Virus record (IMG/VR): IMGVR_UViG_3300042914_003231
Coordinates: 1-64,000 of that record
Reading direction: 5' to 3' (one strand)
From: a virus
Lineage: Duplodnaviria > Heunggongvirae > Uroviricota > Caudoviricetes
Length of the DNA: 64,000 nucleotides
The position numbers were made by a program, and so were the translations under genes. Shown here one piece after another: positions 1 to 64,000 of the stretch. How positions within the stretch are numbered: position 1 is the first letter of the stretch; the number at the start of each line of letters is the position of its first letter. The notes beneath the pieces are model-generated. The model had not been told where the DNA came from, searched no databases, and saw nothing but the letters and a program-made list of their open reading frames with translations.

Positions 1-163
1 TTGGCAACTCCAGTATTACTTGAACATTGCTTGCAGTACCTTTTCCCATCCACATTCTTCCAGATATAGGCATCTTCCCCGCATCCATCACACTTTTTTT
101 TCTTCGGTTGTATTCCCATCTCCTTCGTTTTTACCTATATTTTTTTTACTTATTAACAATCCA

Positions 164-718
164 TTACCGAATGACTTGTTTAGGATAACAACTGTTGATC
201 TTACCTGAGTCAGATCGTTTTCTTGTTTTGCTAGAGCCTTCAGTATTTCTTCCTCCATTGGAGTCTCTGGACATATTAATAGGGATACTCCTTCGTTGCA
301 GATTGTTTCTACTCTCATGTGTAATAGTATTTAACTCATAGAAAACTTTAGGTAATACTTTTGTTTCAATGAGTTTGTCAATAATTTGTTTTTTTGTGAT
401 TTTTAGCATTTTGAAGCTCATGTTATTCACATACTCCGGGTCCCCAGCAATACCATAATGTTTTATAAAACATTTTGTTATTTCCATATCTGGAAACCAG
501 TTCATAAAGAATTTATTGGCCAGTATATTAACTATCTCTTGCTTCCACAGATTAATCACCTTCTGTGCTTTTTTGTAGAGTTTTATAACTCTTTGTTTTT
601 TTTCTAATGACATCTCTTGTAATTCTTTCTCTGAGTACACACTTAGGCCATAAAGGGCTCTGTTGTACAGAAAGTTTTGATGATCATTGTAATTGTTTTT
701 TTCATAATGTTTTTGCAT
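164..718 (-). CDS. hypothetical protein
   Basis: 184-aa ORF, first in the leftward co-oriented block; no recognisable motif. Confidence 0.5.
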   Translation of the reverse strand: MQKHYEKNNYNDHQNFLYNRALYGLSVYSEKELQEMSLEKKQRVIKLYKKAQKVINLWKQEIVNILANKFFMNWFPDMEITKCFIKHYGIAGDPEYVNNMSFKMLKITKKQIIDKLIETKVLPKVFYELNTITHESRNNLQRRSIPINMSRDSNGGRNTEGSSKTRKRSDSGKINSCYPKQVIR

Positions 719-799
719 AAGGGTTAAGAAGAGGGAATAGCATTGGTTAGAAAATAAGAAAAAGGGTAAAGTATAAACCTTACCCTTTTTCTTTACTTA

Positions 800-1288
800 T
801 TATAGATCAGCAGGATTGTTAGATTTGCTAGAAATACCAATAGAAATCTCATCGACCTTCTCTTTATTCTTAGCATATGCTTCTTTAATCGCGTCACCAT
901 TATTATGAGCTACTGAAATATCTTCAGAAGACATGTTAGTGGTGTAGAAAGTTTTACGATAGATAGGCTGCCCATCTTGACAGCATACTATGTTAGTCTT
1001 TCCTGCGATCTTGTAGTCGCGTTCAGGATCACTAGCATTGAATGGTTCAAGACTTTCCTTGAATATAATCTTACCAGGAAGTTCCTGATCTTTTTTCCAA
1101 CCGAAAGATTTTAGATCTTCTACTGTTCCATGCACTAAAGCACTGATTGTTTTTCTACGAGCAAAGCCATTGTCGTCAACAACAATACGATTTTGCTCTA
1201 CTCTTATGTGAGCCCATTCTGGGTTGTTCTTTGATACGATGACAACATTTCCTGCATCATCAGATGTTACTTTTACTTTTGAGTCCAT
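800..1288 (-). CDS. hypothetical protein
   Basis: 162-aa ORF; TTGAGTT leader motif about 35 nt upstream of its ATG. Confidence 0.5.
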   Translation of the reverse strand: MDSKVKVTSDDAGNVVIVSKNNPEWAHIRVEQNRIVVDDNGFARRKTISALVHGTVEDLKSFGWKKDQELPGKIIFKESLEPFNASDPERDYKIAGKTNIVCCQDGQPIYRKTFYTTNMSSEDISVAHNNGDAIKEAYAKNKEKVDEISIGISSKSNNPADL

Positions 1289-1351
1289 GATTTTTTGATT
1301 TTTGATTGTTAAACATTGATTTGATTGTTGAGTTAAATATAGTACAAATGC

Positions 1352-1378
1352 AAAAACCGAGTAACTCTCTCGGTTTTA
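1352..1378 (-). terminator. rho-independent terminator (hairpin ccgag/ctcgg flanked by A and T runs, bidirectional)
   Basis: aaaaccgag-taactct-ctcggtttt, immediately downstream of the minus gene 1406-1717. Confidence 0.5.
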
Positions 1379-1405
1379 CATATATGCTGTCATGGCCACT
1401 AACAG

Positions 1406-1717
1406 CTAATCTTGTTCTTCTGATTCTTGTAATTCTTCACTCTCTTCAGTGATTCCTACATCATCTACTGTTATTATTGCAATAGTAGTAGTGACTTGCA
1501 TAGGAATTTCTTCACTCTCTTCCTGATAGTCAATACTCTTATCATGAGTAACTTCAGTTTTCTTTTTGGGCTTTCTGATGGCTGATTCTTGCCAATGAGA
1601 CTCTGGATATTCACCAACATTACCTGCCATAAGATCTTGAATATCTTGATCTGTCATATCAAGATATTGCTCTGTAGATATATGTACAATTTTTCCGTTA
1701 GGTAGTTGGTAAATCAT
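1406..1717 (-). CDS. hypothetical acidic protein
   Basis: 103-aa ORF with a very acidic C-terminus (EESEELQESEEQD). Confidence 0.5.
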   Translation of the reverse strand: MIYQLPNGKIVHISTEQYLDMTDQDIQDLMAGNVGEYPESHWQESAIRKPKKKTEVTHDKSIDYQEESEEIPMQVTTTIAIITVDDVGITEESEELQESEEQD

Positions 1718-1721
1718 TTTA

Positions 1722-1910
1722 TTATCTCAATAGGCTAATAAGAACAATCCCTAATGCTACACAGGCAAAAAAGATATCTCTTCTTTTAATGTTCTGCTGC
1801 AGAGTGGCAATCTGTTTCTCTAAAGCTGCTACCTTCTCTTCATATTTGTCAAGGTATACATACTTTTTCTTTTTCGGCCAACCCATTCTTCTTTCTTCTT
1901 GTTCTTGCAT
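1722..1910 (-). CDS. small coiled-coil protein with C-terminal TM
   Basis: 62-aa ORF packed tightly against the upstream gene. Confidence 0.35.
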   Translation of the reverse strand: MQEQEERRMGWPKKKKYVYLDKYEEKVAALEKQIATLQQNIKRRDIFFACVALGIVLISLLR

Positions 1911-1940
1911 AGTTATTCTTTACACAAATATACACCTTTT

Positions 1941-2453
1941 TTAAAAAGGTTGATCATCTGCTGGGATAATAGGAGTTTGTTCACTTAAGGCATCCAAAAG
2001 ATCTAAAAAGGATTCTTCTTTATATGCTATGACATACTCTAATGCCTGATAAGTCACCTGTTTTATTGCTCCACTATCCATAAATGTGAAGCTAAGCACA
2101 TAAGGAGAACTATGATAAAGATTTACGTCCTCAATCTGACAAAGTAATAATCCTTCTTTATCATAAGAGGCTCCTTCTTTCCAGTGTGGCATTTTCTTAG
2201 TTTCCCGTTTATCTACCTTCCAAGATGGTAAATGACCAAACTTAACCCAGACCATATCACCCTTCTTATACTTGACTGTAGGATATATGCCTACCAAGGC
2301 TTTCATAAGCCCCGGTAAAGCATGATCTATAGTGTTTAAATAACCCACAATAACTTCTGCCAGCTTTTCATCACTAGGATCTTTTAGCCTAGTCATCAAA
2401 GCTTCTTTCACTTGATCAGGAGAGCATTCGATCATTATTTTCTTTTCACTCAT
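1941..2453 (-). CDS. hypothetical protein
   Basis: 170-aa ORF; 4-nt ATGA overlap with the next gene. Confidence 0.55.
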   Translation of the reverse strand: MSEKKIMIECSPDQVKEALMTRLKDPSDEKLAEVIVGYLNTIDHALPGLMKALVGIYPTVKYKKGDMVWVKFGHLPSWKVDKRETKKMPHWKEGASYDKEGLLLCQIEDVNLYHSSPYVLSFTFMDSGAIKQVTYQALEYVIAYKEESFLDLLDALSEQTPIIPADDQPF

Positions 2454-2797
2454 TGTGTTTCCATAAACCAGGTTATGTATTCGCGATAAAGACCGTTAGG
2501 TCTTCTGTTCTTAAACCTGTTGCTACTAATAAAGTGGAACCATACTCCAAATAGGAATATGCTACTAAATAGGACCGCATCTACCTTTAAGTTAAACCCA
2601 TTGTCAAGGGCACTTACATAAGGTACTATAGCCGGTCTTGGATTTAGTATTCCAAATATGATGAAAACCAAGGTCTCCATCACTAGTACAGGTATCAAGG
2701 ATTGCATTAGTATCCTGAATGCTATCCTCACAAAGTTTGTTGTCTTCATACTTATAATATAAATTATTGGTGATAACATCCAGTAACGAGTTATCAA
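2450..2797 (-). CDS. hypothetical membrane protein
   Basis: 115 aa, several hydrophobic helices. Confidence 0.5.
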   Translation of the reverse strand: MITRYWMLSPIIYIISMKTTNFVRIAFRILMQSLIPVLVMETLVFIIFGILNPRPAIVPYVSALDNGFNLKVDAVLFSSIFLFGVWFHFISSNRFKNRRPNGLYREYITWFMETQ

Positions 2798-2802
2798 CAG
2801 AC

Positions 2803-3027
2803 CTATGTTGATAATTTCTCATTCACTATAGTGATTTTTACCACATCATGGTGATAATGCAACCAGGCTTTTGCCTTCTTAATGTCTTCATCCGTGTGAT
2901 GACTTTCTTTAAATAGCTGGTAAGCACATCCTCCTGGACCTGCTAGATCTTCTCGGTAGAGCATATCATTGATATCTCCACCAGTTGCCCCATTGGGTCT
3001 TAGTTCTTTTAGAGTTAGAGTACTCAT
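2803..3027 (-). CDS. hypothetical protein
   Basis: 74-aa ORF. Confidence 0.4.
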   Translation of the reverse strand: MSTLTLKELRPNGATGGDINDMLYREDLAGPGGCAYQLFKESHHTDEDIKKAKAWLHYHHDVVKITIVNEKLST

Positions 3028-3187
3028 TTTGTAGAATTATTATCCACAAAATAAGTATCGGCTTCTTTTCCTACTACCAATTTAAACCTGAATGTACAGG
3101 TCAATATGGCTATTAGGATCAAGAAAGCACATGCCTTAGGATGGCTTTCTATTGCTGCTAGGAATGTTTCCATGCTGAATTCCTCCA

Positions 3188-3421
3188 TTATGTTCTTTTT
3201 TTAATGCCGAACGCTATACCTATTTGTGAGGTATAGATGAATCGGTCTGATTGTTCTGTATCTATGTGTGCCCATGGTGGTACTATCTCCTTAACCAGAG
3301 TATCAAAGTCTGAGGGTTCCATAATAACCAACAGTCTAAGATTCTCTGGCATCGGGGATAGTCTATACACATGATGGGCAAACAATTCGATATCAGCTTG
3401 TGTTTTTAGGTTGTTTTCCAT
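3188..3421 (-). CDS. hypothetical protein
   Basis: 77-aa ORF abutting the 3421-4755 gene. Confidence 0.4.
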   Translation of the reverse strand: MENNLKTQADIELFAHHVYRLSPMPENLRLLVIMEPSDFDTLVKEIVPPWAHIDTEQSDRFIYTSQIGIAFGIKKRT

Positions 3422-4755
3422 TAGAATGGTAATTCTGCAAAATCTGTTACTGGAGCCTTGTCTCCTAATGCACTTCTATAATCCAGTAAGTGCTGGGTGA
3501 TCATATCTCTCAATTCCTGTGGTGGATTGTGACCTTCTCTTCCATTACGGAAGCCTTGAAGTTGGTGCATGCGTAAGCTCTTACCTACTTCCAGAGTATA
3601 CCGGATATCCTTGTATACCATAGAGAATATACCACAGTCTCCATTGTTTATTCTGCTTGCATATGTTGCTACACAATGTTCTTGTTCAATACTTTCCTGA
3701 AGCAATCGCTTCTTGCTATCAACCTCTTCTACAGGTATAGCGAAGTCCTTGAACAGACCTTTGTAATTTTTGTGCATTTTCACATGCTTCACACCCTTTA
3801 AAATTCTTTCCCTGCTAAGCTTGCTGTGTTCATCTCGCATTCTCTTGTCTGAGGTGATCTTTAAGGAGAGCTTTTTGTCCAGCTCATAGTGGTCATTCAA
3901 CCAGTCTTCTACTAACCATGACAATTCATCCTTACCAAAGCACATCTCAGAGATGAGACAACCCAGACTATACTTACTTTTAGATCCTCCTGTAAGACCG
4001 TCTAAAAAAGATATGCGAGTCTCACGAGTCTCTTCAGCTTGTTTCTTTTCTTTTTCCAGGATAAACTGACAAACTCTGTTCATCTCTCCTGGATTCTGAA
4101 GTACTTTGCAAAGAACATCTAAACCCTTTATGCTTAACTTTTCAATAAGCAGTTTAGGTATCTTTACATTGTACATCTTCTCAATGACTTCAGCCTCATT
4201 TTTAGTGTTCATAAAGTTTCTGGTAAGAACTTTATCTAATACTGGCTGGTAGTCAATGTTAAGAACTGTTTTCAAGATCTGAGGACCATATGTATGAGGA
4301 ATGCGACCACCCTTCATTATTCTCGGGCCTCTGTATCTTCTGCTGGCTATGAACACATACAATTGTTTACTGTAACAAAAGATAGGATGGTTTTTCTTAA
4401 AAGGATAGAATCGGTTCTTTTTGTAAGCATAAGCATATCCATGCTCAAACTCGGCAATACTGATGCGATCTTTTTCTTTGTTGTAGAGTATAGAAAGAAC
4501 TGTTTTAACAGGCCTAGACCTATATCCATTGACTGCTTTCATGTATATCTCTGAGTCTGGTTCATGTTTCCAACCATGCTCTTTGAAATAGTTCTTACAG
4601 TACTCAATTGCTTTTAAGTTATCAGGAGAGGTCATGTCAAAGTAATAGGAGATGAATTGCTCATTCTCTATTACCTTAACCTCCCTTTCATCAGACTGTG
4701 GACGGTATAGATCCTTTACAGTCTCTATTATCCGGTTGAATATTTCTCTTTTCAT
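3421..4755 (-). CDS. hypothetical protein, possibly PcfJ-like
   Basis: 444 aa; the C-terminal region with EQEHCVATY...GDCGIF is reminiscent of the PcfJ-like family (from memory, unverified); TTGAGTTGG leader upstream. Confidence 0.5.
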   Translation of the reverse strand: MKREIFNRIIETVKDLYRPQSDEREVKVIENEQFISYYFDMTSPDNLKAIEYCKNYFKEHGWKHEPDSEIYMKAVNGYRSRPVKTVLSILYNKEKDRISIAEFEHGYAYAYKKNRFYPFKKNHPIFCYSKQLYVFIASRRYRGPRIMKGGRIPHTYGPQILKTVLNIDYQPVLDKVLTRNFMNTKNEAEVIEKMYNVKIPKLLIEKLSIKGLDVLCKVLQNPGEMNRVCQFILEKEKKQAEETRETRISFLDGLTGGSKSKYSLGCLISEMCFGKDELSWLVEDWLNDHYELDKKLSLKITSDKRMRDEHSKLSRERILKGVKHVKMHKNYKGLFKDFAIPVEEVDSKKRLLQESIEQEHCVATYASRINNGDCGIFSMVYKDIRYTLEVGKSLRMHQLQGFRNGREGHNPPQELRDMITQHLLDYRSALGDKAPVTDFAELPF

Positions 4756-4784
4756 GTGGGTTGGTTTTTGAGTTGGTTAATTTT

Positions 4785-5084
4785 TTATTCATTTACCCAT
4801 AACTCAACAGTCATGGTAGACATACTGATAAGTTTTACTACAAGATTCTTCTTGTGTTTGGTCAACAAGTAGTTGTAAAGGTCAAAGTATGGTTGTTTAA
4901 GATCATGTGCACCAAAGCCACTGCTCTGTGATAGTTTCTCCTCATAATGCTCTCTTTCAAACTTGAAAAGGAATCTTTGCACTTTACTGCCTTTATAATT
5001 TTCTTGAGCCTGCTTTTTCAAGCTGGCCAGAGTAGGAGCAGAAGCCTTTGCTTCTGCCCTTTTCTTGGTTGTTTTTTTTGCCAT
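4785..5084 (-). CDS. hypothetical protein with basic N-terminus
   Basis: 99 aa, starts MAKKTTKKRAEAK. Confidence 0.45.
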   Translation of the reverse strand: MAKKTTKKRAEAKASAPTLASLKKQAQENYKGSKVQRFLFKFEREHYEEKLSQSSGFGAHDLKQPYFDLYNYLLTKHKKNLVVKLISMSTMTVELWVNE

Positions 5085-5486
5085 TTATTTATTTGCTAAT
5101 GGTTTATTTGTTAGAGGAGTCAGACTATAGCCATTTTTTGTTAGCTTTAGTACAGCATCATATTCCTTATAGAAGTCTACATCTATAGTAAATGAACCGG
5201 ATTGTGTGACATCAAGCATAAGAAACTTAACATTCTGGTTCTTATCTTGGAACCTTATTAAGTACTTTGCACCTAGATCACAAGCTATGGAATAATACTT
5301 CCTAGCCTTTGTACGGTATTCACTTACAAATGTACCTTCATGATTCATCTTGTAAACAGTGAAGTTTACATTTTTCTGATGGAGAAACTCTCCTTCAAGA
5401 ATAAGATGATACGGATCTTTTGTTTTTCCTTGTACTGATATGGTACATAACAGTACCACAATTAGTGAGTTGATTAACTTTTTCAT
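5085..5486 (-). CDS. secreted protein (N-terminal signal peptide)
   Basis: MKKLINSLIVVLLCTISVQG signal-like N-terminus; TTGAGTTGAT leader upstream. Confidence 0.5.
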   Translation of the reverse strand: MKKLINSLIVVLLCTISVQGKTKDPYHLILEGEFLHQKNVNFTVYKMNHEGTFVSEYRTKARKYYSIACDLGAKYLIRFQDKNQNVKFLMLDVTQSGSFTIDVDFYKEYDAVLKLTKNGYSLTPLTNKPLANK

Positions 5487-5530
5487 TTTGAGTTGATATT
5501 AGATTGTTGCACCAACTGCCCGGTGCCGGC

Positions 5531-6514
5531 TTATTTCATGTTGAACATTGCTGAAGTATTCCCACCCAACATGGTGGTAGGATACTTACCATCCCAGTTA
5601 GAAGCTCTGATGTAATCGATATACTGTTGGCTTAACTGTGCTTGCTTAAGCTTCATAGCCTTAGATTCTGCATCTGCTTCTACTAACATGGCTTGTGCTC
5701 TACCTGAAGCTGTAATAACGGCTTTGGCTGAATCACCTCTAGCTAGGGCAATCTTGGTTTTGGCTTGTGCATCTGCAACAATAGCCTTTTGTATTTCCCC
5801 TTGAGCTAGCTGTACAGCCTTAGTCTTTTCTTCGATCGCGTTTCTTAATGCTTCTGGTGGAACAATATTAGTTCTAAGCTGAGATATGACAAACCATTTA
5901 CTAGTCCTCTTATTACATTCTGTAACAATCTCTGCTTCAAACTGCTCTCTCTTATTAAAGATGTCATCTACAGACCATCTATTTGCCACATCATTTACTG
6001 ATCCCACAATAGCTGTCATTAACCATCCTTGTTCTATATCCTTCACTCCGAGTCTTAGAGCTTCAAACATATCTCCGACTGCATCTGCTTTTAAGGAATA
6101 GTTGAAGGTTGGTTTAATAACTGCTGAGAATCCTCCCTTTGTTATGACACCCTGATCACCATATTCAATATGTTGCTGGTAAGTAGGAAATTCATACAGT
6201 TTTTCTACCCATGTATTATAAGCTACCCAACCGGTTTTATACTGGTAGTCACTGACCCCGCGTTCATCACCTGATAGTTTAACTTTAATACCTACATGAC
6301 CAGCATCTACCCTCTCAAGGGTGTAAGGTTGAAATATGGCAACAAGCATACCTATAATGAGGATCAATAAAGGCTTAATTAGCCATGCCGGATTAGTTTT
6401 TTCAACCAAGTCATTGTACCGATCCTTAGTTTTGATTTTTGCATTTTCGCGGGTGCTAAATAGCATACCGATTACAAATAGGAGCACTGCTCCAAAAATT
6501 ATCCATGAAATCAT
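5531..6514 (-). CDS. SPFH / band-7 (stomatin-prohibitin-HflK/C-like) membrane protein
   Basis: N-terminal TM helix, then an Ala/Glu/Gln-rich coiled-coil tail (AQGEIQKAIVADAQAKTKIALARGDSAKAVITASGRAQAMLVEADAESKA) typical of the SPFH family. Confidence 0.6.
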   Translation of the reverse strand: MISWIIFGAVLLFVIGMLFSTRENAKIKTKDRYNDLVEKTNPAWLIKPLLILIIGMLVAIFQPYTLERVDAGHVGIKVKLSGDERGVSDYQYKTGWVAYNTWVEKLYEFPTYQQHIEYGDQGVITKGGFSAVIKPTFNYSLKADAVGDMFEALRLGVKDIEQGWLMTAIVGSVNDVANRWSVDDIFNKREQFEAEIVTECNKRTSKWFVISQLRTNIVPPEALRNAIEEKTKAVQLAQGEIQKAIVADAQAKTKIALARGDSAKAVITASGRAQAMLVEADAESKAMKLKQAQLSQQYIDYIRASNWDGKYPTTMLGGNTSAMFNMK

Positions 6515-6729
6515 TTTTCTTCTTCTTTTTTAGGGTTATTAATGTTTAAAATTTTCTGTAGCAATCTTACTATATACCATACATAGGCTACAACCATGAT
6601 GATATAAATTACAGTAGCCATTGAAAATAGTGGTATTGGGAAAAGAGGCCTTGAGATAAGCTCAAAGTAACTATCACTTGCTCCTATTACTACCATAGTA
6701 ACAAACAGGAATATGATCAGATTCTTCAT
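6511..6729 (-). CDS. small membrane protein, possibly a truncated NfeD-like partner of the SPFH protein
   Basis: 72 aa, two hydrophobic helices; 4-nt overlap with and directly upstream of the SPFH gene in the same orientation. Confidence 0.4.
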   Translation of the reverse strand: MKNLIIFLFVTMVVIGASDSYFELISRPLFPIPLFSMATVIYIIMVVAYVWYIVRLLQKILNINNPKKEEEK

Positions 6730-7112
6730 TCTTTAGGTCCTCCCATTCCACCACCTCCTAGTATTCTTACTATTGGGTGGTTCATTTGAGATCTCATGTC
6801 AGAAATCACATACATTACATAAGCTAACTCATTTGCGTGCTTGCAGAATGTAGATGCTTCTACCATTGCTGCGGTCAGTTTATCAGTTGCTATGAATGCT
6901 TTTCTTGCATAAGACTCAAGTTCGATAAGCCTTTCTTCAGTGATACCTAGAGCCTCAAATATTTTCTCTGAGTCAGGATTGATACATTTAACATGAAGAT
7001 GTTCGGCCTTATCTACTGTACTTACATCCATCAATGTGATAGATACTTTTGTTCTTTTTACAGGAGCTTTTTTCTTTGCCGGAGCTTTTTTCTTTGTAGG
7101 TGTTTTTGCCAT
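6726..7112 (-). CDS. hypothetical protein with Lys/Ala-rich histone-like N-terminus
   Basis: starts MAKTPTKKKAPAKKKAPVKRTK; 4-nt overlap with the downstream gene. Confidence 0.5.
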   Translation of the reverse strand: MAKTPTKKKAPAKKKAPVKRTKVSITLMDVSTVDKAEHLHVKCINPDSEKIFEALGITEERLIELESYARKAFIATDKLTAAMVEASTFCKHANELAYVMYVISDMRSQMNHPIVRILGGGGMGGPKE

Positions 7113-7128
7113 ACTAATGGATTGTTTA

Positions 7129-7160
7129 AATGTTTAATGTTTAAATGTTTAAATAATAAA
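7129..7160. repeat. tandem repeat (tgtttaaa)x4 just upstream of a leftward gene start
   Basis: tgtttaaatgtttaatgtttaaatgtttaaat is visible directly. Confidence 0.8.
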
Positions 7161-7727
7161 GTCACCCAGTAAAAGAACTGATATAGACTATGGTACTGTT
7201 AAAATTAAGGTCAAAGACCTTCCCTTGTTATAAAGGCAAAGGTGAAAACCAAGTCTTGTTTATACTATCACAAGGGCCAAGCCTCTACTCTCATAGGGCA
7301 AACAAAGGTCCTCTTAATGTGATAGAGTGATCCAATTATCTCCTTTCGGAGTAACCTGTTCACTGGTTGATACTTTTTATGAAAGCTCAAAAACAATAGG
7401 GGGTTTCACAAGGGAAGCGGTTGATGGGCACACCAGGTACCCGTTTAATTTAACATGATCCAAATTCATGTCTCCATTAGCAGTGGAGTGCTATTTTTCA
7501 GATAGCGAATAATAGTTTATATGTATAGTTCTTTTACCAAGCATAAAGATCTGCAGATATCAGCTTCTGCTTCTTCTACAGATCACCTTTAGGGGAGCTC
7601 TCCCAGCGTCACCTTCCTCACAGGACCGTATGCTTAACACTTAAGTTGGTAGGACTGGTAACAGGAGAGCATAATAAAATGTGGGAGGGGCCGGGTCTTC
7701 GAAGCCCCTTTATCCCACTAGAGTGTA
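7161..7727. other. large non-coding island (about 570 nt), GC-richer than the flanks; candidate structured RNA or regulatory region
   Basis: no ORF of 60 aa or more in any frame; several hairpins, e.g. ggggccgggtcttcgaagcccc at about 7693-7714. Confidence 0.35.
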
Positions 7728-8648
7728 TTAGACCTCAGGTTCTAGTCCTTTTAAGAACTGATCAATAGTTGCCTGAAATCTAGGATCGATCTGAATACGC
7801 ATTGCTGCAGTAGTCTTGATTTGCTCCTGGCGGTCAGCTTCGAATGACTCCTTCTCTACCTTAATGGCATCAGAGTATTCATCCATAGCTTTATTCCACT
7901 CATTACGCAACTTCTCATTGCGATTGTTCACCTCAGCTTGCTTTACAGCATTCTCTTTAGCAATGCGAGCATTCTCCTCAGTCACAAGGTTCTTAACCTT
8001 GGCTTTGTAGTAGTTCACGCGTTGCTCATACTTGCGGTGAAGAGTGGCTAAAGTCTCATGATGAGCTAATAACTCTTCAGATGTGTGATGTACTTCTACC
8101 TTAATAGGTGTGCGCTCTCCATCCTTGATAGTTATCCAATCAAGAGCTTTTACCTTAGGTAATTCTTTTCTCAAGCCATCCAATATGGAGTCCTTGTGAA
8201 TGAACTGACCGATGTGAGCAGCATATGCCTCTGCTTCTATATACTCTGCATATTCTGCAGAAGTAAGTTTGTCCCAGCCCCAGTCCTCACCAATAGCTTT
8301 TGCAGCAACAAACTTTTCATAGCTTGGTTGCTCTGGAGCATCTTTTGGTGCTACATAAGACTTCATTCTCAGTTCAATAAGAAGATGGTCTTTAGCCTTA
8401 ATGTTTACCATTAAGAAAGCCTGGGTTGCATGAAGTTTTGCTTTCTCTTGCAACAAGTCAGCAACATCCTTTGGCATAGGTTTACCTACCTCTTGAGTAT
8501 AGGTATCTCCACCAATTTTGAATGTCTTAGTAGCATTATTGATACCACTTAACTTGTTGTTGATCTCTAATGCGCGCTGGTAGCACAAGTTAGAAATACT
8601 TTGAGCCTGAGAAAGGCTTAATCCGGTTTTAGACAAATGATGTCTCAT
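7728..8648 (-). CDS. hypothetical coiled-coil protein
   Basis: 306-aa ORF rich in K/E/A heptads. Confidence 0.55.
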   Translation of the reverse strand: MRHHLSKTGLSLSQAQSISNLCYQRALEINNKLSGINNATKTFKIGGDTYTQEVGKPMPKDVADLLQEKAKLHATQAFLMVNIKAKDHLLIELRMKSYVAPKDAPEQPSYEKFVAAKAIGEDWGWDKLTSAEYAEYIEAEAYAAHIGQFIHKDSILDGLRKELPKVKALDWITIKDGERTPIKVEVHHTSEELLAHHETLATLHRKYEQRVNYYKAKVKNLVTEENARIAKENAVKQAEVNNRNEKLRNEWNKAMDEYSDAIKVEKESFEADRQEQIKTTAAMRIQIDPRFQATIDQFLKGLEPEV

Positions 8649-8680
8649 GATCTTTATGGTTTCCTATACACCATTAGGTT

Positions 8681-9718
8681 TTAAGTTGTTTTATTTTCTT
8701 TCCATTGAATTCCTGGACAGTAGTTCTCTTTAACAGTCATAATATACTGCCAAAAGAATTTGAAGAACTGACCTAAGCCAGATCCTATAACTATAAAGAA
8801 TTTAGCAAATGCTACAGCTGCTTTACCAAAGGTTCTTCCAAACCATGAGTTGCATATACATACAGCACATTTAGTAAATATTCTAGCAAACATCCATACT
8901 ATAAGCACTATAATTCCTACAAATACTAAAATAATTCCAGCATTTCTTAAGAATCTCCAAAGCTTATCTGGATAAAAGTGGGCCCAAGCATAGTCAATAA
9001 CTAACCATACACCGTATGCTATAATTATTAAGAGAGCTATTGCAATAATATAACCTATCCATTTAGTATACTTTACTATATTAGTAAACATCTGTTGTGT
9101 TCTTTTCTTAGCAACTTCTCTAGCTTCCCATTCTTGTTTTTCTTTAAGAGCTAACTCTTCTTGTAGTTTTTTTCTATCTTCAGCAGCTTTTAACCAGCTA
9201 TCTTTTATTTTTTGTCTCATCTCTTTAAGCTTAAGTTCCCAATCAGGATTATCTTGCTTCCAAAGATCAAACTTCTTTCTCATAGCTTTTTTCTTATACT
9301 CTTTTGTACCATAGATAGGATCTTTACCATCTTTATCTAAGAAGTATTCATCTCTCATGAAATGATAATATTCCCAGTCAGCTTCTGAATTACTTCCACG
9401 AGTCCATTCATGATTATAGTTAACTACCCATGCTTTCATAATATCATCCTCTCCCATAATTCTAGCAGCTTGTCTAACTAAAGGTTCACAGATCTTCTGA
9501 TCAAACCAGTCTGTAGACTTCTCTATAAACCAGACAAATCCCTTAACTATTAATAGAATAAGCTTTACTAATGGTACAATAGGTATGATAAAAGTTACTA
9601 GTATACAAAAATTTGTAAGCCAGAAGTAAGGACAGAAGTTGTTGAATCTAGGCGGGTTATTAAAGACAAACCTCTGTAGTCTTCTATGCCATCCATTAGA
9701 ATTTAATGTTATTTCCAT
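8681..9718 (-). CDS. membrane protein (N- and C-terminal TM segments, central coiled coil)
   Basis: 345 aa; long hydrophobic stretches at both ends. Confidence 0.55.
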   Translation of the reverse strand: MEITLNSNGWHRRLQRFVFNNPPRFNNFCPYFWLTNFCILVTFIIPIVPLVKLILLIVKGFVWFIEKSTDWFDQKICEPLVRQAARIMGEDDIMKAWVVNYNHEWTRGSNSEADWEYYHFMRDEYFLDKDGKDPIYGTKEYKKKAMRKKFDLWKQDNPDWELKLKEMRQKIKDSWLKAAEDRKKLQEELALKEKQEWEAREVAKKRTQQMFTNIVKYTKWIGYIIAIALLIIIAYGVWLVIDYAWAHFYPDKLWRFLRNAGIILVFVGIIVLIVWMFARIFTKCAVCICNSWFGRTFGKAAVAFAKFFIVIGSGLGQFFKFFWQYIMTVKENYCPGIQWKENKTT

Positions 9719-9730
9719 ATTTGTTTTTAA

Positions 9731-9759
9731 TTTTAAAGTTTAAATATTTTAAAGTTTAA
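9731..9759. repeat. tandem repeat (ttttaaagtttaa)x2 upstream of a leftward gene start
   Basis: ttttaaagtttaaatattttaaagtttaa. Confidence 0.7.
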
Positions 9760-9948
9760 CTATCAGCAGTCCTTGTACTGTATCTGCTGTTTTATAAGGA
9801 AATAGTTAATAGGTATTGACTGTCTAGTAAGGGCTCCATATAAAGCACTCTCGAGAACTCTGTTACGTATGCACCAAGAGACAGTCAAAAAGATGGGCTA
9901 GGAGATTGCTCTCCTATTGGCTGGTATGAGACAGCTCAATGCCCAATG

Positions 9949-10404
9949 TTATTTGTGTAAATAGTATCTCCATTCACTGGATCCTCCAGCTTCAGAGAAT
10001 ACAAACTTTGTACTGGTCAGTTGAATAATAGGAAAAGTGGAAGTGCTAAGTTCAAAATACCCGGCATTAGGTGCTTTCCAAGAATACTTTTTTAAGTTAC
10101 ACCATATATGTCCATCATCTACATTGTAAAAACCGGTTGAGTTGTTTATATAATCAGTATCATAAAACTGCATCCTACAAGAGGTTGTATTACTTGATAC
10201 AGATACACTCTGCCTTATGTTATTGTCATACCTTACAACAGAGTCCAATAACCATAAACCTAATAAGCTTTGTTCTTGAGCTGTTAGATTGTTATTACTG
10301 TTGTTCTGATTGGTAGAAGGTGATGGATTAGTAGTCGGTGCTGGTGAGTTCTTATTGCAGGCCATCATTACAATCAGGCTTAGCAAGCAAAATAGTTTTT
10401 TCAT
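9949..10404 (-). CDS. lipoprotein
   Basis: MKKLFCLLSLIVMMAC lipobox-like signal followed by an N/S/T/P-rich linker. Confidence 0.55.
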   Translation of the reverse strand: MKKLFCLLSLIVMMACNKNSPAPTTNPSPSTNQNNSNNNLTAQEQSLLGLWLLDSVVRYDNNIRQSVSVSSNTTSCRMQFYDTDYINNSTGFYNVDDGHIWCNLKKYSWKAPNAGYFELSTSTFPIIQLTSTKFVFSEAGGSSEWRYYLHK

Positions 10405-10424
10405 TTGAGTTGTTGTTTAATTGG

Positions 10425-10643
10425 TTAATAAATTACTCCACATTTCTTACACTTAGTATGTCCGTGATTGGATTCACCCCATTCATGTACACATGTAGAA
10501 GGAGCTGGTGTATCTTGTTTAAGTTCATAGTTCTCATTTATTAGACTGATAATTACATCAGCTGAGGCTTCTGGAGTTCTGTCTCCATTCTCCACGGCTC
10601 TTAATAGCTTGCGAAGATAGTCTCTTTGAATATGTGTTGCCAT
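10425..10643 (-). CDS. small protein with C-terminal zinc-ribbon-like Cys/His cluster
   Basis: CVHEWGESNHGHTKCKKCGVIY at the C-terminus; AACTCAA leader. Confidence 0.4.
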   Translation of the reverse strand: MATHIQRDYLRKLLRAVENGDRTPEASADVIISLINENYELKQDTPAPSTCVHEWGESNHGHTKCKKCGVIY

Positions 10644-11021
10644 AGTTTGAGTTGATTTTAGAGTTGATTAATAAAATGAGAGGGCTTTCTTTCGGTACCC
10701 TCTCTGACTTTACCTGCTTGCTAAGACTTTACTGTTGGCTCTCACATCCCAAAGCTATAAGGGAAAGGCACATGTTGTGTGTTTTCATACCTGGTCTTAA
10801 CCTGTTGATAGTACAACAGTGGTAGGCCCCAGTACACGCCTACTCTAATTCCGGTTATTGTATCAGCCGGTAGATTGTTAATAGATAGGTTCCCCATAAA
10901 GGGTTGGAAGTCAAAACGCTACACTTCCCGCCAGGGTGCGACCCTGTGTTTTCATCGAATGCCATGCTAAAGACCTAGAGGCGACCACCGTTACTAGATC
11001 TAGAGTTGATGCTAGAGTATA
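10644..11021. other. non-coding island (about 380 nt), GC-richer, several hairpins
   Basis: no ORF; hairpins gagggc...gccctc and cagggtgcgaccctg followed by a T-run. Confidence 0.3.
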
Positions 11022-11576
11022 TTAGAGTTCAAGTAATTTGTTGATATACAATACCATCTCCTTGTAAGTGATCAAGTGATTACCCAAGTATCTTTTGATC
11101 TTAGGCCACTCAGCCTTATACTTCTCATACATAGAGGAATTCTCTAGTAATGAGTACTTTATGTTTGCGATGATATCGCAGAGCTTAACAAACACAGCTA
11201 GTTCATTCTCGACTAGTGTCCGGTAGAACTCTTCATTCTTTCTTTCGGCCCTGTTCCTACCCCTCATCTCAGTACATAAGAAAATGATCTCGGCTAATTC
11301 TTCAGCCTCCTGTTGTGCCATTCCCTTCTTCCTACCTATCTCTATGATATCATTGTATGTAACCCGAGCATCTTCGATCATATCATGACCATAGCAAGCT
11401 GCCTTGACTAAGAACAGTTTATCTCCCGGTATTAGATGACTGAACTTTTTAGCTTGTGCATGCACATAGTGCAAGTGTTGGGAATAAGGTAGAACCTTAG
11501 CATACTTCTGGTTACATACCTCATCATGCCGGCTCATACACCAGTCCCTAAAGTATTCAAATGTTATAATATCCAT
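11022..11576 (-). CDS. HD-domain metal-dependent phosphohydrolase
   Basis: H...GHDMIED motif (HD then ED) as in SpoT/RelA-type HD hydrolases. Confidence 0.5.
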   Translation of the reverse strand: MDIITFEYFRDWCMSRHDEVCNQKYAKVLPYSQHLHYVHAQAKKFSHLIPGDKLFLVKAACYGHDMIEDARVTYNDIIEIGRKKGMAQQEAEELAEIIFLCTEMRGRNRAERKNEEFYRTLVENELAVFVKLCDIIANIKYSLLENSSMYEKYKAEWPKIKRYLGNHLITYKEMVLYINKLLEL

Positions 11577-11642
11577 GACTAATGGTTTTAGTAGTTAAAC
11601 AATGGGATGATATGGTATAGGCTCTATGAGAGCTCGTGTTAG

Positions 11643-11858
11643 TTAGTAATTATCAGCCATAGAAGCTAGTATAAGTATTGCACCAATGACTATTAGTATG
11701 ATGGCCAGTGGGAAACATAAGTTCCACCAGCTTAATACAGCTATGGTGACTAGCATAACTCTTGGTTTGATTTCGGTGGCGGTCTCTATATCATATAGAA
11801 TACCTGCTATTATACCTATAAGAGATAGAATAGCAATTGTTAAAATGATCTTGTCCAT
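11643..11858 (-). CDS. small membrane protein
   Basis: 71 aa, two hydrophobic helices. Confidence 0.4.
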   Translation of the reverse strand: MDKIILTIAILSLIGIIAGILYDIETATEIKPRVMLVTIAVLSWWNLCFPLAIILIVIGAILILASMADNY

Positions 11859-12173
11859 GGTTTATAGGTTTAAATGGTTATACAATAAGAGCTGAGTCAG
11901 CCTCGGTTAATATCTTTAAAGCTGTGGTGATCCTTTCCTACCTATATAAGGATATAGTAATAGGTATAGATATAGAGATAGTAGTATATAGGGTAATATC
12001 TTTAAGCAAGTAAACCTATTAGGTTTATTAGCTATATGGTGCACGCTCGCCTAAAGGGTGATTGAGGGCTTATTGATCATGGTATCAAAGTGTTGTAGGG
12101 AGTTCACCCCACCTCATGCACACTCTTTTCTTACACATTATCAACTAGTTAGCTGGTTTTTTGTTTGCTTTAG

Positions 12174-12356
12174 ACCTGATGAGATCTATTCAACCGGTGT
12201 TATTCTCCCTATATATAGAGATAAGATAACCACCAAGTACTAAACCTGACACAACTATGCGAAGAAATATTCAAAGTGTTTGTCCTATATATAGGGAAAC
12301 ATCTACCAACTATACCATAGACCTGATAAGACTATGCGAAGACTATTTAAAAACAC
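12174..12356. repeat. three degenerate direct repeats of about 50-55 bp (iteron-like)
   Basis: each copy begins acctga and carries actatgcgaaga and/or cctatatatag(g); an AT-rich tata tract lies upstream at 11935-12010. Confidence 0.55.
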
Positions 12357-12369
12357 AGTAGATACCAAG

Positions 12370-12416
12370 AAAAGAAAAAGAAAAGGAACATAGGGATATT
12401 ACTCCCTATATTCCTC
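12370..12416 (-). terminator. rho-independent terminator for the 12434-12883 gene
   Basis: hairpin agggatattactccct, then a T-rich stretch in the minus-strand reading direction. Confidence 0.45.
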
Positions 12417-12433
12417 TGTCCCCTCTTTATCTC

Positions 12434-12883
12434 CTACATTTTGTCAACACCGCCTTTAACAGCCGCATTCTTTGCTTGCAACTTGGCAATGTTAGCTGAG
12501 CGATTGCTAGCCAATGTGCCTGCAAAACGCTTTAGTTCAGCAAGCTTATCTTGTGCATAAGCTGCTTTGGTAGCCTCATCAGCACCGCTGATTAAGTCGG
12601 CCAATTGCTTCTCTACTGAGTTATCAGTAAACCAGATGATTTCTCCTGAAGCACTTACTGTACGCTCCAATGTTGCCGAAGTACCATACTTAACAGCGGC
12701 TTTTGCTGTGAAGTGGATTAATGGGTTGCCCTCATCGTCCTGACTGTCAATACCTTTAGCCAATTGGTCTTGGCGGTATTGTTCTGCACCCTCGCCAGTT
12801 ACCTTGTAACTAACCATTGGTGTTCCTGTTTCCTTAGCTTTGTAAGGATTTGGGTTGCTGATTGTGATTGTTTTCTTTTCCAT
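12434..12883 (-). CDS. hypothetical protein
   Basis: 149-aa ORF; CCAACTCAAA leader directly before the ATG. Confidence 0.55.
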   Translation of the reverse strand: MEKKTITISNPNPYKAKETGTPMVSYKVTGEGAEQYRQDQLAKGIDSQDDEGNPLIHFTAKAAVKYGTSATLERTVSASGEIIWFTDNSVEKQLADLISGADEATKAAYAQDKLAELKRFAGTLASNRSANIAKLQAKNAAVKGGVDKM

Positions 12884-12930
12884 TTTGAGTTGGTTTTTAA
12901 GTTATGACATTATTGTCAAGGTAGTTAATG

Positions 12931-12962
12931 GGATACAAGAGAAAGAAGATACAAGAGAAAGA
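12931..12962. repeat. 16-bp tandem repeat gatacaagagaaagaa x2
   Basis: overlaps the first copy of the atgggata motif. Confidence 0.7.
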
Positions 12963-13375
12963 ATACACACAGAAGAATGCACACAGGTAGCCATTGCTAT
13001 CCCATGTGCATGTCCATGACAACAAAGAACGATCACCTCAAGTCGAGGCAAATAGACCCATTGATCTTAACCACTGATTTCTTCAGTGATCTGGCCAGTG
13101 TGGTGGCTGAGTCTAATGATGGATATTGTGCTATATATTGTAGCACATGTTTGCTACTAGCCTTATCCCACACTTGTTTAAATACCTGATACATAAGCCT
13201 TTATTTAAGTTAGTTAATGTGATACTACAGCCATAACTATGGCCGAGTCAATAACAGCAAGCCAAAGCATTGCTATTATTTTTTTGATTACTGTCCAGTC
13301 CTTTGCATCAGATAATGCAACACCTAGACCTAATGATAGTGTTATCATAGCTTTAAGTTTTTGAATAACAGTGGA

Positions 13376-13579
13376 TTATTCTCCACTGTTATTTGAGTTA
13401 TCTTTATCCCAAGCATTGTGTCCTGCAATGCTGTTAGAGATGGTGCCGTCTATATTTCTATAGAATGACTGTTTACCTGTGTATCCTTCTTTAGGAGTGA
13501 ATGCTGGTCTTTGCTTTACAGGAGACTTGGTCTCTACTGATGGCACTTGCATGAAGCCGATTACTGGTACATTTCTCAT
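13376..13579 (-). CDS. hypothetical small protein
   Basis: 67-aa ORF, last of the leftward block. Confidence 0.3.
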   Translation of the reverse strand: MRNVPVIGFMQVPSVETKSPVKQRPAFTPKEGYTGKQSFYRNIDGTISNSIAGHNAWDKDNSNNSGE

Positions 13580-13740
13580 ATGATGTTGGTTTGTGTTAAA
13601 ATAATGATCAAGTGCTACAGGGTGTACATTCCCTGCTCACTATTCTAGGACTCCCTCTCGTAGGTGTATTAAGTAGTAGCCACGACTGGCCTTACTCCCC
13701 CGAATAGTCTCTCAGGATTTCTCCTGTCTTGAGCACTTGA

Positions 13741-13957
13741 TCAATCAAGTTGATGGGATAAAGAAGAAAGAATAGAGTAAGGTGATGAGTGGATCTCTCC
13801 ACTCGCGGCCTTATATAGTTTGTCGTTGCCCTACACATGCAACTATTAAGTATGCAGGGATCGTCCTTGGTTGGCTACATGCTCAAGGATGCATGGATGA
13901 CATGATACCATCTCATCAATCAAGTTCATGGGATAAAAAAAGACAGAACTTTTTCTC
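13741..13957. repeat. two copies of the 25-nt motif tcaatcaagtt(g/c)atgggataaa in the divergent region
   Basis: 13741-13765 and 13925-13949 match at 24 of 25 positions; a related copy gttaatgggatacaaga lies at 12924. Confidence 0.7.
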
Positions 13958-14012
13958 CAAGGAAAAAAGTTTCTTACCAGGCTGAATTAGGAAAATGTTT
14001 TTTTCAGACCCT

Positions 14013-14058
14013 GGGGGTAGGGGGTACTATGAAACACGGGGGGAGGTTGTTGGGGAGG
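14013..14058 (+). other. G-run tract with G-quadruplex potential
   Basis: GGGGG-ta-GGGGG-13 nt-GGGGGG-a-GG-ttgtt-GGGG-a-GG inside an otherwise AT-rich genome. Confidence 0.4.
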
Positions 14059-14140
14059 ACCCAATCCACAAACACTATTATGTAAAATACCCACCCCGGG
14101 ATATTATATTCTATTGATCAGGTATTGCTTATCTTAGAAT

Positions 14141-14902
14141 TTGAGTTATATTTGTCCTATGAAAAAAAGTACAATATGGGTTATTGTGGGACTGATAGGA
14201 GTCTTGCTTATTACCCTGGCTTGGATTATGATTTATTCTAAGCCTAAACCTATTCCGGATATAAAAAATGGAGTAACCTATCATAAGATTTATAATCATA
14301 CTAAGGATTCGGTATTGGTATGGGTTACTTTGGGGGCAACCCCGGGGTGTCTGCAGGATGTGACTAAGATACCTTTTGTTACTTCTGGATCAGGGTTAGT
14401 AGGATCCTTCTACCTAGCAGCTGGTGATTCTACTATTTGGTATGCACCGGACTCAGTTGGATTCAATGGAGTATTTAGCTTTAATTATCAGCCAGATAAC
14501 TGCCCAGCTCCTACGTATCCTAACGGTATTAACCAGTATGAGTTTATAGTGAACAATGCATTCCAAGCAGGACAACCTCAAGAGAGTATCAATATCTCAT
14601 GTGTTCATGGGGTGAACTGTGTTATTCGTGTAGATATAATTACTAGTAATCCATTTAATGCCGGCTCTAAAGTTCCTGTTGTGGAAAGCTTTGCTAATAC
14701 ACTTGATCGGAATCAACTTGGTATCCCTGGTGTATACCCGTATGCGTGCACACATTGTACAGACTACATAGGAGCCCCCGGCTGTATCTCTACTCCTCAG
14801 CCTGTTTCTAAAGAACAAATCTGCCAGGTACAAAGACCAGCTAACCAATCAGGAGGAATGATAAAAGTTATATATTTAGGAAATGAAGAACCTGCAAAAT
14901 AA
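14141..14902 (+). CDS. membrane-anchored Cys-containing protein
   Basis: N-terminal TM helix; first gene of the rightward block. Confidence 0.55.
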   Translation: MSYICPMKKSTIWVIVGLIGVLLITLAWIMIYSKPKPIPDIKNGVTYHKIYNHTKDSVLVWVTLGATPGCLQDVTKIPFVTSGSGLVGSFYLAAGDSTIWYAPDSVGFNGVFSFNYQPDNCPAPTYPNGINQYEFIVNNAFQAGQPQESINISCVHGVNCVIRVDIITSNPFNAGSKVPVVESFANTLDRNQLGIPGVYPYACTHCTDYIGAPGCISTPQPVSKEQICQVQRPANQSGGMIKVIYLGNEEPAK

Positions 14903-14903
14903 A

Positions 14904-14936
14904 TTTGCATAATTAAAAAAACTATATTATATTTGT
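14904..14936 (+). promoter_or_regulatory. candidate Bacteroidota-type promoter (TTTG -33 box, 21-nt spacer, TATATTTG -7 box)
   Basis: matches the TTTG-N19-21-TAnnTTTG consensus; located upstream of the tRNA array. Confidence 0.3.
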
Positions 14937-15047
14937 AACATGAAACTGTTTTTCTTATCGTTTAGTTGTTTATGGTATCTCTCACAAGGAGGCAGCCCGG
15001 GCATTTCATGATAGGTTTTTCATAGTTAAACATGATTAATTGACAAA

Positions 15048-15078
15048 ATCCCTGGGCTGATTACCCGGGGATTTTTTT
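15048..15078 (+). terminator. rho-independent terminator
   Basis: 9-bp stem atccctggg/cccggggat followed by a run of 8 T. Confidence 0.55.
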
Positions 15079-15151
15079 TGGACTCATAGCTCAGTAGGTA
15101 GAGCGCAGGACTGAAAATCCTGCCGCACTGGTTCGATTCCAGTTGAGTCCA
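15079..15151 (+). tRNA. tRNA-Phe (GAA)
   Basis: acceptor ggactca/tgagtcc, anticodon loop cuGAAaa, T-loop ggttcgattcc. Confidence 0.8.
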
Positions 15152-15156
15152 CACAA

Positions 15157-15239
15157 GCCGACACTGTAGAGTGGGAGATCTACACCAGACTGTAAATCTG
15201 GAGTCTTAGACTTTGGGAGTTCGAATCTCTCTGGCGGCA
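15157..15239 (+). tRNA. tRNA-Tyr (GTA), long variable arm
   Basis: anticodon stem ccaga/tctgg with loop ctGTAaa; one acceptor mismatch. Confidence 0.7.
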
Positions 15240-15244
15240 CAAAA

Positions 15245-15331
15245 GGAAGGTTGGCAGAGCCTGGCCGATTGCACCAGTCTTGAAAACTGGAGGTCCCTTG
15301 GATCCGTGAGTTCGAATCTCACACCTTCCTC
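15245..15331 (+). tRNA. tRNA-Ser (TGA), long variable arm
   Basis: acceptor ggaaggt/accttcc; loop ctTGAaa. Confidence 0.75.
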
Positions 15332-15333
15332 AA

Positions 15334-15371
15334 CATGCATAGAAAAATGCACTTTTCTATACATGTTTTTT
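15334..15371 (+). terminator. rho-independent terminator inside the tRNA array
   Basis: 13-bp stem catgcatagaaaa/ttttctatacatg followed by TTTTTT. Confidence 0.55.
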
Positions 15372-15392
15372 GAAAGTGCATAAAAACTATAC

Positions 15393-15440
15393 ATCTCTAG
15401 CTCAACTGGCGGAGCAGCGGTCTCCAAAACCATAAAGCAG
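15393..15440 (+). pseudogene. truncated tRNA-Trp-like fragment (D-arm plus anticodon arm only)
   Basis: tagctcaactggcggagc D-arm and ggtctccaaaacc shared with the intact tRNA-Trp downstream; no T-arm or acceptor 3' strand. Confidence 0.45.
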
Positions 15441-15469
15441 TTTGGATACTGAAGTAAAAACATGTATAT

Positions 15470-15817
15470 TTGTACATGCCTTCAAAAAATAAAGAAATAC
15501 TAAAAAAGCATAGAGATGCTTGGTATAAAAAGAATAAAAAAAAACAGATTACTAACCAGCTTGAAAAAAGACAGGAATTAAAGAAATGGTTTCAGGAATA
15601 TAAGAGATCATTATCTTGTAAAGAGTGTGGATTTAGCTTTGAATTATTTCCAGAATGTTGTGATTTCCATCACAGAGATGGAGATACAAAGAAAGATGTA
15701 GTAAGCAGATTGCTACCAATGGGAATAAAAGCACTAAAGAAAGAGATTGAAAAATGTGATCCTCTTTGTGCTAATTGTCATAGAAAGCTCCATGCAAAAT
15801 TAGAATATACAGGTTAG
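15470..15817 (+). CDS. HNH homing endonuclease
   Basis: CDFHHRDGD...N...LCANCHRKLH HNH motif. Confidence 0.8.
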   Translation: MYMPSKNKEILKKHRDAWYKKNKKKQITNQLEKRQELKKWFQEYKRSLSCKECGFSFELFPECCDFHHRDGDTKKDVVSRLLPMGIKALKKEIEKCDPLCANCHRKLHAKLEYTG

Positions 15818-15880
15818 CTTATTGGAAGCACCAGGTCTCCAAAACCTCGGATGGAAGGAGTTCGATTCTCTTAACCTGTG
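15809..15880 (+). tRNA. tRNA-Trp (CCA)
   Basis: acceptor acaggtt/aacctgt, loop cuCCAaa, T-loop ttcgatt; overlaps the HNH stop codon. Confidence 0.6.
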
Positions 15881-15885
15881 CACAA

Positions 15886-15957
15886 GGTACCGTGGGTGAG
15901 GGGTTTAGCCTCAGGTCTGCAAAACCTGCTACGTCTGTTCGAATCAGACCGGTACCT
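15886..15957 (+). tRNA. tRNA-Cys (GCA)
   Basis: acceptor ggtaccg/cggtacc, anticodon stem caggt/acctg, loop ctGCAaa. Confidence 0.75.
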
Positions 15958-15958
15958 C

Positions 15959-16174
15959 ATGAAAGAGATAGATGAAGAGTTCAACTTACTTCAGTTGTAC
16001 ATCTATGATTGCATCAACCGGATGTGTTTGAATGCATACATAGATAAGACTAAGTGTTCTCATCACCCTTTGTATACTTTTGAAGAATACAAAACGGCAA
16101 TATGGGATCCTTGGACTGGAGAGACTGTAGCAAGTAGAACAAGATGGGCTTTAAATATTAAGCCTTTATTTTAG
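15959..16174 (+). CDS. hypothetical small protein embedded in the tRNA array
   Basis: 71 aa starting at the first ATG after tRNA-Cys; its stop codon abuts tRNA-Ser. Confidence 0.4.
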   Translation: MKEIDEEFNLLQLYIYDCINRMCLNAYIDKTKCSHHPLYTFEEYKTAIWDPWTGETVASRTRWALNIKPLF

Positions 16175-16257
16175 AGAAGTGGCTGAGTGGCTTAAGGCAC
16201 CGCACTGCTAACGCGGAGGATGTAACAGTTCCACCGGTTCGAATCCGGTCTTCTCTG
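16173..16257 (+). tRNA. tRNA-Ser (GCT), long variable arm
   Basis: acceptor agagaag/cttctct; loop ctGCTaa. Confidence 0.7.
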
Positions 16258-16262
16258 CAAAT

Positions 16263-16343
16263 GCCCATATGGTGGAATGGTAGACGCGCTGGTCTTAGGA
16301 ACCAGTACCGTAAGGTATGTAGGTTCGAGTCCTACTATGGGTA
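16263..16343 (+). tRNA. tRNA-Leu (TAG)
   Basis: anticodon stem ctggt/accag, loop ctTAGga, long variable arm. Confidence 0.75.
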
Positions 16344-16348
16344 CATAT

Positions 16349-16431
16349 ACTCCTGTGGTGTAATTGGTAGCCGCGCTAGGCTTAAGACTCAGTGGACTTA
16401 GTCCGTGCCGGTTCGAGTCCGGCCAGGAGTA
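16349..16431 (+). tRNA. tRNA-Leu (TAA)
   Basis: acceptor actcctg/caggagt; loop ctTAAga; long variable arm. Confidence 0.7.
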
Positions 16432-16682
16432 CTTTGCTCACCTGATTAATAAAGTGACCAAAAATTATTACACTGTCTACCAATCAGTTAGACCTTCTGA
16501 AGAAAATATTTTTGGTAGACTCAAACAAACCTATTATATTTGTCTTGCAAATGAAACGCATACAACATATCCAGATGGCCAATACAGGCAGAAATACGGT
16601 GGAGATTAAAGATCCGACCGTGTCCATGGGTGTTGCATGTAGTTTTAGATAAGACATTTTTAGTTAGCTAAACCGCATTAAA

Positions 16683-16709
16683 CCCCTGGACAAGTTCTAG
16701 GGGTTTTTT
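16683..16709 (+). terminator. rho-independent terminator
   Basis: stem cccctgg/ctagggg followed by TTTTTT. Confidence 0.55.
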
Positions 16710-16718
16710 GTTTTACCC

Positions 16719-16791
16719 CGGGATGTAGATCAGTTGGTAGATTGCGTGCTTTGGGAGCATGAGGTCGCAGGTTCGAGCCCTGTCATCCCGA
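16719..16791 (+). tRNA. tRNA-Pro (TGG)
   Basis: acceptor cgggatg/catcccg; loop ttTGGga. Confidence 0.75.
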
Positions 16792-16847
16792 CTAGCAGAA
16801 GTGGTACTCCAGTGCCCGTACTGAAAACCAAACAAAACTGGAGACAT

Positions 16848-16920
16848 GGGGTTCAAGCACAAGCGGACGTGCATTAGCTTTGCAAGCTAGAGGATCTCGG
16901 TTCGAGGCCGAGGAGCTCCA
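16848..16920 (+). tRNA. tRNA-Ala (TGC) with G3:U70
   Basis: acceptor ggggttc/gagctcc carrying the G3:U70 wobble identity pair; D-arm gcac-aagcggac-gtgc; loop ttTGCaa; T-arm ctcgg-ttcgagg-ccgag. Confidence 0.65.
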
Positions 16921-16921
16921 C

Positions 16922-17083
16922 ATGAATGAAGAACTATATAATTGGCTGGAGAAGATGTTTATGTTCTCCAATATCCCTAAGTACAGGAAGTACTTTAAGG
17001 AATGGGTGGACAACATAACTGAAGATCAGATCACCGGTTTTCAGAGAATGATGGGAGCCAACTATAAGATTAAGCAGGAATAG
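16922..17083 (+). CDS. hypothetical small protein embedded in the tRNA array
   Basis: 53 aa, from the first ATG after tRNA-Ala; its stop codon overlaps the start of tRNA-Gly. Confidence 0.35.
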   Translation: MNEELYNWLEKMFMFSNIPKYRKYFKEWVDNITEDQITGFQRMMGANYKIKQE

Positions 17084-17148
17084 CTCATCCTTGGTAGAGC
17101 TCCAGTCTTCCAAACTGGAGGTGGCGAGTTCGAGCCTCGCTTCCTGCT
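17074..17148 (+). tRNA. tRNA-Gly (TCC)
   Basis: acceptor gcaggaa/ttcctgc; loop ctTCCaa. Confidence 0.75.
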
Positions 17149-17331
17149 CACAACTGCAGTGCCCATGTACAGTGGGGGTACAATCACTGCAGGTAGAAGA
17201 GTGCTAAGAAATCCGGTGTTGGGTTAGCTCTGGACACTAAGGTAAGGAGTGGGTAAGGACCACAGTCCCCGTCTAACAGGGACAAAGTTTTGCAAAAGCC
17301 TTCCCTGGGATGGAGCACTCTTCATGATATT

Positions 17332-17407
17332 GGTCTGTTAGGGGAGTCCGGCCGTCCCTACCTCACTGTCTATGAGGGGATCACGGGTTCGAATCCCGTA
17401 CAGACCG
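17332..17407 (+). tRNA. tRNA-Asp (GTC)
   Basis: acceptor ggtctgt/acagacc; anticodon stem cctca/tgagg, loop ctGTCta. Confidence 0.7.
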
Positions 17408-17518
17408 CTGGGCGGTAGTCTAATGAGCAGGGTTAGTAGCGTGCTGACTAACTAGTCTTAGGACGATCATCTTATGGGATGATAGATATCAGTAACCATT
17501 CTGATCTGCCCCACCAAT

Positions 17519-17590
17519 TGCCCCTTAGCTCAGCGGTAGAGCAAAACCCTGTTAAGGTTGAGGTCCTAGGTTCAATCCCTAGAGGGGCAG
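17519..17590 (+). tRNA. tRNA-Asn (GTT)
   Basis: acceptor tgcccct/aggggca; loop ctGTTaa. Confidence 0.7.
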
Positions 17591-17595
17591 CAAAT

Positions 17596-17670
17596 AGACG
17601 AGTAGCTCAGCCTGGTTAGAGCGCCCGCCTGATACGCGGAGGGTCACAGGTTCAAATCCTGTCTTGTCTA
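17596..17670 (+). tRNA. tRNA-Ile (GAT)
   Basis: loop ctGATac; T-loop ttcaaat. Confidence 0.7.
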
Positions 17671-17727
17671 CTTTGGGACCGTTTGGTAGTGACATAGTCT
17701 TGAACTAGATCATAGAAACTATCACAT

Positions 17728-17800
17728 AGGAGTATAGCTCAGTTGGGAGAGCATCCGGTTTACATCCGGACGGTCCAAGGTTCGAGTCCTTGTATTCCTA
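17728..17800 (+). tRNA. tRNA-Val (TAC)
   Basis: anticodon stem tccgg/ccgga, loop ttTACat. Confidence 0.75.
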
Positions 17801-17885
17801 CAAACTTTAAAGATTTAAACTTATAATGTTTACACTATTAAAATATAAGGTTATAAAGAGAAGGATAAAACCTTAACTCATTATT

Positions 17886-17957
17886 CCCTCATAGCTTAGT
17901 GGTAAAGCAGTATACTTTTAATATACGGAGCGGCAGTTCGATTCTGCCTGGGGGAAC
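17886..17957 (+). tRNA. tRNA-Lys (TTT)
   Basis: perfect anticodon stem gtata/tatac, loop ctTTTaa. Confidence 0.75.
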
Positions 17958-17963
17958 TTTAAA

Positions 17964-18035
17964 CCCCCGTAGCTCAATGGAAGAGTAAGAGACTTCTAAG
18001 CTCAAGGTTACCAGTTCGAGTCTGGTCGGGGGTTC
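17964..18035 (+). tRNA. tRNA-Arg (TCT)
   Basis: acceptor acccccg/cgggggt; loop ctTCTaa (anticodon stem imperfect). Confidence 0.6.
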
Positions 18036-18041
18036 TGAATA

Positions 18042-18114
18042 GGCCCTTAGCTCAGTTGGTTAGAGCAGTACTCTTATAAGGTAAAGGTCACCGGTTCAAA
18101 CCCGGTAGGGCCTA
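18042..18114 (+). tRNA. tRNA-Ile (TAT), reads AUA
   Basis: acceptor aggccct/agggcct; loop ctTATaa. Confidence 0.6.
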
Positions 18115-18124
18115 CATAATATTT

Positions 18125-18199
18125 AGCGGGGTGACTGGAGTTGGTTCCAGCACAGCCTCATAAACTGTACAGACGCGGGTTCGAGTCCCGCCCCCGCTA
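18125..18199 (+). tRNA. tRNA-Met (CAT)
   Basis: acceptor agcgggg/ccccgct; loop ctCATaa. Confidence 0.7.
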
Positions 18200-18265
18200 C
18201 AATGAGTGCTAATGACACCTGATAAAGGAGGGGATATATTACCAGGTCCCCCGACACTCAGTAAC

Positions 18266-18337
18266 GCTCCCATCATCTAGGGGTCAGGATATCAGGTTTT
18301 CGACCTGAGCACCAGGGTTCGAATCCCTGTGGGAGTA
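18266..18337 (+). tRNA. tRNA-Glu (TTC)
   Basis: anticodon stem tcagg/cctga, loop ttTTCga. Confidence 0.7.
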
Positions 18338-18342
18338 CTTAA

Positions 18343-18415
18343 GCTTGAGTAGCACAATTGGTAGTGCACCTCCCTTGTAAGGAGAAGGTTGTCAGTTCGA
18401 GTCTGACCTCAAGCT
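18343..18415 (+). tRNA. tRNA-Thr (TGT)
   Basis: acceptor gcttgag/ctcaagc; loop ctTGTaa. Confidence 0.75.
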
Positions 18416-18417
18416 CT

Positions 18418-18491
18418 GTGTCTGTAGAGGAATTGGTAGACTCCCCGGAATGTGGATCCGGTGCTTGTGGGTTCAAGTCCCATCAGACACC
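18418..18491 (+). tRNA. tRNA-His (GTG)
   Basis: acceptor gtgtctg/cagacac; anticodon stem ccgga/tccgg, loop atGTGga. Confidence 0.7.
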
Positions 18492-18497
18492 CCATTA

Positions 18498-18571
18498 GTT
18501 CTCATAGCTCAATTGGATAGAGTCCTTGACTACGGATCAAGAGGTTGAAGGTTCGACTCCTTCTGAGAACA
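18498..18571 (+). tRNA. tRNA-Arg (ACG)
   Basis: acceptor gttctca/tgagaac; anticodon stem cttga/tcaag, loop ctACGga. Confidence 0.75.
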
Positions 18572-18576
18572 CATAA

Positions 18577-18647
18577 TGCCCTTTCGTCTAACGGCAGGAC
18601 CTGTGGTTTTGGGCCACATGATCGAGGTTCGAATCCTTGAGGGGCAA
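18577..18647 (+). tRNA. tRNA-Gln (TTG)
   Basis: anticodon stem tgtgg/ccaca, loop ttTTGgg. Confidence 0.65.
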
Positions 18648-18716
18648 CTAGTTTTTTATTGTTTGCACATCCAAAGTTTTTTTGTATATTAGCAATAATT
18701 TTCATATATTATTAAT

Positions 18717-19607
18717 ATGGATGTAGTAAACTTTGATGCTCTCAAAGCACAGGGCAAAATTATAAAAATATCAGATGTGAATCCTGATGAGGATTACTTC
18801 ATCATTGGTCATTATGATCCGCGAAGAAGAGAATTTAAAGCTACTGATTACCCTATCTATGCTATAAAAGCACGTGATGTTTTAAATTCTTCAAATGCTT
18901 TTAATAATCCTTTTGATTTCTATTTAGATGGTAATGCTCCTGCAGGAGGGGATGGCTCAGCAAGTAATCCTTTTAATTTATTTTCTCAAGCCGTTGCCTA
19001 TATTAATACACTTCCTTCAGCAACATATACTCTATATGTATTGCCGTACAGTTATACAGAATCATCCCCGGTTATTAATCTACCAAACAATTCTGCTCTA
19101 AATATAATAGGAGTAGTAGCTAATTCTTGTAGCTTTAATTTTAATGTACAATTTACCGCAATACCAGCTTCCTCATATGCTGTATGGTATGAAAATATTG
19201 CTTTTAGTAATTTTGAACTAGATCTTTCTTTAGCATCTTTTGCTTCTATATCCTTTACAGGTTCTAAGGTAGATCTTATAAGAACAGATTCTAATCCTTC
19301 TACTATAGTGACATTACAAGGTGCAATGTTTGCCTCTACCCTTTCCGGTAGAGTTTTATGGTTAAATGGTGTAATGTTTGGTGATATTAATGTTCAAACA
19401 AATGGTGAGTTGTTTTGTAATACGGTATTACAACTACAAGGACAATTTAAGTTAACAGGATCTGCTAAGTTAAAAACTTTAAGTATGCCAAACCCTACAC
19501 CTAATGGTGTAGATGGTATTCCTGTAGGTTTGAATATACCGGTTTGGAGAACTGATGCTGCAAGTGATGAAACTTTTACAGGAACTCTTACAAAAATAAT
19601 ATATTAA
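18717..19607 (+). CDS. tail-fibre-like structural protein (paralog 1)
   Basis: N-terminal 60 aa closely resemble the next ORF (MDVVNFDALKAQGKIIKISD versus MEILNIESLIAQGKILKASE ...DYxIIG...Y.IKA.D). Confidence 0.55.
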   Translation: MDVVNFDALKAQGKIIKISDVNPDEDYFIIGHYDPRRREFKATDYPIYAIKARDVLNSSNAFNNPFDFYLDGNAPAGGDGSASNPFNLFSQAVAYINTLPSATYTLYVLPYSYTESSPVINLPNNSALNIIGVVANSCSFNFNVQFTAIPASSYAVWYENIAFSNFELDLSLASFASISFTGSKVDLIRTDSNPSTIVTLQGAMFASTLSGRVLWLNGVMFGDINVQTNGELFCNTVLQLQGQFKLTGSAKLKTLSMPNPTPNGVDGIPVGLNIPVWRTDAASDETFTGTLTKIIY

Positions 19608-19609
19608 TT

Positions 19610-20287
19610 ATGGAAATTTTAAACATAGAATCTTTAATAGCTCAAGGGAAAATTTTGAAAGCATCAGAATTAGATTCTCAAAATGACTATTTGATAATAG
19701 GAAAGTATCAAACTGGTAACAGAAAAAAGGCTGGTGATTTTAATGCTTATCCTGCTTATGTTATTAAAGCAGGGGATTTTAGCACACCTAAGATTTTTGC
19801 AGAATTTTCTGATAAATTAACACAATCCACTCCTAATGCTAATGAAGCATCGGCTATTGAACTTAACAGTTCTGCATCTTTTAATAGTCCTGAGATTACT
19901 ACTATTTTAGATACAAATAATAAATTAACTATTATAAATTTTAGCAAGCCCGGTATTTATAATGTTGAGTTCAACATTCAGATCGCTAGAGTTTCTACAG
20001 GATTAAGTAATGATAATGTTAGATTATGGATTAGGCAAAATGGTATAAATATATCAAGAACTCTTAGAGTAATTAACATACAAAGAAATGTAGATGAATC
20101 TGAAATTATACTTTCTGGTAATTATTTTATAGAAATACAAAATATTAACGATACTGTTCAGTTAATGTGGAATACTACAGATAGAAATGTTGTATTACAA
20201 CCTATACCTGGAGCATTTGCTCAACCTGATGTTAGAGCTTATCCAGACGGATATTCAGTATTAGTAACTATTAATAAAGTTAATTAA
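19610..20287 (+). CDS. tail-fibre-like structural protein (paralog 2)
   Basis: shares the N-terminal domain with 18717-19607; divergent C-terminus. Confidence 0.55.
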   Translation: MEILNIESLIAQGKILKASELDSQNDYLIIGKYQTGNRKKAGDFNAYPAYVIKAGDFSTPKIFAEFSDKLTQSTPNANEASAIELNSSASFNSPEITTILDTNNKLTIINFSKPGIYNVEFNIQIARVSTGLSNDNVRLWIRQNGINISRTLRVINIQRNVDESEIILSGNYFIEIQNINDTVQLMWNTTDRNVVLQPIPGAFAQPDVRAYPDGYSVLVTINKVN

Positions 20288-20622
20288 TGTCAATAGGTAA
20301 TTTAAAAACTAACGGAAATAAGGGGAACAATTTTCCTTATCAACTAGCAGTATTAGAGTTGCTAAGACAAATAGCTTCTGGTACAGGAGGATCTGGTGTT
20401 GCAAGAGCTTCATCTATGATCAGAAGTTCTTCTGCAGGTTCTATTTCTGCAGGTGCAAAATCTGTTTCTTTTTACAATTCAGGAACTGTAAATGCTACAG
20501 TTTTAGGAAGTGCTCTTAAACCAGGTGAACAAGTAACTTTTAGTGTAGAAAATCCAGACACACTTCAAACTATTCCTTATTCAGGTGTAGGAACTGATTT
20601 ATTAATAACTACAATAGTATAA
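20287..20622 (+). CDS. small structural protein (MSIGNLK family, copy 1)
   Basis: N-terminus MSIGNLKTNGNKGNNFPYQLAVLELL is near-identical to the 23007 ORF. Confidence 0.5.
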   Translation: MSIGNLKTNGNKGNNFPYQLAVLELLRQIASGTGGSGVARASSMIRSSSAGSISAGAKSVSFYNSGTVNATVLGSALKPGEQVTFSVENPDTLQTIPYSGVGTDLLITTIV

Positions 20623-20623
20623 G

Positions 20624-21361
20624 ATGCCAAAAACAGACATAAGACAATTTTGTATACCACCTTATGCAGCTCCGGCATTTACTGGTTTTTCCATACAGGG
20701 ACAGCCTAGTATTATTGAAGTAGGTGTTCCTTTATCAGGTGTAAAAACTTTTTTATGGTCTACAAGTAATAGTAGTAATGTACAACCAAATACTAATGTT
20801 ATTAGGGATGTAACAAACAATATTATACTAGCTTCTGGTTTACCTAATACCGGATCTTCTATTCAGAATATAGGTACTATAGTTAATACTGCTCCTATGA
20901 GTCACTCTTGGAGAGGTGAGGCTGTAGATACACAATCTACTTTATTTATATCATCAAACTTTACAATATCTAGTATCTATCCTTATTTTTGGGGAAAGGT
21001 TTCTAGTGGTGGAGCAGCTCCAGGAGTTAATAGACCTGTTTCTAATCAAGCACTAATTAATAGTGGAAACAAGGTTGTTGCCAGTTCGGCAGGAACAATA
21101 ACTATAAACTTTAATACCACTTCTGATGATTATTTTTGGTTTGCTGTACCGGCTAGCATGCCTATAAAAACAAATTGGTATGTTAATGTGATTAACAACG
21201 GTAGTATTGGTGGTCCTGTTTCTTTGGGGGGTAATTTGTTTCCGGCACCTGATTCTGTAATTATAAATAGTCCTTCCGCTTTATGGAACAATATATTATA
21301 CAACATATATGTAACAAACTATCAAAGTGCAATAACTGTTCCTATGAATCTTAACAATTAG
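20624..21361 (+). CDS. hypothetical structural protein
   Basis: 245-aa ORF sitting inside the fibre module. Confidence 0.5.
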   Translation: MPKTDIRQFCIPPYAAPAFTGFSIQGQPSIIEVGVPLSGVKTFLWSTSNSSNVQPNTNVIRDVTNNIILASGLPNTGSSIQNIGTIVNTAPMSHSWRGEAVDTQSTLFISSNFTISSIYPYFWGKVSSGGAAPGVNRPVSNQALINSGNKVVASSAGTITINFNTTSDDYFWFAVPASMPIKTNWYVNVINNGSIGGPVSLGGNLFPAPDSVIINSPSALWNNILYNIYVTNYQSAITVPMNLNN

Positions 21362-21364
21362 ACA

Positions 21365-22756
21365 ATGGCAATATTATTAAGTGATAATTTACAAAACAAT
21401 AGTCCAAAACCTTTAGATGCAAAATATCTAAATGGAGTTACTCCTTGGGCATCTGTTGCTGCAGCTAATGCCGGTATAGCTCTTACTGAAAGATCTATAG
21501 GTTTAACAGTTAATATAAACAATGTAGAATATTGGTATGCTGCAGGAATCACTAATAGTGATCTTGTTATTAAATCAGGAGGTTCTGGATCACTACCAAT
21601 TGTAAGATATGTATATCTAGTACAAGATGCTTCTGATGCAACTAAAATGGGTGGTACTTTAAACAACGTGTATACTACATTTCAATCAGCTTATAATGCT
21701 GCAAATGTTTTACAAGTGTCGTTGGGAGGCTCTAATATTGTTGTTGTTCAAGTAGGAAATATTACAGCAGCTGCTGCTGGAGATTTAACATTAACCAGTA
21801 ATTATAATAGATTTGTGCAGTTTTCTGGAATAAGTATTGTTTCTTCTGTATTAGGAAATATAATTGCAACAAATTCTTCTGGAAATGGGTATACTGTAGG
21901 TAACGGTACCTTACAACCAGTTTTTTTTACTAATATAAGAATAGGAAACATAAATACAAACGCTACCGGCATTAGTGGTAATTCTGGAAATGTTTCTTTA
22001 AGAGTTAATAGTGTTCAGGTTGGAAACATAGATACTTCAATAACAAACGTAACTAACACAACAGGAAATGGAGGTTCTTTCACTTATAATGTAAATACAA
22101 ATAATTTTGCTGTTTTCGGAAATATAACTACATCAAGTCAAGGTTCTCTTAGTAGTGCTGGAAGTGTAAGCATATCATCTTCTAATTTTGTTTTTTCTAA
22201 CATAACTACTAGCAACGGAAATCAAGGTGGAGTAATCTCAATAGATGCTTCTTCTGGAAGATTTTTAGGAACTTCAATAACTATAAATACTACAAGTACA
22301 GTAAGTGCTAATATATTGACTTTGAGAAATGGAAATGTTAATAATATAAATGTAACAAGTGATAAAAATATAAACATTACAAATTGCACTTTAATATCAG
22401 CAACTTTCTCTAATTCAATAATTCAAAATACTTTAAATATAGTCAGTTCAATTATTAGTGGAGTTTTAACAACTAATCCTTTAACAAAATCAATAATTAA
22501 ATTATCTTCTTTGTCTAATATTATTAATTTAGGAGATGATTCTTTTATTGTAAATACTGTAGTTGATTTTCAAAATACAGTTACACCTGCTATAAACGGA
22601 ATAGGTTCAAACTGTACAATAGTAAATTCATCTATATTAGGTGGTAGTTTAAGTATAGATAATAGCACTCCTCAAATAGTTCAAATAAGCGGAGTATCTT
22701 CAACTCCATTAATTTATATTCAAAACACAATAGGAGTAAATATAACCTTAGCTTAA
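21365..22756 (+). CDS. N/S/T-rich beta-helix-like tail fibre or spike protein
   Basis: 463 aa of degenerate repeats with the pattern (N/S)I(T/S)xxNxx...GNI. Confidence 0.55.
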   Translation: MAILLSDNLQNNSPKPLDAKYLNGVTPWASVAAANAGIALTERSIGLTVNINNVEYWYAAGITNSDLVIKSGGSGSLPIVRYVYLVQDASDATKMGGTLNNVYTTFQSAYNAANVLQVSLGGSNIVVVQVGNITAAAAGDLTLTSNYNRFVQFSGISIVSSVLGNIIATNSSGNGYTVGNGTLQPVFFTNIRIGNINTNATGISGNSGNVSLRVNSVQVGNIDTSITNVTNTTGNGGSFTYNVNTNNFAVFGNITTSSQGSLSSAGSVSISSSNFVFSNITTSNGNQGGVISIDASSGRFLGTSITINTTSTVSANILTLRNGNVNNINVTSDKNINITNCTLISATFSNSIIQNTLNIVSSIISGVLTTNPLTKSIIKLSSLSNIINLGDDSFIVNTVVDFQNTVTPAINGIGSNCTIVNSSILGGSLSIDNSTPQIVQISGVSSTPLIYIQNTIGVNITLA

Positions 22757-22767
22757 AAACAAAGTTT

Positions 22768-23010
22768 ATGAAAATAACATTTAACATAAAAACAATAAAA
22801 ATAAAACCAGCTACTGAAGCAGAAATTGCTGAAGTTTCTGAAGCTGAATTAATTTCAATATCTGACATGCCAACTGAAAAAAAAATAGTAGCTTTAGTAA
22901 ATGTGCTAGGAATAGATAGAGTTATTACGTTATGGGAAGATGAAGCTTATGATAAAGTAGGAGATTGGAGTCAAGAACAAGCAAACCAAAAAATAATAGA
23001 ATTATTATGA
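22768..23010 (+). CDS. small acidic protein
   Basis: 80-aa ORF. Confidence 0.4.
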   Translation: MKITFNIKTIKIKPATEAEIAEVSEAELISISDMPTEKKIVALVNVLGIDRVITLWEDEAYDKVGDWSQEQANQKIIELL

Positions 23011-23510
23011 GTATAGGAAACTTAAAAAATAATGGTAATAAAGGTAACAATTTTCCTTATCAATTAGCGGTCTTAGAATTGCTTAATAGTATAGCAAATT
23101 CTGGATCAAATCCTTGTTGCCCTACTGCTGCCACAGAAGCTACACTTTTAACTAGATTAAGTAAAGCAGACTTTGAAGCAAGGATTAATACTCTTGGTCA
23201 AAAGACTATGAATGAATCTACTCCAGTAACTTTAGCTATTGATCAATCTTCTATTCCGGTTACCCTACCTGCAGGTGTATCTCTTACTCCAAGTCTTGTA
23301 CTTGTTCCTGCTAATACAGCACTTACAAATACAGTAGCTGGTAAGAAGCAGGTGAGTATGCGCGCTAGTGGAGGAAATGTAACAATAGGGGGTGTAGCTG
23401 TACCTAACGGAACTACTCTTACTTATACAGCTGAAGGAAATAATACTATAGGATCTATATCTTATCAAACTGGTGCAGGCTCAACAATATTAATCTCTTA
23501 TTTGACATAA
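23007..23510 (+). CDS. structural protein (MSIGNLK family, copy 2)
   Basis: start moved to the internal ATG that gives MSIGNLKNNGNKGNNFPYQLAVLELL. Confidence 0.5.
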   Translation: MSIGNLKNNGNKGNNFPYQLAVLELLNSIANSGSNPCCPTAATEATLLTRLSKADFEARINTLGQKTMNESTPVTLAIDQSSIPVTLPAGVSLTPSLVLVPANTALTNTVAGKKQVSMRASGGNVTIGGVAVPNGTTLTYTAEGNNTIGSISYQTGAGSTILISYLT

Positions 23511-23511
23511 C

Positions 23512-24375
23512 ATGGTAGGAATAGAACAACAACTTGACGGTAATATTGTAGATGGATTATATGCAGCTAATACGCCATCTACAAGTAATCCTGTAGCAAC
23601 AATGGCTGATGTTGGACAAGGTATACCTCCTTTTGCAGATCAAAGACAATATGTTCAAGTTACAAATTTTGATACTGGTAGTTTACCAGTTGGATGGACA
23701 GGTAGTGTTACTGGAACAGGTGCTTCAATAGTATATACTCAAGTAAGCGACTCAGGAGTATCACCAGGTTTAGCTTTAGCCACTCTAGGTACAGCAGTAA
23801 ATGCAAGAGTATCTATTCTAACTGGTTCTGGTTTTCAGTACATGAGAACCTTTACAGATGGTCCTGAGTCAACTTGTTTTATTCAAATGAGGTGGAGTGG
23901 TGTGCCAAGCCCTACTAATTGCGCCCAAATTCTTGGGTGGATAAATTCAAATAGTTTTTCGCCATTACCTACAATGGGAAATGCACTTGCCATTATGTAC
24001 GACCCATCAAACGCAAGTACATTTAATCCAGGGCTTATAACTAATTTATTCCTTATTGCAAGATCAAATTATAATGGTCCAACAGCAAATACTATTGTTG
24101 ATTTAGGTTTTACTTTCGATGCTTCTAATTGGCATTCTTACAAAATCACATATAACACTGTTTTAAATCAAGTAGAAGTTTATAGAGATAATATTCTAAT
24201 AACAACATTAACAAATTTGAATAATGTTCCAGGTGGATCTATAAGAGGTGTAATTCCTACAGGAGCTACTAACGGTTTACAAGCTGGTTTTTATATAGGA
24301 AATGGAGCCGTTGCCCCTGCAACAGGAACAGCAATAAGAGTGTCAAAGATTAGCGTATTTAAAAGATATTCATAA
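23512..24375 (+). CDS. possible lectin/ConA-like receptor-binding protein
   Basis: 287 aa; C-terminal beta-rich region (GFTFDASNWHSYKITYNTVLNQVEVYRDN); the fold call is a guess. Confidence 0.45.
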   Translation: MVGIEQQLDGNIVDGLYAANTPSTSNPVATMADVGQGIPPFADQRQYVQVTNFDTGSLPVGWTGSVTGTGASIVYTQVSDSGVSPGLALATLGTAVNARVSILTGSGFQYMRTFTDGPESTCFIQMRWSGVPSPTNCAQILGWINSNSFSPLPTMGNALAIMYDPSNASTFNPGLITNLFLIARSNYNGPTANTIVDLGFTFDASNWHSYKITYNTVLNQVEVYRDNILITTLTNLNNVPGGSIRGVIPTGATNGLQAGFYIGNGAVAPATGTAIRVSKISVFKRYS

Positions 24376-24920
24376 TGGACTTAAAGATATTTCAGATAAA
24401 CTCAGTAATGAATAGTGGTATAGCCACTGTCCAACTTATTAACTATAGACACATTGGCTTGTTTAAAAAGACAATCCAGGATAAAGGACTTGATGTAAAA
24501 ACTGAGTTCTATCAGTACTATGACAACAATGTCTACAGCAATCTTATTGTTGAAGAAGTCTATACCTACATAGAGCAAAATCCTTTGTATTTAGGAATCA
24601 CTACGCAGGTTAACTGGTATGATCTTATTGACACTATAGGAGAAACACAGTCTTTTACTTACATGTTCTTACCAAATGAGATCATTGAGTTTGGTATCAA
24701 GAAGAGAGGAAATATGCTTTCTAATGCTAAGTTGTACGCGTTCCAGCAACTTGGAGTTAATGCTTATACCTTGTTGGATAACTGTGCTGTGGAGATGTCG
24801 ATCTATGTACAAGGTAATACCGCACCTCTTGTAGCTAAGGTAAATACTCAAGTAGGTGTTATACCCGGATTTACTCAACAATTAGCAAATAACATTAATA
24901 ACATATTAACAAATTTATGA
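24375..24920 (+). CDS. hypothetical protein
   Basis: 181-aa ORF translationally coupled on both sides. Confidence 0.5.
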   Translation: MDLKIFQINSVMNSGIATVQLINYRHIGLFKKTIQDKGLDVKTEFYQYYDNNVYSNLIVEEVYTYIEQNPLYLGITTQVNWYDLIDTIGETQSFTYMFLPNEIIEFGIKKRGNMLSNAKLYAFQQLGVNAYTLLDNCAVEMSIYVQGNTAPLVAKVNTQVGVIPGFTQQLANNINNILTNL

Positions 24921-25384
24921 AAGAATTAGCAATAGGTATATGGAGCCTTTTATGGGCAATAATAGTAAGTATTCTGATGTTTAGTATTGGTACATTATAT
25001 TCTTTAATGTATTCTATTTACATGTCTATAACATTTAAAAACAAATGGATGTTTTTTAAATTTTGGTGGAGATTAATTGATGGTTTTGCAGCGGCTATCG
25101 GACATGCTCTTTATGAAATAGCTTATGCTTTGGACCTAGGGTGGAATGTAAATGGAGAAATTTTAGAAGATATGATTACTGCCAAGGAGAATACAAATTT
25201 CTCACATAAAAATATTTCTGTATCAGCAACTACTGGAAAGTTGGAAATTGATGAAGATCTTAATACCTTTGGTAAAGGATTTAGCAAAGCATTGAACTTT
25301 TTCTTTGGTCAAAAACAACATGCTAAAGATGCTTGGTTGTATACTAAAGCCAAAAAAGAATTAAAAGAAGAGTATTTTAAATAA
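24917..25384 (+). CDS. membrane protein
   Basis: 155 aa; N-terminal TM helices. Confidence 0.5.
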   Translation: MKELAIGIWSLLWAIIVSILMFSIGTLYSLMYSIYMSITFKNKWMFFKFWWRLIDGFAAAIGHALYEIAYALDLGWNVNGEILEDMITAKENTNFSHKNISVSATTGKLEIDEDLNTFGKGFSKALNFFFGQKQHAKDAWLYTKAKKELKEEYFK

Positions 25385-25388
25385 AATT

Positions 25389-25796
25389 ATGAATACATCA
25401 ATATTAGGACAAAAATCAAATATGGAAATACTTAAATTTTATTTATTTACTTTTTTTTACTGGTTATTAATATACTTTCAACCTACTCTCGAGTTTGTAT
25501 TATTAGTAGGATTTTTTGTAGTTATGGATACTATTACTGGAATAGCTGGTGCAATAAAAACTGAACAAGCTATTACATCAAAAAAATTTAGAGCCATATT
25601 CCCTAAATTTATAGTATATGGAGCAGCCGTACTTACAGCTCATGTTTTACAAAAGCAATTTTTTCCTGATTTTCCGGCTATGAAAATAGTAGCCGGATTT
25701 GTTGCTTATAGTGAACTCATGTCTATAGATGAGAACATTCAAAAGATTACCGGTTTCAGTGTATTTAAATTCTTTATCAAAAAACTTAAAAAATAA
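25389..25796 (+). CDS. putative holin
   Basis: 135 aa with 3 predicted TM helices and a charged C-terminus (KKLKK); directly precedes the endolysin with a 1-nt overlap. Confidence 0.45.
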   Translation: MNTSILGQKSNMEILKFYLFTFFYWLLIYFQPTLEFVLLVGFFVVMDTITGIAGAIKTEQAITSKKFRAIFPKFIVYGAAVLTAHVLQKQFFPDFPAMKIVAGFVAYSELMSIDENIQKITGFSVFKFFIKKLKK

Positions 25797-26287
25797 TGGA
25801 TAAAATAACTTTAGATAGAATAGCTTTATTACATCCTCAACTGAGAGATGAAGCTTTAGAAATGTACAAAGAGATATGTGACAGATTAGGTAAAAATGTA
25901 ATCTGCAGATTTTCTCATACTTTAAGAACTTTTAAAGAGCAAAATGATCTTTATGCTCAAGGAAGAAGTAAACCTGGAAAAATTGTAACCTTTGCTAAAG
26001 GAGGTCAAAGTTACCATAACTATGGTCTTGCTATTGATATTGTATTTCTTATAGATAAAGATGGCAATGGATCTTATGAAACAGCTTCTTGGGATATATC
26101 AACAGATTGGGATAAAGATGGTACTACTGATTGGAAAGAAGTAGATTTTGTTTTCAACATGTATGGATGGAAAGGTTTGTATAAAGATGGTAAAAGATGG
26201 GACTTCCCGCATTTTCAAAAAGACTTTGGTCTAAATATTGTTAAATTACAAAAACTACCTTTAGTAGGTGGTTATCCTAAACTATAA
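25796..26287 (+). CDS. endolysin, peptidase M15 family (L-Ala-D-Glu or D-Ala-D-Ala peptidase-like)
   Basis: SHTLRTFKEQNDLYAQGR...SYHNYGLAIDIV...DFPHFQ matches the VanY/M15 zinc-peptidase signature. Confidence 0.7.
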   Translation: MDKITLDRIALLHPQLRDEALEMYKEICDRLGKNVICRFSHTLRTFKEQNDLYAQGRSKPGKIVTFAKGGQSYHNYGLAIDIVFLIDKDGNGSYETASWDISTDWDKDGTTDWKEVDFVFNMYGWKGLYKDGKRWDFPHFQKDFGLNIVKLQKLPLVGGYPKL

Positions 26288-26298
26288 AAACACAGATT

Positions 26299-26547
26299 AT
26301 GAAATTACTGAAACAGTATTATTTACCTACTCCTGCTAAATGGAGAAGAATCGGAGATGCATTATTAGCTTCTGCTGGTGTAGTAGGTGGTGGTGGATTA
26401 TTAGCTTTTGATGAGTTAAAAGAAATCTTTGATGCTCATGAACTCAAATTAATTATTGGTGGAGTACTTATCTTAGGTATTAGCGGTAAATTTATTACAA
26501 ACTTCTTTGGCCCAGAGAAAAAAGAAGATCAGACACCAAATGCCTAA
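26299..26547 (+). CDS. small membrane protein of the lysis cassette
   Basis: 82 aa; Gly-rich TM segments. Confidence 0.4.
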   Translation: MKLLKQYYLPTPAKWRRIGDALLASAGVVGGGGLLAFDELKEIFDAHELKLIIGGVLILGISGKFITNFFGPEKKEDQTPNA

Positions 26548-26884
26548 GAAAGTTAGTAATATGACCTGGGCATTTCTAGGTGCAATGGGTGTTATTCTGA
26601 TCCTTGTCCTTATTCTGATATTTAGGAATCCGGAGGTAATTATGCAAGGGCCTGACCGAACTAAAGCACTTCGAGACAGTATCAATTTATTGACCGAACA
26701 GATTAAGGATGAGAAAAGCTACACAGAAAGATATAAGTACATGGCCGATAGTGTTATGAACTTGCCTCCAAAAGTAAAAGTATTCTACTATGAAAAAAAA
26801 CAGTTTGTTACTCGTGCTACTATTAGCCAATTGGACAGTATTATTCGGACAGGTTCCAAACTTCCAATACGGACCACCTATTAA
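26540..26884 (+). CDS. i-spanin-like protein (N-terminal TM plus periplasmic helical domain)
   Basis: start placed at the internal ATG (MPKKVSNMTWAFLGAMGVILILVLILIF); the next ORF starts inside it in another frame. Confidence 0.4.
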   Translation: MPKKVSNMTWAFLGAMGVILILVLILIFRNPEVIMQGPDRTKALRDSINLLTEQIKDEKSYTERYKYMADSVMNLPPKVKVFYYEKKQFVTRATISQLDSIIRTGSKLPIRTTY

Positions 26885-27209
26885 AGATAGTCTAACTTGT
26901 TATACTCCTACAGAACTTCGAGCTGTAGCTTTAACTATTGTTAATGGCCAAGAGTGTGATACCTTATTAAAAATTGCTCACCAGGCTATCTCATATAAAG
27001 ACACTATTATAAGTTCCCAAGGAAGAACTATTGAAAAACAAGAAGTTAAACAGTTTACTACCCAATTGTTAGCTGACCAGTACAAATTCCAAAAGGAAGC
27101 AGCTGAAAGTGCACTAAAAGATGAAAAGACAAAAAAGAAGTGGCTCTTAGCCGGTTGGGGAGGAACTACAGTTTTTCTTACTGTCATAACTATTTTAGCA
27201 CTTTTATAA
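26790..27209 (+). CDS. o-spanin-like or accessory lysis protein overlapping the previous gene
   Basis: signal-like N-terminus and a C-terminal TM helix; 95-nt out-of-frame overlap; no clear lipobox. Confidence 0.35.
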   Translation: MKKNSLLLVLLLANWTVLFGQVPNFQYGPPIKDSLTCYTPTELRAVALTIVNGQECDTLLKIAHQAISYKDTIISSQGRTIEKQEVKQFTTQLLADQYKFQKEAAESALKDEKTKKKWLLAGWGGTTVFLTVITILALL

Positions 27210-27329
27210 ATAAATTTGGTAAGTTTAAACTATACACCTTTTAAATACTACTAGTCTGCAAAATAAATATTTAACATTTAAACTTGTATAGTTTATAGAA
27301 AAACATTATATTTGTTTAAACTTTAAACT

Positions 27330-27614
27330 ATGTCAGAAGAAACCAACACTGAAGAACAAGGTAAAAAACTTACCTCAGAGGAATTAGCTGAGAGACGCAA
27401 AAACCTCATCACTTTCTACAAGAGCCAAGTAGAACTTCTTAAGCACCAAGAATCTTACGAAAAACTAGTAGCTGATATTGAAGAGCACAAGCTTCGCGGT
27501 CTAGTTGCTATGGTCCGTCAGGGTCAGATCATGAGCCCTCCAGATAAAACCGATAACCCGGATACACATGCTGAAAATGAAGAGAAAAAAGAAAGAACCT
27601 TAAAAAAATCATAA
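27330..27614 (+). CDS. hypothetical protein
   Basis: 94 aa, charged; preceded by TTTAAAC repeats and a TATATTTG box. Confidence 0.5.
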   Translation: MSEETNTEEQGKKLTSEELAERRKNLITFYKSQVELLKHQESYEKLVADIEEHKLRGLVAMVRQGQIMSPPDKTDNPDTHAENEEKKERTLKKS

Positions 27615-27631
27615 GCCAAAAATAAACCAAC

Positions 27632-28054
27632 ATGGCTCAGTTTAAAATAGTAGATAAAAAAGTGCAAATGTCACAGGAACAGATTATCAAGTTCCAACTA
27701 ATTACATATTGCTATCTTAACAAGATCAGCATCAGTGAATCTGATCTTGCTTGCCTTACTCTTCTTGCTCTTAATGAGAAAGCAGAATTATCTGACTTTT
27801 GCAATGCTTGTTGCTTATCTGAGTTTCGCGATAAAGACACAAGTCTTACTTATACAAAAGTTATTTTTAAAACTCCACAGACTGTAAGAAACTGTCTTAC
27901 TAAGATGGTCAATTACAACATTATTACTAAAGAAGGTCTTGGTCATGGAAAGCTTATTGAACTTAATCCGGAGATAAAGCTTCAGGCTAAAGGTAATGTA
28001 TTGTTAAACTATAAAATGTTCAGCATTGGTACCGAAGAAAGCCAAGGAGTTTAA
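27632..28054 (+). CDS. hypothetical protein
   Basis: 140-aa ORF. Confidence 0.5.
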   Translation: MAQFKIVDKKVQMSQEQIIKFQLITYCYLNKISISESDLACLTLLALNEKAELSDFCNACCLSEFRDKDTSLTYTKVIFKTPQTVRNCLTKMVNYNIITKEGLGHGKLIELNPEIKLQAKGNVLLNYKMFSIGTEESQGV

Positions 28055-28448
28055 GAAAGAAGTCGCTGAAGAACTAGGCCTTTCCGAAGAAATGGTCAGT
28101 CATGTAATAGACTTCTACTGGGAAACATTAAGAAAAAAAATGTCCAGTTTATCAGAACCTGCAATAGAGATCCCAAATTTTGGTATCTTTAGGATCAAGC
28201 ACTGGGGAATTGATGGGGAGATAGAAAAGCTTAAGAGAATTATTGCAAGCTATGAAGGAAACTTTAAACACTACGCTCGCAGAAAAGATCTTGAAGATAA
28301 GATATCAGCTTTAGAAAAGATTAAGGCTTTAGTAACAGAAGAGAAAACAAAATTTAAAGAAATAAGAGAAAAAAGATATGTTAAATATAAAAACGATTTG
28401 GAACAACAGAAAGCTAATCTGGGAGGGTCTGAAGAACAAGATCTTTAG
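28026..28448 (+). CDS. hypothetical protein
   Basis: 140 aa, K/E-rich; overlaps the previous ORF by 29 nt. Confidence 0.5.
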   Translation: MVPKKAKEFKKEVAEELGLSEEMVSHVIDFYWETLRKKMSSLSEPAIEIPNFGIFRIKHWGIDGEIEKLKRIIASYEGNFKHYARRKDLEDKISALEKIKALVTEEKTKFKEIREKRYVKYKNDLEQQKANLGGSEEQDL

Positions 28449-28455
28449 AACCGAC

Positions 28456-28662
28456 ATGGTAGAGGATGTATATCAAATGCGGATGAAGATCTGCAAGAAA
28501 TGCCCGAGCATTGATCCTGAAGGAAGCAAATGTATGGTAGCTGGAACTAAACCATGCTGTGGAGTTTGTGGTTGTAGCCTTTCTTTAAAACTCCGCTCTA
28601 TGGATTCATCATGTCCACATCCAGATGGTCCTAAGTGGAAGGAGGTACAAATTGAGCAATGA
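28456..28662 (+). CDS. small Cys-rich (zinc-binding-like) protein
   Basis: CKKC...C...CCGVCGC...C...H..D; start set at the internal ATG to avoid a long overlap. Confidence 0.4.
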   Translation: MVEDVYQMRMKICKKCPSIDPEGSKCMVAGTKPCCGVCGCSLSLKLRSMDSSCPHPDGPKWKEVQIEQ

Positions 28663-28714
28663 TGTAACACTAGTATCAGGGATTATCCTACCTAGTTATC
28701 CAAACAAGGAACAA

Positions 28715-28870
28715 ATGGTCCTAGCTCAAGTAGTAAATTATTATGTTGATCAAAAGACTATAGAATCAGAAGAAGGAGATAAGCTCATAAATATGATTAA
28801 GTCTCCAGATGAAGAAAATGTAGAACTGGCAAAAGTCATATTACAAACTAAATACCAGGTATTGAAATGA
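28715..28870 (+). CDS. small protein, SPDxEN paralog 1
   Basis: C-terminal motif IKSPDEENVELAKVIL shared with the next two ORFs. Confidence 0.4.
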   Translation: MVLAQVVNYYVDQKTIESEEGDKLINMIKSPDEENVELAKVILQTKYQVLK

Positions 28871-29175
28871 GTGAATTGATGGATGAAATAGAAAGCAAAG
28901 GTCTTTCAGTAGGTTATGTGAAATTAACTACTTATAGTATTAGAGAACTTATGGTAAATGTTGCTAAAAATACACACATGCAAGGAAGAGAGTTTGTGTT
29001 ACTGTCCGGAGGAGAGCTTACTGACTCTATAGAAAAAGAAGCTTTCTCGATGATGCTTGAAACATCTAGGACTAAATATTCTATTGAAGAATATGTAAGA
29101 CTTAAAGGTATGATTGAATCCCCAGACCGGGAAAACTTTGAGATTGCCAAACTTATAATAAAGAATAAGAAATGA
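28867..29175 (+). CDS. small protein, SPDxEN paralog 2
   Basis: IESPDRENFEIAKLII. Confidence 0.45.
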   Translation: MSELMDEIESKGLSVGYVKLTTYSIRELMVNVAKNTHMQGREFVLLSGGELTDSIEKEAFSMMLETSRTKYSIEEYVRLKGMIESPDRENFEIAKLIIKNKK

Positions 29176-29366
29176 ATTCAGAGTTTGAGTTATATAAGAG
29201 AAACTGCATAGATCTTCTTGAGTTCTTAGAAGCTAAAGGAGAAGTATCAGAAAATGAGAAAGCTACTGCACTAACAATGCTTAACTCATCAGATGATGAA
29301 AATGTGTACTTAGGTATTACAATTGTAAATGAGATACAGAAAAAGTTTAAGATCCGGAGAGTGTAG
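29172..29366 (+). CDS. small protein, SPDxEN paralog 3
   Basis: LNSSDDENVYLGITIV. Confidence 0.4.
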   Translation: MNSEFELYKRNCIDLLEFLEAKGEVSENEKATALTMLNSSDDENVYLGITIVNEIQKKFKIRRV

Positions 29367-29419
29367 TATTAGCTCAAGAGATCATAAAAGTAAAACTACA
29401 GGAAGTAAAATTATAAAAC

Positions 29420-30238
29420 ATGTCAGTAATATTTAAAGCAGAGAACCACAAGTATGAAAGCCTAGATCCTAATGATAGGATAGACTGGGTGAGTGTAACA
29501 AAATTTGTAAGCCAATTCAAACAACCATTTGATCCAGTAAAGCAGTCTATTAAGTCTTCAAAAAATCCTAGATCAAAATGGTATGGTATGAAGCCTGAGG
29601 ATATACAAGCTCAATGGGTTAAAGAAGCAGACCGTGCTGTAACAGCTGGTTCCTTCTACCATGATCAAAGAGAGTCTGATCTTACAAGCATTGAGACTAT
29701 TCAAAGATCCGGAGTAAATATCCCTATTATTAAACCTATATGGGAAGGTGGAGTAAAACATGCTCCTGATCAAAAGCTTACTGAAGGAATCTATCCTGAG
29801 CACTTTGTCTTCCTTAAGTCTGCAGGTATCTGTGGACAATCCGATCGGGTGGAAGTAATAAAAGACACTGTGGATATTATTGACTACAAAACCAATAAGG
29901 AGATTAAGATAGCCGGCTTTACAAACTGGGAAGGTAAGGTTACAAAAATGCTGGGACCATGTGAGCACCTAGATGATTGTAACTTTAATCACTATGCTCT
30001 ACAGCTTAGTACATATATGTACATTATTTTAAAACACAACCCAAGATACCGTGCAGGAAAAATGTGGTTACATCACATCATCTTCGAAAAAGAAGGAGAA
30101 GATAAGTTTGGTAATCCAATTAACAAGAAAGATGCTAGAGGAGAACCTATAGTTAAAACTGTGGTACCATATGAAGTACCTTATCTGAAGTCTGAAGTTA
30201 TTGCAATGATTGATTATACTAAAACTAATAAAAAATGA
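29420..30238 (+). CDS. PD-(D/E)xK-type nuclease (phage exonuclease or Cas4-like fold)
   Basis: GQSDRVEV...DIIDYKT gives the D, (D/E)-x-K pattern. Confidence 0.45.
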   Translation: MSVIFKAENHKYESLDPNDRIDWVSVTKFVSQFKQPFDPVKQSIKSSKNPRSKWYGMKPEDIQAQWVKEADRAVTAGSFYHDQRESDLTSIETIQRSGVNIPIIKPIWEGGVKHAPDQKLTEGIYPEHFVFLKSAGICGQSDRVEVIKDTVDIIDYKTNKEIKIAGFTNWEGKVTKMLGPCEHLDDCNFNHYALQLSTYMYIILKHNPRYRAGKMWLHHIIFEKEGEDKFGNPINKKDARGEPIVKTVVPYEVPYLKSEVIAMIDYTKTNKK

Positions 30239-30552
30239 GTCATCCAAAATTAAAAGGTATAAGATGGTTAGATGATGAGTTACCTGACTTAATAGCCATT
30301 AAAATAACCTTAGTAAACAAAAGCATTCAAGATTTAGATATTCCAGGAATGGAAATTCCAGAAACCTATGCTGAAATGAAAGTAGATCTTTCTAAGCTAG
30401 CTGCTGTAAGTCCTTGGTATCCTAAAGGTTCGGATGACCCCGCTGAAAATGCGTGTTTAGTAGACATTGAAGGTGTAGCAAATTTTGTAGCTGATACAAG
30501 TGAAAAAGATATTATTCAAGCTTGGATTTATTATAAAAGATGTAAGAAATGA
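30235..30552 (+). CDS. hypothetical protein
   Basis: 105-aa ORF. Confidence 0.45.
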   Translation: MSHPKLKGIRWLDDELPDLIAIKITLVNKSIQDLDIPGMEIPETYAEMKVDLSKLAAVSPWYPKGSDDPAENACLVDIEGVANFVADTSEKDIIQAWIYYKRCKK

Positions 30553-30743
30553 GTAGTACTGATGTATACCAACAGAAACACTTCTTTGAAGAAGATCCTT
30601 TTCCCGCTCGGTGTGTGCAAAGAGATGAACAAGGAAACTGTTTAATGAGCATGAAATGGGTGATTATTGATTTTAGTGAGCCTTTTTGTAAACAAGTAAA
30701 AGATAAGAAAAATGATAAAGCTATTAGACCTGCAGAACGGTAA
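30549..30743 (+). CDS. hypothetical small protein
   Basis: 64-aa ORF. Confidence 0.35.
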   Translation: MSSTDVYQQKHFFEEDPFPARCVQRDEQGNCLMSMKWVIIDFSEPFCKQVKDKKNDKAIRPAER

Positions 30744-31227
30744 GGTTGTTCCTACAGAACACTGTCACACCTTAGCATTCCTTAAAGATATCATGGATGC
30801 TTACCCGGAGAATCATATTCCTATCTATGGATACTTGTTCTATATGACATGTCCTAATGATGAGCTTAACCCATTCTTCAACATGCCGGCCGATGATAAG
30901 GAAGAGATGATCTTGAAAGAACTGAATGCTGACTTCAGCACAGAAGATGATCTCATACATAGAGCTCTTGAAATGTGTGAGAAGCTTTATGAAACTCCTA
31001 CAGTAAGAGCTTATCGAGGTATTAGTAACATGTTAGATAGATTAGGTATTTACATGGAGAAAACTCCAATTTCTCATGGTAGAGATGGTAACATCAACTC
31101 TCTGGTGTCTGCTGCTAAAAACTTTGAAGGTATTAGAAACTCCTTCAAGGGTGTATACAAAGATCTTAAAGAAGAACAAAATGCTAGAACCCGCGGTGGT
31201 GGAGAGCTAGCTTATGACCAAAAATAA
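30712..31227 (+). CDS. hypothetical protein
   Basis: 171-aa ORF. Confidence 0.45.
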   Translation: MIKLLDLQNGKVVPTEHCHTLAFLKDIMDAYPENHIPIYGYLFYMTCPNDELNPFFNMPADDKEEMILKELNADFSTEDDLIHRALEMCEKLYETPTVRAYRGISNMLDRLGIYMEKTPISHGRDGNINSLVSAAKNFEGIRNSFKGVYKDLKEEQNARTRGGGELAYDQK

Positions 31228-31232
31228 AAACT

Positions 31233-31442
31233 ATGGATGCATTATATGACTGGTTGTTTCATTACAACCCACACACAAAATCATGGGCAGCTTTTAGAAG
31301 AGAGCACATGCAAAATTACTTTAATGGTGATCATGAGAATGTAGTAAAAAGCAAGTCTCAAAAAACTTTAGAAGAGCTTATCATTTCTAATGAGGGAGAT
31401 CTTGAAAGAATTCATAAATTTGTAAGTAAGCTAAAAAGCTAA
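31233..31442 (+). CDS. hypothetical small protein (terminase small-subunit position)
   Basis: 69 aa immediately upstream of TerL. Confidence 0.35.
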   Translation: MDALYDWLFHYNPHTKSWAAFRREHMQNYFNGDHENVVKSKSQKTLEELIISNEGDLERIHKFVSKLKS

Positions 31443-33649
31443 TGAATTCTTTTTTCTATACTGACATACCTACCTGGGATAATGGTGAATGGAAAACCAC
31501 CAGCTTTGGCAGCCATGAAGATTTTCGGGTCTTCATAAAAAGTGTGTTCAAAGAACCCGGTAAGTATGAGTTTGATGAGACTTCAAAACTATTTAATGCT
31601 GAGGCCACTAAGTGGAATCAACAAAAGTTTTATTGTGCTGCCCCTAGGAATACTAAGGACTACATTCTTTATTGGGATGATCAAAAAGCTAAGTGTAGAA
31701 AAGGAGTTATTTTCACCCAGAAAGGAAAGACTTGGTTTCTCCCGCGCGAGTACTACATGTGGTTGAATTTCCTACCTATCAACAACAAAGAGAAAAGATT
31801 ATTTTCTTTCCCGGATATAAGAGATGCTCAGTATCACATGGCCTTGTATAATCTATTGGCTGAGTTATTCTACAAGCATTCTGCTATCCTTAAAAAACGT
31901 CAGATAGCCTCTTCTTACTATCATGCCGCCAAACTAATCAACTACTTATGGTTTGAAGAAACTCCTATCTTAAAAATGGGAGCTTCTCTAAAAGCTTATG
32001 TATTGGATACCTGGAGATTTGTAGTAGAGTACAAGAACTTTTTGGATGAACACACAGCATGGTACCGTGATATGAATCCTAAAAAACCTTTGGATTGGCA
32101 GCAACAAGTTGAGACTGAGATTCCAGGTACCACCAGAAAGATCTTAAAAGGTTTAAAGGGAGTTCTTAAAGGAACTTCTTTTGAACAAGAACCTACGGCA
32201 GGTGTAGGTGGACCTTGTACCTACTTCTTCCATGAAGAAGCTGGTGTAGCTCCTGATATGATGGAGACTTTTGGTTACATGAAACCCGCCTTAAAATCAG
32301 GTATGATCACAACTGGTACATTTATTGCTGCAGGATCTGTAGGTGACTTAGATCAGTGTGAGCCATTACGCGAGATGATCATGAGACCCGATGCCAATGA
32401 TATTTATCCTGTAACCACTAATCTTCTTGATGATAGAGGTACAGTTGGTGAATCAGGTCTTTTTATTCCTGAGCAATGGTCGATGCCTCCTTGTATAGAT
32501 GAGTTTGGAAACTCACTTGTAGAGGATGCATTAAAAATGCTGGATGATTACTTTGCCGATCTTAAGAAAAAGCTTTCTCCAGAATCATACCAGTTAGAAG
32601 TATCTCAGCATCCGCGTAACATTGAAGAAGCTTTTGCAGCCAGAACTGTTTCAATATTCCCTACTCACTTGGTTGCTTCTCAAAAGAGAAGAATCTTGGA
32701 TAAAGAATATAGCATAGAGTATGTAGATCTTGCAAGAGGAGTTGATGGTAAATGGTTGGTGGATAAATCTAAGAAAATACCTATTTCAGAGTTCCCTGTT
32801 AGCAAAGCCACAGAAGATAAAACAGGAGTAATTTGTGTATATGAAAGACCTGATCCTAAAGCTGAGTGGGGTACATACTATGCTTCTATTGACCCGGTCG
32901 CTCAAGGTAAGACAAATACTTCAGAATCTCTATGCTCTATTTATGTTTACAAAATTCCTATTGAAGTAACAAGAATCGATGGTGAAGAAGTGAAAACTTA
33001 CATAGAAGAGGATAAGATTGTTTGTTCTTGGACTGGCCGATTTGATGATATAAACAAAACCTACAAGAGACTAGAAGATATCATTGAGTGGTACAATGCA
33101 TGGACTTTAATAGAAAACAACGTACCTGGTTTCATCACCTACATGATCAGTAAGAGAAAACAAAAGTATCTGGTACCAAAAAGTCAGGTAACCTTCCGTA
33201 AAGATGTGGAGTATGTGCAACATGGTCCAGAAGAATATGGTTGGAGAAACACCGGTACTCTTTTCAAGACTTACATCCTACCTTACCTGGTAGACTATTG
33301 TAAAGAAGAAATAGATGTTATCAAAAAACAGGACAGCGAAGATATTGTAAAGATCAAGTATGGTATTGAGAGGATTCCGGATATCATGGCCATGAAAGAA
33401 ATGGAGATGTATAGAGAAGGGTTGAACGTTGACCGCTTGACAGCTCTGGGAGCTTTAATTGCTTTTGCTAAAGTGCAGGAAGCTAACAGAGGTATACGAA
33501 AAAGGATAGACCGGACAACAGATAAGAAACAGTTGCAAAAGTCAGAAAAAATCAGTACATTTACTAATAGTCCCTTTAGACATATTGGAATGAATAACGG
33601 GTCATCAGGAAAAAGACCTCCTAGAAACCCTTTTAAAAATATACGATGA
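31442..33649 (+). CDS. terL: terminase large subunit
   Basis: deviant Walker A (FTQKGKT); C-terminal nuclease motif YASIDPVAQG; sits upstream of the portal gene. Confidence 0.6.
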   Translation: MNSFFYTDIPTWDNGEWKTTSFGSHEDFRVFIKSVFKEPGKYEFDETSKLFNAEATKWNQQKFYCAAPRNTKDYILYWDDQKAKCRKGVIFTQKGKTWFLPREYYMWLNFLPINNKEKRLFSFPDIRDAQYHMALYNLLAELFYKHSAILKKRQIASSYYHAAKLINYLWFEETPILKMGASLKAYVLDTWRFVVEYKNFLDEHTAWYRDMNPKKPLDWQQQVETEIPGTTRKILKGLKGVLKGTSFEQEPTAGVGGPCTYFFHEEAGVAPDMMETFGYMKPALKSGMITTGTFIAAGSVGDLDQCEPLREMIMRPDANDIYPVTTNLLDDRGTVGESGLFIPEQWSMPPCIDEFGNSLVEDALKMLDDYFADLKKKLSPESYQLEVSQHPRNIEEAFAARTVSIFPTHLVASQKRRILDKEYSIEYVDLARGVDGKWLVDKSKKIPISEFPVSKATEDKTGVICVYERPDPKAEWGTYYASIDPVAQGKTNTSESLCSIYVYKIPIEVTRIDGEEVKTYIEEDKIVCSWTGRFDDINKTYKRLEDIIEWYNAWTLIENNVPGFITYMISKRKQKYLVPKSQVTFRKDVEYVQHGPEEYGWRNTGTLFKTYILPYLVDYCKEEIDVIKKQDSEDIVKIKYGIERIPDIMAMKEMEMYREGLNVDRLTALGALIAFAKVQEANRGIRKRIDRTTDKKQLQKSEKISTFTNSPFRHIGMNNGSSGKRPPRNPFKNIR

Positions 33650-34278
33650 GTAATAACTATGTATACAGACATATTCGGCTAGATAAGAATGAGCCTTTTT
33701 ACATAGGTATAGGTTCTGGAGATTCCTATAAGAGAGCACATTCTAAAAGAGGTAGAAGTAGGTTTTGGACAGCTATTTCTAAAAAAGGATATGTTGTGCA
33801 GATCTTAGCTGAAAATCTAATTAGAGAAGAAGCTTCTATAAAGGAAAAAGAGTTTATAGAGCTATATGGAAGATTGGATTTAAAAACCGGAAGCTTGTGC
33901 AACTTTACAACAGGTGGTGATAATAATTATTCTCTATCTTGTTTGACAAAGGAAAAAATGAGAAAAGCTCACACCGGTCTTAAGCAATCTACAGGCTGTG
34001 TAGAAAAAAGAGTGGAAAAATTAAAAGGTAAGAAAAGAACACCAGAGTTTTGTGAAAGAATAAGGCTTATAAAGTTAGGATCTAAACTTCCTTCTTTAAG
34101 GAGAAAAAGACCTGAGATAAGTATAGCAAAGCAACAAAAAGTTATGAATACAGATACTCATGAAATATATGAATCTGTTAATGATATGGCTAAAGCTCTT
34201 CATATTCATCCTTTAACTGCTACTAGATGGTTGAAAAATCCAGACAAGCCTTTCATAAAAGTTAAAAATATAAGATAA
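33646..34278 (+). CDS. GIY-YIG homing endonuclease
   Basis: VYRHIRLDKNEPFYIGIGSG...R GIY-YIG motif; inserted between terL and the portal gene with a 4-nt overlap. Confidence 0.75.
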   Translation: MSNNYVYRHIRLDKNEPFYIGIGSGDSYKRAHSKRGRSRFWTAISKKGYVVQILAENLIREEASIKEKEFIELYGRLDLKTGSLCNFTTGGDNNYSLSCLTKEKMRKAHTGLKQSTGCVEKRVEKLKGKKRTPEFCERIRLIKLGSKLPSLRRKRPEISIAKQQKVMNTDTHEIYESVNDMAKALHIHPLTATRWLKNPDKPFIKVKNIR

Positions 34279-34279
34279 T

Positions 34280-37048
34280 ATGCAAGTATTAAATGCCTTA
34301 CAACTAAAAGGTGGAAAAAAAGCAGAATATAATAGGATGGGATCGATCACCCAACCTCTGCAATTTCTTCCCAGAAAAGATAAAGATCCTGAGTGGAGAG
34401 CTTGGAATATTGACTGGTTAGAATGGAATGGTCTTAAGCAAATCCGTAGAAATGCAAGAAGACTTAGTAAAAACTACAAGCTTGCTAAAGGCGTAATTGA
34501 TAAAACCGACTATATTGTTGAGGATGACAATGAGATGAGAGATCTTGTTGACACTCTTATGAAAGAAGATGTAAGTGCATTGGAACTAAAATTTTACCCT
34601 ATTATACCGAATGTAATCAATGTATTGGTTTCTGAATTTGCAAAAAGAAATAGCAAGATCACTTTCCAGGCAAAAGATGAATACTCCTACAATGAAATGC
34701 TGGAGCAAAAGCGTTCTCAAATAGAGCAAGTGCTTTATTCGCGTGCTGAACAAAAACTCTTAGCAAAGATGTTAGAACAGGGTTTGGACCCTAATGATCC
34801 AGAAGTACAGGAACAGATGCAACAGCAGACTTCTCCGGAAGCTATGAAAACTCTTCCTGAAATCCAGGAATTCTTTGATAAGAGTTATAGAAGTTTAGCT
34901 GAGCAATGGGCTACTCACCAGTTTAAGATCGATGAAGAAAGATTTAGAATGGATGAGCTTGAAGAAAGAGCCTTCCGAGACATGCTTATCACCGATCGCG
35001 AGTTCTGGCACTTTAAGATGAATGATGATGACTATGATATTGAGCTTTGGAATCCAATGCTTACTTTCTACCACAAGTCTCCTGATGCGCGTTATATCTC
35101 TCAGGGTAACTGGGTAGGTAAGATCGATATGATGACTGTGGCCGATGTTGTGGATAAGTACGGCTACATGATGACTGAAGAACAATTGGCATCTCTTGAA
35201 GCTATTTATCCGGTAAGATCTGCAGGTTATCCGTTAGCTGGTTATCAGAATGATGGTTCTTACTATGATGCTACTAAGTCTCATGAGTGGAATACCAATA
35301 TGCCAGGCTTAGCCTACAGACAGTTTGTTTCCATGTATGATAACTTCATCTACAATGGTGGAGATATTATTAACTGGATCATGGCTGAAGGTGAAGACTA
35401 TGCTCCTATGGGGTCTGCTTTTTTACTTCGTGTAACAACAGCTTACTGGAAGTCTCAAAGAAAAGTTGGGCACCTAACAAAAGTAAATGAAAGTGGAGAT
35501 GTAGAAACTGATATTGTAAGTGAAGAATACAAAGTAACTGACAAGCCTATCTATGACACTACTCTTATCAAGAATAAAACTAAGGACACTCTAGTATTTG
35601 GAGAGCACATTGACTGGATCTGGATCAACCAGGTTTGGGGTGGTGTAAAGATTGGCCCTAACCATCCTTCCTTCTGGGGTATGAACAATCCGGGTGGTAT
35701 TAATCCTATGTATTTAGGTATTGATCAGAATCAGATCGGTCCTCTTAAGTTCCAGTTCAAAGGTGACAATACTCTCTATGGATGCAAACTTCCTGTAGAA
35801 GGTGCTGTATTCAATGACAGAAATACAAGATCTACTGCGATGGTAGACTTAATGAAACCTTTTCAAATTGGCTATAATATTGTAAATAACCAAATAGCAG
35901 ATATCTTGGTAGATGAACTCGGTACCGTGATTATGCTTGATCAAAATGCTCTTCCTAAACATTCATTGGGAGAAGACTGGGGTAAGAACAACTTCCAAAA
36001 GGCTTATGTAGCCATGAAGAATTTCCAGATGCTTCCTTTAGATACTACTATTACCAACACTGAGAATGCATTAAACTTCCAGCACTTCCAGGTAATGAAC
36101 CTTGAGCAAACACAAAGAATGCTATCAAGGGTTCAATTGGCCAACTTCTTTAAGCAGCAATGTTTTGAAGTGATCGGTATCACTCCTCAAAGACTTGGTC
36201 AACAGATTGGACAAACTGATACTGCAAAAGGTATTGAGCAGGCTATAATTGGATCATATGCTCAGACTGAGACATACTTTATCCAGCACTCTGATTACTT
36301 AATGCCTCGCGTACATCAGATGAGAACTGACTTAGCTCAGTACTACTGTTCTAAAAAGCCGTCACTAAGACTTCAGTACATGCTTTCCACAGATGAAAAA
36401 GTTAACTTTGAGATGAATGGTACAGAACTTCTTTTAAGAGACATTAATGTATATGCTACAACAAAAGCTAACCAGCGCGCTATTCTAGAGCAAATGAAAC
36501 AACTTGCTGTAGGTAACAATACAACCGGTGCCACTATCTATGATCTTGGTGAGGTTATGCAATCCGAATCTCTTGGTGAACTTACCAACAAGCTTAAAGG
36601 TCTTGATAAGAAAGCACAAGCTCTTCGTCAAGAACAAATGCAGCATGAGCAACAACTTCAAAAGCAAGCTGATGACAGCCGTCTTAAGGAGAAACAACTT
36701 GAGCTTGACTACAAAGCACAAGAAGCTGAGAAAGATCGTAGAAAAGATATCCTTATTGCTGAGATCAAGTCTGCCGGCTATGGAGCTATGCAAGATATTA
36801 ACCAGAACCAACAGTCTGATTACTTGGATGCTTTAGCACAAATAAAGTCTTCTGAAGAGTTTCAGGAGTCTATGAATCTGCAGAACACTAAAGAGAACAA
36901 CCGTATGGCTGCAGACCGTGATAAAGCTCAGATAGAGCGCGAGAAAATGCAAGCTGCCATGAGAATGAAAGAAATGGATGTGGCAATAGCCAGAGAAAAT
37001 AAGAATAAATATGATGCAAAGAAAAAAGATGAGAAAAAGAAAAAGTAG
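34280..37048 (+). CDS. putative portal protein (large, with Lys-rich coiled-coil C-terminus)
   Basis: 922 aa directly after terL and the homing endonuclease, ahead of the scaffold-like gene; called by position only. Confidence 0.4.
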   Translation: MQVLNALQLKGGKKAEYNRMGSITQPLQFLPRKDKDPEWRAWNIDWLEWNGLKQIRRNARRLSKNYKLAKGVIDKTDYIVEDDNEMRDLVDTLMKEDVSALELKFYPIIPNVINVLVSEFAKRNSKITFQAKDEYSYNEMLEQKRSQIEQVLYSRAEQKLLAKMLEQGLDPNDPEVQEQMQQQTSPEAMKTLPEIQEFFDKSYRSLAEQWATHQFKIDEERFRMDELEERAFRDMLITDREFWHFKMNDDDYDIELWNPMLTFYHKSPDARYISQGNWVGKIDMMTVADVVDKYGYMMTEEQLASLEAIYPVRSAGYPLAGYQNDGSYYDATKSHEWNTNMPGLAYRQFVSMYDNFIYNGGDIINWIMAEGEDYAPMGSAFLLRVTTAYWKSQRKVGHLTKVNESGDVETDIVSEEYKVTDKPIYDTTLIKNKTKDTLVFGEHIDWIWINQVWGGVKIGPNHPSFWGMNNPGGINPMYLGIDQNQIGPLKFQFKGDNTLYGCKLPVEGAVFNDRNTRSTAMVDLMKPFQIGYNIVNNQIADILVDELGTVIMLDQNALPKHSLGEDWGKNNFQKAYVAMKNFQMLPLDTTITNTENALNFQHFQVMNLEQTQRMLSRVQLANFFKQQCFEVIGITPQRLGQQIGQTDTAKGIEQAIIGSYAQTETYFIQHSDYLMPRVHQMRTDLAQYYCSKKPSLRLQYMLSTDEKVNFEMNGTELLLRDINVYATTKANQRAILEQMKQLAVGNNTTGATIYDLGEVMQSESLGELTNKLKGLDKKAQALRQEQMQHEQQLQKQADDSRLKEKQLELDYKAQEAEKDRRKDILIAEIKSAGYGAMQDINQNQQSDYLDALAQIKSSEEFQESMNLQNTKENNRMAADRDKAQIEREKMQAAMRMKEMDVAIARENKNKYDAKKKDEKKKK

Positions 37049-37166
37049 CCTGTAGCCATATATTGCCAAATATTTTTATAGGCCCCTTACAAAGTTTCAA
37101 ATCTATTAAGTTTATTTCATTATTTTTGTTATATTATAATAAGTCAGTCAATAAACCAACCAACAT

Positions 37167-38468
37167 ATGAGTGATACAAAAGATACCACAGTAATTCAAA
37201 CAGCAGACATAGATCTGAATGAACTACTTGGAACACCAGGAGGAGACAATGTAATGCTTCCTGAAGGCCAACAGGCAAAACCTAGTTTATTTACTAGAAA
37301 ACCTGAAGACCTATCGTTCCTTGACAAACCTGAAAAAAATGATACAGCAGCTGCTCAAGCTAAGCCAGCTGAAGAAACTGATCCTGCTAAAAAAGAGAAA
37401 AGTAATAATCCGAACCCAGAAGGTACCCCCAATCCAGAAGGAAAGAAAGATGACATCCTTGATGAAATCATTCAAAACACTCCTGAAGGTGGTGCTAAAC
37501 AAGATGCAGATGATGGTAAAAAAAGTGGTCGTCCTACAGGTCTTGTAGAGCTTGGAACTAAACTTATTGAAAAAGGCATCATTACTCCTTTCGAAGGAGA
37601 AGAAGATGTTAGTAAATACACCCTTAAAGACTGGGAAGAACTTTTTGAAGCTAATGAAAAAGAGAAAGCTAAGAAACTTGAAGAACAAGTATCTGCCGGT
37701 TTTTTTGAATCATTGCCTGAAGAACTTCAGGTTGCTGCCCAATATGTAGCAAATGGCGGACAAGATCTTAAGTCTTTATTTCAGTCATTAGCTGCGGTAG
37801 AAGAAATTCGCCAGTTGGACACTAAGACTGAAGAAGGTCAGGAACAAATTGTAAGAAGCTATCTTCATGCAACTCGTTTTGGTACTCCAGAAGAAATCGA
37901 AGCAGAGTTAGAAGATTGGAAAGATCGTGATCAACTAGAAGCTAAAGCTAACCAGTTTAAGCCAAAACTTGATGCTATGCAAGAACAGATTGTTCAAAGA
38001 AAACTTCAAGAACAAGAAAAGATGCGTGCTGCTCAGCAAAAGCAAGCTAAAGTATACACTGATAATATCTACAAAACCCTTGAGCCAGGTGAATTAAATG
38101 GTCTTAAGTTAGACAAAAAAACCCAGAACATGTTGTTTGCTGGTTTAACTCAAGGTAACTATCCATCAATATCAGGGCGTTCTACCAATTTACTAGGTCA
38201 CTTATTAGAAAAGTACCAGTATCAAGAACCGAATCATGCATTAATAACTGAAGCTCTTTGGTTATTAGCTGATCCAGAAGGATACCGTGCTAAAGTAAAA
38301 GAAGGCGGAAAGAAAGAAGTTGTAGCAAATACAGTGCGTACATTAAAACAGGAACAAAGTAACAGAATTGCATCAGGATCTCAAGAGGACGATGATGATT
38401 CATCAAGAGGTGGTAAGAAGACCAGTGGTATTCCTAGACCTAGTGGTGGAAATTTCTTTAAAAGATAA
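37167..38468 (+). CDS. putative scaffolding protein
   Basis: 433 aa, highly charged, coiled-coil-rich; lies between the portal and capsid candidates. Confidence 0.4.
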   Translation: MSDTKDTTVIQTADIDLNELLGTPGGDNVMLPEGQQAKPSLFTRKPEDLSFLDKPEKNDTAAAQAKPAEETDPAKKEKSNNPNPEGTPNPEGKKDDILDEIIQNTPEGGAKQDADDGKKSGRPTGLVELGTKLIEKGIITPFEGEEDVSKYTLKDWEELFEANEKEKAKKLEEQVSAGFFESLPEELQVAAQYVANGGQDLKSLFQSLAAVEEIRQLDTKTEEGQEQIVRSYLHATRFGTPEEIEAELEDWKDRDQLEAKANQFKPKLDAMQEQIVQRKLQEQEKMRAAQQKQAKVYTDNIYKTLEPGELNGLKLDKKTQNMLFAGLTQGNYPSISGRSTNLLGHLLEKYQYQEPNHALITEALWLLADPEGYRAKVKEGGKKEVVANTVRTLKQEQSNRIASGSQEDDDDSSRGGKKTSGIPRPSGGNFFKR

Positions 38469-38507
38469 TAACATTAACAATTATAAACTAAAAACAAAAA
38501 ACAAAAA

Positions 38508-40133
38508 ATGGCAACTCCAGTATTAAACAATGGTATATTCTTGCGCGACACGAATTACCATGCTACATCACATGTAGACAGTTATCACCTTCAGAACATG
38601 TTAAAAGATGCTGAACCAATGGATATGGGACCGGTAGATATTTGGGCAATGACTCAAAAGGTAGAAATGCCTCTTTACCAGTTATCATCTTTTGGTGGTA
38701 AAAATATCATCATGGTTGATAATGTCCGTGGTGAATATAAATGGCAAACTCCTGTATCACAGGATTTACCTTACATTATTGAGGACATCGAGCCTACAAA
38801 CTTAGCTAAAGGTCAGGATGGCACAACCTTCCGTATCAAGATTAACAAGCGTGAGTTTGGTCATGGTGATATCATCACTTATGACAAATACAATGGTGTC
38901 GAGTTATACATTACTGCTGATGATATCTTACCTATGGGTGACGGTTTCATCTACACTGTGCAGTTGGTAAACAATGACAACTACAAATTCTTAGACAACA
39001 AGTATTTAGTTCCTCAAACCAAATTATTCCGTAAAGGTTCTGCCCGCGGTGAGTATGGAGAAAGATTCTCTGACATCCAAACTCGCTCTGGCTTCCGTGA
39101 GTTCTACAACTTCGTAGGAGGAGCAGAAGCACATGTTCACTACTCTATCAGCTCTCGTGCTGACTTACAAATCAAGGGTGGTATGAATGCAGATGGTACA
39201 GTTCCTGTAACTGAGATCTGGAGAAACTTTGATAAACAATTAGACCCTTCAATCAGTAAGATCGAAGACATCGCTTCAAAGATGGGTAAAGACTACTTGA
39301 AGCGTGCAGTGGGTAATGGTACCTTAACCCGTACCTTCTTAACCTCTATGGAGGCTGCTCACTTAACTAAGATTTCTACTGACATTGAGACCTATTTAAT
39401 GTGGGGTCATGGTGGACGCGTTAAGCAAGATGGACCAGATGACATCCGTATGTCAGTGGGTCTATGGAAACAGCTTGACAACTCTTACAAGCGCGTATAC
39501 AACAAGTCAAGCTTTAGCTTAGAATTGTTCCGTGCTGAGTTATACAACTTCTATGCAGGTCGTGTTGAGTTCCAAGGTCCGGATCCAAAACGCTCATTGA
39601 TTGTACAAACAGGTATGGGTGGTATGCGCTTAGTAAATGAGGCTATCAAGCGTGAAGCTGTAAACTCAGGTTTAGTTATCCAAGCTGCTAGCAACAATGG
39701 TATTGGTGCTATCACAGGTCAAGGTATGGACTTAAACTATGGCTTTGCATTCACAAGCTATGTAATTCCATTCTTAGCAAATGTTAAGTTTGTGTTAAAC
39801 CCTGCGTTTGACAACTTACATACTAATGACATTGAGAACCCAATCATTGATGGTAACCCATTATCATCATACAGCTTTGTGATCTTCGACATCACAGACA
39901 CTGGTAACGACAACATCTACATGTTGAAGTTATCTTGGGATAACCAATTAAAATGGTGGTACCAGAATGGTACAATGGACTACATGGGACGTACCCAAGG
40001 CTTCCAGTCTTCTGGACAGTTTAACGGTTACCGTGTATACATGAGCCAAACTATGCCAGCTATCTGGGTGAAAGACCCTACCAAAGTGTTGAAGATTGTT
40101 ATGCGCAATCCGATCACTGGTGGTTCTTTCTAA
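38508..40133 (+). CDS. putative major capsid protein
   Basis: 541 aa directly after the scaffold gene; followed by a GC-rich hairpin element. Confidence 0.4.
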   Translation: MATPVLNNGIFLRDTNYHATSHVDSYHLQNMLKDAEPMDMGPVDIWAMTQKVEMPLYQLSSFGGKNIIMVDNVRGEYKWQTPVSQDLPYIIEDIEPTNLAKGQDGTTFRIKINKREFGHGDIITYDKYNGVELYITADDILPMGDGFIYTVQLVNNDNYKFLDNKYLVPQTKLFRKGSARGEYGERFSDIQTRSGFREFYNFVGGAEAHVHYSISSRADLQIKGGMNADGTVPVTEIWRNFDKQLDPSISKIEDIASKMGKDYLKRAVGNGTLTRTFLTSMEAAHLTKISTDIETYLMWGHGGRVKQDGPDDIRMSVGLWKQLDNSYKRVYNKSSFSLELFRAELYNFYAGRVEFQGPDPKRSLIVQTGMGGMRLVNEAIKREAVNSGLVIQAASNNGIGAITGQGMDLNYGFAFTSYVIPFLANVKFVLNPAFDNLHTNDIENPIIDGNPLSSYSFVIFDITDTGNDNIYMLKLSWDNQLKWWYQNGTMDYMGRTQGFQSSGQFNGYRVYMSQTMPAIWVKDPTKVLKIVMRNPITGGSF

Positions 40134-40261
40134 GAACTCGTGCTCTAGAGGGAGTCTTCCATGCTCCCTCTTACATGAGCACCTTGCCCGGGGATGCGTT
40201 CACCACAGAGCTCGCAACTCTGCCCGGGAACAAAACTTTACAACTTTTAAAAACTAAAACA
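40134..40261 (+). other. GC-rich structured element (nested hairpin plus duplicated gcccggg palindromes)
   Basis: cgtgctc-tagagggag...ctccctc...gagcac nested inverted repeats; cccggg occurs twice. Confidence 0.4.
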
Positions 40262-41053
40262 ATGAAACTATTCACTAATCAGATTGCCAATACATTTTCT
40301 ACTGTAAAACAATTTGTAACATTTGTCGGTGGAAACCGTGCATATGCAACTGTAGCACAGCTTAATGAAATTATCACTAAGCTTTCTCCTATGTATAAAG
40401 TCACAACTTATCCTAATAACATTGTTGCTAAAGATTTTTCTTTAAACAATCCAGTTCTTTCAAGTAGAGAAAAATTTGTTTATAATACAGTTTTTAAACC
40501 TTCTGTTTTTACAGCTTTAAATCCTGGTTTTAAATTGAATATTATTGACATAGAAAATCAATCAGAGTTAACATCTGTTGAAAGACTTGAAGTTGTAATA
40601 GGATATGAAGGCTTAAATAATTGGGATGGTGGAGATTTTCAACTTTGGTTAGGAAATTCTCTTGTTGCAACTATTCCTTCAGCTACTATGACTAATACTA
40701 GTGGAACACCTAATTATTCAAAATCATTACTTGTACCTATTACAAATGTTATAGAACTAGCTACTGGTACTTATACAGCAGGAGTTTCTGGAAGAGGTAT
40801 TCAATTTAACAATCCTAAAACAATGTTTAACATCAGATTAACTTCTAAAACTACTAGTTTTATAGGAGCTGTAGGATTAAATATGATTGTTGCAAAACAA
40901 AATAATGCGGGATGTGGTACATGGTGTGAAACAACTTGTAATTTTAATGATCCTGCTAGTACTGTTTATTGTAGTATTATAGCAGGTAATAAATGTAGCT
41001 ATTGCAAAATTCCAAATGGAGCTTGGGATTCAGGTGATGTAAATCCTGTATAA
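40262..41053 (+). CDS. structural protein
   Basis: start moved to the ATG after the hairpin element (MKLFTNQ...). Confidence 0.45.
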   Translation: MKLFTNQIANTFSTVKQFVTFVGGNRAYATVAQLNEIITKLSPMYKVTTYPNNIVAKDFSLNNPVLSSREKFVYNTVFKPSVFTALNPGFKLNIIDIENQSELTSVERLEVVIGYEGLNNWDGGDFQLWLGNSLVATIPSATMTNTSGTPNYSKSLLVPITNVIELATGTYTAGVSGRGIQFNNPKTMFNIRLTSKTTSFIGAVGLNMIVAKQNNAGCGTWCETTCNFNDPASTVYCSIIAGNKCSYCKIPNGAWDSGDVNPV

Positions 41054-41081
41054 CCTTATAAACCAACAATAAACCAACAAT

Positions 41082-42101
41082 ATGAGTACAGTAACAATCG
41101 TCTCTACTGCAGAGACAGCAAAATCAGGTGGTATATCCATCAAACCGTTCTTTGATCCAAACAAACAAAATATGGGCCTTGAAAAATACGGCCTTGCTTT
41201 GTTTGATGGCATTTTTCATGAAGAGCAATTAGCTTGCCTTGAAAGAAATGGTCAAAAAAGATACTTAACCGGACTTAATGAGTTTTCTCCAGATGTAAAA
41301 AACATCCCTAATCCTGAAGACAGGGAAGCAAAGATCAAAGAGATTCGTACTGTAGTAGCTCAACTTGAGAGAGAATTGGCTTCTAATGTTATTGATCCTA
41401 AAGATCCCGAGTTCTGGAACAAGGTTCAGTTACTTAGACCAGATAATGATGATTTGTGGTCTAAGATCACAATTCGTTGTGGTAATGAACCAGTAATTCT
41501 TGATCCTTCTAGAGAACCGTATGATCTTATCAAAATCTATGCTATTGAAGCCGGTGGATTTTCTCTTGTAGCTAAAAGCTATGAGGATGCGCGTAGCAGA
41601 GCTGTATCACCAAAATTCTTTTTGGATAAATACACAGAAACTGTATCTACCAAAACAGAAGTTACCAAGATCCGTAACAAAGCCTTGGCTGAGCTTATCA
41701 AGTTATTTGATAAGAACCAGAACAAGTTATTCTTAGTTGCAAAAGTTGTGGATGGTAATAGTGTTCAGTACAAGAAGTCTACTCCTAATGATATTGTTTA
41801 TGATAACATGGACCGCTTCATTACAGGACAAGGTGTTGAGAAAAACATGAAGCGTGCTGCTCAGAGCTTTATCGATGCTTGTGCTATGAGCATGGAAGAA
41901 TTAAAGATCAAAGCCTTGATCAAAGATTCTACCTACTACAAGTTTATTCAGTTAAAAGCTGATGGCTTTATCTACCACACAGACACTTCTACTCTAATGG
42001 GTAAGAATGTATCAGACTGTTTTGAGTTCTTGAAGAATCCTTTACACGATGCAGTGTTACTGGATCTTACTCAAAAGGTAGAAAAGTACTGGAATGTGTA
42101 A
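41082..42101 (+). CDS. hypothetical structural protein
   Basis: 339-aa ORF. Confidence 0.5.
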   Translation: MSTVTIVSTAETAKSGGISIKPFFDPNKQNMGLEKYGLALFDGIFHEEQLACLERNGQKRYLTGLNEFSPDVKNIPNPEDREAKIKEIRTVVAQLERELASNVIDPKDPEFWNKVQLLRPDNDDLWSKITIRCGNEPVILDPSREPYDLIKIYAIEAGGFSLVAKSYEDARSRAVSPKFFLDKYTETVSTKTEVTKIRNKALAELIKLFDKNQNKLFLVAKVVDGNSVQYKKSTPNDIVYDNMDRFITGQGVEKNMKRAAQSFIDACAMSMEELKIKALIKDSTYYKFIQLKADGFIYHTDTSTLMGKNVSDCFEFLKNPLHDAVLLDLTQKVEKYWNV

Positions 42102-42119
42102 TAAGAAAAACAACATACA

Positions 42120-42338
42120 ATGGCAACAAAAAAAATGAAAACTGGTGGGATGACAAATCCTAATAAAGCAGTAACAGTGAGCAAGACTCCTACTAAGTAT
42201 ACTGGCGGAAAGAATGCTTCGGCTTCGGTACAAAAAGTTACTCCTAAAGCAAGTGTAACTAAAGGCTCTAATGCTTCGGCAAAAGTGTCTCCATCTAAGA
42301 AGATGGGTGGTTCTACAAAAAGTAAGAAAAGTTGTTAA
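42120..42338 (+). CDS. small basic Lys-rich protein 1 (C-terminal KKMGGSTKSKKSC)
   Basis: 72 aa, K/T/S-rich. Confidence 0.5.
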   Translation: MATKKMKTGGMTNPNKAVTVSKTPTKYTGGKNASASVQKVTPKASVTKGSNASAKVSPSKKMGGSTKSKKSC

Positions 42339-42387
42339 ACCAGAAATGGCCCCAGAGAAATCTGGGGTCTTTCTATAAACCAAACAC

Positions 42388-42591
42388 ATGGCAAAAATAA
42401 CAAATAAAGTAGATAAAGAGTACCAAGCTAAATGGGATCTTGATACGCTAAGACAAGCTAAAGAAATTCAAAGCAATACTGCTAGAATGAAAGCTGCTCA
42501 AAACTATGCTAAAGAACAAGTAAAAATGTTAGGTGGTATTGTATCTGACAAAGGTAAAGCACCCGCAAGAAAATCTTCTAGGAAGAAATAA
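42388..42591 (+). CDS. small basic Lys-rich protein 2
   Basis: 67 aa, ends ...GGIVSDKGKAPARKSSRKK. Confidence 0.5.
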   Translation: MAKITNKVDKEYQAKWDLDTLRQAKEIQSNTARMKAAQNYAKEQVKMLGGIVSDKGKAPARKSSRKK

Positions 42592-42592
42592 T

Positions 42593-42751
42593 ATGTCTGA
42601 TAAAAAATGGATCCAAAAAGCCACAGCTTCCATCAAACGTAGAGGAACTGAAGGCAAATGTACTCCTATTACAAAACCAGGATGTACAGGTAAAGCAAAA
42701 GCTTTAGCAAAAACTTTTAAAAAAATGGCAGCAGCCAGAAAAGGAAAATAA
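42593..42751 (+). CDS. small basic Lys-rich protein 3
   Basis: 52 aa from the internal ATG (MSDKKWIQKATASIKRRGTEGKCTPITKPGCTGKAKALAKTFKKMAAARKGK). Confidence 0.45.
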   Translation: MSDKKWIQKATASIKRRGTEGKCTPITKPGCTGKAKALAKTFKKMAAARKGK

Positions 42752-42752
42752 C

Positions 42753-42980
42753 ATGGCAAAGAAATTAATAAAAAAACAAACTGGTGGAGTAAGTTCCGGA
42801 CAAAGAGCTCAACAAAAAATGGATTCCTTGTACAATGCTAATAAAGCAAGAACAAAGGCTATGTATGATTCTATGATGAAAAGCGTACCTAAAGCACAAG
42901 CTCCGAAAGCTAAAGATAGTACAAAAGTCACAATAACCAAGAAAAAAATGGGTGGTTCAAGTAAATCTAAAAAATGTTAG
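42753..42980 (+). CDS. small basic Lys-rich protein 4 (C-terminal KKKMGGSSKSKKC)
   Basis: C-terminal tail paralogous to protein 1. Confidence 0.5.
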   Translation: MAKKLIKKQTGGVSSGQRAQQKMDSLYNANKARTKAMYDSMMKSVPKAQAPKAKDSTKVTITKKKMGGSSKSKKC

Positions 42981-42981
42981 C

Positions 42982-43266
42982 ATGGCAAAAAAAACACCAG
43001 CATGGACAAGAAAAGAAGGTAAGAATCCTTCTGGAGGCTTGAATAAAAAAGGAGTAGCTTCATACAGAAAAGAAAATCCAGGTAGTAAATTGCAAACTGC
43101 AGTAACTACTAAACCTTCAAAATTAGATCCTGATAGTAAGGATGCTAAAAGAAGAAGCTCTTTTTGTTCTAGAATGGAAGGTATGAAGAAAAAACTTACT
43201 TCATCTAAAACAGCAAAAGATCCTAACTCAAGAATTAACAAGTCATTAAGAAAATGGAATTGTTAA
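42982..43266 (+). CDS. small basic Lys-rich protein 5
   Basis: start at the internal ATG (MAKKTPAWTRKEGKNPSGG...). Confidence 0.45.
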   Translation: MAKKTPAWTRKEGKNPSGGLNKKGVASYRKENPGSKLQTAVTTKPSKLDPDSKDAKRRSSFCSRMEGMKKKLTSSKTAKDPNSRINKSLRKWNC

Positions 43267-43340
43267 ATTTAAGATTTATGAATACACTTTATTAAAGGTG
43301 GTAAAAACAAGTAGTAAAATAAAATTTAAAAAGAAATAAC

Positions 43341-43520
43341 ATGTCCGGATTAAAAAAAGGCTCTAAGAGCACAGGTGGTATAGATGCTACAAACCTTAAA
43401 GTGATCAAGCACTATAATGATACATTTGAGGACAATAACAAAAAAAGAAATCAACCTCGAGTAGAGGTGATGCAAGAATTCTTTCCTAATGGGAAAGCTC
43501 CTAAAGCTAAAAGAAAATAA
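43341..43520 (+). CDS. small basic Lys-rich protein 6 (59 aa, absent from the ORF track)
   Basis: ATG at 43341 to TAA at 43518-43520: MSGLKKGSKSTGGIDATNLK...KAPKAKRK. Confidence 0.4.
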   Translation: MSGLKKGSKSTGGIDATNLKVIKHYNDTFEDNNKKRNQPRVEVMQEFFPNGKAPKAKRK

Positions 43521-44224
43521 TGCAAAATTCCGCTATACTCATAAAGGTTCAGGAAAGGTTGAACAAGATCTCTAGCAGTGACTATGATAACATAGAACCG
43601 TGGCAGATTATTGAAGCCTTCTGTAAGGCCCAAGTCGATTGGTGCCGTAGAAATCTTCATGGTTTGAACATTAAAAAAGAAGGTGATGAACAGTCAACTA
43701 GAAGAATAGATGACCTTCAGAAATTGTTGATTGCATCTCCTATAATAATGAATAACAAGCAAACCTATTATGAGAGTGTAACCTTTCCTGCTGATTACTT
43801 ACAATGGAAAAGAGTATCTTGTCAAGCAACAAGTGAATGCTGCTCTAGTCCTAAACCTATGGTTGTTTATTTAGCTGAAGTAGCTAATGAAGATGAACTT
43901 TTAAGAGATCTTAATAAACAACCTAGTTTTGAGTGGGGAGAAACATTTGCTACTCTATTAAATAATACTTTAAGAATCTACACTAATGGTTTATTTACTC
44001 CGGTTCAGGTAGAGTTTTACTATTACCGTCAACCAAGAAGAATTCAAATAGCCGGTGTTGTAGATCCTTACACAGGAAATACATCTGCTACAGATGTTAT
44101 ATCAGAATTCAAAGATGACCTAGTAGAGGTTATGATCGATGAAGCTGTTAAGATCTTAGCTGGTGATATAGAGTCAATGACTCAATACCAAAGAGCAAGT
44201 CAATCTGTAGAAAACAATAATTAA
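43520..44224 (+). CDS. hypothetical structural protein
   Basis: 234-aa ORF. Confidence 0.5.
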   Translation: MQNSAILIKVQERLNKISSSDYDNIEPWQIIEAFCKAQVDWCRRNLHGLNIKKEGDEQSTRRIDDLQKLLIASPIIMNNKQTYYESVTFPADYLQWKRVSCQATSECCSSPKPMVVYLAEVANEDELLRDLNKQPSFEWGETFATLLNNTLRIYTNGLFTPVQVEFYYYRQPRRIQIAGVVDPYTGNTSATDVISEFKDDLVEVMIDEAVKILAGDIESMTQYQRASQSVENNN

Positions 44225-44226
44225 CA

Positions 44227-44649
44227 ATGACAATAACTAGACCATTAAAAGGAACAAACAATAAGGAATCTCTTGAAGGTTCTGTTGCAAATTGTGTAAC
44301 TGAGCTAATGAATGCAGCTACAACATTTCATAAATTGCATCTTAAAGTAAGAGGTACTGGAGCATATGCTGCTCACAAAGCTCTTAATGAACTTTATACC
44401 GCATTACCCGAGCATGCAGATGCATTAGCTGAAGGATTCCAAGGAGCTTGTGAAAAGCTATTAGAGTGTTCAGATATGATCCCAAGAAAGGTTGAATCAG
44501 TAGATGAGGCAATAACTTACATAAGAGATCTTACTACTATGGTGAATAATCTTCAGAGTAAAATGCCATATTCAGAAATAGTGAATGAACTTGACACAGT
44601 TAAGGATACTTTTAACTCTGCCAAGTACAAATTATTATTTTTAAAATAA
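44227..44649 (+). CDS. hypothetical protein
   Basis: 140-aa ORF. Confidence 0.5.
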   Translation: MTITRPLKGTNNKESLEGSVANCVTELMNAATTFHKLHLKVRGTGAYAAHKALNELYTALPEHADALAEGFQGACEKLLECSDMIPRKVESVDEAITYIRDLTTMVNNLQSKMPYSEIVNELDTVKDTFNSAKYKLLFLK

Positions 44650-44719
44650 ATTTGCACAAAAGATAAAGATTTTGTATATTAGTATTATTATTTATTTATA
44701 AACCTAAAAAAGAAAAAAA

Positions 44720-46114
44720 ATGAGTTATTTTAACCATGCCTTCTCCAAGCAATTTCTTGGAACCGGCCCAACCCGCAACCTGGTTAGTACTGGCGCAGCT
44801 GCTTCAGTAACCAACCCTTTTTCAAACGGTGGTTTCATCTTGACCCCTGGTACAAGCACAACCACTTTATCAAATCTTCCAGCAGGTACTACTAACTTGC
44901 CTAAATCAGGTTACTTTGGATTTTTTGATCCAAACACTTACCTGTCTATTGATCCAACATTGACGACTTACAACTGTTGTCCTTTAGTGTTAGCTTCGGC
45001 TTCATTATTGACTAATGACAAGATTGGTCCTTTTCACGGTGGTTACCGCGAGACTAACAAATCTAAGGTAATTAATCCTAAGTATGTACAAAAAGCATAC
45101 AAGGTTACTACTTGCGTTCCTCAACAAACTGTAGTTTCTGTAGGTAGCACTCCTCAAACTCTTTTACCAACTGTTCCTGAAAAATTCCAAGGTGGTACAA
45201 CTTCTGCAACATGTTGTTTTACTTTCCTTTGTGGTGAAACATACTACTTACGCGTAGATATTAAAGGTTCTCCTGCACTTCGTGCTTTGAATCACAATGC
45301 TTACCAAACAGTAGATGCTTATACAGGTTGCTGTGCAGGACCTACTCCAACACCGGTTGACTCTACTTTAGTGTTCATTCAGTGGGCTGAGCAAATCATT
45401 CAAAATAACTACTTAAAGCCTTTTGTGCTTCCAGTAGTATTTGATCAAACTGGTGCTGCATGGTATGCTCCTGGTACTACAGTAGATCCTATTACTTTAG
45501 CTCCAGTATTACCAGCTCAGTGGTGGACTGCTTATGTGTCTCCAGGATATACTACAGGTGCTTGTGGTGGTATGCGTTTATTCGGTGCCTTTGTTGAGAC
45601 AAAGTTTGGTAACTGTACTTTCCAAGTAACTGATTTCTTCGAGAAAGAGCCAATTAAGATTTATGCCTCTATGGTTGACTACACTGGTGATCCTTGTGTA
45701 TTCGAAGGAATTTGTGTGTATAACGACTGCCTTGGCTTACAAGGTATGGGCTTTGGTGAACAAGTTGTTCGTGACTTGATCCTTTCTGAATCATACTTAC
45801 AAAACTTCTTTGCAAGTAATGACTTCCGTGTGAGAGAGATCACTCAAGGTTATGACATCTTGAACTCTGTAAACCGTAATGCATTGTACACTCGTTACTT
45901 CTTGTTACATAGTGTGCCTCGTTTCAACAACCCTACTGGTGTGTTTGATAATGATCGTTACATGCTTGAGATTATTGTTCCTGAGGTTAACCCTCTTGTG
46001 CCGGTAGGAAATCCAGCATTGGATACCTTCTTGACCAACTGGTTAGCAAGTTGTGCAAACTGTGTACCTTTTGAAACACAATCTTGTACATACTGTACTC
46101 CAGAAAACAACTAA
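44720..46114 (+). CDS. abundant virion structural protein (alternative major capsid or major tail candidate)
   Basis: 464 aa; followed by a very strong terminator. Confidence 0.5.
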   Translation: MSYFNHAFSKQFLGTGPTRNLVSTGAAASVTNPFSNGGFILTPGTSTTTLSNLPAGTTNLPKSGYFGFFDPNTYLSIDPTLTTYNCCPLVLASASLLTNDKIGPFHGGYRETNKSKVINPKYVQKAYKVTTCVPQQTVVSVGSTPQTLLPTVPEKFQGGTTSATCCFTFLCGETYYLRVDIKGSPALRALNHNAYQTVDAYTGCCAGPTPTPVDSTLVFIQWAEQIIQNNYLKPFVLPVVFDQTGAAWYAPGTTVDPITLAPVLPAQWWTAYVSPGYTTGACGGMRLFGAFVETKFGNCTFQVTDFFEKEPIKIYASMVDYTGDPCVFEGICVYNDCLGLQGMGFGEQVVRDLILSESYLQNFFASNDFRVREITQGYDILNSVNRNALYTRYFLLHSVPRFNNPTGVFDNDRYMLEIIVPEVNPLVPVGNPALDTFLTNWLASCANCVPFETQSCTYCTPENN

Positions 46115-46131
46115 AATTATAAGCCTAGAAA

Positions 46132-46161
46132 GAAGGGGAGGGGGGAACTCCTCCCTTTTTT
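46132..46161 (+). terminator. strong rho-independent terminator
   Basis: ggggagg...cctccc followed by TTTTTT. Confidence 0.65.
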
Positions 46162-46167
46162 GTTAAT

Positions 46168-46488
46168 ATGCAGTCTATTCTTAGATGTAAAAAGCCGAGT
46201 TGCTCAAATAGTTTCGAGCAAACTAGAAAAGACAGAGTCTATTGTTCTAGACACTGTAAGACTACGCATAAGACTAACAAAAGCAAGAAGAAAAAGCAAA
46301 AGCCCTATACAATTTTTAAAAAAGATATTTGTGAAAATTGTAAATTTGTACCTATCCATTCTTGCCAGTTAGATGTAGATCATATTGATGGTGATAATAA
46401 TAACAATCAGCCATACAATCTGAGAACCTTATGTGCAAACTGTCATAGGCTAAAAACATTTATGAGTGAGGATTGGAAAAAAGTTTAA
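46168..46488 (+). CDS. HNH homing endonuclease (second copy)
   Basis: LDVDHIDGDNNNNQPYNLRTLCANCHRLK. Confidence 0.75.
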   Translation: MQSILRCKKPSCSNSFEQTRKDRVYCSRHCKTTHKTNKSKKKKQKPYTIFKKDICENCKFVPIHSCQLDVDHIDGDNNNNQPYNLRTLCANCHRLKTFMSEDWKKV

Positions 46489-47063
46489 TAAATTTCATCA
46501 TGTCAAGACACGTTTTAAGTCTGGAAATACCAGACACACTCAATAAGTGTATTCTAAGGGTAGTTGACACTAGTGTCTATGACCCAAACATAGCTGTTAC
46601 TTGTCCTCTGTTACAAGTAACTACACCTGGTTTTATACATCCTGTTAATTTTTCTGAGCCTCAAATTTTTCCCGGATTCATGGCGAACTTAACAGCTTGT
46701 GATCTAGGCCTTCAAACAGCAGATTGTAATACTGTGTTCTTTGATATTCCTGATGGGATTTATATCATAAAGTATAGTGTTGAACCAAAAAAGTTTGTGT
46801 ATGTTGAATACAATCACTTAAGAACAACTTGTGCTTTAAATCGAATCAATAAGATTCGATGCTCTCTAAACCTTGGAGCTTGTGAACCTCCTACAGATGT
46901 TTTACAAAAGCTTCAACAAATTGGTCTAATTGAACAATACATTAAAGCTGCTAAAGCCTATGTAGAAGATTGTCATGATCCTAAAAAAGGTATGGAAATC
47001 TTTAAGTATGCTGTAAAGCTAATTGATAAGTTATCTTGTTCAACTGGATGTGAAACTTGCTAA
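46473..47063 (+). CDS. Cys-containing structural protein
   Basis: 196-aa ORF. Confidence 0.45.
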   Translation: MEKSLINFIMSRHVLSLEIPDTLNKCILRVVDTSVYDPNIAVTCPLLQVTTPGFIHPVNFSEPQIFPGFMANLTACDLGLQTADCNTVFFDIPDGIYIIKYSVEPKKFVYVEYNHLRTTCALNRINKIRCSLNLGACEPPTDVLQKLQQIGLIEQYIKAAKAYVEDCHDPKKGMEIFKYAVKLIDKLSCSTGCETC

Positions 47064-47085
47064 ATAATTTTTAAAACCAACAAAT

Positions 47086-47277
47086 ATGAATTGTACAAAC
47101 TGTGGAGCTAAATTAGGATGTGGTTGTCAAAAAAGAATTGCTAGTGATGGCAGATCTTGTTGTGCTAACTGCATTTCAGCATACGAAGCCGGTCTTAAAA
47201 AAACCAATTTAAGTATGCCAGGAACTAAACCTTCTAATGTAAGTGTGTTTTACACAGCTCCAAAAAAGACAAACTAA
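47086..47277 (+). CDS. small Cys-rich protein
   Basis: MNCTNCGAKLGCGCQKRIASDGRSCCANC. Confidence 0.4.
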   Translation: MNCTNCGAKLGCGCQKRIASDGRSCCANCISAYEAGLKKTNLSMPGTKPSNVSVFYTAPKKTN

Positions 47278-47280
47278 CAA

Positions 47281-50200
47281 ATGGCATGTTACGAAATACA
47301 AAATTGTCAGACTAATACTACTAGTATAATTAGTTATGCAGGACCTAGTTTAACACTTGGGGATATTATTAAACCTACACCTTCTATCGATCCGCCAAAT
47401 GTTAGTGCTGATTGCTGGACGGTTATTGGGGGTCCTATCCCTTGTGACAGTTTGCCTTTTGTAACAGTTACCAGTGTTGTTATTTATAATAGTTGCTCAC
47501 CTTGTATTGCAACACAACTTCCTACTTGTTATGAACTTACTGATTGTTCAGGAACTGTTGTATACTATACTAATGATAATCTATCATCTTTTGTAGGTAA
47601 CTATGTTTCTAGCCCTCTTTATCCGGGATATTGCTTTTATGTAGCAGTATCTCAAACTTGTACTAATCCTGTAGCTTTTAGTAATCCTGTTGCTTGTACT
47701 TGTACTTGTTATACTTTAACTGATTGTGAAGGAATTATTCCCCCATTTAATACATTCTCTAACTTAGCAGCTTATTTTGGTCAGGTAATTCAAATTAATG
47801 AAAATGGTGGATGTGCTGGACCATGTTTCTTTGTTAGTGTTAACACTGGAACATGTGGTGAACCTCGTGCTGCTACTGTTACACTTAATTGTCAACCGTG
47901 TCCTCCTTGTAATGATTGTTATGTACTACTTGACTGTACTACAAGACAACCGTTTCTCACTCTTTCAAACCCTACAGCAAATGGTATTGACTTATCTACT
48001 CTTATTGGTCAAGTTATTGGTCAAGTTTGTCTTGGCCCTAATAATACGCAATGTACAAATGGTTGTTGGGAAATTCAACAAGCTTCATCATGTGCTGGAT
48101 CAGTAAATGCTTATGTATATAACATATTCCAAGATTGTGTATCATGTAATGCAGTATGTTATAAGTTTACAAATTGTCAAACCTTACAAGAGATACTTGT
48201 TACTTACACTGTTCCGAATATTACTCTACCGAATCCATCAACTCTTTTAGGTAATACATTAGGTTCTTTATGTTTTAAACCTCCTACAAATTGTTTATCT
48301 GGGTGCTGGAATGTATCACTTAATGATACTGCAGATTGTTCAGGAGCTATTGATTGGACCGCTGCTCTTAGTTACACAGAGTTTGCAAATTGTACTCAGT
48401 GTCAGCCTGCGTGTTACCTTCTTACTGAATGTGCTCCGGCAATTACTCCTCCTTTTATTGTGAGTAATGACTTGAGTCTTTATGTAGGAAATGTTGTTAA
48501 AATATGTGACTCTCAAGGTAATTGTAATTGCTATAATGTAGAACTTGCACAAACTTGTGATGGATCTATTGTTATAGATAATGCTAATGCAAGCTTTACT
48601 ACTTGTGAAGAATGTAATTCTTGTGATTGTCCTCCAGGTTATACTAAGATTGATGACTATTGTCAAAAAATTACTAGTGTTCCTGCTATCTTAAATCCTT
48701 CTATTTATAACTCAGCTCCAGGAAGTATTAATGATAACTACGGTAGTCTTGGTACAAGATTCTATCCGAATGTTACAAGTCTTCCTTATCCTTTAACAGC
48801 TGTTACTGGACCAGATAGATTTGTTGATTTTGCTAATGTTAATGTTTCTTATACATCAAGTGTAGTAGGTATATGGGGTGGTCCTGTCGGATCAAGATTA
48901 AGTACGGTTGGTATATGGACATCTGTTGCTCCTAATCCTATAAACGAATGGATCGGTTTTGCACAGTGTATTAATATTCCTACAACCGGAACTTATTGTG
49001 TAGGTATTGGTGGTGATGATTGTGTAAGAGTAAAACTTGACGGAGTTATTATTGCAGAGGCTTGTATAGGATTTTTTGATTTTAGATACTGGCATGTATT
49101 TGAGTTAAATCTTACAGCAGGAACTCATGTGATTGTTGTTGAAGGAAATAGTGGAGGTGGACCTGCAGCCTTTGGTGCTGAAATTTATCAAACTAACATT
49201 GTTGCTTTACAAGCAATAACTACTGTCCCAGCTTTACAAGCTATTACTGTGTTTAGTACTTTCCCAATGAGAAGTACTCCAACACCATTCCAAACCGGTC
49301 AAACATCTGGTTACTCTTGTCCTCCAGGTTCAACACTTAATTTGTGTGGAACACCTAGTTGTACAATTATTGAAACTATTCCTTTTGTTTCTTGTGCTCC
49401 AACATTCAGAGTAACTGATTGTGCAGGTATTATGGAACCTTTTATTACTAATACAGATCTTTCTTCTTACCTAACAGGTATTCATAAAACTTGTATTACA
49501 ACTGCTAATTATAGTACTACTTGTTACTTATTAAGAGACTGTAACCGATTAGTAGATGAAGTTATTACAACAAGTAATATGGAGTCTTATCTATGGACTT
49601 CTGTTTCTCTTAATGAATATCCGGGATCATGCTTTTTAGTATTACCTTTACCTTCAAATACCACATGTGTAACTAATCCTGTAACATTAAGTTCTAATCC
49701 TTGTGTTTGCCCTAATGCTCAACAGCCTTGGCCAAATGGTTGCTATTGTGTTACAGTAGAAGAAATACTTATACCAGAAGTAGCTCCAGATTTTCTTGGA
49801 GTATTCCAAAATCAACTTTATAACTGCTGTGAGGACTGTCTTCGCGTGTGCTATTTACTTACAGATTGTCAAGGAGCCCTTGACCCAGTAGTAGTATGTA
49901 ATGATCTAGAACTATATATAGGAAAAATAATTCAGATTGAAGGTTGTGGTGATACTTGTTGGCAAGTTGCAACATCAAACAATTGTAATAGCAATACAAT
50001 CTTTGCTGGAGCTATTACCAGTTTCGAAACATGTGAAGATTGTCTTCCGCCAATTCCTCCAGCTCCACTTTTAGAGTTGCACCCAAGAAGAATTAAACCA
50101 GGGTACTTCAGCCCTAACTGTAAGATTCCTTTAGAATATATTGAAAAAGTAAACTGTACTTTTGCTAGACAAGTTTATGACAGTATGCTTATATTAAGAT

Positions 50201-51525
50201 ATGGTATAACAGTTTGTTGTGATCATGACTTACCTCTTTGGGCCAATCGAAAAGCAATTCTTGATTATGAGATGTTAATCGATCCTAGCTTATGTAAGTC
50301 TACATTATGTTATTGTCCAAAACCTTGTCTCATCAGTGTGGAAATTGTATTACTTCCTACATGTGTTGCTCCTGTAATAGTAAATACTTTGATAGATTTT
50401 GTATGTCCTGCTCCAGTAGTTATTGATGCAGTAATTGAATACAATCCAGTTACGGCTGATTGTAATTGCTATACAATAACTCCTCTGGAACAACCTATAG
50501 AAATGTTGTATTTGGATTGCTGTTGTGCTTTACAAAGAATAATAATTGATAATTTAGAACCAATAAATATTTGTGCTAGTACAACTCCTGCTATTTATCC
50601 ACAATCAGGTAGTGCTACTGTAGTACTTAATGGTGATTGTAACGATCTTGGTCCATGTAATCCTCCAATATGTTATTGTTGGAAGGTAACTAATACTAAT
50701 TCTCCAGGTTCACCTGATGGTGAAGCTTCATTTGATGCATGCTCTACAGGGCCATCCCAAACAAGTGTGTCTGCTTTTGTATCTGCTGGAAGCTTTATTT
50801 CTAATTGTGCATTTAACCCACCTACAGTTAGTTCAGGATTAGTTGTTGAAAACATGGGGCCGTGTGTTAATGGTCGTTGTGTACCTCCTCCATGTCAGTG
50901 TTATGAAGTAACATCTATGGTATCATGCCTATACAATTATACAAACTGTGATGGACAACCTGCTACTATACTAACAACTCCTGGTATTTCATACATCTGT
51001 TCTCAGACTTTACCATTTCCAGATGCTATTTGTTCAAACGAAAGTTCAGTAATTCTTACATCTTACCCTTGTGATCCACTACTTGGTACTTGTGGTCCAC
51101 CTCCTCCATGTGTTTGTTATATTGTAACAATTCAAACTCCGGGTGGTCAAGGTTGTAGTATAGATTATACTCCGTGTGGAGAATCACCTAGATCACAAAT
51201 ATTCCCTGATGGCCTAAACTATATCTGTTCACAAACTCCTCCTGTGCAAAGCGTTGGATCAACTTGCACAGTAACTATTCAGTCTACATCACTGAATTGT
51301 GGTTTAGGAGAATGTAATGATTTTGTATTACCTTGTAATTGTTATACATTTACAGTTCAAGGTAGTAATTTTGCATTCCAAAGTATAATAGACTGTTCAG
51401 GAAATCCTGGTGAAATAGGAGGTGCACCTGGAACAGTAGGTGTTGCTTGTGTACAAAATTTTGGGCCACCTAACCCTAATATTATTATATCCGCTACACC
51501 AGGAGCTTGTGGATCAACCTGCTAA
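47281..51525 (+). CDS. giant Cys-rich repeat protein with PA14-like domain (putative adhesin or receptor-binding fibre)
   Basis: about 8 repeats of roughly 100 aa starting C(Y)xLTDC; a second repeat family C.CYxVT; GTYCVGIGGDDCVRVKLDGVII resembles the PA14 core. Confidence 0.65.
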   Translation: MACYEIQNCQTNTTSIISYAGPSLTLGDIIKPTPSIDPPNVSADCWTVIGGPIPCDSLPFVTVTSVVIYNSCSPCIATQLPTCYELTDCSGTVVYYTNDNLSSFVGNYVSSPLYPGYCFYVAVSQTCTNPVAFSNPVACTCTCYTLTDCEGIIPPFNTFSNLAAYFGQVIQINENGGCAGPCFFVSVNTGTCGEPRAATVTLNCQPCPPCNDCYVLLDCTTRQPFLTLSNPTANGIDLSTLIGQVIGQVCLGPNNTQCTNGCWEIQQASSCAGSVNAYVYNIFQDCVSCNAVCYKFTNCQTLQEILVTYTVPNITLPNPSTLLGNTLGSLCFKPPTNCLSGCWNVSLNDTADCSGAIDWTAALSYTEFANCTQCQPACYLLTECAPAITPPFIVSNDLSLYVGNVVKICDSQGNCNCYNVELAQTCDGSIVIDNANASFTTCEECNSCDCPPGYTKIDDYCQKITSVPAILNPSIYNSAPGSINDNYGSLGTRFYPNVTSLPYPLTAVTGPDRFVDFANVNVSYTSSVVGIWGGPVGSRLSTVGIWTSVAPNPINEWIGFAQCINIPTTGTYCVGIGGDDCVRVKLDGVIIAEACIGFFDFRYWHVFELNLTAGTHVIVVEGNSGGGPAAFGAEIYQTNIVALQAITTVPALQAITVFSTFPMRSTPTPFQTGQTSGYSCPPGSTLNLCGTPSCTIIETIPFVSCAPTFRVTDCAGIMEPFITNTDLSSYLTGIHKTCITTANYSTTCYLLRDCNRLVDEVITTSNMESYLWTSVSLNEYPGSCFLVLPLPSNTTCVTNPVTLSSNPCVCPNAQQPWPNGCYCVTVEEILIPEVAPDFLGVFQNQLYNCCEDCLRVCYLLTDCQGALDPVVVCNDLELYIGKIIQIEGCGDTCWQVATSNNCNSNTIFAGAITSFETCEDCLPPIPPAPLLELHPRRIKPGYFSPNCKIPLEYIEKVNCTFARQVYDSMLILRYGITVCCDHDLPLWANRKAILDYEMLIDPSLCKSTLCYCPKPCLISVEIVLLPTCVAPVIVNTLIDFVCPAPVVIDAVIEYNPVTADCNCYTITPLEQPIEMLYLDCCCALQRIIIDNLEPINICASTTPAIYPQSGSATVVLNGDCNDLGPCNPPICYCWKVTNTNSPGSPDGEASFDACSTGPSQTSVSAFVSAGSFISNCAFNPPTVSSGLVVENMGPCVNGRCVPPPCQCYEVTSMVSCLYNYTNCDGQPATILTTPGISYICSQTLPFPDAICSNESSVILTSYPCDPLLGTCGPPPPCVCYIVTIQTPGGQGCSIDYTPCGESPRSQIFPDGLNYICSQTPPVQSVGSTCTVTIQSTSLNCGLGECNDFVLPCNCYTFTVQGSNFAFQSIIDCSGNPGEIGGAPGTVGVACVQNFGPPNPNIIISATPGACGSTC

Positions 51526-51575
51526 TAAGATTTGCTAAATTGATAAAAAATAAGTATATTTAATAAACAAGAATA

Positions 51576-53045
51576 ATGAAGCCACTTAACATAGACAAAA
51601 CCGGTTGCAGTAATATATCATCTAATTGTGTTACATGGCAAGGTCCTGATATTGAGTGTATTAATTTATGTAAGGGTGACTCCGTTACTGAAGTAGTATA
51701 TAAATTAGCCCTTGAATTATGTAATCTTATGGACACTTTTGATCTTAAGAATTATGATCTTAAGTGCTTTTCTACCGGAGTGTGCCAACCTAAAGATTTT
51801 AAAGACTTCTTAAACATTTTAATCACCAAAGTATGTGCACTACAAGATTGCACTGGTTGCGGTGATAATTGTAATCCTTGCCCTACACCAACTATTCCTT
51901 CAACTAATGGGACAAATGGTGATCCTAATCCAGTAATGAAAGTGGCTCCTGCTTTTTACTATACTAATCAGTATGGTGATCAGGTTACTACCATGTCAAT
52001 GCAGGATTATGTAACTACTATTGGCAATCGTGTTTCTACACAAGTAAGCCAGATTCAGAATATTCAGGCTACTTTACTGCAGCAAAATGAGCGTATTACA
52101 AATCTTGAAAATAAACCAGATCCTAGTTTTAGTATGCCTCAAATTGTACAAGATGGGAATTTAGTTAATCTGGATGTTGTTTTACAAACATTAAGCAGTG
52201 AGTTTTCTCAGCTTGAAAATGCAACGGGTGATCCTAATTCCATCTACACAAACATGCAAAAAGTAGATGCTAATTTGTCCAACACGCCTAGTTTAGCTAC
52301 CCCTGGTGCTACTATGGGATCTTTACCAGGATGGACAGTAAATCCTTCTAACCAAGCTGAAAGCTTTGGTAACATGTGGAAAACTATCTTAGATATAAGA
52401 AATGCTGTTCAAAACTTAATCAATAATTATGTTCCAAATATCTGCTCTAGTATCTCTATTAGCTTAGTTGCTACTTATGACTCTAATGTTAACCAAGTAA
52501 CTCTTTACTTTACTGGTGCTATTCCTACAGATTTTGTTAACACAATCCCTGGAGGAACAACTTTTACAATAGCTGACGTATATAATAATACTACAACAGT
52601 ATTGATTGATATTCAAAGTGTAATTAATAATGTAGCTGGTTATGTTGTTCCTCTTGGAGGAACTCGTTTAAATACAGCAGGTAACTTGATTATATCAGCT
52701 AGTCCTTCTTATAATAGCAGATCAACAGGTTCTCAGTGTGTATCTACTCTAAACTTTACTATTGTAAATACAGGAGCCTGCCCTTCTGCAACTTACACTC
52801 CTACTAACAACTCTATTGAGTATTCATTTACTACAGAGTCAGGAACAAGAACATATACTGTTGAATTATCAAATAGTGGCGGTGGCCTACCTCCTACTAT
52901 ACAAACATTCACAACTACTAGTGTACAAAACATTACAAGTGTGTTTGCAGGATTAACTTCATTGACTAATTACACAGTAAGAATAACAGTAACTGTAAAT
53001 GGTGTATCAACAGCTTGTCCAATTACAGCAGTAACAACATTATAA
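51576..53045 (+). CDS. Cys-rich structural protein
   Basis: 489 aa; N-terminal Cys cluster then an S/T/N-rich region. Confidence 0.5.
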   Translation: MKPLNIDKTGCSNISSNCVTWQGPDIECINLCKGDSVTEVVYKLALELCNLMDTFDLKNYDLKCFSTGVCQPKDFKDFLNILITKVCALQDCTGCGDNCNPCPTPTIPSTNGTNGDPNPVMKVAPAFYYTNQYGDQVTTMSMQDYVTTIGNRVSTQVSQIQNIQATLLQQNERITNLENKPDPSFSMPQIVQDGNLVNLDVVLQTLSSEFSQLENATGDPNSIYTNMQKVDANLSNTPSLATPGATMGSLPGWTVNPSNQAESFGNMWKTILDIRNAVQNLINNYVPNICSSISISLVATYDSNVNQVTLYFTGAIPTDFVNTIPGGTTFTIADVYNNTTTVLIDIQSVINNVAGYVVPLGGTRLNTAGNLIISASPSYNSRSTGSQCVSTLNFTIVNTGACPSATYTPTNNSIEYSFTTESGTRTYTVELSNSGGGLPPTIQTFTTTSVQNITSVFAGLTSLTNYTVRITVTVNGVSTACPITAVTTL

Positions 53046-53056
53046 AATAAACTAAA

Positions 53057-54271
53057 ATGAGCGATTGTACAAAATGTGGAAAATGTCAAGAAGACTGCGG
53101 GTGCATTCCTAGAGGTATGACAACTCCTAACTATTGCCCTGGAGATCTTCCGCCTTGTCCTGAGCCTTCACCATGTAATGAAACATTTGATAGCAAGTGT
53201 GTTATCTATACAGGAGAAGATCTTCCTTGTATTGGAGTAGAACAGGGTAATTCGATAGAGCAAGTTATTCTTGCTTTAAATGAAAAACTGTCTCCTCTGT
53301 TTTGTTTAGAGTGTCCTAGTTTAAATATCCCGGCTAATAATGCTGTGAATATCCCTTATGATCAAACTCTAAACTGGAATGCTGTTCCAGGAGCTACATC
53401 TTATGATGTGTACTTTGGAACAACTGCTGTTAATCCTCCTCTTGTATCAGCTGGTCAAATTTCAACAGCATATACTTATCCGTATCCGTTGCTTCCAGGA
53501 ACTGATTATTACTGGAAAGTAGTACCTAAGAATGCTACAAGTGCTGCACAAAATTGTGCTACTTACCAATTCAAGACTAAAGAAGTTACTTGTGTAAATC
53601 CTTTATCTTACATGCTTGAGTATGTAATGAGTGAGCAACCTTTAAACAGTGTGTTTAATCCTGGAACTTTAGTTGACTCTATAGTTGATTTTTTGAATAA
53701 TGGTGAGTTAATCACTAACTGTAATTTTTGTTGTCCTGATTGTAAAGATACTAACAGATATGTATTAGCTTCTGCTCCTTTGTACGCGTTACACTATAGC
53801 CAATTCTATAGTCTTCCTAATTGTCCTCCAATATGCTGTACAGAAGTAGATGCTTCTTTAACAGCTATGATTGCTACATTCAATAATGCTTCTCCATCTT
53901 TATCTGAAGCCTTTAAAGATATTCCTCCTGTGACAAACTGTTGTGGAACAAACTTCAGCGAATGTGCTGATTCTTTAAAAGTTTCTTTAGGTACATCACG
54001 GGATGCTATTTTCAAATTATTAGGTGTAGTAGAAGAATCTACAATTAGTAATACAACGCAGCTTTGTGTACTATCTACATTCTTAAACTCATTACCGCCA
54101 GCAGTTACTGATGCTCAAAAAGCTTCAATTATTGCTGCAATTCTTAACAATGGATTTGTTGTAGATTGCCGTCCAGAGGGTACTATTATTTCAGGAATTC
54201 AGAAATACAAACAATACATAACAGCTGTTCAAGATGGCTGCTTATGTTATAAACCATGTATAACACCATAA
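53057..54271 (+). CDS. Cys-rich protein with fibronectin type III domain
   Basis: NWNAVPGATSYDVYFG...DYYWKVVPKN is the classic Fn3 signature. Confidence 0.55.
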   Translation: MSDCTKCGKCQEDCGCIPRGMTTPNYCPGDLPPCPEPSPCNETFDSKCVIYTGEDLPCIGVEQGNSIEQVILALNEKLSPLFCLECPSLNIPANNAVNIPYDQTLNWNAVPGATSYDVYFGTTAVNPPLVSAGQISTAYTYPYPLLPGTDYYWKVVPKNATSAAQNCATYQFKTKEVTCVNPLSYMLEYVMSEQPLNSVFNPGTLVDSIVDFLNNGELITNCNFCCPDCKDTNRYVLASAPLYALHYSQFYSLPNCPPICCTEVDASLTAMIATFNNASPSLSEAFKDIPPVTNCCGTNFSECADSLKVSLGTSRDAIFKLLGVVEESTISNTTQLCVLSTFLNSLPPAVTDAQKASIIAAILNNGFVVDCRPEGTIISGIQKYKQYITAVQDGCLCYKPCITP

Positions 54272-54282
54272 ACCAATAAAAC

Positions 54283-55014
54283 ATGCTAACACCAGCAACA
54301 TTAACAGTAACATTCACAGCTAACTATGCAGGACCACACAGAATCTGTTGGAGAATCCAAGGATCTACAGGACCATATGTGTGCACTAATATAGTAAACT
54401 GCGCGGGAGGGGGAAACGTCTGCCAAGCAGTGGTATCCATAATGGTGGATCCTGAAAGTTGTGATCCAGTTACCTACGAAGGATATATTCAAGCAACTTG
54501 TAATCCGGAAGGATCTCCTGTAGATCAAGTACCTTGGGTGGCTACTTTTACACCTAATCCAGTATGTAAAATGTATAGTATTAGATCTACACCTAATGTG
54601 CTTTGTACAACTCCTCCACAATTGCTTCCGTTAATTCCTGCTACCACAATGGGTCTGAACTGTAATGGTACAGCTAGACCAGCTGTTCAGCTTTTTTGTG
54701 CTAAACCTGTTTATTTGTGTGCAGTAGGTATCATCCCTAATTTACCTCCAGAGTATGTTATGACATTATTTGATGGTTGCTGTTATGATTGTACTGAATA
54801 TGATGTTACTATTTCACCAGCTTGTCCTGGTTGTGTACTTAATGGATCAAGCATATATTACATAGATTGCAATACAAAAGAATTAATAAGACAAGACTTT
54901 ACTGGTAATACTGCTGTAACAATTTCCGGTATTTGTGCTGTTACTGGTTCTGTATCTTTACAAACGACTGAGGAAGCTAATGGTGTAATTACACCAATCG
55001 GACCTTGTTCATAA
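54283..55014 (+). CDS. Cys-rich protein
   Basis: 243 aa with many Cys pairs. Confidence 0.5.
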   Translation: MLTPATLTVTFTANYAGPHRICWRIQGSTGPYVCTNIVNCAGGGNVCQAVVSIMVDPESCDPVTYEGYIQATCNPEGSPVDQVPWVATFTPNPVCKMYSIRSTPNVLCTTPPQLLPLIPATTMGLNCNGTARPAVQLFCAKPVYLCAVGIIPNLPPEYVMTLFDGCCYDCTEYDVTISPACPGCVLNGSSIYYIDCNTKELIRQDFTGNTAVTISGICAVTGSVSLQTTEEANGVITPIGPCS

Positions 55015-55161
55015 TATTATGATGTCACGGTTTGTTGGTTTCAACGTGGCTGACAAGCAAAGTCCCTGGTTAAATTATACTGGGGACTTTTGCATTTAAA
55101 GAATTGTACTTTACACTATAAAAGTTTATTTTTAAACTTTCAAAAAAATGTGTATATTTAT

Positions 55162-55764
55162 ATGGGAGATATGATGTTAAAAAAATTTAGAAAACCTGAC
55201 GTTAAGGCTCCTAGATGTAGACCTGGAGCAAGTAGACTAGTTAACAAAACTTTTCTAGATGAGCTTGCTAGTTGCCATCCTGAAACAAAAGACTTAGGAA
55301 TAGCCGATGTAAATAAAATATTACAAACAATGCATGGTAAAATGTGGGACCATGCTGCTAACTATCGAGATGGAATAGAGCTTTTTGAACAGCTTGGTTT
55401 TGTATTTGTTGGTACCTGCAATTCTCCAAAGAAGTACAATGTGGATTATGGTAACTCTATTAAGAATGGATCTACTCTAAGACACAGAAATTTTGAGTCT
55501 GATAATTATTTAGCTAAGATCTTCTATACAAACTTTGCTTCTAAGTATAAGTTTAAAAATAGAGATATGTGGATGTTTGAACCAACGCGTGCATTTCAAA
55601 GAACTGTATCTAAGATATATCCTGAGAAGTGGAAGATTTTTGTTCAAGTAGAGAACAACAGAAATATCTCAAGATACATAGAAAAAGCTATGAAATCTTC
55701 TTTTATAAAAAAGAGATCTATGCTGCCAGTAGATGATAACTATGATGAATTCAATTTGGACTAA
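55162..55764 (+). CDS. hypothetical protein
   Basis: start placed at the internal ATG (MGDMMLKK), which is preceded by tatattta. Confidence 0.45.
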   Translation: MGDMMLKKFRKPDVKAPRCRPGASRLVNKTFLDELASCHPETKDLGIADVNKILQTMHGKMWDHAANYRDGIELFEQLGFVFVGTCNSPKKYNVDYGNSIKNGSTLRHRNFESDNYLAKIFYTNFASKYKFKNRDMWMFEPTRAFQRTVSKIYPEKWKIFVQVENNRNISRYIEKAMKSSFIKKRSMLPVDDNYDEFNLD

Positions 55765-56435
55765 TGACAACAATAGGTGATTCAATATCAAGGGTTAGAA
55801 ACCTAGTTAAAGGTGTTAAGGAAGATGCTTTCCTTACTGACCGACTTATCTTTTCTCTAATCGAGAAGTATGGTAAGCTTCTTATTAAAAGACAAGATGA
55901 TCAGAACAAGATCATGAAGTTTCAGTCTTTGTTTGAGAAACTACCTTGTGTAGAACTTATTGAAGTAGATAAAATAGAAGCTTGTTGTGCTGGCATAAAA
56001 TCCGGTTGTACAATTCGAAGAACTAAAGAAAAATTACCTACAGTCCTTGAAGGAGCATATGGTCCATTGTTTAGAACAATATCATCTATTGATGGCTCTA
56101 TTGAGTTTTTTAAAACTTATCCTACTACTTATGTAGCAATGACACATAGTACTAATTTTAAGTACAATAAAAATAAGTATTATTGGTATTTAGGTGGGCA
56201 TCTTTATTTTCCAAATATCGATTGGGATTCTGTTTCTGTAGAAGGCTTATGGGATGGAAGTATTCAAAGATATATTTGTGGTGGAGATGTTTGCTTGCCA
56301 AGACAACAACAAAAAATTCCTCTTCCGGAATACATGTTTGCTGACATAGAAAATATGGTTATTAAAGATCTTCTTACTACTATACAGTTACCGGTTGAAA
56401 ATAATGATGATAATCAAAACATCTTAAGAACATAA
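55764..56435 (+). CDS. hypothetical structural protein
   Basis: 223-aa ORF. Confidence 0.5.
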   Translation: MTTIGDSISRVRNLVKGVKEDAFLTDRLIFSLIEKYGKLLIKRQDDQNKIMKFQSLFEKLPCVELIEVDKIEACCAGIKSGCTIRRTKEKLPTVLEGAYGPLFRTISSIDGSIEFFKTYPTTYVAMTHSTNFKYNKNKYYWYLGGHLYFPNIDWDSVSVEGLWDGSIQRYICGGDVCLPRQQQKIPLPEYMFADIENMVIKDLLTTIQLPVENNDDNQNILRT

Positions 56436-56439
56436 TATC

Positions 56440-57462
56440 ATGAGTTACAACTATACCCTGAAATATAAGACATTCAACCAGTTGCTAGAAGAAATACATG
56501 TGGATTTTCAGAATTACAACTTAGAATCTTTTATCGAACCTCAACAATTAATTAAGGTTGCTAAGCGTGTTAGTTATGAACTCGGCTTAAGAGTTCTTAT
56601 GACAAAAGAAGCTCTAGTAGAAATTCATAATGGAAAAGTAAGACTACCTGATGATTTTTATGTTCTTAACTACGCTTTGGTGTGTGATCATCTTACTATT
56701 AATGAGCCGGTGATTCAAGGAACTAATATGCAAGAAATTCCTTTAGCTCCTCCTCGTTATGAAACTTCTGCTATTATTGATCCTTGTACAGATGCTATTC
56801 CAAATTGCCAAACTTGTGGGGTACCTACATATCCATGCGCATGTCCTAGTCCGTCTAATTGCCTACCTCCGCCTCCTAATGAAGTAAATTGCACTAAGCC
56901 TAGAATAGTACTTACTTGTAAAGGTAATAATTATGAGCTAGTTCAAGTTGTGAAGACTCAAACTAGAACTTTTAGAAGATTATGGGCTTTACAATTTCTT
57001 GCTAATGATCAGACTATTGCTTGCAACTGTCCAAATCTTTATGTGAAGAGTCCTAACCATGCTTGGATACGAGATGGTTTTTTGTTTACTAATTTAGAAA
57101 ATGCTAATATATACATTAGTTATCAAGGAATGTTAGAAGATGATGAAGGAAACCTTTTAGTTCCGGACCATGATCTTATCAATGAATACTATGAGTATGC
57201 TCTTAAAAAAAGAATTCTTGAAAATCTTATCATGAATGATGAGAATGTTTCTCAGGCAAAGATTCAACTTATTGAAAATGGTTATAGAACATCTAGAAAT
57301 TTAGCTATGAGTGTTGTAAATACTCCTAACTTTGCTGAAATGAAAGAAATGTGGTGGCAAAATAGAAAAGCTCAGTATGGTAAATATTATGATATGTTTT
57401 CTAGCTATCCATGGAATCAAGCTTTCAATATTAATGTTCAAGGACAAATGAACCAATACTAA
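56440..57462 (+). CDS. hypothetical structural protein (Cys/Pro cluster)
   Basis: 340 aa; contains CQTCGVPTYPCACPSPSNC. Confidence 0.5.
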   Translation: MSYNYTLKYKTFNQLLEEIHVDFQNYNLESFIEPQQLIKVAKRVSYELGLRVLMTKEALVEIHNGKVRLPDDFYVLNYALVCDHLTINEPVIQGTNMQEIPLAPPRYETSAIIDPCTDAIPNCQTCGVPTYPCACPSPSNCLPPPPNEVNCTKPRIVLTCKGNNYELVQVVKTQTRTFRRLWALQFLANDQTIACNCPNLYVKSPNHAWIRDGFLFTNLENANIYISYQGMLEDDEGNLLVPDHDLINEYYEYALKKRILENLIMNDENVSQAKIQLIENGYRTSRNLAMSVVNTPNFAEMKEMWWQNRKAQYGKYYDMFSSYPWNQAFNINVQGQMNQY

Positions 57463-60400
57463 TGGCACAAGAACAGAATACAAGCAATAATCAAGTAAGA
57501 ACTTTTGATAAGTCTCTTAATGAAGATGTTAATGACTTTCATTTGCCATCCAATGAATGGACTCATGGTAGAAATGTGATCAATAACTCTGTAACTGGTG
57601 ACTTAGGTAAACTTGGAAACGAGCCTGCAAACATTCTTTGTGTTCAAGCACCTTATCCTATTATCGGGTTTATTCATATTATTGAAGATCGATGGGCAGT
57701 TTTCTCTACTGATGGAACTAACTCCGAGATTGGTCTGTTTATAGAAGGTAATTGTGGTACTTTGGAGCCAGCATATTATACTATTGTAAATGCTCCGTGC
57801 TTAAAGTTCAATATAGAAAAGCTAATCATTGGTGTTTCCCGTCCTACAAGTACTTGTACTTACAAGTTATATTGGGATGATGGTATCAATCCTTCACGCG
57901 TTCTTGAGATAGACATAGATAATCCTAGCAGAAACTGGTATACTGATCCTAATAGTACTCTTCCTTGGGTACAGAATTGTGTAGATAGTAATGGTCCTTC
58001 TCCTGGTGGATGTATCATTTGTACTAATACTCCGGTGTTAGACTGTGATAAGATCAGACTAGCATTATTTATCAATCCTATTTGTCCTCGCGTAGAGAAT
58101 GGGACACAAGGTGGAAACCTTCTTAATGGTTCTTACATGGTTGCTATGGCCTATGCAATAAAGGGTCAGAAGATATCTGATTGGTATGTTTCCAATGTAC
58201 AGTCATTATGGACTCATCAGAATTCATCAGGCTCTATTGATGTGTTCATCGATAGTATTGATCCTGATTTTGATGAAGTAATTGTTACTGTGATCTCTGT
58301 TACTAACCAGCAAACTGTTGCAAGACAAGCTGGAGTATACAGCACGCGTCAAACTCGCTTAGGCTTTGATATTATATCAGACACATGGCCGGCTGTCCCT
58401 ATTGAACAGCTTCCTCTAATGACTCCTATTATTGATAAGTCAGATGCTATGTACAATGTTGGTGACTATCTTATTCGTGTAGGACCAACATCAAAAGAAG
58501 ATTTCAATTATCAGCCTCTGGCAAATCAGATTGTTTCTAAGTGGCAATCTGTAGAATACCCAGCTGACTACTATTATAAAGGAAACAATAAGACCGGTTA
58601 CATGAGAGATGAGGTTTATCCTTTTTTCATTGTGTGGGAATATGATACAGGTGATGAATCTGCAGCATATCACATTCCTGGCCGTCCTGCTTTTTCTTCA
58701 GATCTTACACCTCCTGCAGGTAATGTGATTGCTGGAGAAACACAAACTTGGCAAGTATACAATACAGCAACTCAAACTGCTACTCCTGGTACTGTATTAC
58801 CGGATGGTGGTGTAGTTATTGCTGAAGGCTTAATGGGCTACTGGCAATCAACAGAATACTATCCTGATAAAAAGCCTCAAGTATGGAATGCAAGCGCACA
58901 TTGTTGGTCATCTCTGAACCCGGGCTCGATCCCAGGATGCTTAGAACCAACTCCACCTATACCGTATACAGGTACTGCTTCAGGCCTAGCATCATTCGAT
59001 TTATGTGGTACTCCAATACGACATCATAAGTTTCCTGAAGATAGTCTTACAACTCAAACAAACCGTTTTAATGCTGGTGTAGGAAACAAGATTAGAATTA
59101 TGGGTGTGAAGTTTGAAAACATCAGAGCTCCTAGAAGAAGTGATGGAAGTCTTATTCCTGGTATTATAGGATACAAGATCATGCGTGGTACTCGTAATGG
59201 TAACAAAACTGTTATTGCTAAGGGTATGATCAATAACACACATGAGTATGATATTCCTGGAGCACCGGGCACTAAAGGCTATTATCCTAACTACCCATTT
59301 AATGATCTTAGAGATGATCCATTTTTAAGTACTACTCAGACAAGTACAGCATCTATTTTAAATCCTGCTTTACCAGGAGGAGATATAAAAAATTACAATG
59401 CTATGCCTGGAGGATTTGGTACAGGTAGATTCAGTCCTAATCTAGTAACATTTCATTCACCAGAAACTAACTTCAACAATCCTTATTTAGCTACAAAAGA
59501 GCTAAGGATCTATCAAGGTATTAATGGTAATGTGAAAGGCAAGTTTGAAATATCAGAACAGCATCCTAAAGAAAAACTTATTACTGATATGGCTTTTATC
59601 ATAGCTTCTATTGGAGGTTTAGGTGTTGCTGCTTTGGCTACAAATGGTAATAGAAGAGTTCATAGAGAATATCCTAACTATCAAGGTTTCTCACAAGAGC
59701 CTAATTACTTTACTAAGAATACTTATAACTTAAATGAGAATGGTTCAATAAATGGTACTGACACTTCTACTCAAGCTCCTTATCCAGAAGCAGGTACTGA
59801 AACCGGTGGTCCTTTACCTACACCTGTTGCAACAGCCAATCTGATAACACCTACTCCGATCATTACTACTTTAAATGAAACAACTACTAATAATGTAAAT
59901 GGGACTACTGATTTGAGTGTTCCTCAGAAAACTAATATAATATCTCAGCCAGCACCAACTCATTTACCTATTATGAGTCCTGCTTTAGTTGCAGTGTTTT
60001 CAGCTTTTACAGGATATGATGCAGTTAAAAATTCAGGAGCCTCTTTAGCTTTAACTATTGTTCCAGGAACTACAGATGATGTAGCTCAAGAAGCCGGAAT
60101 GAATACAGCAAATACAGCAGCTACAAGTTCACTTACAGGTGTATCAAGTGCTCAGATAACTATTGAAAATGAAGATGGTGATTACCAAGGTATCCCGCAA
60201 CCATTTAGAACAATAAGTTCTTTTCCATTATTCTTAAACTACTATAGTGATGGTACAGACAGTTTGATAAGACTTATCCGTGCTATCATCCGTTACAAGG
60301 ATTATGTAGTAAGATATCATTCACATGGTTTCTACAACAGAACAGAAAACAGACCTGTTACTTTTAGAACAGCTTTATCTGATCAGCAATATATTGATCC

Positions 60401-62831
60401 TGAGATTGTGGATTATAGTTCTTCTATACGAATCAATAACTTATATAGACAAAGAACTGTTGCCTTAGCTACTATTACTCCGTTTGGATCAGGTATAGGT
60501 TTACCGACAGTAGCTGATAAAACTCGTTATGATTATGCAGGATTGGCTCCTAGCTTCTGGCCTACAGGTATTTTAGGTTCTAATTGGACTCACACAGCAG
60601 AAGCTCTTTGTTCAAAATGGATCGATGGATCTAGCACTGTAGATGGGGCTAACAATGGCCAAGTTGCTTCTTCATGGTATGGTGCTCTTAAAGTAAGAAT
60701 TGACAATCAGTATGGACAATTAAACAATATTGTTCAGGTACCAATCAGTCATTGCTTTACACCAGTGACTATTAATAGAGTAACTAAACAGATTACTAGT
60801 GGATCTTCTACTGGACCATTATTTGGTGGAGACATTTATGTAAACAGATATACTGAGAAGAATACTTTCTTGTTTTTCTATGACTGGCTTTATGGTCAGC
60901 TAGATGGAGCTCAGTTAGATTATCTACAACATCAGATGATTCCTTATCCTAAGTACTGGTGTAACTTCAATCAATTCCAGACTAATGATTTTACTTCTAC
61001 TATCTTCCAAAACTTAATAACTTGGAACTGGCCTTCAGGTACTGTTTTTACTCCAAGTAGTTATTATGCTGTAGACGGTCCAGGTAATGTACCATTAGCA
61101 GGATGGAATATTTTAGCAAACATTGCTAATGCTTTCTTCTTAGATAAAAAAGGCTGGATGTATCTATCTAACTGTGGAGTGAGAGACTTCTTTGTAGAGA
61201 GTGAGATAAACTTAGCTCAACGCGATTATGGTGATATACCTGAGCAAAAATTTTACAATCCATATAATGGAGGAAGTACTAAAGACTTATTCAGCACTGG
61301 TATTATCAAGTCTGGTAATTACTACAAGTATGATCAGTCTTTAAGTATCTCTAAGTTGTTCATCAATTATGCATCTTGGTCTTCTACTCAGTCTCCAAGT
61401 TATGATCCTTATATTGCAGAGACATGTTTTGTGTATCGACCTACAAGAGTAATATATTCTTTACCAGCGCAGTTTGAAGGGCTTAGAGATGGTTGGATGG
61501 TATTTTTACCTAATAACTATTATGACTTTATTAATTTGGTCACATGCATTAAACCCGTGAATAAAAACGGTGCTATGATATTCTTTAATGCTGCTAGTCC
61601 AGTTCAATTCCAAGGATTAGATCAGCTTCAGACAGATCTTGGTACCAAGCTTACTATTGGAGATGGTGGCTTATTCTCACAGCCTTTACAACAAATTATA
61701 AATGTAGATGCTTCTCATGAGTATGCTTCTTGTCAAAATAGAATGAGTGTGATCAATACTCCAGCCGGCTTATATTGGATAAGTCAGAACCAGGGTAAGA
61801 TTTTTAATTATGCAGGAGGTCTTAAAGAGATTTCTAACATTGATCTTAAGTGGTGGTTTGCTCAATACTTACCTTATACTCTTACAAAAGATTTCCCATC
61901 TTTTGAACTAGTAGATAATCCGGTTATGGGTATAGGATGTCAGTCAGTATATGATAATGAAAACAGTTTAGTATATTTCTCTAAGAGAGATTTCAGACTT
62001 AAGCTAGAATATACTCCTGATCAATTTGAGTATTTAGGCGGCTATCAATTCAGATATCTTGTAACAGGTCTTTTAATTGACCTTGGTGACCCTGATTTTT
62101 TTGATGATACATCTTGGACAGCTAGTTTTGATCCTAAAACTAATGCTTGGTTAGGATGGCATGATTGGCATCAAACATTAAATATGCCAGGTAAAAATAC
62201 TTTCATGACTGTAAATCCGATAGACAAAAGAGGTATCTGGATTCATAATGAAAGATGTGATCTTTATTGCAACTACTATGGAGTAGATTATCCTTTTGAA
62301 GTAGAATTCAAAGTTAATACAGGAGGTACTGTAAATACTTTAAGAAGTATTGAGTATATCATGGAAGTGTACAAGTATGCATTAAATTGCTATGATCGAT
62401 TCCATGTATTAGACTTCAACTTCGATGAGGCTATTGTTTATAATACAGAGCAAGTATCTGGATTATTGAGATTGAACCTTAAGCCTAAACAAGATCCAAG
62501 TCAGATCTTGCAATACCCTATTGTCAATCTTACAAACATTGATATTATCTTTTCTAAGGAAGAGAACAAGTATAGATTCAACCAGTTCTGGGATATTACT
62601 GCAGATCGCGGTGAGTACAATCCGGCTGCACAAAGAGTGATTTGGGATACTGCTCCTAATGGTTATGCTGCAGTACTCAATCCATTCAACTTAGATTATG
62701 CTAAACCTCCTATGCAAAGAAAGAAATTCAGACATTATACGGTCACAATCCGTCTGAGAAGAAATGTATCTGGAGATAGAAAGATGTTAGTAATGCTAGC
62801 TGATATTAAAAATCTTTATTCACCAAGATAA
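57462..62831 (+). CDS. giant virion structural protein (tail or baseplate candidate)
   Basis: 1789-aa uninterrupted ORF translationally coupled to the previous gene. Confidence 0.6.
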   Translation: MAQEQNTSNNQVRTFDKSLNEDVNDFHLPSNEWTHGRNVINNSVTGDLGKLGNEPANILCVQAPYPIIGFIHIIEDRWAVFSTDGTNSEIGLFIEGNCGTLEPAYYTIVNAPCLKFNIEKLIIGVSRPTSTCTYKLYWDDGINPSRVLEIDIDNPSRNWYTDPNSTLPWVQNCVDSNGPSPGGCIICTNTPVLDCDKIRLALFINPICPRVENGTQGGNLLNGSYMVAMAYAIKGQKISDWYVSNVQSLWTHQNSSGSIDVFIDSIDPDFDEVIVTVISVTNQQTVARQAGVYSTRQTRLGFDIISDTWPAVPIEQLPLMTPIIDKSDAMYNVGDYLIRVGPTSKEDFNYQPLANQIVSKWQSVEYPADYYYKGNNKTGYMRDEVYPFFIVWEYDTGDESAAYHIPGRPAFSSDLTPPAGNVIAGETQTWQVYNTATQTATPGTVLPDGGVVIAEGLMGYWQSTEYYPDKKPQVWNASAHCWSSLNPGSIPGCLEPTPPIPYTGTASGLASFDLCGTPIRHHKFPEDSLTTQTNRFNAGVGNKIRIMGVKFENIRAPRRSDGSLIPGIIGYKIMRGTRNGNKTVIAKGMINNTHEYDIPGAPGTKGYYPNYPFNDLRDDPFLSTTQTSTASILNPALPGGDIKNYNAMPGGFGTGRFSPNLVTFHSPETNFNNPYLATKELRIYQGINGNVKGKFEISEQHPKEKLITDMAFIIASIGGLGVAALATNGNRRVHREYPNYQGFSQEPNYFTKNTYNLNENGSINGTDTSTQAPYPEAGTETGGPLPTPVATANLITPTPIITTLNETTTNNVNGTTDLSVPQKTNIISQPAPTHLPIMSPALVAVFSAFTGYDAVKNSGASLALTIVPGTTDDVAQEAGMNTANTAATSSLTGVSSAQITIENEDGDYQGIPQPFRTISSFPLFLNYYSDGTDSLIRLIRAIIRYKDYVVRYHSHGFYNRTENRPVTFRTALSDQQYIDPEIVDYSSSIRINNLYRQRTVALATITPFGSGIGLPTVADKTRYDYAGLAPSFWPTGILGSNWTHTAEALCSKWIDGSSTVDGANNGQVASSWYGALKVRIDNQYGQLNNIVQVPISHCFTPVTINRVTKQITSGSSTGPLFGGDIYVNRYTEKNTFLFFYDWLYGQLDGAQLDYLQHQMIPYPKYWCNFNQFQTNDFTSTIFQNLITWNWPSGTVFTPSSYYAVDGPGNVPLAGWNILANIANAFFLDKKGWMYLSNCGVRDFFVESEINLAQRDYGDIPEQKFYNPYNGGSTKDLFSTGIIKSGNYYKYDQSLSISKLFINYASWSSTQSPSYDPYIAETCFVYRPTRVIYSLPAQFEGLRDGWMVFLPNNYYDFINLVTCIKPVNKNGAMIFFNAASPVQFQGLDQLQTDLGTKLTIGDGGLFSQPLQQIINVDASHEYASCQNRMSVINTPAGLYWISQNQGKIFNYAGGLKEISNIDLKWWFAQYLPYTLTKDFPSFELVDNPVMGIGCQSVYDNENSLVYFSKRDFRLKLEYTPDQFEYLGGYQFRYLVTGLLIDLGDPDFFDDTSWTASFDPKTNAWLGWHDWHQTLNMPGKNTFMTVNPIDKRGIWIHNERCDLYCNYYGVDYPFEVEFKVNTGGTVNTLRSIEYIMEVYKYALNCYDRFHVLDFNFDEAIVYNTEQVSGLLRLNLKPKQDPSQILQYPIVNLTNIDIIFSKEENKYRFNQFWDITADRGEYNPAAQRVIWDTAPNGYAAVLNPFNLDYAKPPMQRKKFRHYTVTIRLRRNVSGDRKMLVMLADIKNLYSPR

Positions 62832-63370
62832 TGAGTAAGAATGGTCAAGATATAAGACGAGCAATGCAGGATGCAAAGCTTGAGCCTGAAAAGAAAAATC
62901 CTTTCAGAAAGGATGTTATTGTTGATCCTATGGGTCAGTGGAAGTACCCTGGTCAAGTGACTAAGATACCTTCTAACCAGATCACAATGCAAGGAGTTCC
63001 TTATCCGGTCCTTGGAGTGGATGACTTAGGTAACCAACAGATGATGTTTCCTGGTATGGAATATCAGTTTGCCGGTCAGCATGTGACTGAGTATCCTATG
63101 CCTTTTGGCGGCCAGAATTCTAAGACGGGTACCCATTTTGAAGGAGGTGGTTGGCTAGATGAGTTTGAAGAAGAGTTTAAAAGAGGTGGTATGACAAATC
63201 CTTTAATGAGATCTCGAAGTAAAAGAGCTACAACTAAGAAAAATATACAGTCCTCTATAAACAAGATATTCTTAAGAAATAAAGATATATTTGGTCCAGG
63301 AGGAAAAAATGTATATGACCCTAAATCAAAGTACCAAATGGGTGGTGGTTGGCTTGATAATCTCGAGTAA
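62831..63370 (+). CDS. hypothetical protein with GGGWLD repeats
   Basis: FEGGGWLDEFEE ... QMGGGWLDNLE; also GGMTNP. Confidence 0.5.
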   Translation: MSKNGQDIRRAMQDAKLEPEKKNPFRKDVIVDPMGQWKYPGQVTKIPSNQITMQGVPYPVLGVDDLGNQQMMFPGMEYQFAGQHVTEYPMPFGGQNSKTGTHFEGGGWLDEFEEEFKRGGMTNPLMRSRSKRATTKKNIQSSINKIFLRNKDIFGPGGKNVYDPKSKYQMGGGWLDNLE

Positions 63371-63388
63371 TTTTAGTATATTTGTAAT

Positions 63389-64000
63389 ATGACCAAAGAA
63401 GATATCTTAAACGGCATGTCAGAAGATGAGTTCTACCAACTCTATCCGACAAAGGAAGCCTGGGAGCAAGCTACTCAAATGAAGCTTGGAGGCCTGAGTG
63501 GTGCGCCTCATAATGGTCAGCCTACTGCTGATCAATTCTTTAACTATGGCTCACATGCCTTAGATAAGTTCAATATTCCTTTTGGTCATTTTGCTTATGG
63601 CGGTGGTCCTATTTATCCGGCTAAGCTTGGAGGTCTTCCCTGTCATGAATGTGGAGGAATGCACAAAGCTCAGTATGGATTCAACAGTGGAGTGAACTAT
63701 GGTTCATTTACGGTACCTATGCAGGTAGGAGGAGATCCTACATCTGTATGGTTAGCTGGAGAACAAATGGCTCTTCAGAAAAAAACTAAGGCTGCTATTC
63801 CTTCTGATGTAAAACCTACAGGTACAAATCCTTTATACTATAATCCTTTTTTAAAAGGAAGTGATATTGCTAAACCAGATTCAATGCATACAAGTCCTTA
63901 TGATCCTAACATTGCTGCTTATTTTAAAGGTGATAAGGTAATTGCGGGACCGGCTACAGATACTGGTAAAGCTAAGCAAGCTGCGATGAAGCTTAATAAA
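63389..64000 (+). CDS. Gly-rich structural protein, 3' end truncated by the window edge
   Basis: open frame from the ATG at 63389 to the end of the window. Confidence 0.45.
   Translation, partial: MTKEDILNGMSEDEFYQLYPTKEAWEQATQMKLGGLSGAPHNGQPTADQFFNYGSHALDKFNIPFGHFAYGGGPIYPAKLGGLPCHECGGMHKAQYGFNSGVNYGSFTVPMQVGGDPTSVWLAGEQMALQKKTKAAIPSDVKPTGTNPLYYNPFLKGSDIAKPDSMHTSPYDPNIAAYFKGDKVIAGPATDTGKAKQAAMKLNK

Follow-up and report, generated by a model that had tools for sequence, protein, structure and literature searches.

Why does a phage otherwise densely packed with genes leave long gaps at 7.1–14.1 kb of the window, the 64,000-nt stretch of DNA analyzed here, and what do these gaps hold? Judged from its sequence, the source of the window is an uncultured, distant crAss-like phage: its terminase is 24% identical to those of crAss-like phages of Bacteroides, Flavobacterium and Cellulophaga, and a crAss muzzle domain is recognized at 95 bits (cut-off, 27). 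The host is probably a member of the Bacteroidota. A search of the window for Shine-Dalgarno sites found none. The 7–14 kb region is the start of a leftward block of small genes, presumed to be of the early class. Using a greedy gene map together with the ORF list, and defining gaps as lying between credible leftward genes, we confirmed the islands noticed in a sequence-only reading, although there are six of them (230–615 nt) and not five:

7113–7727: island 1, 615 nt, GC 0.40
9719–9948: sixth gap, missing from the earlier list, 230 nt, GC 0.36
10644–11021: island 2, 378 nt, GC 0.44
11859–12433: island 3, 575 nt, GC 0.36
12884–13375: island 4, 492 nt, GC 0.37
13580–14140: island 5, 561 nt, GC 0.42

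Elsewhere (7.1–14.1 kb and the tRNA array excluded), nearly all gaps are shorter than 150 nt, with a maximum of 278 nt. Island 3 had been taken to start at 11896; its start is 11859 because the plus-strand ORF 11686–11895 is spurious, overlapping a minus-strand 71-aa gene (11643–11858) that is conserved in relative L004. The islands had further been described as GC-richer than their flanks and full of hairpins. Islands 1, 2, and 5 do exceed the window mean of 0.367, but the description fails for islands 3 and 4 and the 230-nt gap, and GC in the flanking genes varies between 0.32 and 0.45. Similarly, folding z-scores against dinucleotide shuffles bear out the hairpins for the island 1 RNA described below (-4.9), an insert in island 5 (-5.1), and the 9719–9948 gap (-3.6), but not for island 2 (-0.6, not significant), the 3' part of island 3 (-1.25), or the distal part of island 5 (+0.7); coding controls gave -0.5 to -2.9. 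Overall, the gaps are functional spacers with mixed contents. We consider it likely that they are mostly terminator-plus-promoter-like spacers, one of them with two tiny genes, and that island 1 in addition carries a structured RNA of ∼440 nt coupled to the upstream gene g306.

The proposal that the islands are candidates for large structured RNAs held for island 1, where 16 distinct phage lineages keep a strongly covarying block, and not for the other four islands then listed. The RNA and its consensus fold are as follows, all on the minus strand:

7154–7592 (read 7592 to 7154): conserved structured RNA of a new family, ∼440 nt, from alignment and covariation
7586–7589 with 7158–7161: helix P1
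7555–7577: hairpin P2, with conserved loop AAGCAnAAGCYGA
7527–7541 with 7165–7179: long-range helix P3, 15 bp, arms ∼370 nt apart
7408–7417 with 7219–7228: helix P4, 10 bp
7349–7364 with 7264–7287: inner domain

P1 and P3 join both ends of the RNA into a closed multi-helix fold, lineage-specific hairpins lie between P3 and P4, and P4 closes the inner domain, which contains the most conserved U-rich single-stranded stretches. The covariation analysis that the earlier reading had suggested, made on fourteen distinct sequences (alignment A8), found compensatory changes in 39 of the 53 consensus pairs and in 14 of the 15 pairs of P3, most of this covariation being counted on the same alignment that yielded the structure. 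Double-change cells numbered 131, compared with 16–36 in slid controls; 92.5% of cells were paired across the 14 sequences; and the covariation score of 0.53 (slid controls, at most 0.16) was reached by none of 500 shuffles. P1, P2, and P4 were also kept, with new compensatory variants, in L059 and L061, the only two held-out sequences, which were found via the protein alone. In the pairs G.U outnumbers A.C by 91 to 16, which identifies the gene-sense strand as the folding one. The fold and its conservation are established by sequence comparison.

The 14 distinct homologues, 300–440 nt long, and the two held-out ones lie on uncultured phage contigs of 16–434 kb; the RNA is found in many large freshwater phages. 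The RNA is 74–78% identical to its counterparts in L003 and L036, compared with 54–63% at third codon positions of the neighboring genes, a level above that of synonymous sites. None of 185,579 bacterial and archaeal genomes contains it, and, as far as sampled, it is confined to uncultured phages of the crAss-like or large freshwater kind; it has not been described before. The most invariant stretches of the RNA are three TTGAC motifs and TAGTCTAT. These look like -35/-10 promoter elements, and a DNA-level role could explain their conservation.

The immediate surroundings of the RNA in the window, again on the minus strand, are as follows:

7728–8648: g306, encoding a 306-aa protein, with the RNA directly downstream
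7668–7714: terminator-like hairpin after g306, GTGGGATAAAGGGGC...GCCCCTCCCAC then ATTTTATTAT, read from sequence
7113–7153: A/U-rich (TTTAAAC)n leader of a 128-aa gene, a tandem repeat of period 7–8 without Shine-Dalgarno site

In every locus examined the RNA lies directly 3' of a g306-family gene, in most of them 5–20 nt from its stop codon. L003 has a hairpin similar to that after g306 (5719–5759), and in L036, L025, and L001 this hairpin is missing and the RNA begins 9–20 nt after the stop codon. In the window, the hairpin and ∼85 nt separate g306 from the RNA, and co-transcription would therefore need read-through or an unseen promoter. In relatives the order is tRNA array, 306-aa gene, RNA, and then a terminator or tRNA; in several of them the RNA adjoins the tRNA array, and to this extent the earlier association of a large RNA with a tRNA array was upheld. 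We infer a stable RNA that is coupled to the 306-aa gene. It would be produced as the 3' portion of that gene's transcript, its closed fold would confer stability, and it may work jointly with the 306-aa protein or on its behalf, either as a ribonucleoprotein partner or scaffold or as a 3'-end element controlling g306 mRNA. A search of the g306 protein for a recognizable RNA-binding fold found none.

In this model the RNA would not be a leader of the next gene. The opposite view takes the block for a long 5' leader of the 128-aa gene that acts in cis, riboswitch-like or through translational control, and draws on its position: it stops ∼40 nt short of the start codon; conservation in close relatives runs unbroken into the (TTTAAAC)n leader (identical in L003); and with the 3' arm of P3 near this leader, folding could affect ribosome access. 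We consider it unlikely, as the constant neighbor is the upstream 306-aa gene and the gene 3' of the RNA changes between lineages (128 aa, SRAP of 141 aa, 123 aa, 526 aa, 660 aa, and others). Moreover, the RNA is followed by an intrinsic terminator in L039, L045, and L050 and, as read by eye, by a tRNA-like sequence in L041. The (TTTAAAC)n leader also precedes the SRAP gene in L035/L036, and a leader at 9721–9760 resembles it.

Slightly less probable still is that conservation of island 1, or of the islands in general, acts at the level of DNA, as a replication origin or a promoter cluster for host or virion RNA polymerase. The three invariant TTGAC motifs, with a -35/-10-like pair TTGACA-N18-TAGTCT, would fit this, as would the iteron-like repeats ∼77 nt apart, AT-rich palindromes, and GATATA-rich stretch of island 3 and a cumulative GC-skew minimum at ∼11.4–12.7 kb. 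However, GC skew in phages follows gene orientation, no replication-initiator gene was recognized nearby, helices with arms up to ∼370 nt apart covary at nearly every position, and sites in duplex DNA do not explain the G.U excess by which one strand folds. A promoter embedded in the RNA gene is possible and would not conflict with the structured RNA. The earlier suggestion that the islands are origin or regulatory hubs thus survives in its regulatory part, for islands 3–5; no origin was demonstrated.

It is very unlikely that the islands represent protein genes that have decayed or been mis-called, be they pseudogenes, frames read with a reassigned stop codon, or numerous small ORFs, even though real genes (SRAP, DUF7873) occupy the island 1 junction in relatives, one relative has a tRNA with anticodon TCA, and island 4, read earlier as non-coding, does hold two overlooked short genes on the minus strand:

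13214–13348: 44-aa hydrophobic gene; tblastn identity 56% to L018 and 48% to L025; called on the identical contig L002
13033–13194: 53-aa gene; 70% amino acid identity to a gene called in L003 (52 aa), and 38–62% in L006, L007, L009–L011, and L026

In both genes the third codon position is less conserved than the first two (identities at positions 1/2/3 of 0.58/0.70/0.33 and 0.79/0.83/0.52, respectively), and the 44-aa product is probably a membrane peptide. Only 149 nt of island 4 (12884–13032) remain intergenic. In contrast, recoding any single stop codon (TGA, TAG, or TAA) opens no gene-strand frames across the islands, and the 24 tRNAs of the window array include no suppressor. Islands 1, 2, 3, and 5 give tblastx matches in all frames on both strands, with none preferred in the RNA block; synonymous sites are less conserved than island 1; and L036 has both the conserved block and an inserted SRAP gene, without replacement. 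That the islands belong to known large RNA families (GOLLD, ROOL, HEARO/omega RNA, group I/II introns, or tmRNA), as the earlier reading had proposed from the context of a phage with a 24-tRNA array, can be set aside as extremely improbable: Rfam 15 returned only tRNAs across the whole window at the gathering threshold, three chance-level matches to unrelated families over 6500–15000 (E ≤ 10, permissive filters), and no match at the RNA positions of six relatives (E ≤ 1), ARAGORN found no tmRNA in the window, and no IscB, TnpB, or reverse-transcriptase gene adjoins the islands.

GOLLD and ROOL are nevertheless among the nearest known likenesses. They are large ornate RNAs, with Rfam families of their own, that often occur in phages or prophages near tRNA genes. 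They have reportedly been the subject of cryo-EM work (PMC12286853). Like them, the island 1 RNA is a large multi-helix non-coding RNA borne by phages, with its ends joined by long-range helices, and in several relatives it lies beside the tRNA array. Unlike them, it is smaller (300–500 nt, as against roughly 550–800 nt), has no Rfam match at any threshold tried, and has a fixed upstream protein-gene partner. A second likeness is phi14:2, also a crAss-like phage with a Bacteroidota host. There, according to the part of the preprint drawn on here, two long intergenic regions without ORFs, set as in the window among small early genes close to one end of the genome, are transcribed as non-coding RNAs in the gene direction, more abundantly than most mRNAs, from the earliest time point and persistently (Drobysheva et al., bioRxiv 10.1101/2020.03.07.982082). 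In that part the phi14:2 RNAs are known by expression, with no conserved structure reported, whereas the island 1 RNA is known by structure and covariation. Further, phi14:2 has no g306 homologue, and its sequence shows no detectable similarity: an nhmmer search of its 1–12 kb with the RNA profile gave E = 0.12 on the wrong strand.

Most of the gaps follow a different layout. Terminator-like sites number 15, compared with 5.1 ± 2.5 expected, and in relatives the hairpins keep their place with altered sequence. They would open with the upstream gene's intrinsic terminator and close with one to three strand-specific promoter-like modules and an A/U-rich leader that lacks a Shine-Dalgarno site, so that single genes or gene pairs would each form a separate transcription unit. 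The hairpins and conserved modules are present; their activity as terminators and promoters is putative. The modules do not match the sigma-70 consensus, nor, to our knowledge, do they fit the Bacteroidota -7/-33 consensus, and a sigma-70 promoter scan was at chance (24 found, 27.6 expected). The TATCCCAT module occurs in perfect form three times, each time on the gene strand, and upstream of the 149-aa gene family it is conserved in ∼25 loci. Tandem early promoter clusters (A1–A3 of T7 and the T5 early promoters) and terminator-bounded early units are familiar from virulent phages. Here, likewise, repeated co-oriented promoter-like modules head the leftward block (islands 5, 4, and 3 have two, one, and three, respectively), and each upstream gene ends in a hairpin and T-run. 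However, the module sequences fit neither consensus, either the host or a virion polymerase may read them, and the spacers far exceed the length needed for a promoter and a terminator.

Island 3 shows this layout most fully:

12382–12417, minus strand: intrinsic terminator of the 149-aa gene, opening the island, 15-bp stem and T-run, from the scan
12160–12350, minus strand: three tandem promoter-like units TCTTCnCATAnTTnTaT-CAGGTYTA-..., ∼70–77 nt apart
12325, 12248, and 12178, minus strand: CAGGT starts of these units
12285–12294 and 12209–12218: palindromes CTATATATAG, alternating with the units
11859–12159, minus strand: long leader, or perhaps a transcript, preceding the 71-aa gene, with one conserved hairpin
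∼12031–12043, minus strand: conserved block GCACCATATAGCT within it

The terminator hairpin is retained with different sequence in L003 and L004. The CAGGTYTA unit occurs in 2–3 tandem copies, always in sense orientation, downstream of the 149-aa homologue in 8–9 phages, and its TA opens a TAnnnT/TATAAT-like hexamer; these units are candidate promoters. The segment 11859–12159 is ∼68% identical to L003 and L026, and RNAalifold gave no consensus structure for it (-1.9 kcal/mol).

The intergenic part of island 4 contains, on the minus strand:

13025 to 12975: terminator hairpin
12963 to 12916: promoter-like module, two copies of TTCTTTCTCTTGTA, then TCCCATTAAC
12905–12918: small hairpin TGACATTATTGTCA, then an A-rich leader

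The small hairpin covaries (TTGACA..TGTCAA versus TTGGCA..TGCCAA), and the motif TKTATCYCATNAAC was found only in sense orientation, in 16 loci. Island 5 is a divergent control region, flanked by the leftward genes on one side and a rightward gene with the tRNA block on the other:

13947 to 13916 and 13772 to 13741, minus strand: two tandem TATCCCAT modules
∼13787–13804: hairpin between the modules
13606–13616 with 13732–13742, minus strand: 11-bp helix of a window-specific structured insert of ∼140 nt, in the 5' leader of the 67-aa gene
13990–14055: conserved block, G-rich on the plus strand

Alignment with L003 and L026 conserves both modules and the G/C-rich block; these relatives have a hairpin of other sequence at the hairpin site and lack the ∼140-nt insert.

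Island 2 and the sixth gap contain, on the minus strand:

11021 to 10900: 120-nt block of island 2, conserved in L003 just after the HD-phosphohydrolase gene
10670–10704: terminator-like hairpin of island 2 shortly before the 72-aa gene, read from sequence
9719–9948: sixth gap, with terminator hairpin, ∼85-nt element, hairpin, and (TTTAAA)n leader, in that order
9895 to 9801: the ∼85-nt element, closed by a 10-bp helix TTGACTGTCT/AGACAGTCAA

The island 2 block is 84% identical over 125 nt to a single relative (L003 4476–4597). The core of the sixth gap is 83.5% identical to L004 19612–19693, where the gene context differs, and the two are distinguished by a compensatory change from TG/CA to AC/GT.

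In a greedy gene map of the window, nearly all of the gaps outside the 7.1-14.1 kb interval (tRNA array excluded) were shorter than 150 nt, and the longest was 278 nt. The sequence-only reading had singled out five large ORF-free islands between the leftward genes of this interval. The gaps are real and their size is exceptional in a phage otherwise packed with genes, but there are six of them, the gap at 9719-9948 having been missed, and island 4 is predicted to be mostly coding. Further, the earlier start of island 3 (11896) depended on a plus-strand ORF that is spurious; the true boundary is at 11859, beside a conserved minus-strand 71-aa gene (11643..11858). The corrected gaps are as follows.

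7113-7727: island 1
9719-9948: sixth gap (230 nt)
10644-11021: island 2
11859-12433: island 3
12884-13375: island 4
13580-14140: island 5

The islands had also been described as GC-richer than their flanks and full of hairpins, and both statements hold for some islands only. Islands 2, 5, and 1 have a GC content of 0.44, 0.42, and 0.40, respectively, compared with a window mean of 0.367, but islands 3 and 4 and the 230-nt gap lie at 0.36-0.37; the genes flanking the islands range from 0.32 to 0.45. Similarly, folding was significant by z-score in a block of island 1 (-4.9), in the island 5 insert (-5.1), and in the gap of 230 nt (-3.6), but island 2 (-0.6), the 3' portion of island 3 (-1.25), and the distal portion of island 5 (+0.7) showed no such signal; coding controls ranged from -0.5 to -2.9. 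Stop-codon recoding was rejected as the cause of the gaps: reassigning any one stop opened no gene-strand frame across them, and no suppressor tRNA was found in the tRNA set of the window. Overall, the original observation is real, with these corrections.

Leftward genes occupy 164-13579 of the window, up to a divergence point at 13580-14140; to the right of it lie one rightward gene, 24 tRNA genes (15080-18648), and a dense rightward block that includes the terminase, portal, and major head protein. The latter two matched PHROGs families. The terminase shares ∼24% identity with its counterparts in crAss-like phages of Bacteroides, Flavobacterium, and Cellulophaga, nearly all of the 129 records matched in the terminase search being crAss-like phages, and a 1789-aa protein contains the Pfam crAss_MUZ (crAss muzzle) domain (95.3 bits; cut-off 27). 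A/U-rich leaders without Shine-Dalgarno sites precede the start codons, and leaders of this kind fit a Bacteroidota host. At the DNA level, near and distant searches of 7000-14200 against INPHARED (50,697 GenBank phage records) gave no match. Because of the terminase, the muzzle domain, the leaders, and the lack of a DNA match among GenBank phages, we conclude that the source is, by these markers, an uncultured, distant crAss-like phage. When the ten genes flanking the islands were scanned with Pfam, PHROGs, and NCBIfam, the results were nearly all empty, with matches only to an HD phosphohydrolase and a 'membrane protein' PHROG. For comparison, ∼60 related loci were gathered from Logan, JGI, ENA, and IMG/VR through homologues of the 149-aa, 128-aa, and 306-aa proteins. 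A Logan assembly contains a contig identical to the window (L002); the closest distinct relative, L003, encodes proteins 72-85% identical to those of the window, and its third codon positions (54-63% identical) served as the yardstick for weakly constrained sites.

The islands had been proposed as candidates for large structured RNAs such as GOLLD, ROOL, and HEARO, and the covariance-model scan suggested as a check, made with Rfam 15, gave no match to any of these families or to group I/II introns. At gathering thresholds, only tRNAs were found in the whole window; at E ≤ 10 with permissive filters, the region 6500-15000 yielded three chance-level hits, all to unrelated families; and at E ≤ 1, nothing was found at the positions of the island 1 RNA in six relatives. 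Pfam and PHROGs scans of all ten genes at 6.7-14.9 kb revealed no IscB/TnpB-type nuclease gene of the sort that would mark a HEARO or omega RNA, and neither ARAGORN nor Rfam found a tmRNA in the window, tRNAs being placed at 15080-18648 only. A group I/II intron was further rejected on the grounds that the island 1 element sits between different, complete genes in different lineages. Because the Rfam scans gave tRNAs and chance hits only, we regard GOLLD, ROOL, HEARO, introns, and tmRNA as absent. The idea of a large structured RNA does not stand for the named families, nor for four of the five islands, but survives in spirit for island 1, which contains what appears to be a new structured RNA family.

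The RNA is an element of ∼440 nt at 7592->7154 on the minus strand. The segment 7591->7121 aligns at 74-78% identity with L003 and another relative, L036, above the 54-63% seen at third codon positions. Its tblastx hits are spread over all six frames and favour none. Conservation above neutral expectation combined with the lack of a conserved frame is what would be expected of a structured RNA. A profile search retrieved copies in L025 (full-length) and L001 (shorter), and a degenerate pattern of the 3' domain retrieved 19 further IMG/VR loci on contigs of 16-434 kb; an exact 25-nt pattern from the P-hairpin region had no match in IMG/VR. Each locus has one copy. The motif was absent from 185,579 bacterial and archaeal genomes, and the RNA is unrecorded in Rfam 15 and in the 50,697 GenBank phage records searched.

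We aligned 14 distinct RNA sequences of 300-440 nt (alignment A8) and derived a consensus structure by RNAalifold. The consensus comprises 53 pairs, with compensatory changes at 39 of them, and its main elements are the following (all minus strand).

7586-7589 with 7158-7161: P1
7555-7577: P2, hairpin with the conserved loop AAGCAnAAGCYGA
7527-7541 with 7165-7179: P3, long-range helix of 15 bp; 14 of 15 pairs covary
7408-7417 with 7219-7228: P4, 10 bp; 8 of 10 pairs covary
7349-7364 with 7264-7287: inner three-helix domain

The check by covariation with homologues, also proposed earlier, bore out island 1, the helices of which covary well beyond controls. Across the alignment, 92.5% of the cells are paired; changes on both sides of a pair occur in 131 cells, compared with 16-36 when partners are slid by 1-3 columns; and the covariation score is 0.53, compared with ≤0.16 in controls, the observed values being reached by none of 500 shuffles. 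Window-type RNAs contain extra hairpins between P3 and P4, one of which changes from CTCC/GGAG to CCTA/TAGG and to CCGG/CCGG. G.U pairs outnumber A.C pairs by 91:16, and therefore it is the gene-sense strand that folds.

Two RNAs that had been fetched through g306 homologues only (g306 being the 306-aa protein gene at 7728..8648 on the minus strand, directly upstream of the RNA) were held out of the alignment. In both (L059 and L061), the RNA begins 5-10 nt past the g306 stop codon, and P1, P2, and P4 are fully kept with new compensatory variants. P3 is retained at 13 of 15 pairs in L059; in L061 it seemed out of register in the fixed-length alignment, but its arms are complementary when read directly. 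The L061 RNA (3938-4436) is a longer version of ∼500 nt and is followed by a further ∼500 nt without an ORF, up to 4967, so the family may include larger members or a second element downstream. A 521-nt stretch around the RNA is identical in L041, L042, L043, L053, and L054 (IMG/VR contigs of 28-373 kb), and the corresponding stretch is likewise identical among L045, L049, and L055, which indicates either repeated sampling of one phage or partly chimeric assemblies. Viewed from L001 alone, the conserved 3' part of island 1 could have been a mere sigma-70 promoter; the long-range covariation demoted this explanation. Overall, the comparative evidence makes island 1 a well-supported candidate for a new structured RNA family.

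The RNA also has a constant neighbour. A g306 homologue (50-74% amino acid identity) lies directly upstream of the RNA in 25 of 25 loci examined (contigs of 16 to 434 kb), 19 of which were found by the RNA motif, 4 via other genes, and 2 via g306. In most loci the RNA starts 5-20 nt past the g306 stop; in the window, an extra terminator-like hairpin and ∼85 nt separate the two, and in L003 a DUF7873 gene and a tRNA with anticodon TCA are inserted between them. The gene 3' of the RNA, which in the window is a 128-aa gene, varies among lineages. An intrinsic terminator directly follows the RNA in L039, L045, and L050, and a sequence read as a tRNA does so in L041. Because g306 is constant upstream, the next gene varies, and terminators or a tRNA follow the RNA, the RNA belongs with g306 and is not the leader of the next gene. 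The g306 family numbers 2,354 homologous clusters in metagenomes, all unnamed and without a Pfam domain, and the RNA is probably widespread. A tblastn search of INPHARED with g306 gave no match, PDB sequences searched by profile yielded no hit below E = 0.3, and structure predictions for database homologues gave a confident, mostly helical, and uninformative model.

The junction between g306/RNA and the next gene is also an insertion hot spot: depending on the relative, it is occupied by a gene with an SRAP domain, by a complete or fragmentary DUF7873 gene, or by a tRNA, at the following positions.

L003:10243-12728: junction insertion
L036:3947-4372: junction insertion
L035:115-540: junction insertion
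L032:553-828: junction insertion

In relatives, genes with NADAR, cREC_REC, and Lockin domains adjoin the junction region, suggestive of a neighbourhood of anti-defence or accessory genes. The inserted tRNA of L003 (12161-12254, plus strand), just upstream of the RNA, is 94 nt long and was called 'tRNA-SeC' by ARAGORN; beside it, at ∼11990-12100, T-arm and 3' acceptor sequence precede 5' acceptor and D-arm sequence. The TCA tRNA could be a suppressor of UGA, a hint that a stop codon is reassigned in L003; no tRNA with this anticodon was found in the window.

Comparative analysis establishes a conserved, strand-specific, closed multi-helix fold, as predicted from the alignment, and a constant synteny with g306. 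Indirect evidence for a discrete RNA from this region comes from the 91:16 ratio and from the terminators that follow the element in relatives. We propose that the RNA would be produced as the 3' part of the g306 transcript, relatives having the order tRNA array, g306, RNA, terminator (in L045 and L048 the array immediately precedes g306 on its strand), and that its closed ends would give it stability. It might then act together with g306 or in its service, be it as a partner or scaffold in a ribonucleoprotein or through control of the g306 mRNA as a 3' element. Three invariant U-rich single strands, GACUURGUUUUUGnCYUUGCCUUUG, AAGGUCUUUGAC, and UUGACAUAGUCUAU, are candidates for protein binding or tertiary contacts; their likeness to -35/-10 elements also makes an embedded promoter within the RNA possible. 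It is conceivable, although we consider it unlikely, that the RNA (∼300-500 nt) forms a dedicated phage ribonucleoprotein with the g306 protein or self-assembles, as GOLLD and ROOL do; this would be an undescribed early RNA-based machine in very widespread uncultured crAss-like/large freshwater phages, perhaps targeting host translation or tRNA metabolism or countering host defence.

Structured RNAs of large size and strong covariation are rare, and new classes have tended to reveal new biochemistry. The fixed gene partner offers a direct experimental handle (co-expression, binding, and cryo-EM), which GOLLD, ROOL, and OLE were without for years. According to a preprint, two long early intergenic regions of the crAss-like phage phi14:2 are transcribed above most genes and persist through infection (bioRxiv 10.1101/2020.03.07.982082). 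These long non-coding RNAs are the nearest precedent for the window RNA. Homology between the two was rejected, no sequence homology being found; the window RNA may offer comparative evidence that the abundant early non-coding RNAs detected by RNA-seq in phi14:2 reflect a general, functional feature of this phage group.

The other gaps have a different content. Island 4 is, on comparative grounds, mostly coding, with two short ORFs, in both of which codon positions 1 and 2 are more identical than position 3.

13033..13194, minus strand: 53-aa ORF; 70% amino acid identity to a called 52-aa gene of L003, with ORFs in seven more loci
13214..13348, minus strand: 44-aa ORF; matches in L018 and L025

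Short genes of this kind (44 and 53 aa) in such spacers escape gene callers. The remaining 149 nt retain a terminator hairpin, with compensating changes in relatives, and a very strongly conserved module in which two copies of TTCTTTCTCTTGTA are followed by TCCCATTAAC, a small hairpin, and an A-rich leader. The small hairpin covaries (TTGACA..TGTCAA versus TTGGCA..TGCCAA). The module lies upstream of the 149-aa gene family (12434..12883, minus strand, in the window) in ∼25 loci. For the 149-aa protein, which has no Pfam domain, at least 54 homologous clusters (45-87% identity) exist; its gene seems to be one of the core early genes in this group of phages.

A terminator scan gave 15 sites, compared with 5.1 expected, including 12417->12382 and 13051->13033 beside the island 4 terminator. 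Their positions are kept in relatives with a different hairpin sequence; a hairpin and T-run after a stop codon, kept in position and varying in sequence, are the marks of an intrinsic terminator, and we predict these sites to act as such. Sigma-70 promoters (TTGACA-N16-18-TATAAT) showed no excess over chance (24 found; 27.6 ± 5.2 expected). The conserved modules are of a different type. Three perfect copies of the core motif TKTATCYCATNAAC occur in the window, each on the gene strand (12937, 13762, and 13937), and in 16 related loci it occurs in the sense orientation only, upstream of the 149-aa gene and of the 67-aa gene that follows island 5. Island 5 has two tandem copies upstream of the 67-aa gene, with a hairpin between them that differs in sequence in each relative. 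From their position, orientation, and conservation, the TATCCCAT and CAGGTYTA modules are candidate early promoter motifs. Candidate early promoter and terminator motifs are therewith available for this uncultured phage lineage.

Island 5 also contains an insert of ∼140 nt (13600-13745, minus strand) in the 5' leader of the 67-aa gene; it has an 11-bp closing helix (GATCAAGTGCT / AGCACTTGATC) and is the source of the z-score of -5.1. L003 and L026 lack it, no further copy turned up in the loci fetched, and it resembles a mobile structured insert. A G-rich block with four G-runs, GGGGGTAGGGGGT...GGGGGGAGG...GGGGAGG, lies between the divergent gene blocks at 13990-14055 (plus strand); L003 and L026 conserve it, L025 does so in part, and it could form a G-quadruplex or be a protein-binding site.

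Island 3 opens with the terminator of the 149-aa gene, the hairpin of which is conserved, followed by three TCTTCnCATAnTTnTaT-CAGGTYTA units ∼70-77 nt apart that alternate with CTATATATAG palindromes. Two to three tandem copies of the CAGGTYTA unit occur at the same place in 8-9 phages, and its terminal TA starts a TAnnnT hexamer, often TATAAT. We infer that these units are tandem promoters, perhaps with operators; they do not match the sigma-70 consensus. The ∼300 nt after them are ∼68% conserved; RNAalifold found essentially no consensus structure there, and a large structured RNA was rejected for this part. A transcript from the promoter-like units may be non-coding because most relatives have no ORF for 500-900 nt after the 149-aa gene. 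Separately, the cumulative GC-skew minimum lies at 11400-12700, ∼1.5-2.5 kb left of the orientation switch (∼14.1 kb), in a region that overlaps island 3 with its 77-nt-spaced repeats, AT-rich palindromes, and a GATATA run.

Island 2 contains a block of 120 nt immediately past the gene for the 184-aa HD phosphohydrolase; the block shares 84% identity with L003, hits falling in every frame. A terminator-like hairpin lies shortly before the next gene, and the overall fold of the island was not significant (z = -0.6, one relative compared). The gap at 9719-9948 consists of a terminator and an ∼85-nt element (9801-9895, minus strand) closed by a 10-bp helix. This element is 83.5% conserved at L004:19612-19693, with a compensatory double change in the closing helix; the L004 copy lies upstream of a DUF7873 gene and the window copy upstream of a 345-aa gene. 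An exact pattern of the element had no match in IMG/VR. A second, small structured RNA is one possibility for this element and a portable regulatory cassette another. Finally, the 128-aa and 345-aa genes each have tandem heptamers (TTTAAAC/TTTAAAG, 3-4 copies) immediately before the start codon, at 7122-7160 and 9721-9763 (minus strand), respectively. L003 shows 100% conservation of these repeats, in L035 and L036 they stand before a different gene (SRAP), and they may form a portable translation-initiation or regulatory leader.

Follow-up and report, generated by a model that had tools for sequence, protein, structure and literature searches.

A tRNA array in the 64-kb stretch of DNA analyzed here (the window), which belongs to a phage as judged by the identification of TerL, portal, and major head protein, is a complete set of tRNAs, one per codon box, probably organized in two transcription units that would each be controlled by ribosome-mediated attenuation responsive to multiple codons. 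The two units encompass 8 and 16 tRNA genes, and on the 5' side of each lie a promoter-like element of the form TTTG/TAnnTTTG, a mini-ORF, and an intrinsic terminator (Table 1). This arrangement suggests that expression of the tRNAs would be restricted to times of impaired decoding.

tRNA inventory and codon boxes

ARAGORN, run on the entire window, identified exactly 24 tRNA genes, all on the plus strand, in positions 15080-18648 (6.7 per kb), and the Rfam model RF00005 recovered the identical 24, with scores from 30.8 to 74.3 bits, all exceeding the gathering score of 29 bits; the lowest-scoring one is tRNA-Trp(CCA) at 15809. Neither method detected tRNAs in the remainder of the window. The number of genes, their anticodons and isotypes, the representation of all 20 amino acids, and the count of 13 anticodons with T at position 34 all agree with an earlier sequence-only reading of this DNA. 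Unit A consists of Phe, Tyr, Ser(UCN), Trp, Cys, Ser(AGY), Leu(CUN), and Leu(UUR), and unit B of Pro, Ala, Gly, Asp, Asn, Ile, Val, and Lys, followed by Arg(AGR), Ile(AUA), Met, Glu, Thr, His, Arg(CGN), and Gln. The tRNA-Met appears elongator-like by eye (A1-U72 paired, anticodon stem without GGG/CCC), and no initiator tRNA was seen in the array. Unlike tRNA-Ile(TAT) of the window, its positional orthologs in the related arrays L039, L053, and L054 are CAT tRNAs, presumed to be lysidine-dependent tRNA-Ile2.

Altogether, the 24 anticodons comprise exactly one per codon box, a complete and non-redundant set: U34 in 7 family boxes and 5 NNR boxes, G34 in 7 NNY boxes, ACG for Arg CGN, GAT plus TAT for Ile, and the Met and Trp anticodons. 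With four-way decoding by U34, this set reads 60 of the 61 sense codons, none of them twice; the count drops to 46 of the 61 if Crick wobble is applied strictly. A design with one tRNA per box therefore yields the 13 U34 anticodons without any further cause. The sequence-only reading took these anticodons to be tuned to A-ending codons, a conclusion that is weakened both by this design and by the codon usage of the phage, in which third positions are more often T (42%) than A (32%). In 6 of the 7 family boxes with U34, NNT is the commonest codon; A exceeds G only in the two-codon purine boxes, and there in all of them (60-66%).

Table 1. Features of the tRNA array and its leaders (tRNA genes as called by ARAGORN; scores are for RF00005)
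Feature	Position	Strand	Score (bits)	Remarks
Promoter-like element 1	14904..14935	+		TTTG 14904-14907, 20-nt gap, TATATTTG 14928-14935; ends 4 nt upstream of leader-1 ATG
Leader ORF 1	14940..15011	+		MKLFFLSFSCLWYLSQGGSPGIS plus stop codon; codon-box sampling
Predicted antiterminator segment, leader 1	14993..15007	+		CAGCCCGGGCAUUUC, leader nt 54-68; pairs with 5' arm of terminator 1
Attenuator terminator 1 (putative)	15045..15079 (about)	+		hairpin AAAAUCCCUGGG / CCCGGGGAUUUU, then U-run (T8)
tRNA-Phe (GAA)	15080..15152	+	74.3	
tRNA-Tyr (GTA)	15157..15240	+	41.2	
tRNA-Ser (TGA)	15245..15331	+	52.0	
AT-rich palindrome plus T-run	15332..15386	+		also in L042, upstream of intact tRNA-Trp
Ancestral tRNA-Trp pseudogene	15389..15450	+		by comparison with L039, L042
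Freestanding HNH endonuclease gene, 113 aa	15476..15817	+		own TAnnTTTG motif at 15465
tRNA-Trp (CCA), divergent replacement	15809..15881	+	30.8	
tRNA-Cys (GCA)	15886..15958	+	51.9	
Inserted 71-aa ORF	15959..16174	+		ATG 2 nt past tRNA-Cys discriminator
tRNA-Ser (GCT)	16173..16258	+	52.3	
tRNA-Leu (TAG)	16263..16344	+	56.2	
tRNA-Leu (TAA)	16349..16432	+	43.4	
Promoter-like element 2	16511..16542	+		TTTG 16511-16514, 20-nt gap, TATATTTG 16535-16542; ends 8 nt upstream of leader-2 ATG
Leader ORF 2	16551..16652	+		MKRIQHIQMANTGRNTVEIKDPTVSMGVACSFR plus stop codon; codon-box sampling
Predicted antiterminator segment, leader 2	16620..16632	+		GUGUCCAUGGGUG, leader nt 70-82; pairs with 5' arm of terminator 2
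Attenuator terminator 2 (putative)	16680..16716	+		AAACCCCUGGA / UCUAGGGGUUU plus U-run; 11-bp stem
tRNA-Pro (TGG)	16719..16792	+	63.2	
tRNA-Ala (TGC)	16848..16921	+	46.6	
53-aa ORF	16922..17083	+		kept in L054, 80% nt identity
tRNA-Gly (TCC)	17074..17149	+	59.8	
Variable hairpin upstream of 133-nt RNA	17154..17192	+		hairpin in 4/4 copies (by eye)
Conserved structured RNA, 133 nt	17193..17325	+		six helices, four covarying
tRNA-Asp (GTC)	17332..17408	+	49.7	
Second candidate structured spacer RNA	17409..17518	+		two hairpins compensatory, window vs L042 (by eye)
tRNA-Asn (GTT)	17519..17591	+	64.2	
tRNA-Ile (GAT)	17596..17671	+	64.3	
tRNA-Val (TAC)	17728..17801	+	67.3	
Conserved AT-rich spacer	17802..17884	+		core TTTAAAYTT..ATGTTTACACTA
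tRNA-Lys (TTT)	17885..17957	+	66.5	
tRNA-Arg (TCT)	17963..18035	+	58.2	
tRNA-Ile (TAT)	18041..18115	+	67.1	
tRNA-Met (CAT)	18125..18200	+	43.2	
Highly conserved spacer	18201..18265	+		hairpin GGGGAU/GUCCCC
tRNA-Glu (TTC)	18266..18338	+	56.8	
tRNA-Thr (TGT)	18343..18416	+	67.9	
tRNA-His (GTG)	18418..18494	+	52.1	CCA encoded
tRNA-Arg (ACG)	18498..18572	+	64.8	
tRNA-Gln (TTG)	18577..18648	+	50.7	

Codon-sampling leaders and predicted attenuators

Codons 3-15 of leader ORF 1 (14946-14984) sample all 8 boxes read by the downstream tRNAs (TTY, TTR, CTN, TCN, AGY, TGY, TGG, and TAY) and no others, an in-set run of 13 codons. Likewise, codons 1-24 of leader ORF 2 (16551-16622) sample all 16 boxes of unit B and no others, including both CGN and AGR as well as ATA, ATY, and ATG, so that the in-set run extends for 23 codons after the start. 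Under a null model of random phage codons, the probability of encountering all 16 boxes in 24 codons is 3e-5 and that of all 8 boxes in 13 codons is 2e-5; real phage genes contain no stretch with such an all-box in-set run (0 of ~14,300 and 0 of ~14,800). Composition-preserving shuffles of the two leaders gave 1.8e-4 and 1.3e-3, and in simulations the observed runs had a chance of 0/300,000 in the case of three leaders and of 3e-6 in the case of the fourth, with values below 3e-6 for the leaders of the window. Within a mini-ORF, every box of the unit is represented by one codon or a few. In a swap test, the sensor runs fit the sub-array that they precede but not the phage's other one.

The sampling rule also holds in relatives with 3-23 tRNAs. 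Each of 10 leaders from the clade of the window covers every box of its detected downstream tRNAs (8/8, 16/16, 15/15, 12/12, or 3/3; L041 is truncated by its contig end). In L039, the leader 1 run CLYWSLFS consists of 8 codons, one per downstream tRNA, and L049, with Pro, Phe, and Gln tRNAs, has the leader ..FFPQQPFF... The match is imperfect in L047 (Phe, Tyr, and Gln tRNAs), where the leader ..LFFSYYWLQ.. retains Ser, Leu, and Trp codons; leader 2 of L042 retains ATA, ATG, Glu, and Thr codons, and those four tRNAs are absent downstream. In the cultured Cellulophaga phage phi4:1, QRLHLQELEQP precedes Pro, Glu, Gln, His, Leu, Leu, and Arg(ACG) tRNAs, and a second leader, TKTGITVIDKTKGARAY, which has no ATG and is assumed to start with GTG, lies ahead of 11 tRNAs (Ala, Lys, Ile, Gly, Met, Asp, Thr, Val, Arg(TCT), CAT, and Tyr); neither leader samples the distal Ser, Asn, Trp, and Phe tRNAs. 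The correspondence is weaker in L056, an unrelated metagenomic phage: leader I has no Ala codon but does have Leu and Trp codons, and leader II fits well only if one counts two tRNA-like sequences that were recognized by eye and escaped both ARAGORN and Rfam. The partition of the tRNAs differs among the window clade, L056, and phi4:1; homologous leaders are not independent observations, and the evidence effectively comes from three lineages. In the negative control, the array of the crAss-like IAS virus, the promoter is plain and no leader matches the tRNAs.

The promoter-like elements are, by sequence, of the Bacteroidota -33/-7 type. In 12 of 14 leaders, TAnnTTTG precedes the start codon by 4-10 nt, and in 10 of these 14, TTTG lies 19-20 nt further upstream. 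Shine-Dalgarno motifs are rarer than the background (2/51 ORFs vs 14%); the putative expression signals of this phage are Bacteroidota-like. The start sites inferred from these elements would place the beginning of the mini-ORF at the 5' end of the transcript or a few nucleotides from it.

The sequence-only reading also had rho-independent terminators punctuate the array at three or more internal sites, which is confirmed only in part. A single strong terminator inside the array (16680-16706 plus T-run) directly precedes tRNA-Pro. Terminator 1, at the 5' edge, is as good as the strong internal one and is followed, as the next base, by tRNA-Phe; a weak terminator-like hairpin (16146-16165) and an AT-rich palindrome plus T6 (15332-15371) are the further candidates, and terminator-like matches in the scanned region are not in excess over shuffles (4 vs 4.7 expected). 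These elements are better read as two putative attenuators, one ahead of each sub-array. When the 3' arm has not yet been made, the 5' arm of the terminator is predicted, in 14 of 14 leaders, to pair with a segment from the 3' portion of the ORF, and in each, including leader 1, a ribosome at the stop codon would mask this segment. The duplexes outperform those of shuffled sequences: the fraction of shuffles at or below the observed energy ranges from 0.000 to 0.14 and is below 0.05 in 9 of 14 leaders, the non-significant values including 0.097 and 0.14. In equilibrium folding of leader 1, the free RNA forms the terminator, a ribosome mask ending at codon 6 or 10 yields the antiterminator, and a mask at codon 14 or the stop restores the terminator. 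Of the first 10 leaders, only 4 showed such switching at equilibrium; for the remaining ones, it would need the usual co-transcriptional argument.

The proposed mechanism is classical ribosome-mediated transcription attenuation that would serve as a multi-codon decoding sensor. Prompt decoding of all sampled codons would bring the ribosome to the stop codon, where it would hide the antiterminator segment, so that the terminator folds and the tRNA genes stay mostly off. If any required aminoacyl-tRNA is scarce, be it because the host supply matches poorly, because the host is shut off, or because a defence nuclease cleaves the tRNA, the ribosome would stall within the sensor codons, the antiterminator would fold, and RNA polymerase would continue into the tRNA genes. 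The new tRNAs would then lift the stall, providing negative feedback and on-demand expression. The tRNAs, the ORFs, the match of codons to tRNAs with its statistics, the hairpins and complementarities, and the comparative pattern are seen directly in the analysis, and we infer translation of the mini-ORFs, the start sites, the switching, and the physiological trigger. Amino acid starvation would also stall the ribosome, beyond relief by extra tRNA, which would count against the sensor model. We found no published precedent for codon-sampling attenuators of tRNA arrays in the literature.

Insertions and structured RNAs within the array

The pseudogene upstream of the HNH gene is almost identical to the tRNA-Trp of L039 and L042 in its 5' part through the anticodon loop and has lost the T-arm. 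The HNH gene itself, which is not found in the related arrays L039, L042, and L054, overlaps the replacement tRNA-Trp with its 3' end, and its nearest homologs lie beside tRNA-Trp or within tRNA arrays of other phages. Neither L039 nor L042 contains the 71-aa ORF, which has no family match, or the 53-aa ORF. The latter starts 2 nt past the discriminator of tRNA-Ala and overlaps the start of tRNA-Gly; 19 of the 33 differences from its L054 counterpart are at third codon positions.

Several spacers appear to be structured. The 133-nt RNA has no Rfam family, and the hairpin upstream of it is not conserved in sequence between copies. The second candidate RNA carries GGGUUAG in one hairpin loop, a motif shared with the 133-nt RNA. 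The hairpin in the spacer at 18201..18265 shows a compensatory change in L029 (GAGGAU/GUCCUC).

Alternative explanations and known systems

Codon compensation is the textbook account of T4-type U34 tRNAs (reviewed in PMC10264068). Under this account, the tRNAs would be produced constitutively or as part of the usual phage transcription programme and would improve decoding of A/U-rich phage codons, the hairpins would be ordinary terminators or processing signals, and the mini-ORFs meaningless. The AT-richness of the phage (GC 0.31-0.46), the A over G preference in the purine boxes, and the plain promoter of the IAS virus array are in line with such compensation, which we nonetheless find unlikely: all but one of the 7 U34 family boxes favor NNT, not NNA; Trp and Met are single-codon tRNAs that synonymous-codon compensation cannot explain; the set is not selective as it includes exactly one tRNA per box; the terminators abut the first tRNA, leaving a promoter no space; and the mini-ORFs track the downstream tRNAs in three lineages, with a chance of at most ~3e-6 per leader. 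It appears very unlikely that the mini-ORFs encode small functional peptides with their own promoter and terminator and that the tRNAs come from leaky read-through. Other small genes are indeed embedded in the array (the HNH gene and the 53-aa ORF conserved in L054), and the N-terminus of leader 2, MK(R/H)xQHI, is partly conserved, but when L039 and L054 are each compared with the window, the amino acids prove to be freely reordered, with the same set of codon boxes retained, the composition tracks each phage's own tRNA partition, and the complement of the terminator arm, that is, the antiterminator segment, always lies in the 3' part of the ORF and varies jointly with the arm.

Persistence of the array mainly as a selfish mobile module, in which homing endonucleases would carry tRNA genes from one co-infecting phage to another and gene conversion, not selection for decoding, would shape the content, would fit the position of the HNH gene next to a defunct native tRNA-Trp and a replacement Trp gene that looks foreign, as well as the location of its nearest homologs, and has a precedent in SegB (PMC2330249). 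We consider it quite improbable, given that L039, L042, and L054 lack the HNH gene yet share the gene order, that arrays without endonucleases are stably maintained, as already seen among relatives, and that exact one-per-box completeness with matching leaders implies selection on decoding. A putative role in tRNA supply or in anti-defence, as proposed in the sequence-only reading, is compatible with these findings and indirectly strengthened by them. It is quite possible, although short of probable, that the array ultimately serves anti-defence by keeping in reserve replacement tRNAs that host anticodon nucleases or other immunity directed at tRNAs do not affect, with the attenuators, if real, as its trigger; this reading can hold together with attenuation and concerns the selective driver, not the mechanism. 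Such a reserve would need a sensor signalling the loss of any single tRNA species, and the array is accessory, with 0, 3, 20, 23, or 24 tRNAs in the same genomic slot among relatives; however, the same sensor would also respond to a mismatched tRNA supply or to shut-off of the host by the phage. Phage tRNAs counter tRNA-cleaving defences in the T5, T4, and T6 systems (PMC10264068, PMC11555353, PMC13096335), and the association with a homing endonuclease is also similar: SegB adjoins anti-defence tRNA loci (PMC13096335), and the array in the window has an HNH endonuclease.

The tRNA set and its genomic slot

The window is phage DNA, with genes for the terminase large subunit, portal and major head protein (PHROG matches) located 3' of the tRNA array. 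No close relative was detected among 50,697 deposited phage genomes, a megablast search with the array produced single-tRNA matches only, and the capsid protein shares no more than 22-28% identity with its counterparts in a Leptolyngbya phage, in crAss-like phages, and in phages of Flavobacterium and Cellulophaga. Shine-Dalgarno motifs are depleted in the window (2 of 51 ORFs against a 14% background), and TAnnTTTG motifs are found directly 5' of several genes; judging from the sequence, the expression signals are of the Bacteroidota type.

In the relatives of this phage, which are IMG/VR viral contigs of about 122-128 kb, the same genomic slot holds widely different tRNA complements (L-numbers denote loci retrieved for comparison): 23 tRNAs in the same order as in the window (L039, the same phage as L053, a 128.5-kb contig); 20 tRNAs, without Ile2, Met, Glu and Thr (L042, L043); at least 20 tRNAs (L054); three tRNAs, either Phe, Tyr and Gln (L047, L048) or Pro, Phe and Gln (L049, L050); or no tRNAs (L044, L045, L046, L051, L052). 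Because array content differs so greatly at a single slot, the array is an accessory, fast-changing module. For the TerL relatives, the array was not reached within their 10-kb flanks. Around this slot, ARAGORN predicts a permuted tmRNA just 5' of the conserved flanking gene in two of the three-tRNA relatives (L049 and L050), and Cas7-like and Cas3-like genes that may represent a phage-borne CRISPR-Cas system are encoded nearby in L051, a 141-kb JGI contig with a homolog of the flanking gene.

The sequence-only reading described 24 tRNAs and took their U34-biased anticodons as tuned to A-ending codons. ARAGORN, run on the 64-kb window, recovered 24 tRNAs on the + strand with the same isotypes and anticodons, including the 13 with T at position 34, and the identical 24 exceed the gathering score of the Rfam tRNA model (the lowest-scoring, Trp(CCA), reaches 30.8 bits against the threshold of 29). 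With 24 tRNAs in 3.57 kb, that is, 6.7 per kb, the array falls among viral tRNA gene clusters, for which the published criteria (PMC6409571) call for 15 or more tRNA genes, 2 or more per kb, in a virus genome. The array as first described is correct and, on its own, is ordinary for a large phage.

The 24 anticodons correspond to 24 different decoding units, one apiece and without overlap: U34 for seven family boxes and five NNR boxes, G34 for seven NNY boxes, ACG for Arg CGN, GAT and TAT for Ile, CAT for Met, and CCA for Trp. Under four-way U34 decoding, computed for this set, 60 of the 61 sense codons are covered, none of them doubly and with no miscoding; the only unread codon is CGG, which accounts for 3% of the phage Arg codons. 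Coverage drops to 53 codons under xo5U-type decoding and to 46 under strict Crick wobble. The 13 U34 anticodons are present because a complete one-per-box set must have 13, and in themselves are not evidence of a preference for A-ending codons. Codon usage was counted in 57 ORFs (16,843 codons), in which third positions are T in 42%, A in 32%, and C and G in 13% each; NNT leads in six of the seven U34 family boxes, and the purine two-codon boxes are the only ones in which A outnumbers G (60-66%). The sequence-only interpretation is thus supported in part. The Trp and Met tRNAs are unable to serve synonymous-codon compensation.

No initiator tRNA was seen by eye: the sole CAT tRNA has a paired 1-72 position (A1-U72) and an anticodon stem without GGG/CCC, so that the set relies on the host initiator. 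This CAT tRNA scores low and, by eye, contains a C31-A39 mismatch, with A31-C39 in its L039 ortholog. The tRNA-Ile(TAT) fills the slot of the CAT tRNA in L039, L053 and L054, of which it is the positional ortholog, and has a G27-A43 mismatch (by eye) in common with the L039 CAT copy. Apparently, a C34-to-U change let a UAU tRNA take over AUA decoding in the window phage from a tRNA that presumably depended on lysidine, which would free AUA decoding from lysidine synthetase. A tRNA-Ile(TAT) is present also in the unrelated arrays of L056, a metagenomic phage, and of the IAS virus. The tRNA-His, by eye, has an encoded CCA, unlike most tRNAs of the array, and T rather than G at position -1, so that G-1 is apparently not genome-encoded.

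Features of the array region and of related loci
Feature	Sequence	Position	Strand	Remarks
Gene just 5' of array	window	14141-14902		>100 homologs in public assemblies
Leader ORF 1	window	14940-15011	+	MKLFFLSFSCLWYLSQGGSPGIS
Terminator 1	window	~15045-15079		directly 5' of tRNA-Phe
tRNA array	window	15080-18648	+	24 tRNAs
AT-rich palindrome and T-run	window	15332-15386		between Ser(TGA) and Trp; conserved
AT-rich palindrome and T-run	L042	8977-9031		between Ser(TGA) and Trp; conserved
Decayed native tRNA-Trp	window	15389-15450		T-arm deleted
HNH endonuclease gene	window	15476-15817		
tRNA-Trp(CCA)	window	15809-15880	+	lowest-scoring tRNA
Small ORF	window	15959-16174		ATG 2 nt past discriminator of tRNA-Cys
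Leader ORF 2	window	16551-16652	+	MKRIQHIQMANTGRNTVEIKDPTVSMGVACSFR
Terminator 2	window	16680-16716		U-run counted; 2 nt 5' of tRNA-Pro
Small ORF, 53 aa	window	16922-17083		ATG 2 nt past discriminator of tRNA-Ala
Variable hairpin	window	17154-17192		beside 133-nt RNA
133-nt structured RNA	window	17193-17325		between tRNA-Gly and tRNA-Asp
Asp-to-Asn spacer	window	17409-17518		110 nt
Val-to-Lys spacer	window	17802-17884		
tRNA-Ile(TAT)	window	18041-18115	+	
tRNA with CAT anticodon	window	18125-18200	+	43.2 bits
Met-to-Glu spacer	window	18201-18265		65 nt
tRNA-His	window	18417-18494	+	
Gene 3' of array	window	18717-19607		no IMG/VR match
tRNA-Ala-like sequence	L039	11941-12087		Pro-to-Gly gap
Permuted tmRNA (predicted)	L049, L050	6507-6934		
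Cas7-like and Cas3-like genes	L051	10926-14630		
gp075, proposed leader 2	L058 (phi4:1)	4990-5109		annotated TTG start inside promoter motif
gp076, annotated CDS	L058 (phi4:1)	7118-7219		overlies tRNA-Ser(TGA)-like sequence (by eye)
18 annotated tRNAs	L059 (IAS virus, NC_049978.1)	2463-4861		annotated strand opposite to ARAGORN calls

Leader ORFs of the two tRNA units

The surroundings of the array appear to hold a regulatory design that seems not to have been described, with strong support from statistics and from sequence comparison across relatives. In place of the three or more rho-independent terminators previously proposed to punctuate the array, we recognize two good hairpin-plus-U-run elements, both belonging to a repeated leader unit. 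Neither leaves room for a promoter between itself and its first tRNA. About 110-130 nt 5' of each terminator, TTTG is followed, after a 20-nt gap, by TATATTTG, an element that ends 4 nt (unit 1) or 8 nt (unit 2) before the ATG of a short leader ORF located between this putative promoter and the tRNAs. Homologous ORFs are present in all related arrays. Altogether, we compared 14 leaders, 10 from the clade of the window and 4 from other lineages (L056 and Cellulophaga phage phi4:1); in all 14, a hairpin with a U-run is located between the ORF and the tRNAs, and in 12, TAnnTTTG is found 4-10 nt 5' of the start codon. Going by Bacteroides and Flavobacterium promoters, such spacing would put the start codon at or very near the 5' end of the transcript. 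We infer that the leader mRNAs are leaderless, an arrangement that suits a Shine-Dalgarno-poor system and tight coupling between ribosome and polymerase.

The codons of each leader match the tRNAs encoded downstream. Codons 3-15 of leader 1 (CTG TTT TTC TTA TCG TTT AGT TGT TTA TGG TAT CTC TCA) represent all eight codon boxes of the tRNAs that follow terminator 1 (Phe, Tyr, Ser(TGA), Trp, Cys, Ser(GCT), Leu(TAG) and Leu(TAA)), including both Ser and both Leu boxes, and no others. Codons 1-24 of leader 2 similarly represent all 16 boxes of the 16 tRNAs that follow terminator 2, and no others; the two Arg tRNAs are represented by CGC and AGA, and the TAT, GAT and CAT tRNAs by ATA, ATC/ATT and ATG, respectively. 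When codons are drawn at random at the frequencies of this phage, 16 boxes in 24 codons are obtained with p=3e-5 and 8 boxes in 13 codons with p=2e-5, and among its real genes, 0 of ~14,300 and ~14,800 sliding windows contain such all-box, in-set runs. The chance of full runs was simulated for four leaders, with 0 in 300,000 for three and 3e-6 for the remaining one. The composition of leader 1 might be taken for a by-product of T-richness, an explanation that we reject given that composition-preserving shuffles reach all eight boxes in just 1.3e-3 of the trials (1.8e-4 for the leader 2 segment) and that the AGT and CTG/CTC codons are not T-initial. When the units of a phage are swapped in the comparison, the sensor runs, that is, the leader codons that match the boxes of the downstream tRNAs, fit the tRNAs behind them and not those of the other unit.

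The same correspondence was traced through the other leaders: the 10 from the clade sample all boxes and the 4 others nearly all. Within the clade, every box of the tRNAs detected downstream is sampled in 10 of 10 leaders (for L041, the contig ends after three tRNAs), and the set of amino acids is kept, whereas their order is not. For example, leader 1 of L039 contains the run CLYWSLFS (TGT CTA TAT TGG AGT TTG TTT TCA), eight codons with one for each of eight tRNAs, and leader 2 of L054 includes all 14 amino acids of its unit within 19 residues. In reduced arrays, the leader differs correspondingly: NNFFPQQPFFAP in L049, with Pro, Phe and Gln, and MRQSLFFSYYWLQS in L047, with Phe, Tyr and Gln.

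Outside the clade, leader 1 of the cultured phage phi4:1 (L058; NC_021788.1) contains MKIQRLHLQELEQP and is followed by a terminator and by Pro, Glu, Gln, His, Leu(TAG), Leu(TAA) and Arg(ACG); its 11-codon run samples seven of the seven downstream boxes. Leader 2 of phi4:1 has an in-frame TKTGITVIDKTKGARAY inside gp075, annotated as a 'hypothetical protein'; the terminator after it is followed by Ala, Lys, Ile, Gly, Met, Asp, Thr, Val, Arg(TCT), CAT and Tyr tRNAs. The terminators of the two phi4:1 leaders are located at about 87,094-87,130 and about 88,133-88,165 of NC_021788.1. In L056, which was reached only via its HNH homolog, leader I samples 13 of the 14 downstream amino acids, and leader II, with LRLYSCLLSL, precedes Cys, Leu, Arg(ACG), Leu and two tRNA-like sequences with GTA (Tyr) and TGA (Ser) anticodon loops that were seen by eye and confirmed by neither ARAGORN nor Rfam. 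Phi4:1 and L056 are two independent lineages in which the tRNAs are partitioned differently and the leaders follow their own partition. In the array of the crAss-like IAS virus, a plain promoter directly precedes the first tRNA, and the small ORFs between its tRNAs show no match; thus, the leader device is not universal, and the method does not find leaders everywhere. As a separate observation, the IAS virus tRNAs are annotated on the strand opposite to the ARAGORN calls, which have sensible anticodons.

Among the family-box sensor codons (counted in the leaders of the window, L039, L041, L042, L047, L049, L054, L056 and L058), 48% end in G or C, compared to roughly 13-18% in most family boxes of the genes of the phage. 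Either rare codons are employed for sensitivity or the RNA structures require G+C.

Folding of the leader RNAs predicts a switch. In the minimum-energy fold of the free window leader 1, the terminator is present; with a ribosome mask at codon 6 or 10, CAGCCCGGGC pairs with the 5' arm of the terminator instead, and the terminator is restored once the mask is moved to codon 14 or the stop codon. Such switching at equilibrium was predicted for 4 of the 10 leaders folded first (window leader 1 and three others); equilibrium folding alone gave no switching in the remaining 6. Folds without the 3' arm, which represent the co-transcriptional situation, gave the same picture for 14 of the 14 leaders: with the ribosome on the sensor codons, the 5' arm is paired to a stretch within the 3' portion of the ORF, and once the ribosome has reached the stop codon, the arm is free. 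In silico, this stretch behaves as an antiterminator that excludes the terminator and that is hidden by a ribosome positioned on the stop codon. The duplexes exceed shuffled controls in strength; the fraction of shuffles with a duplex energy at or below the observed one was <0.05 in 9 of the 14 leaders, the worst values being 0.097 and 0.14. Both duplex strands vary together between leaders, examples being AGCCCGGGC/CCCUGGGCU, ACAGGG/CCCUGU, UGGCGGGG/CCUCGCCA, CUGGGGG/CCCCCGG, GGGAGGU/GCCUCUC and UAGAGGG/CCCUCUA.

Structured RNA, spacers and the HNH endonuclease within the array

The 182-nt spacer that holds the 133-nt RNA folds far better than shuffles (z = -4.3). RNAalifold, applied to four distinct copies of this RNA, predicts 38 pairs, 15 of these with compensatory changes; 96% of the cells are paired compared to 39-48% when the partners are slid by 1-3 columns, and for four of the five measures, none of 500 shuffles attains the observed value. 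An Rfam search gave no match at E <= 5; pattern searches of IMG/VR, metagenomes and GTDB genomes identified four distinct copies, none of them in GTDB bacterial genomes, and a covariance model retrieved no extra copies from 689 kb of related loci. The invariant loop CGNCUAACA was considered as a CUA (amber suppressor) anticodon arm, and this candidate was rejected, there being no T-arm, no cloverleaf and no match to tRNA or tmRNA models.

Several other spacers are conserved. The Asp-to-Asn spacer is near-identical in L042 save for two hairpins that, by eye, are changed compensatorily; a hairpin loop in it contains GGGUUAG, the motif of the P2 loop of the 133-nt RNA. This spacer is absent in L054 and, in L039, is replaced by a stretch with a tRNA T-arm remnant. 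The Met-to-Glu spacer contains a hairpin, GGGGAU/GUCCCC, with an apparently compensatory change in the related locus L029; it is better conserved than the flanking tRNAs and includes a sigma-70-like ATGACA, 17 nt, TATATT arrangement. The Val-to-Lys spacer has an AT-rich core, TTTAAAYTT followed by ATGTTTACACTA, kept in the window, L039 and L042, that could be an internal promoter or a protein-binding site. In the Pro-to-Gly gap of L039, a tRNA-Ala-like sequence with a TTGCA loop and a GGTTCGATTCC T-arm is called by neither ARAGORN nor Rfam; Ala codons are still present in leader 2 of this phage. Two small ORFs start just past a tRNA discriminator, and their stop codons overlap the next tRNA; one of these, the 53-aa ORF, is kept in L054 with coding-type divergence. 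By analogy with mitochondrial tRNA punctuation, tRNA processing might release nearly leaderless mRNAs for both ORFs.

The HNH endonuclease matches PHROG 3106 and 2255 ('HNH endonuclease', E = 1e-21), with no match in a Pfam search, and has the invariant motif CxxC..DFHH..N..CxxCH..H. The gene is flanked by a decayed native tRNA-Trp and a divergent, weak replacement tRNA-Trp (30.8 bits, extending to 15881); its presence is polymorphic, the interval from Ser(TGA) to Trp having no such gene in L039, L042 and L054. The closest homologs are located directly beside tRNA-Trp in L055 and L057 and inside the 19-tRNA array of L056. This region looks like a case of intron-less homing at a tRNA gene. The alternative, a tRNA-Trp split by an intron or by HNH insertion, conflicts with the acceptor strand of the 5' fragment (acatctc), which mismatches the downstream Trp (acaggtt/aacctgt), and with the full-length alignment of this fragment, T-arm deletion included, to the intact Trp of L039 and L042. 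The conserved AT-rich palindrome between Ser(TGA) and Trp, by eye, could form two mutually exclusive hairpins.

Proposed mechanism and comparison with known systems

The reason for the presence of tRNA genes in phages has been under debate for some fifty years; codon compensation and host shut-off have been proposed and, as a later candidate, evasion of tRNA-cleaving immunity. An element that reads the decodability of the codons served downstream would imply that the array responds to decoding failure, tRNA species by species. Specifically, the leaders could function by ribosome-mediated transcription attenuation, as a polyvalent decoding sensor. Prompt decoding of all sampled codons would result in termination, whereas a stall at any one of them would cause antitermination and transcription of the tRNA unit, the products of which would relieve the stall. 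The sampling extends to as many as 16 tRNA species at once and, in one case, comprises exactly eight codons for eight tRNAs. Possible triggers include host-supply mismatch, host shut-off and tRNA-cleaving immunity of the kinds described previously (PMC10264068, PMC11555353, PMC13096335), the role of phage tRNAs in anti-defence being the subject of the first two of these studies. The anatomy, statistics and comparative pattern are observations, whereas leader translation, switching and the trigger are inferred. It seems reasonably probable to us that, in some phages of Bacteroidota-type hosts, tRNA arrays are closed-loop decoding sensors, in which a leaderless mini-ORF with about one codon per downstream tRNA species is a polyvalent attenuator, and loss or shortage of any single host tRNA switches on the phage replacement set.

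If so, these would be, as far as the literature we found goes, the first tRNA genes under leader-peptide attenuation and the first leader that watches many tRNA species instead of one amino acid; phage tRNAs would then be an inducible answer to decoding failure rather than a constitutive codon-bias supplement. Ribosome-mediated attenuation would come to include RNA genes and a many-codon sensor, and the device would be a natural biosensor for the availability of individual tRNAs. Its presence in a cultured phage-host pair (phi4:1 and C. baltica) makes the response of the array directly testable. It would also yield a rule for annotation: a tiny "hypothetical protein" encoded 5' of a phage tRNA cluster, like gp075 of phi4:1, may be a regulatory leader. 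Of secondary interest are the complete one-per-box tRNA set, with regard to minimal-translation design, and the covarying 133-nt RNA, with regard to phage non-coding RNA biology.

In a survey of phage tRNA gene clusters (Morgado and Vicente 2019, PMC6409571), a minority (8) include all 20 isotypes, and HNH genes are found within clusters. The window array resembles such clusters (T5, mycobacteriophages of clusters C and M, Cellulophaga phages, XacN1) in being dense and same-strand, with at least 15 tRNAs in a large, virulent-type genome, and in the interspersed HNH genes and hypothetical small ORFs. It differs from them in being exactly non-redundant and in consisting of two units with leader ORFs and terminators.

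Phage T4 encodes, among its tRNAs, stable non-tRNA RNAs of unknown function, species 1 and 2, which are presumably freed by tRNA processing. The 133-nt RNA is reminiscent of these and has no detectable similarity to any Rfam family. Homing endonucleases in phage tRNA regions have been described (PMC2330249, PMC13096335), and the T4 tRNA region with SegB, like the window, has a freestanding homing endonuclease inside the cluster; however, SegB is a GIY-YIG enzyme, whereas that of the window is HNH, and T4 has 8 tRNAs. With the minimal sets of organelles and Mollicutes (apicoplast, 10.1101/2024.12.21.629855; four-way U34 decoding, PMC11571807), the window set, for which four-way U34 reading is assumed, has in common one U34 tRNA per family box, about 24 species, G34 plus U34 for split boxes, and ACG for Arg. 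It differs in that no initiator is seen, so that the set is not self-sufficient, in that the host supplies a full tRNA set, and in that AUA is read by a UAU tRNA rather than by a lysidine tRNA (AUA decoding without lysidine is considered in PMC3919564).

Closer to the leaders themselves are the T-box riboswitches, in which failed tRNA charging or supply is likewise sensed and answered by antitermination. However, a T-box binds one specific uncharged tRNA without translation and controls aminoacyl-tRNA synthetase or amino acid genes, whereas the window leaders would sense via the ribosome and across many codons. The full-text literature, with incomplete coverage, yielded no published account of leader-peptide attenuation for tRNA genes or arrays, and the array region matched none of the Rfam leader families (best, His_leader with E=4.5 and rnk_leader with E=1.1). 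To our knowledge, leader-peptide attenuation, a classical mechanism, is known only for amino acid and aminoacyl-tRNA synthetase operons; because the genes regulated here are tRNAs, the window leaders are not members of any described leader family. With the attenuators of amino acid operons and pheST (trpL, hisL, leuL, pheL, thrL, ilvL; Bacteroid-trp and related Rfam leaders), the window-type leaders share a short ORF with regulatory codons, an intrinsic terminator, and an alternative antiterminator, the upstream strand of which is hidden once a ribosome arrives at the stop codon. They differ from leader-peptide attenuators in regulating tRNAs instead of biosynthetic or synthetase genes, in an apparently leaderless mRNA, and in a sensor of 3 to 16 codon boxes, usually represented once or twice each, as opposed to the classical run of one or two amino acids. 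Furthermore, the output of the window-type device would directly supply the molecule that is sensed as lacking.

Follow-up and report, generated by a model that had tools for sequence, protein, structure and literature searches.

The window, a stretch of 64,000 nucleotides of viral DNA (positions 1 to 64,000 of IMG/VR record IMGVR_UViG_3300042914_003231), carries six consecutive small genes (named p1 to p6) between two conserved genes, up339 and dn234 (Table 1). The six small ORFs described in the initial annotation were all recovered, on one strand and with lengths of 52-94 aa. They include p6, which had been noted as missing from the ORF track; it is a real ORF of 59 aa, and its absence could be due to the 60-aa default cut-off of the ORF tool. 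The mechanical ORF list gave p3 and p5 as GTG-extended forms, starting at 42533 (72 aa) and 42952, respectively. The genes are tightly packed with spacers down to 1 nt and tile the region without gaps, and the stop codon of p6 overlaps the start codon of dn234 (ATAATG). The hairpin behind p1 comprises 9 pairs, 6 of them G-C, and is the top terminator-like site of the + strand in 37000-47500. In the related loci L065, L007, and L012, the second gene starts 2-5 nt after the first, leaving no space for a hairpin of this type. No further genuine ORF with the composition or tail of p1-p6 was found in the 64 kb.

Table 1 Genes and features of the small-gene array and its borders (window coordinates).
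Feature	Position	Strand	Description
up339	41082-42101	+	339 aa, conserved; left border of the array site
p1	42120-42338	+	72 aa, no acidic residues; family f1
Hairpin	42348-42369	+	terminator-like, GGCCCCAGAGAAATCTGGGGTC, then TTTCT; within the 49 nt between p1 and p2
p2	42388-42591	+	67 aa; family f4, YQAKWDLDTLRQAKEI...KMLGGIV, K/R-rich tail
p3	42593-42751	+	52 aa from ATG; family f3, KKWIQKATASIKRRGTEGKCTPITKPGCTGKAKALAKTFKKMA, two conserved Cys
p4	42753-42980	+	75 aa; head MAKKLIKKQTGG, tail KKKMGGSSKSKKC; core without a close family
p5	42982-43266	+	94 aa from ATG; stand-alone DUF6321, ends in conserved LRKWNC
p6	43341-43520	+	59 aa; family f8 (..KKRNQPRVEVMQEFF..KAKRK); last gene of the array
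dn234	43520-44224	+	234 aa, conserved virion structural protein; right border of the array site

The extreme lysine content first reported for the six proteins held up, with lysine making up 18.6-25% of p1-p6, pI values of 10.1-10.7, and net charges of +8 to +19 that sum to +84. A charge-hydropathy plot places all six among disordered proteins, so that, judged from their sequences, these very basic proteins are probably disordered polycations. The exception among the six is p5, for which an AF2 model of moderate confidence (pLDDT 71.8) predicts four helices; this model has no fold match in the PDB (Foldseek, E ≤ 10). In p1, the head MATKKMKTGG is followed by an internal TKYTGGKN and by the tail KKMGGSTKSKKSC, which is indeed near-identical to that of p4 (KKKMGGSSKSKKC), the tail DNA of the two genes having a 37-nt common stretch of 76% identity. 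The GG dipeptides said to recur throughout the cluster are present in five of the proteins (three in p1, two in p4, and one each in p2, p5, and p6) and absent from p3. Neither p2 nor p3 matched Pfam or PHROG, and tblastn of the two against 50,697 cultured phage records returned nothing. A word-indexed search of p4 against 5.8 billion proteins (E ≤ 0.01) returned only p4 itself. It is a singleton under strict clustering and shares 49% identity with the N-terminal half of a 129-aa protein from the related locus L013.

Short ORFs in A-rich, low-complexity DNA that overlap ORFs of the opposite strand, four of which lack Pfam or PHROG matches below E 0.03, might be taken for chance open frames. The dN/dS values lie far below 1, at 0.27-0.34 for p1 (vs L065 and L084), 0.15-0.19 for p2, 0.09-0.15 for p3, 0.13-0.17 for p5, and 0.14-0.22 for p6 (pairs with estimable dS), with dS of 0.7-1.4 for p1, p2, p3, and p5. 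This purifying selection identifies p1, p2, p3, p5, and p6 as real genes. Furthermore, the gene calls are identical in two independent assemblies, the families are conserved across tens of arrays and extend to unrelated phages, and the ORFs fill the region without gaps. The chance reading is refuted for these five genes, and for the cluster as a whole it has next to no probability; support for p4 as a gene comes from its two terminal motifs and from a single partial homolog.

The location of the cluster inside the head/structural module was confirmed by a Pfam Crass_capsid match (6.7e-32) at 38508-40133 and by the match of dn234 to phrog_29507 'virion structural protein' (E 4.7e-14). Matches to crAss_MUZ (3.9e-27), CrAss_Ring_2 (2.6e-22), and CrAss_Ring_1 (5.3e-12) were also found in the window, together with a portal (phrog_6547, 1.5e-91) whose tblastn matches are crAss-like phages at 22-32% identity. 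By these Crassvirales markers (capsid, muzzle, rings, and large portal) the host phage is crassvirus-like, and the carrier is an abundant, uncultured environmental crassvirus-like lineage. A near-identity DNA search with 41000-46200 and a search with the neighboring 464-aa protein found no match among the 50,697 phage records. The closest isolate, Leptolyngbya phage Lbo-JY46, has a portal of 32% identity; its gene order after the capsid gene differs, and the region 3' of its capsid gene carries 'hypothetical protein' annotations only. Homologs of up339 occur in 175 IMG/VR stretches and at least 3292 protein clusters. Searches of Pfam and PHROG with up339 gave no match, and the best PDB matches of its AF2 model (pLDDT 60.8; N-terminal 69 residues and 118-189 left out) have E 0.7 and are meaningless. 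Pfam likewise gave no match for the neighbors g433, g292, dn234, and p464. In Cellulophaga phage phi4:1 the positional analogs of the two border genes abut. The analog of dn234 (gp062) is a virion protein by MS/MS, and that of up339 (gp063), unlike its neighbors, has no proteomics-based structural annotation. A foreign origin of the array was considered from base composition and rejected, the GC content being like that of the flanks.

Comparison of 95 distinct related loci revealed that p1-p6 are one version of a hypervariable cassette array at a fixed site. An array is present in 48 of these loci and absent from the other 47, in which the gap between up339 and dn234 measures 8-259 bp and no such genes lie within 6 kb. 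The array is missing from about half of the loci and is therefore dispensable and accessory. Filled sites hold 1-13 genes of this type over up to 4.1 kb, with 298 unique proteins in all, 96% of them with a pI above 9.5 and with a median lysine content of 20%. These fall into about 50 families and 60 singletons when clustered with composition-based statistics and a coverage filter; single-linkage clusters without composition correction merged unrelated K-rich proteins and were rejected. The family of p1 is usually that of the first array gene (39 members in 28 arrays), and those of p2, p3, and p6 occur in 14, 23, and 8 arrays, respectively. Some related arrays also carry lipoprotein-like ORFs, acidic ORFs, and endonuclease VII genes, and in more distant relatives K-rich ORFs lie 3' of dn234 and not before it. 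Homing-type endonuclease genes were seen at the ends of some arrays. Pfam searches with p1-p6 (E ≤ 1) and with 72 array and related proteins (E ≤ 0.01) returned no HU/IHF, H-NS, Hc1, or bS21 family; identities as KGG stress-protein repeats, HU/IHF, or bS21 proteins were rejected for want of Pfam matches. No description of such arrays was found in the literature on DUF6321, on Lys-rich proteins of crAss-like and freshwater phages, or in the HTVC033P paper.

The shared tail proposed in the initial annotation is a genuine positional motif at the protein level and generalizes to KK-x-GG-xx-K-x-KKK. It occurs in 33 of 148 unique related-array proteins, where shuffles that preserve composition predict 0.63 (maximum 4), and in 76 of 298 in the enlarged set, against 1.4 expected. 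An N-terminal head (MKK..KK-x-x-GG; M-(A/K)-K-K...K-x-x-G-G) is likewise found in 76 of the 298 proteins (21.6 expected), and 35 have both head and tail, where 0.14 would be expected. Many cassettes thus consist of a variable core between the head and a K-K-x-G-G-x-x-K-x-K-K-K(C) tail. The GG pair occurs 525 times in the array proteins, vs 241 expected, at a sharp position 6-7 residues from the C-terminus and also at a fixed distance from the N-terminus. An IMG/VR-wide scan for KKxGGxxKxKKK-stop yielded 61 real ORFs, of which this lineage accounts for 52, and those with flanks present are located at the site between up339 and dn234. These came from a looser form of the DNA pattern, an over-specific first form having matched one locus.

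The codons of the tail vary between copies, which indicates conservation of the amino acid motif itself. Head and tail could instead be mainly nucleic-acid signals, in which an A-rich junction (...AAA AAA TAA-N-ATG GCA AAG AAA) serves Shine-Dalgarno-independent coupled translation initiation and provides recombination homology for cassette shuffling, the lysine runs being a by-product. The junctions are rich in A and have spacers of 1-3 nt or overlaps of the ATGA type, junction DNA inside one array shows 60-86% identity across 30-60 nt, the AT skew over the array is 0.28-0.41, and no SD-like sequence was seen upstream of the six starts. However, the G-G pair and its spacing, the most conserved part, carry no such signal, and the tail of p1 is kept despite the hairpin spacer behind it. 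Equally packed neighbors outside the array lack terminal lysine runs, the lysine enrichment extends over whole proteins beyond their ends, and there are no long exact repeats. We consider this explanation very improbable.

Two of the cassettes are widespread modules. The protein p5 matches Pfam DUF6321 (PF19846) over all 72 profile positions (E 1.8e-20; 73.8 bits vs a cut-off of 28.5 bits), with PHROG 727 and 4689 among its matches. DUF6321 is present in 38 of the 48 arrays, in 525 phage records, and in at least 7990 clusters. Among the 120 best clusters, 32 aligned relatives have at least 85% identity, and p5 with 31 relatives has invariant W8, G18-G19, F61-C62, and a terminal W-N-C. The p3 module stands alone here and elsewhere usually forms the C-terminal part of proteins of 100-300 aa; an exhaustive search found it in 495 representative clusters (E ≤ 1e-3), and C-terminal positions account for 98 of 119 occurrences, internal ones for 21, and positions near the N-terminus for 6. 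At 66 other DUF6321 loci, adjacent K-rich basic ORFs were found in 33 and fusions in 9. Pelagibacter phage HTVC033P (HMO-2011-type) has a 7-gene K-rich array that ends in DUF6321 and adjoins an amidase (lysis) gene, and four of the encoded proteins share 55-81% identity with proteins of the crass arrays. By sequence, the same modules recur in unrelated aquatic phages (pelagiphages and T4-like cyanophages) as arrays or fusions. In the fused forms the modules are linked via ...KMKKGG-S-TPAW... and ...KKGGxxKxxGK-WIQKA..., and in sequence terms the tail corresponds to this KKGG linker.

Such fusions raise the possibility that the genes represent a split modular polyprotein, in which GG marks linkers or cleavage sites and a phage or host protease trims the K-rich ends or cuts the fusions into the same small products. 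Adenovirus core-protein precursors are cut at (M/I/L)XGG-X, and T4 internal proteins are cut by gp21. Fused relatives join exactly at KKGG (P0017-type ...KMKKGG-STPAWTRKEGK; P0253 ...KKGGATKMAKGGTVAKAKEGGDKKWIQKA), GG flanks the p3 module on both sides in P0331, P0381, and P0279, and some internal segments resemble a tail joined to a head, as in a 214-aa protein of L076 (...KNGGSVGKSKMKIGASKSMKKYQMGGS...). The fixed distance of GG from both termini and the fit of KMLGG-I in p2 to the adenain-type consensus are also in line with cleavage. On the other side, the 56 proteins of the window include no protease domain except an M15 cell-wall peptidase, and the words protease, proteolytic, and cleav- are absent from the crAss001 structure paper. 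The residues that prevail before GG, M at -3 and K at -2/-1, misfit the adenain consensus, and flexible GG linkers account for the same data without cleavage. A T4-type N-terminal targeting sequence that a prohead protease would remove was not recognized either, the N-termini reading MAKK, MATKK, MSDKK, or MSGLKK and lacking a hydrophobic leader that ends in Glu. We therefore regard the polyprotein as improbable.

By analogy with the T-even internal proteins, we favor reading the array as a polymorphic set of packaged, DNA-associated internal proteins, a plausible interpretation to which we give somewhat less than an even chance. The proteins would be made late, together with the head proteins, and end inside the capsid beside the DNA, where they may act as lysine counter-ions or condensing partners of the packaged genome; they would exit the virion ahead of or with the DNA. 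The basic GG termini may be the common element that brings unrelated cores to one place by binding DNA or an acidic inner surface of the procapsid, analogous to the T-even capsid-targeting sequence. Individual cores may bring lineage-specific functions, for example the protection of incoming DNA. Turnover of the array could proceed by recombination at the similar tail-stop-start-head junctions, where fusion and fission may occur too, and the homing-type endonuclease genes at array ends might contribute.

A link to virions is provided by T4-GC119, a 496-aa multi-module cyanophage fusion that ends in DUF6321, the same module as p5. It was represented by 13 peptides in the mass spectrometry of purified S-SM1 virions (PMC3037559 Table S8); in Syn9 virions it was undetected, and it has been treated as part of a mobile metabolic-gene cassette (PMC3037559). 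The virions of crAss001 have room for about 5 MDa of cargo protein (PMC10172136). The identity of 55-81% between modules of this crass-like lineage and those of SAR11 and cyanobacterial phages points to a target that does not depend on the host, for example DNA or the virion. Against packaging stand the empty sites and the unrelated, plasticity-type cargo of some arrays, the detection in virions of the fusion and not of a stand-alone DUF6321, and the position of the HTVC033P array next to a lysis gene. The conservation of DUF6321 also exceeds the need of a mere polycation, which counts against packaging, and, going by the window scan and the crAss001 structure paper, crassviruses are not known to have a capsid-targeting mechanism or a protease.

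Several of these observations fit a moron-like accessory island, in which the basic proteins act in the infected cell (for instance by coating or compacting host or phage DNA, by binding ribosomes or RNA for late translation, or by blocking a defence system) and the head-module site is a tolerated insertion hot spot. Presence and absence at a single site (47 empty vs 48 filled), passengers such as lipoprotein-like ORFs and endonuclease VII genes, the amidase neighbor in HTVC033P, and the K-rich ORFs after dn234 in distant relatives are all compatible with such an island. So is T4-GC119, which lies with an endonuclease in a mobile cassette of the cyanophage hypervariable region and was undetected in Syn9. 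In contrast, random morons would not be expected to share one extreme composition in 96% of 298 proteins, many of them with head and tail. The similarity of modules across phages of unrelated hosts argues against host-specific targets, T4-GC119 was detected in S-SM1 virions, and the Pfam searches returned no ribosomal, HU/IHF, or known anti-defence family. An island of this kind appears to us somewhat unlikely.

The packaging interpretation can be extended further. Mobile GG-delimited K-rich modules (DUF6321, the p3 module, and dozens more) might form a DNA-condensing, ejected complement across aquatic phages, loaded via the polybasic GG tail and encoded as stand-alone genes, tandem arrays, fusions, or in-frame insertions in large proteins. 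Such a complement would have been missed by trypsin-based proteomics and would be absent from the particle models of crassviruses, pelagiphages, and cyanophages. In this full breadth we hold the proposal to be unlikely.

If the proteins are packaged, they would constitute an undescribed counter-ion or cargo set in phage groups that rank among the most abundant in aquatic habitats, namely in environmental crass-like phages, in HMO-2011-type and other pelagiphages, and in T4-like cyanophages, with bearing on DNA condensation and release, on virion stability vs ionic strength, and on the first minutes of infection. The array also provides a first functional hypothesis for DUF6321, with its thousands of clusters, and the tail is a short candidate tag for loading foreign proteins into crassvirus capsids. 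If the proteins are unpackaged, what remains is a clearly delimited, hypervariable accessory island whose genes share an unusual grammar of heads and tails. Presence and absence at the fixed site amount to a natural experiment in which array-plus and array-minus relatives are directly comparable.

Several known systems resemble the array in part. The T7 proteins gp6.7 and gp7.3 are small virion proteins of about 90-100 aa encoded among structural genes, and gp6.7 is listed in the T7 record as a protein injected into the host cell. They offer a functional precedent for virion proteins of such size and appearance. The former ends in SAFGGKK, and gp7.3 starts with MGKKVKKAVKK and has AGGKKS, a resemblance that is a lead from composition only; both have acidic middle parts, unlike the array proteins. 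Homology to them was rejected, blastp against the 298 array proteins giving none at E 1e-4. Pfam returned no match of p1-p6 to PF11653 VirionAssem_T7 or DUF5476, and a single related array protein matches PF11653, at E 0.0064 only. In encapsulins, a short conserved C-terminal peptide directs unrelated proteins into an HK97-fold shell; those peptides are Gly/hydrophobic, whereas the array tail is polybasic.

Crassviruses, the same virus order, keep cargo proteins in a cargo zone of the capsid and expel them ahead of the DNA, and the sets of these proteins vary across groups (PMC10172136). Known crassvirus cargo is 60-277 kDa in size, mostly folded and helical, and encoded downstream of the muzzle gene, in contrast to the small polybasic array proteins; no small polybasic cargo was reported there, and trypsin-based MS could easily miss it.

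The T4-GC119 proteins (S-SM1 SSM1_115, P-HM1 PHM1_110, and S-B43 QDH50481), annotated 'structural protein', have a DUF6321 end 63-67% identical to p5 and contain another module, which recurs in the arrays as a protein of 112 aa. Their genes lie in a hypervariable region with an endonuclease, between the terminase and tail-sheath genes of a myovirus. T4-GC119 is one multi-module protein of 230-700 aa that lacks the KKxGGxxKxKKK tail, whereas the array consists of separate small genes and p5 stands alone, unfused. Similar in layout are gp42-gp36 of HTVC033P and gp78-gp76 of HTVC104P, ORFs of 41-96 aa, most with 17-36% Lys (the hydrophobic HTVC104P gp78 is an exception), which end in a stand-alone DUF6321. 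These genes lie on the structural-gene strand, and the HTVC104P trio directly follows the capsid gene. They differ in that the phages are podovirus-like with SAR11 hosts, the strict tail is unused, and all are annotated as hypothetical.

The T-even internal proteins (IPI, IPII, IPIII, and the polymorphic Ip set) are small and packaged in large numbers (PMC3012670). T4 carries about 1000 internal protein molecules that have only the capsid-targeting sequence in common, and their lysines touch DNA phosphates; the injected IPI* counters host restriction (PMC3012670). The T4 signal is N-terminal, targets the prohead scaffolding core, and is removed by a protease. Such a sequence is absent from p1-p6, in which the shared elements are a polybasic GG head and tail. 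The array proteins are candidate internal proteins, with no detectable protease in the window and no sequence similarity to any known internal protein. Like the T-even set, the array proteins are diverse among related phages and have only short terminal elements in common.

The six consecutive plus-strand open reading frames (ORFs), p1 to p6, that the initial annotation had placed at 42120-43520 are present and tile the region nearly gap-free, with spacers of 1 nt each between p2, p3, p4 and p5 and with the p6 stop codon overlapping the start of the next gene. The ORF p6, missing from the earlier ORF track, is present, and it may have been passed over because its 59 aa fall below the default 60-aa cut-off of the tool. 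The basic, Lys-rich composition described there holds for all six products (pI 10.1-10.7, Lys 18.6-25%, far more Lys than Arg), which together carry a net charge of +84 and lie in the disordered zone of the charge-hydropathy plot. p1 and p4 do end in similar tails (KKMGGSTKSKKSC and KKKMGGSSKSKKC, respectively) and have an N-terminal ..KK-x-(K/Q)-TGG element in common as well. The C-terminal residue of p1, p4 and p5 is Cys in each. No further genuine ORF with this composition or tail was found within the 64-kb window. Comparison with relatives gave dN/dS ratios of 0.09-0.15 for p3, 0.13-0.17 for p5, 0.15-0.19 for p2, 0.14-0.22 for p6 (most p6 pairs being dS-saturated) and 0.27-0.34 for p1, at dS of about 0.7-1.4 for p1, p2, p3 and p5, and the gene calls of two independent assemblies agree on all six. 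p4 has a sole ortholog-like match, 49% identical over the N-terminal half, at the related locus L013 and no other relative among 5.8 billion proteins; its status as a gene is based on its head and tail motifs (see below) and the nearly gap-free tiling. That the ORFs are non-genes has a negligible chance of being right, and we conclude that the ORFs at 42120-43520 are genes.

Judged by its proteins, the source of the window is a crassvirus-like phage, with Pfam matches to Crass_capsid, crAss_MUZ, CrAss_Ring_1 and CrAss_Ring_2 and a 922-aa portal showing 22-32% identity to crAss-like, Flavobacterium and Cellulophaga phages. The gene order is portal, g433, capsid, g292, up339, p1-p6, dn234, DUF5856/Dps-like gene and Cys-rich 464-aa gene, where up339 and dn234 are the conserved genes bordering the array on the left and right. 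The cluster was rightly assigned to the head/structural module, with the capsid gene upstream and dn234, a PHROG 'virion structural protein', downstream. The counterparts of up339 and dn234 by position in Cellulophaga phage phi4:1 adjoin directly, and that of dn234 is a virion protein by MS/MS; p1-p6 have therefore been inserted into a conserved order of head/neck genes. The DUF5856/Dps-like gene (ferritin-fold, 'starvation-inducible DNA-binding'), two genes 3' of the array in the structural module, is kept in most relatives. The Cys-rich 464-aa gene has no match in Pfam, PHROG or phage records, and the C-terminus of the 292-aa product is likewise Cys-rich; crAss001 virions are disulfide-stabilised. 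A strong terminator-like hairpin (GGGGAGGGGGGAACTCCTCC followed by TTTTTT) lies directly 3' of the 464-aa gene, and an HNH endonuclease gene comes next. Elsewhere in the window, 24 tRNA genes form one block that includes Lys(UUU), Gly(UCC) and two each for Ile, Arg, Leu and Ser, with small ORFs between them, one HNH-like.

Coordinates of p1-p6, of neighboring features in the window and of features at related loci
Feature	Location	Strand	Length	Family and occurrence
tRNA block	15080-18648	+		
HNH-like ORF in tRNA block	15476-15817			
Crass_capsid match	38508-40133			
292-aa gene	40175-41053		292 aa	
up339	41082-42101			left border
p1	42120-42338	+	72 aa	f1; 28 arrays, usually first gene
p2	42388-42591	+	67 aa	f4; 14 arrays
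p3	42593-42751	+	52 aa	f3; 23 arrays
p4	42753-42980	+	75 aa	singleton; window array only
p5	42982-43266	+	94 aa	f2 = DUF6321; 38/48 arrays
p6	43341-43520	+	59 aa	f8; 8 arrays
dn234	43520-44224			right border
DUF5856/Dps-like gene	44227-44649			
Cys-rich gene	44720-46114		464 aa	
Terminator-like hairpin	46135-46154			
HNH endonuclease gene	46168-46488			
Endonuclease VII-type ORF	L007 9022-9528		168 aa	
Endonuclease VII-type ORF	L012 8601-9107		168 aa	
Endonuclease VII-type ORF	L009 9721-10227		168 aa	
Lipoprotein-like ORF	L009 ~8217-8864		215 aa	
Lipoprotein-like ORF	L019 ~7668-7835		55 aa	
Dockerin-like loop protein	L065 ~7559-7708			
Dockerin-like loop protein	L085 ~3716-4042			
K-rich trio, Marine virus AG-345-E15	L001 5245-9245		632, 454, 178 aa	

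Relatives were collected via up339, via dn234 and via a DNA pattern of the tail motif, and 126 loci with both border genes yielded 95 distinct intervening sequences. The site is empty (8-259 bp) in 47 of the 95 and bears an array of 1-13 genes (330-4148 bp) in the other 48. Among the 298 unique array proteins the median length is 81 aa, the median Lys content is 20% and 96% have a pI above 9.5; composition-corrected clustering resolved them into 50 families and 60 singletons. Near-identical pairs excepted, family order is never the same in two arrays from different contigs. The locus is a fixed-site, presence/absence array in a crass-like lineage that is abundant, up339 accounting for at least 3292 clusters of the protein collection; in a few distant relatives, K-rich ORFs lie instead 3' of dn234 or 5' of up339. 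In some arrays there are passengers, namely lipoprotein-like ORFs, acidic ORFs and, at the 3' end, an endonuclease VII gene. The endonuclease VII-type ORF (Pfam PF02945, E 1.1e-23) stands just 5' of the dn234 homolog in several relatives, in parallel to the likewise endonuclease-flanked cassette of T4-GC119, a multi-module cyanophage protein cluster. The lipoprotein-like ORFs amid K-rich genes begin with MKNLIFLIFASSLIISCS... (L009) and MKNLILLSSVLFIISCGSS... (L019). A single EF-hand/dockerin-like loop, FPDLNKDGK(I/V)TKADILKG, with weak Pfam Dockerin_1 matches (E 0.005), is present in array proteins with the N-terminus MAKKCAACEKAKMKK.., and many longer array proteins start with MKKLGCAKCGGTKKM.. 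(CxxC element).

The array proteins follow a locus-specific grammar of head, variable core and tail. The tail, a C-terminal GG-x(1-8)-K-x(0-2)-KK, was found in 76 of the 298 proteins versus 1.4 expected from composition-preserving shuffles, the head, an N-terminal M..(K/Q/M/Y)-x(1-2)-GG, in 76 of 298 versus 21.6, and both together in 35 versus 0.14. GG dipeptides are enriched 2.2-fold (525 versus 241 expected); the consensus around them is M-K-K-G-G-S-x-K, and the GG is sharply positioned 6-7 residues before the C-terminus. Head/tail junctions might instead be nucleic-acid-level signals, which we consider quite improbable: codons differ among motif copies (GGT/GGA/GGC, AAA/AAG, TCA/TCT etc.), and junction DNA is only 60-86% identical with long exact repeats absent, so mere repetition of a DNA element does not account for the motif, which is real and acts in the protein itself. 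When all IMG/VR contigs were scanned for K-K-x-G-G-x-x-K-x-K-K-K-stop, 73 stretches emerged, 61 of them real ORFs, of which 52 belong to the crass-like lineage; those with both flanks present occupy the same up339-dn234 site, and the strict form of the tail comes close to being diagnostic of this locus. The polybasic GG tail is sporadic outside the lineage, as seen in three IMG/VR contigs of ~5 kb (L138, L143, L187) with unrelated small Arg/Lys-rich proteins that include the string VHGGKVESYQD and have the C-terminus ..KKSGGKIKAKKK. The long proteins of L156 (1010 aa) and L182 (541 aa) have the C-terminus ..ITKKRGGKIKKKKK.

p5 belongs to Pfam DUF6321 (PF19846), which is present in 525 tblastn-positive phage records, chiefly cyanomyoviruses and pelagiphages, and in at least 7990 clusters of the protein collection. 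Within genome collections the family is confined to aquatic MAG/SAG contigs, which span many phyla and are probably viral. Adjacent K-rich basic ORFs accompany DUF6321 at 33 of 66 unrelated loci (three or more at 13), and fusions of 150-1181 aa were found at nine. Pelagibacter phage HTVC033P (HMO-2011 type) carries seven K-rich genes in an array with DUF6321 last, four members of which are 55-81% identical to crass-like array proteins, and in HTVC104P the genes for capsid, a 41-aa protein, a 43-aa protein (MPGYGMKKKPMMKYGGKV...) and DUF6321 are consecutive. The p3 module (495 representative clusters) is mostly C-terminal in 100-300-aa K-rich proteins, is sometimes duplicated, and is sometimes inserted, flanked by GG at either end, in 500-900-aa proteins. 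Copies of this 45-aa module, 80-95% identical to that at 42593-42751, stand in-frame within large unrelated proteins (P0331, 749 aa; P0381, 925 aa; P0279, 495 aa; P0242, 304 aa, a tandem duplication) with the flanks ..KKSGG-WIQKA...RKKELGG.., and the module behaves like a mobile coding module. The fusion joints read ...KMKKGG-S-TPAWTRKEGK for DUF6321 and ...KKGGxxKxxGK-WIQKA for p3, and in some long array proteins a tail within the chain runs directly into a head. Since these joints are the same element as the array tail, the tail is best understood as the linker within a modular system whose genes would fuse and split at tail/head junctions. A split polyprotein processed at GG sites, which is compatible with packaging of the products, seems rather improbable. 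The three consecutive K-rich proteins of Marine virus AG-345-E15, an unannotated record, are built as mosaics from these small modules, with a DUF6321 78% identical to p5 inside the 454-aa protein. The array is tied to a module pool spanning major aquatic phage groups.

We tentatively read the p1-p6 array as a polymorphic set of DNA-associated internal proteins, which would be packaged with the DNA and whose basic GG termini would give unrelated cores a shared route into the head. This reading is suggested by the location of the genes and their close coupling to the late head genes, by the uniform, extreme polycationic, Lys-specific and disordered character, by the host-independent sharing of modules among SAR11 phages, cyanophages and the crass-like lineage, which speaks for a universal partner (DNA or the particle, for example), and by published proteomics on T4-GC119. 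Purified S-SM1 virions yielded 13 peptides of this cluster, which has a C-terminal DUF6321 and is labelled 'Structural protein' (Table S8, PMC3037559). Crassvirus particles have a cargo space of ~5 MDa (PMC10172136), and T4 packages ~1000 internal-protein molecules, a diverse set with only a capsid-targeting sequence in common, whose lysines contact DNA phosphates (PMC3012670). Against packaging, the array is missing from half of the relatives, unrelated passengers occur in some arrays, DUF6321 is conserved far beyond the needs of a simple counter-ion, no protease or targeting mechanism is known, and T4-GC119 was not detected in Syn9 virions (PMC3037559) and has been assigned to a mobile metabolic cassette that includes an endonuclease. 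An accessory function inside the infected cell is unlikely but by no means far-fetched.

The known system closest to the array in its workings is the T-even internal-protein locus, from which the array differs in having neither an N-terminal targeting sequence nor a prohead protease. T7 gp6.7 and gp7.3 resemble array proteins (MGKKVKKAVKK... at the start of gp7.3, ...SAFGGKK at the end of gp6.7), but kinship was rejected because the similarity is not significant. While p5 is a DUF6321 member, the array as such fits no described family, and the literature searched contains no description of DUF6321 or of such arrays. The finding is real and richer than first described, comprising a fixed-site array, a head-core-tail grammar and a cross-phage module pool; packaging of the proteins is the putative function. 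Systems of this kind, whether polymorphic sets of small basic proteins that are probably packaged or accessory islands, are already known, and the crass-like variant is new.
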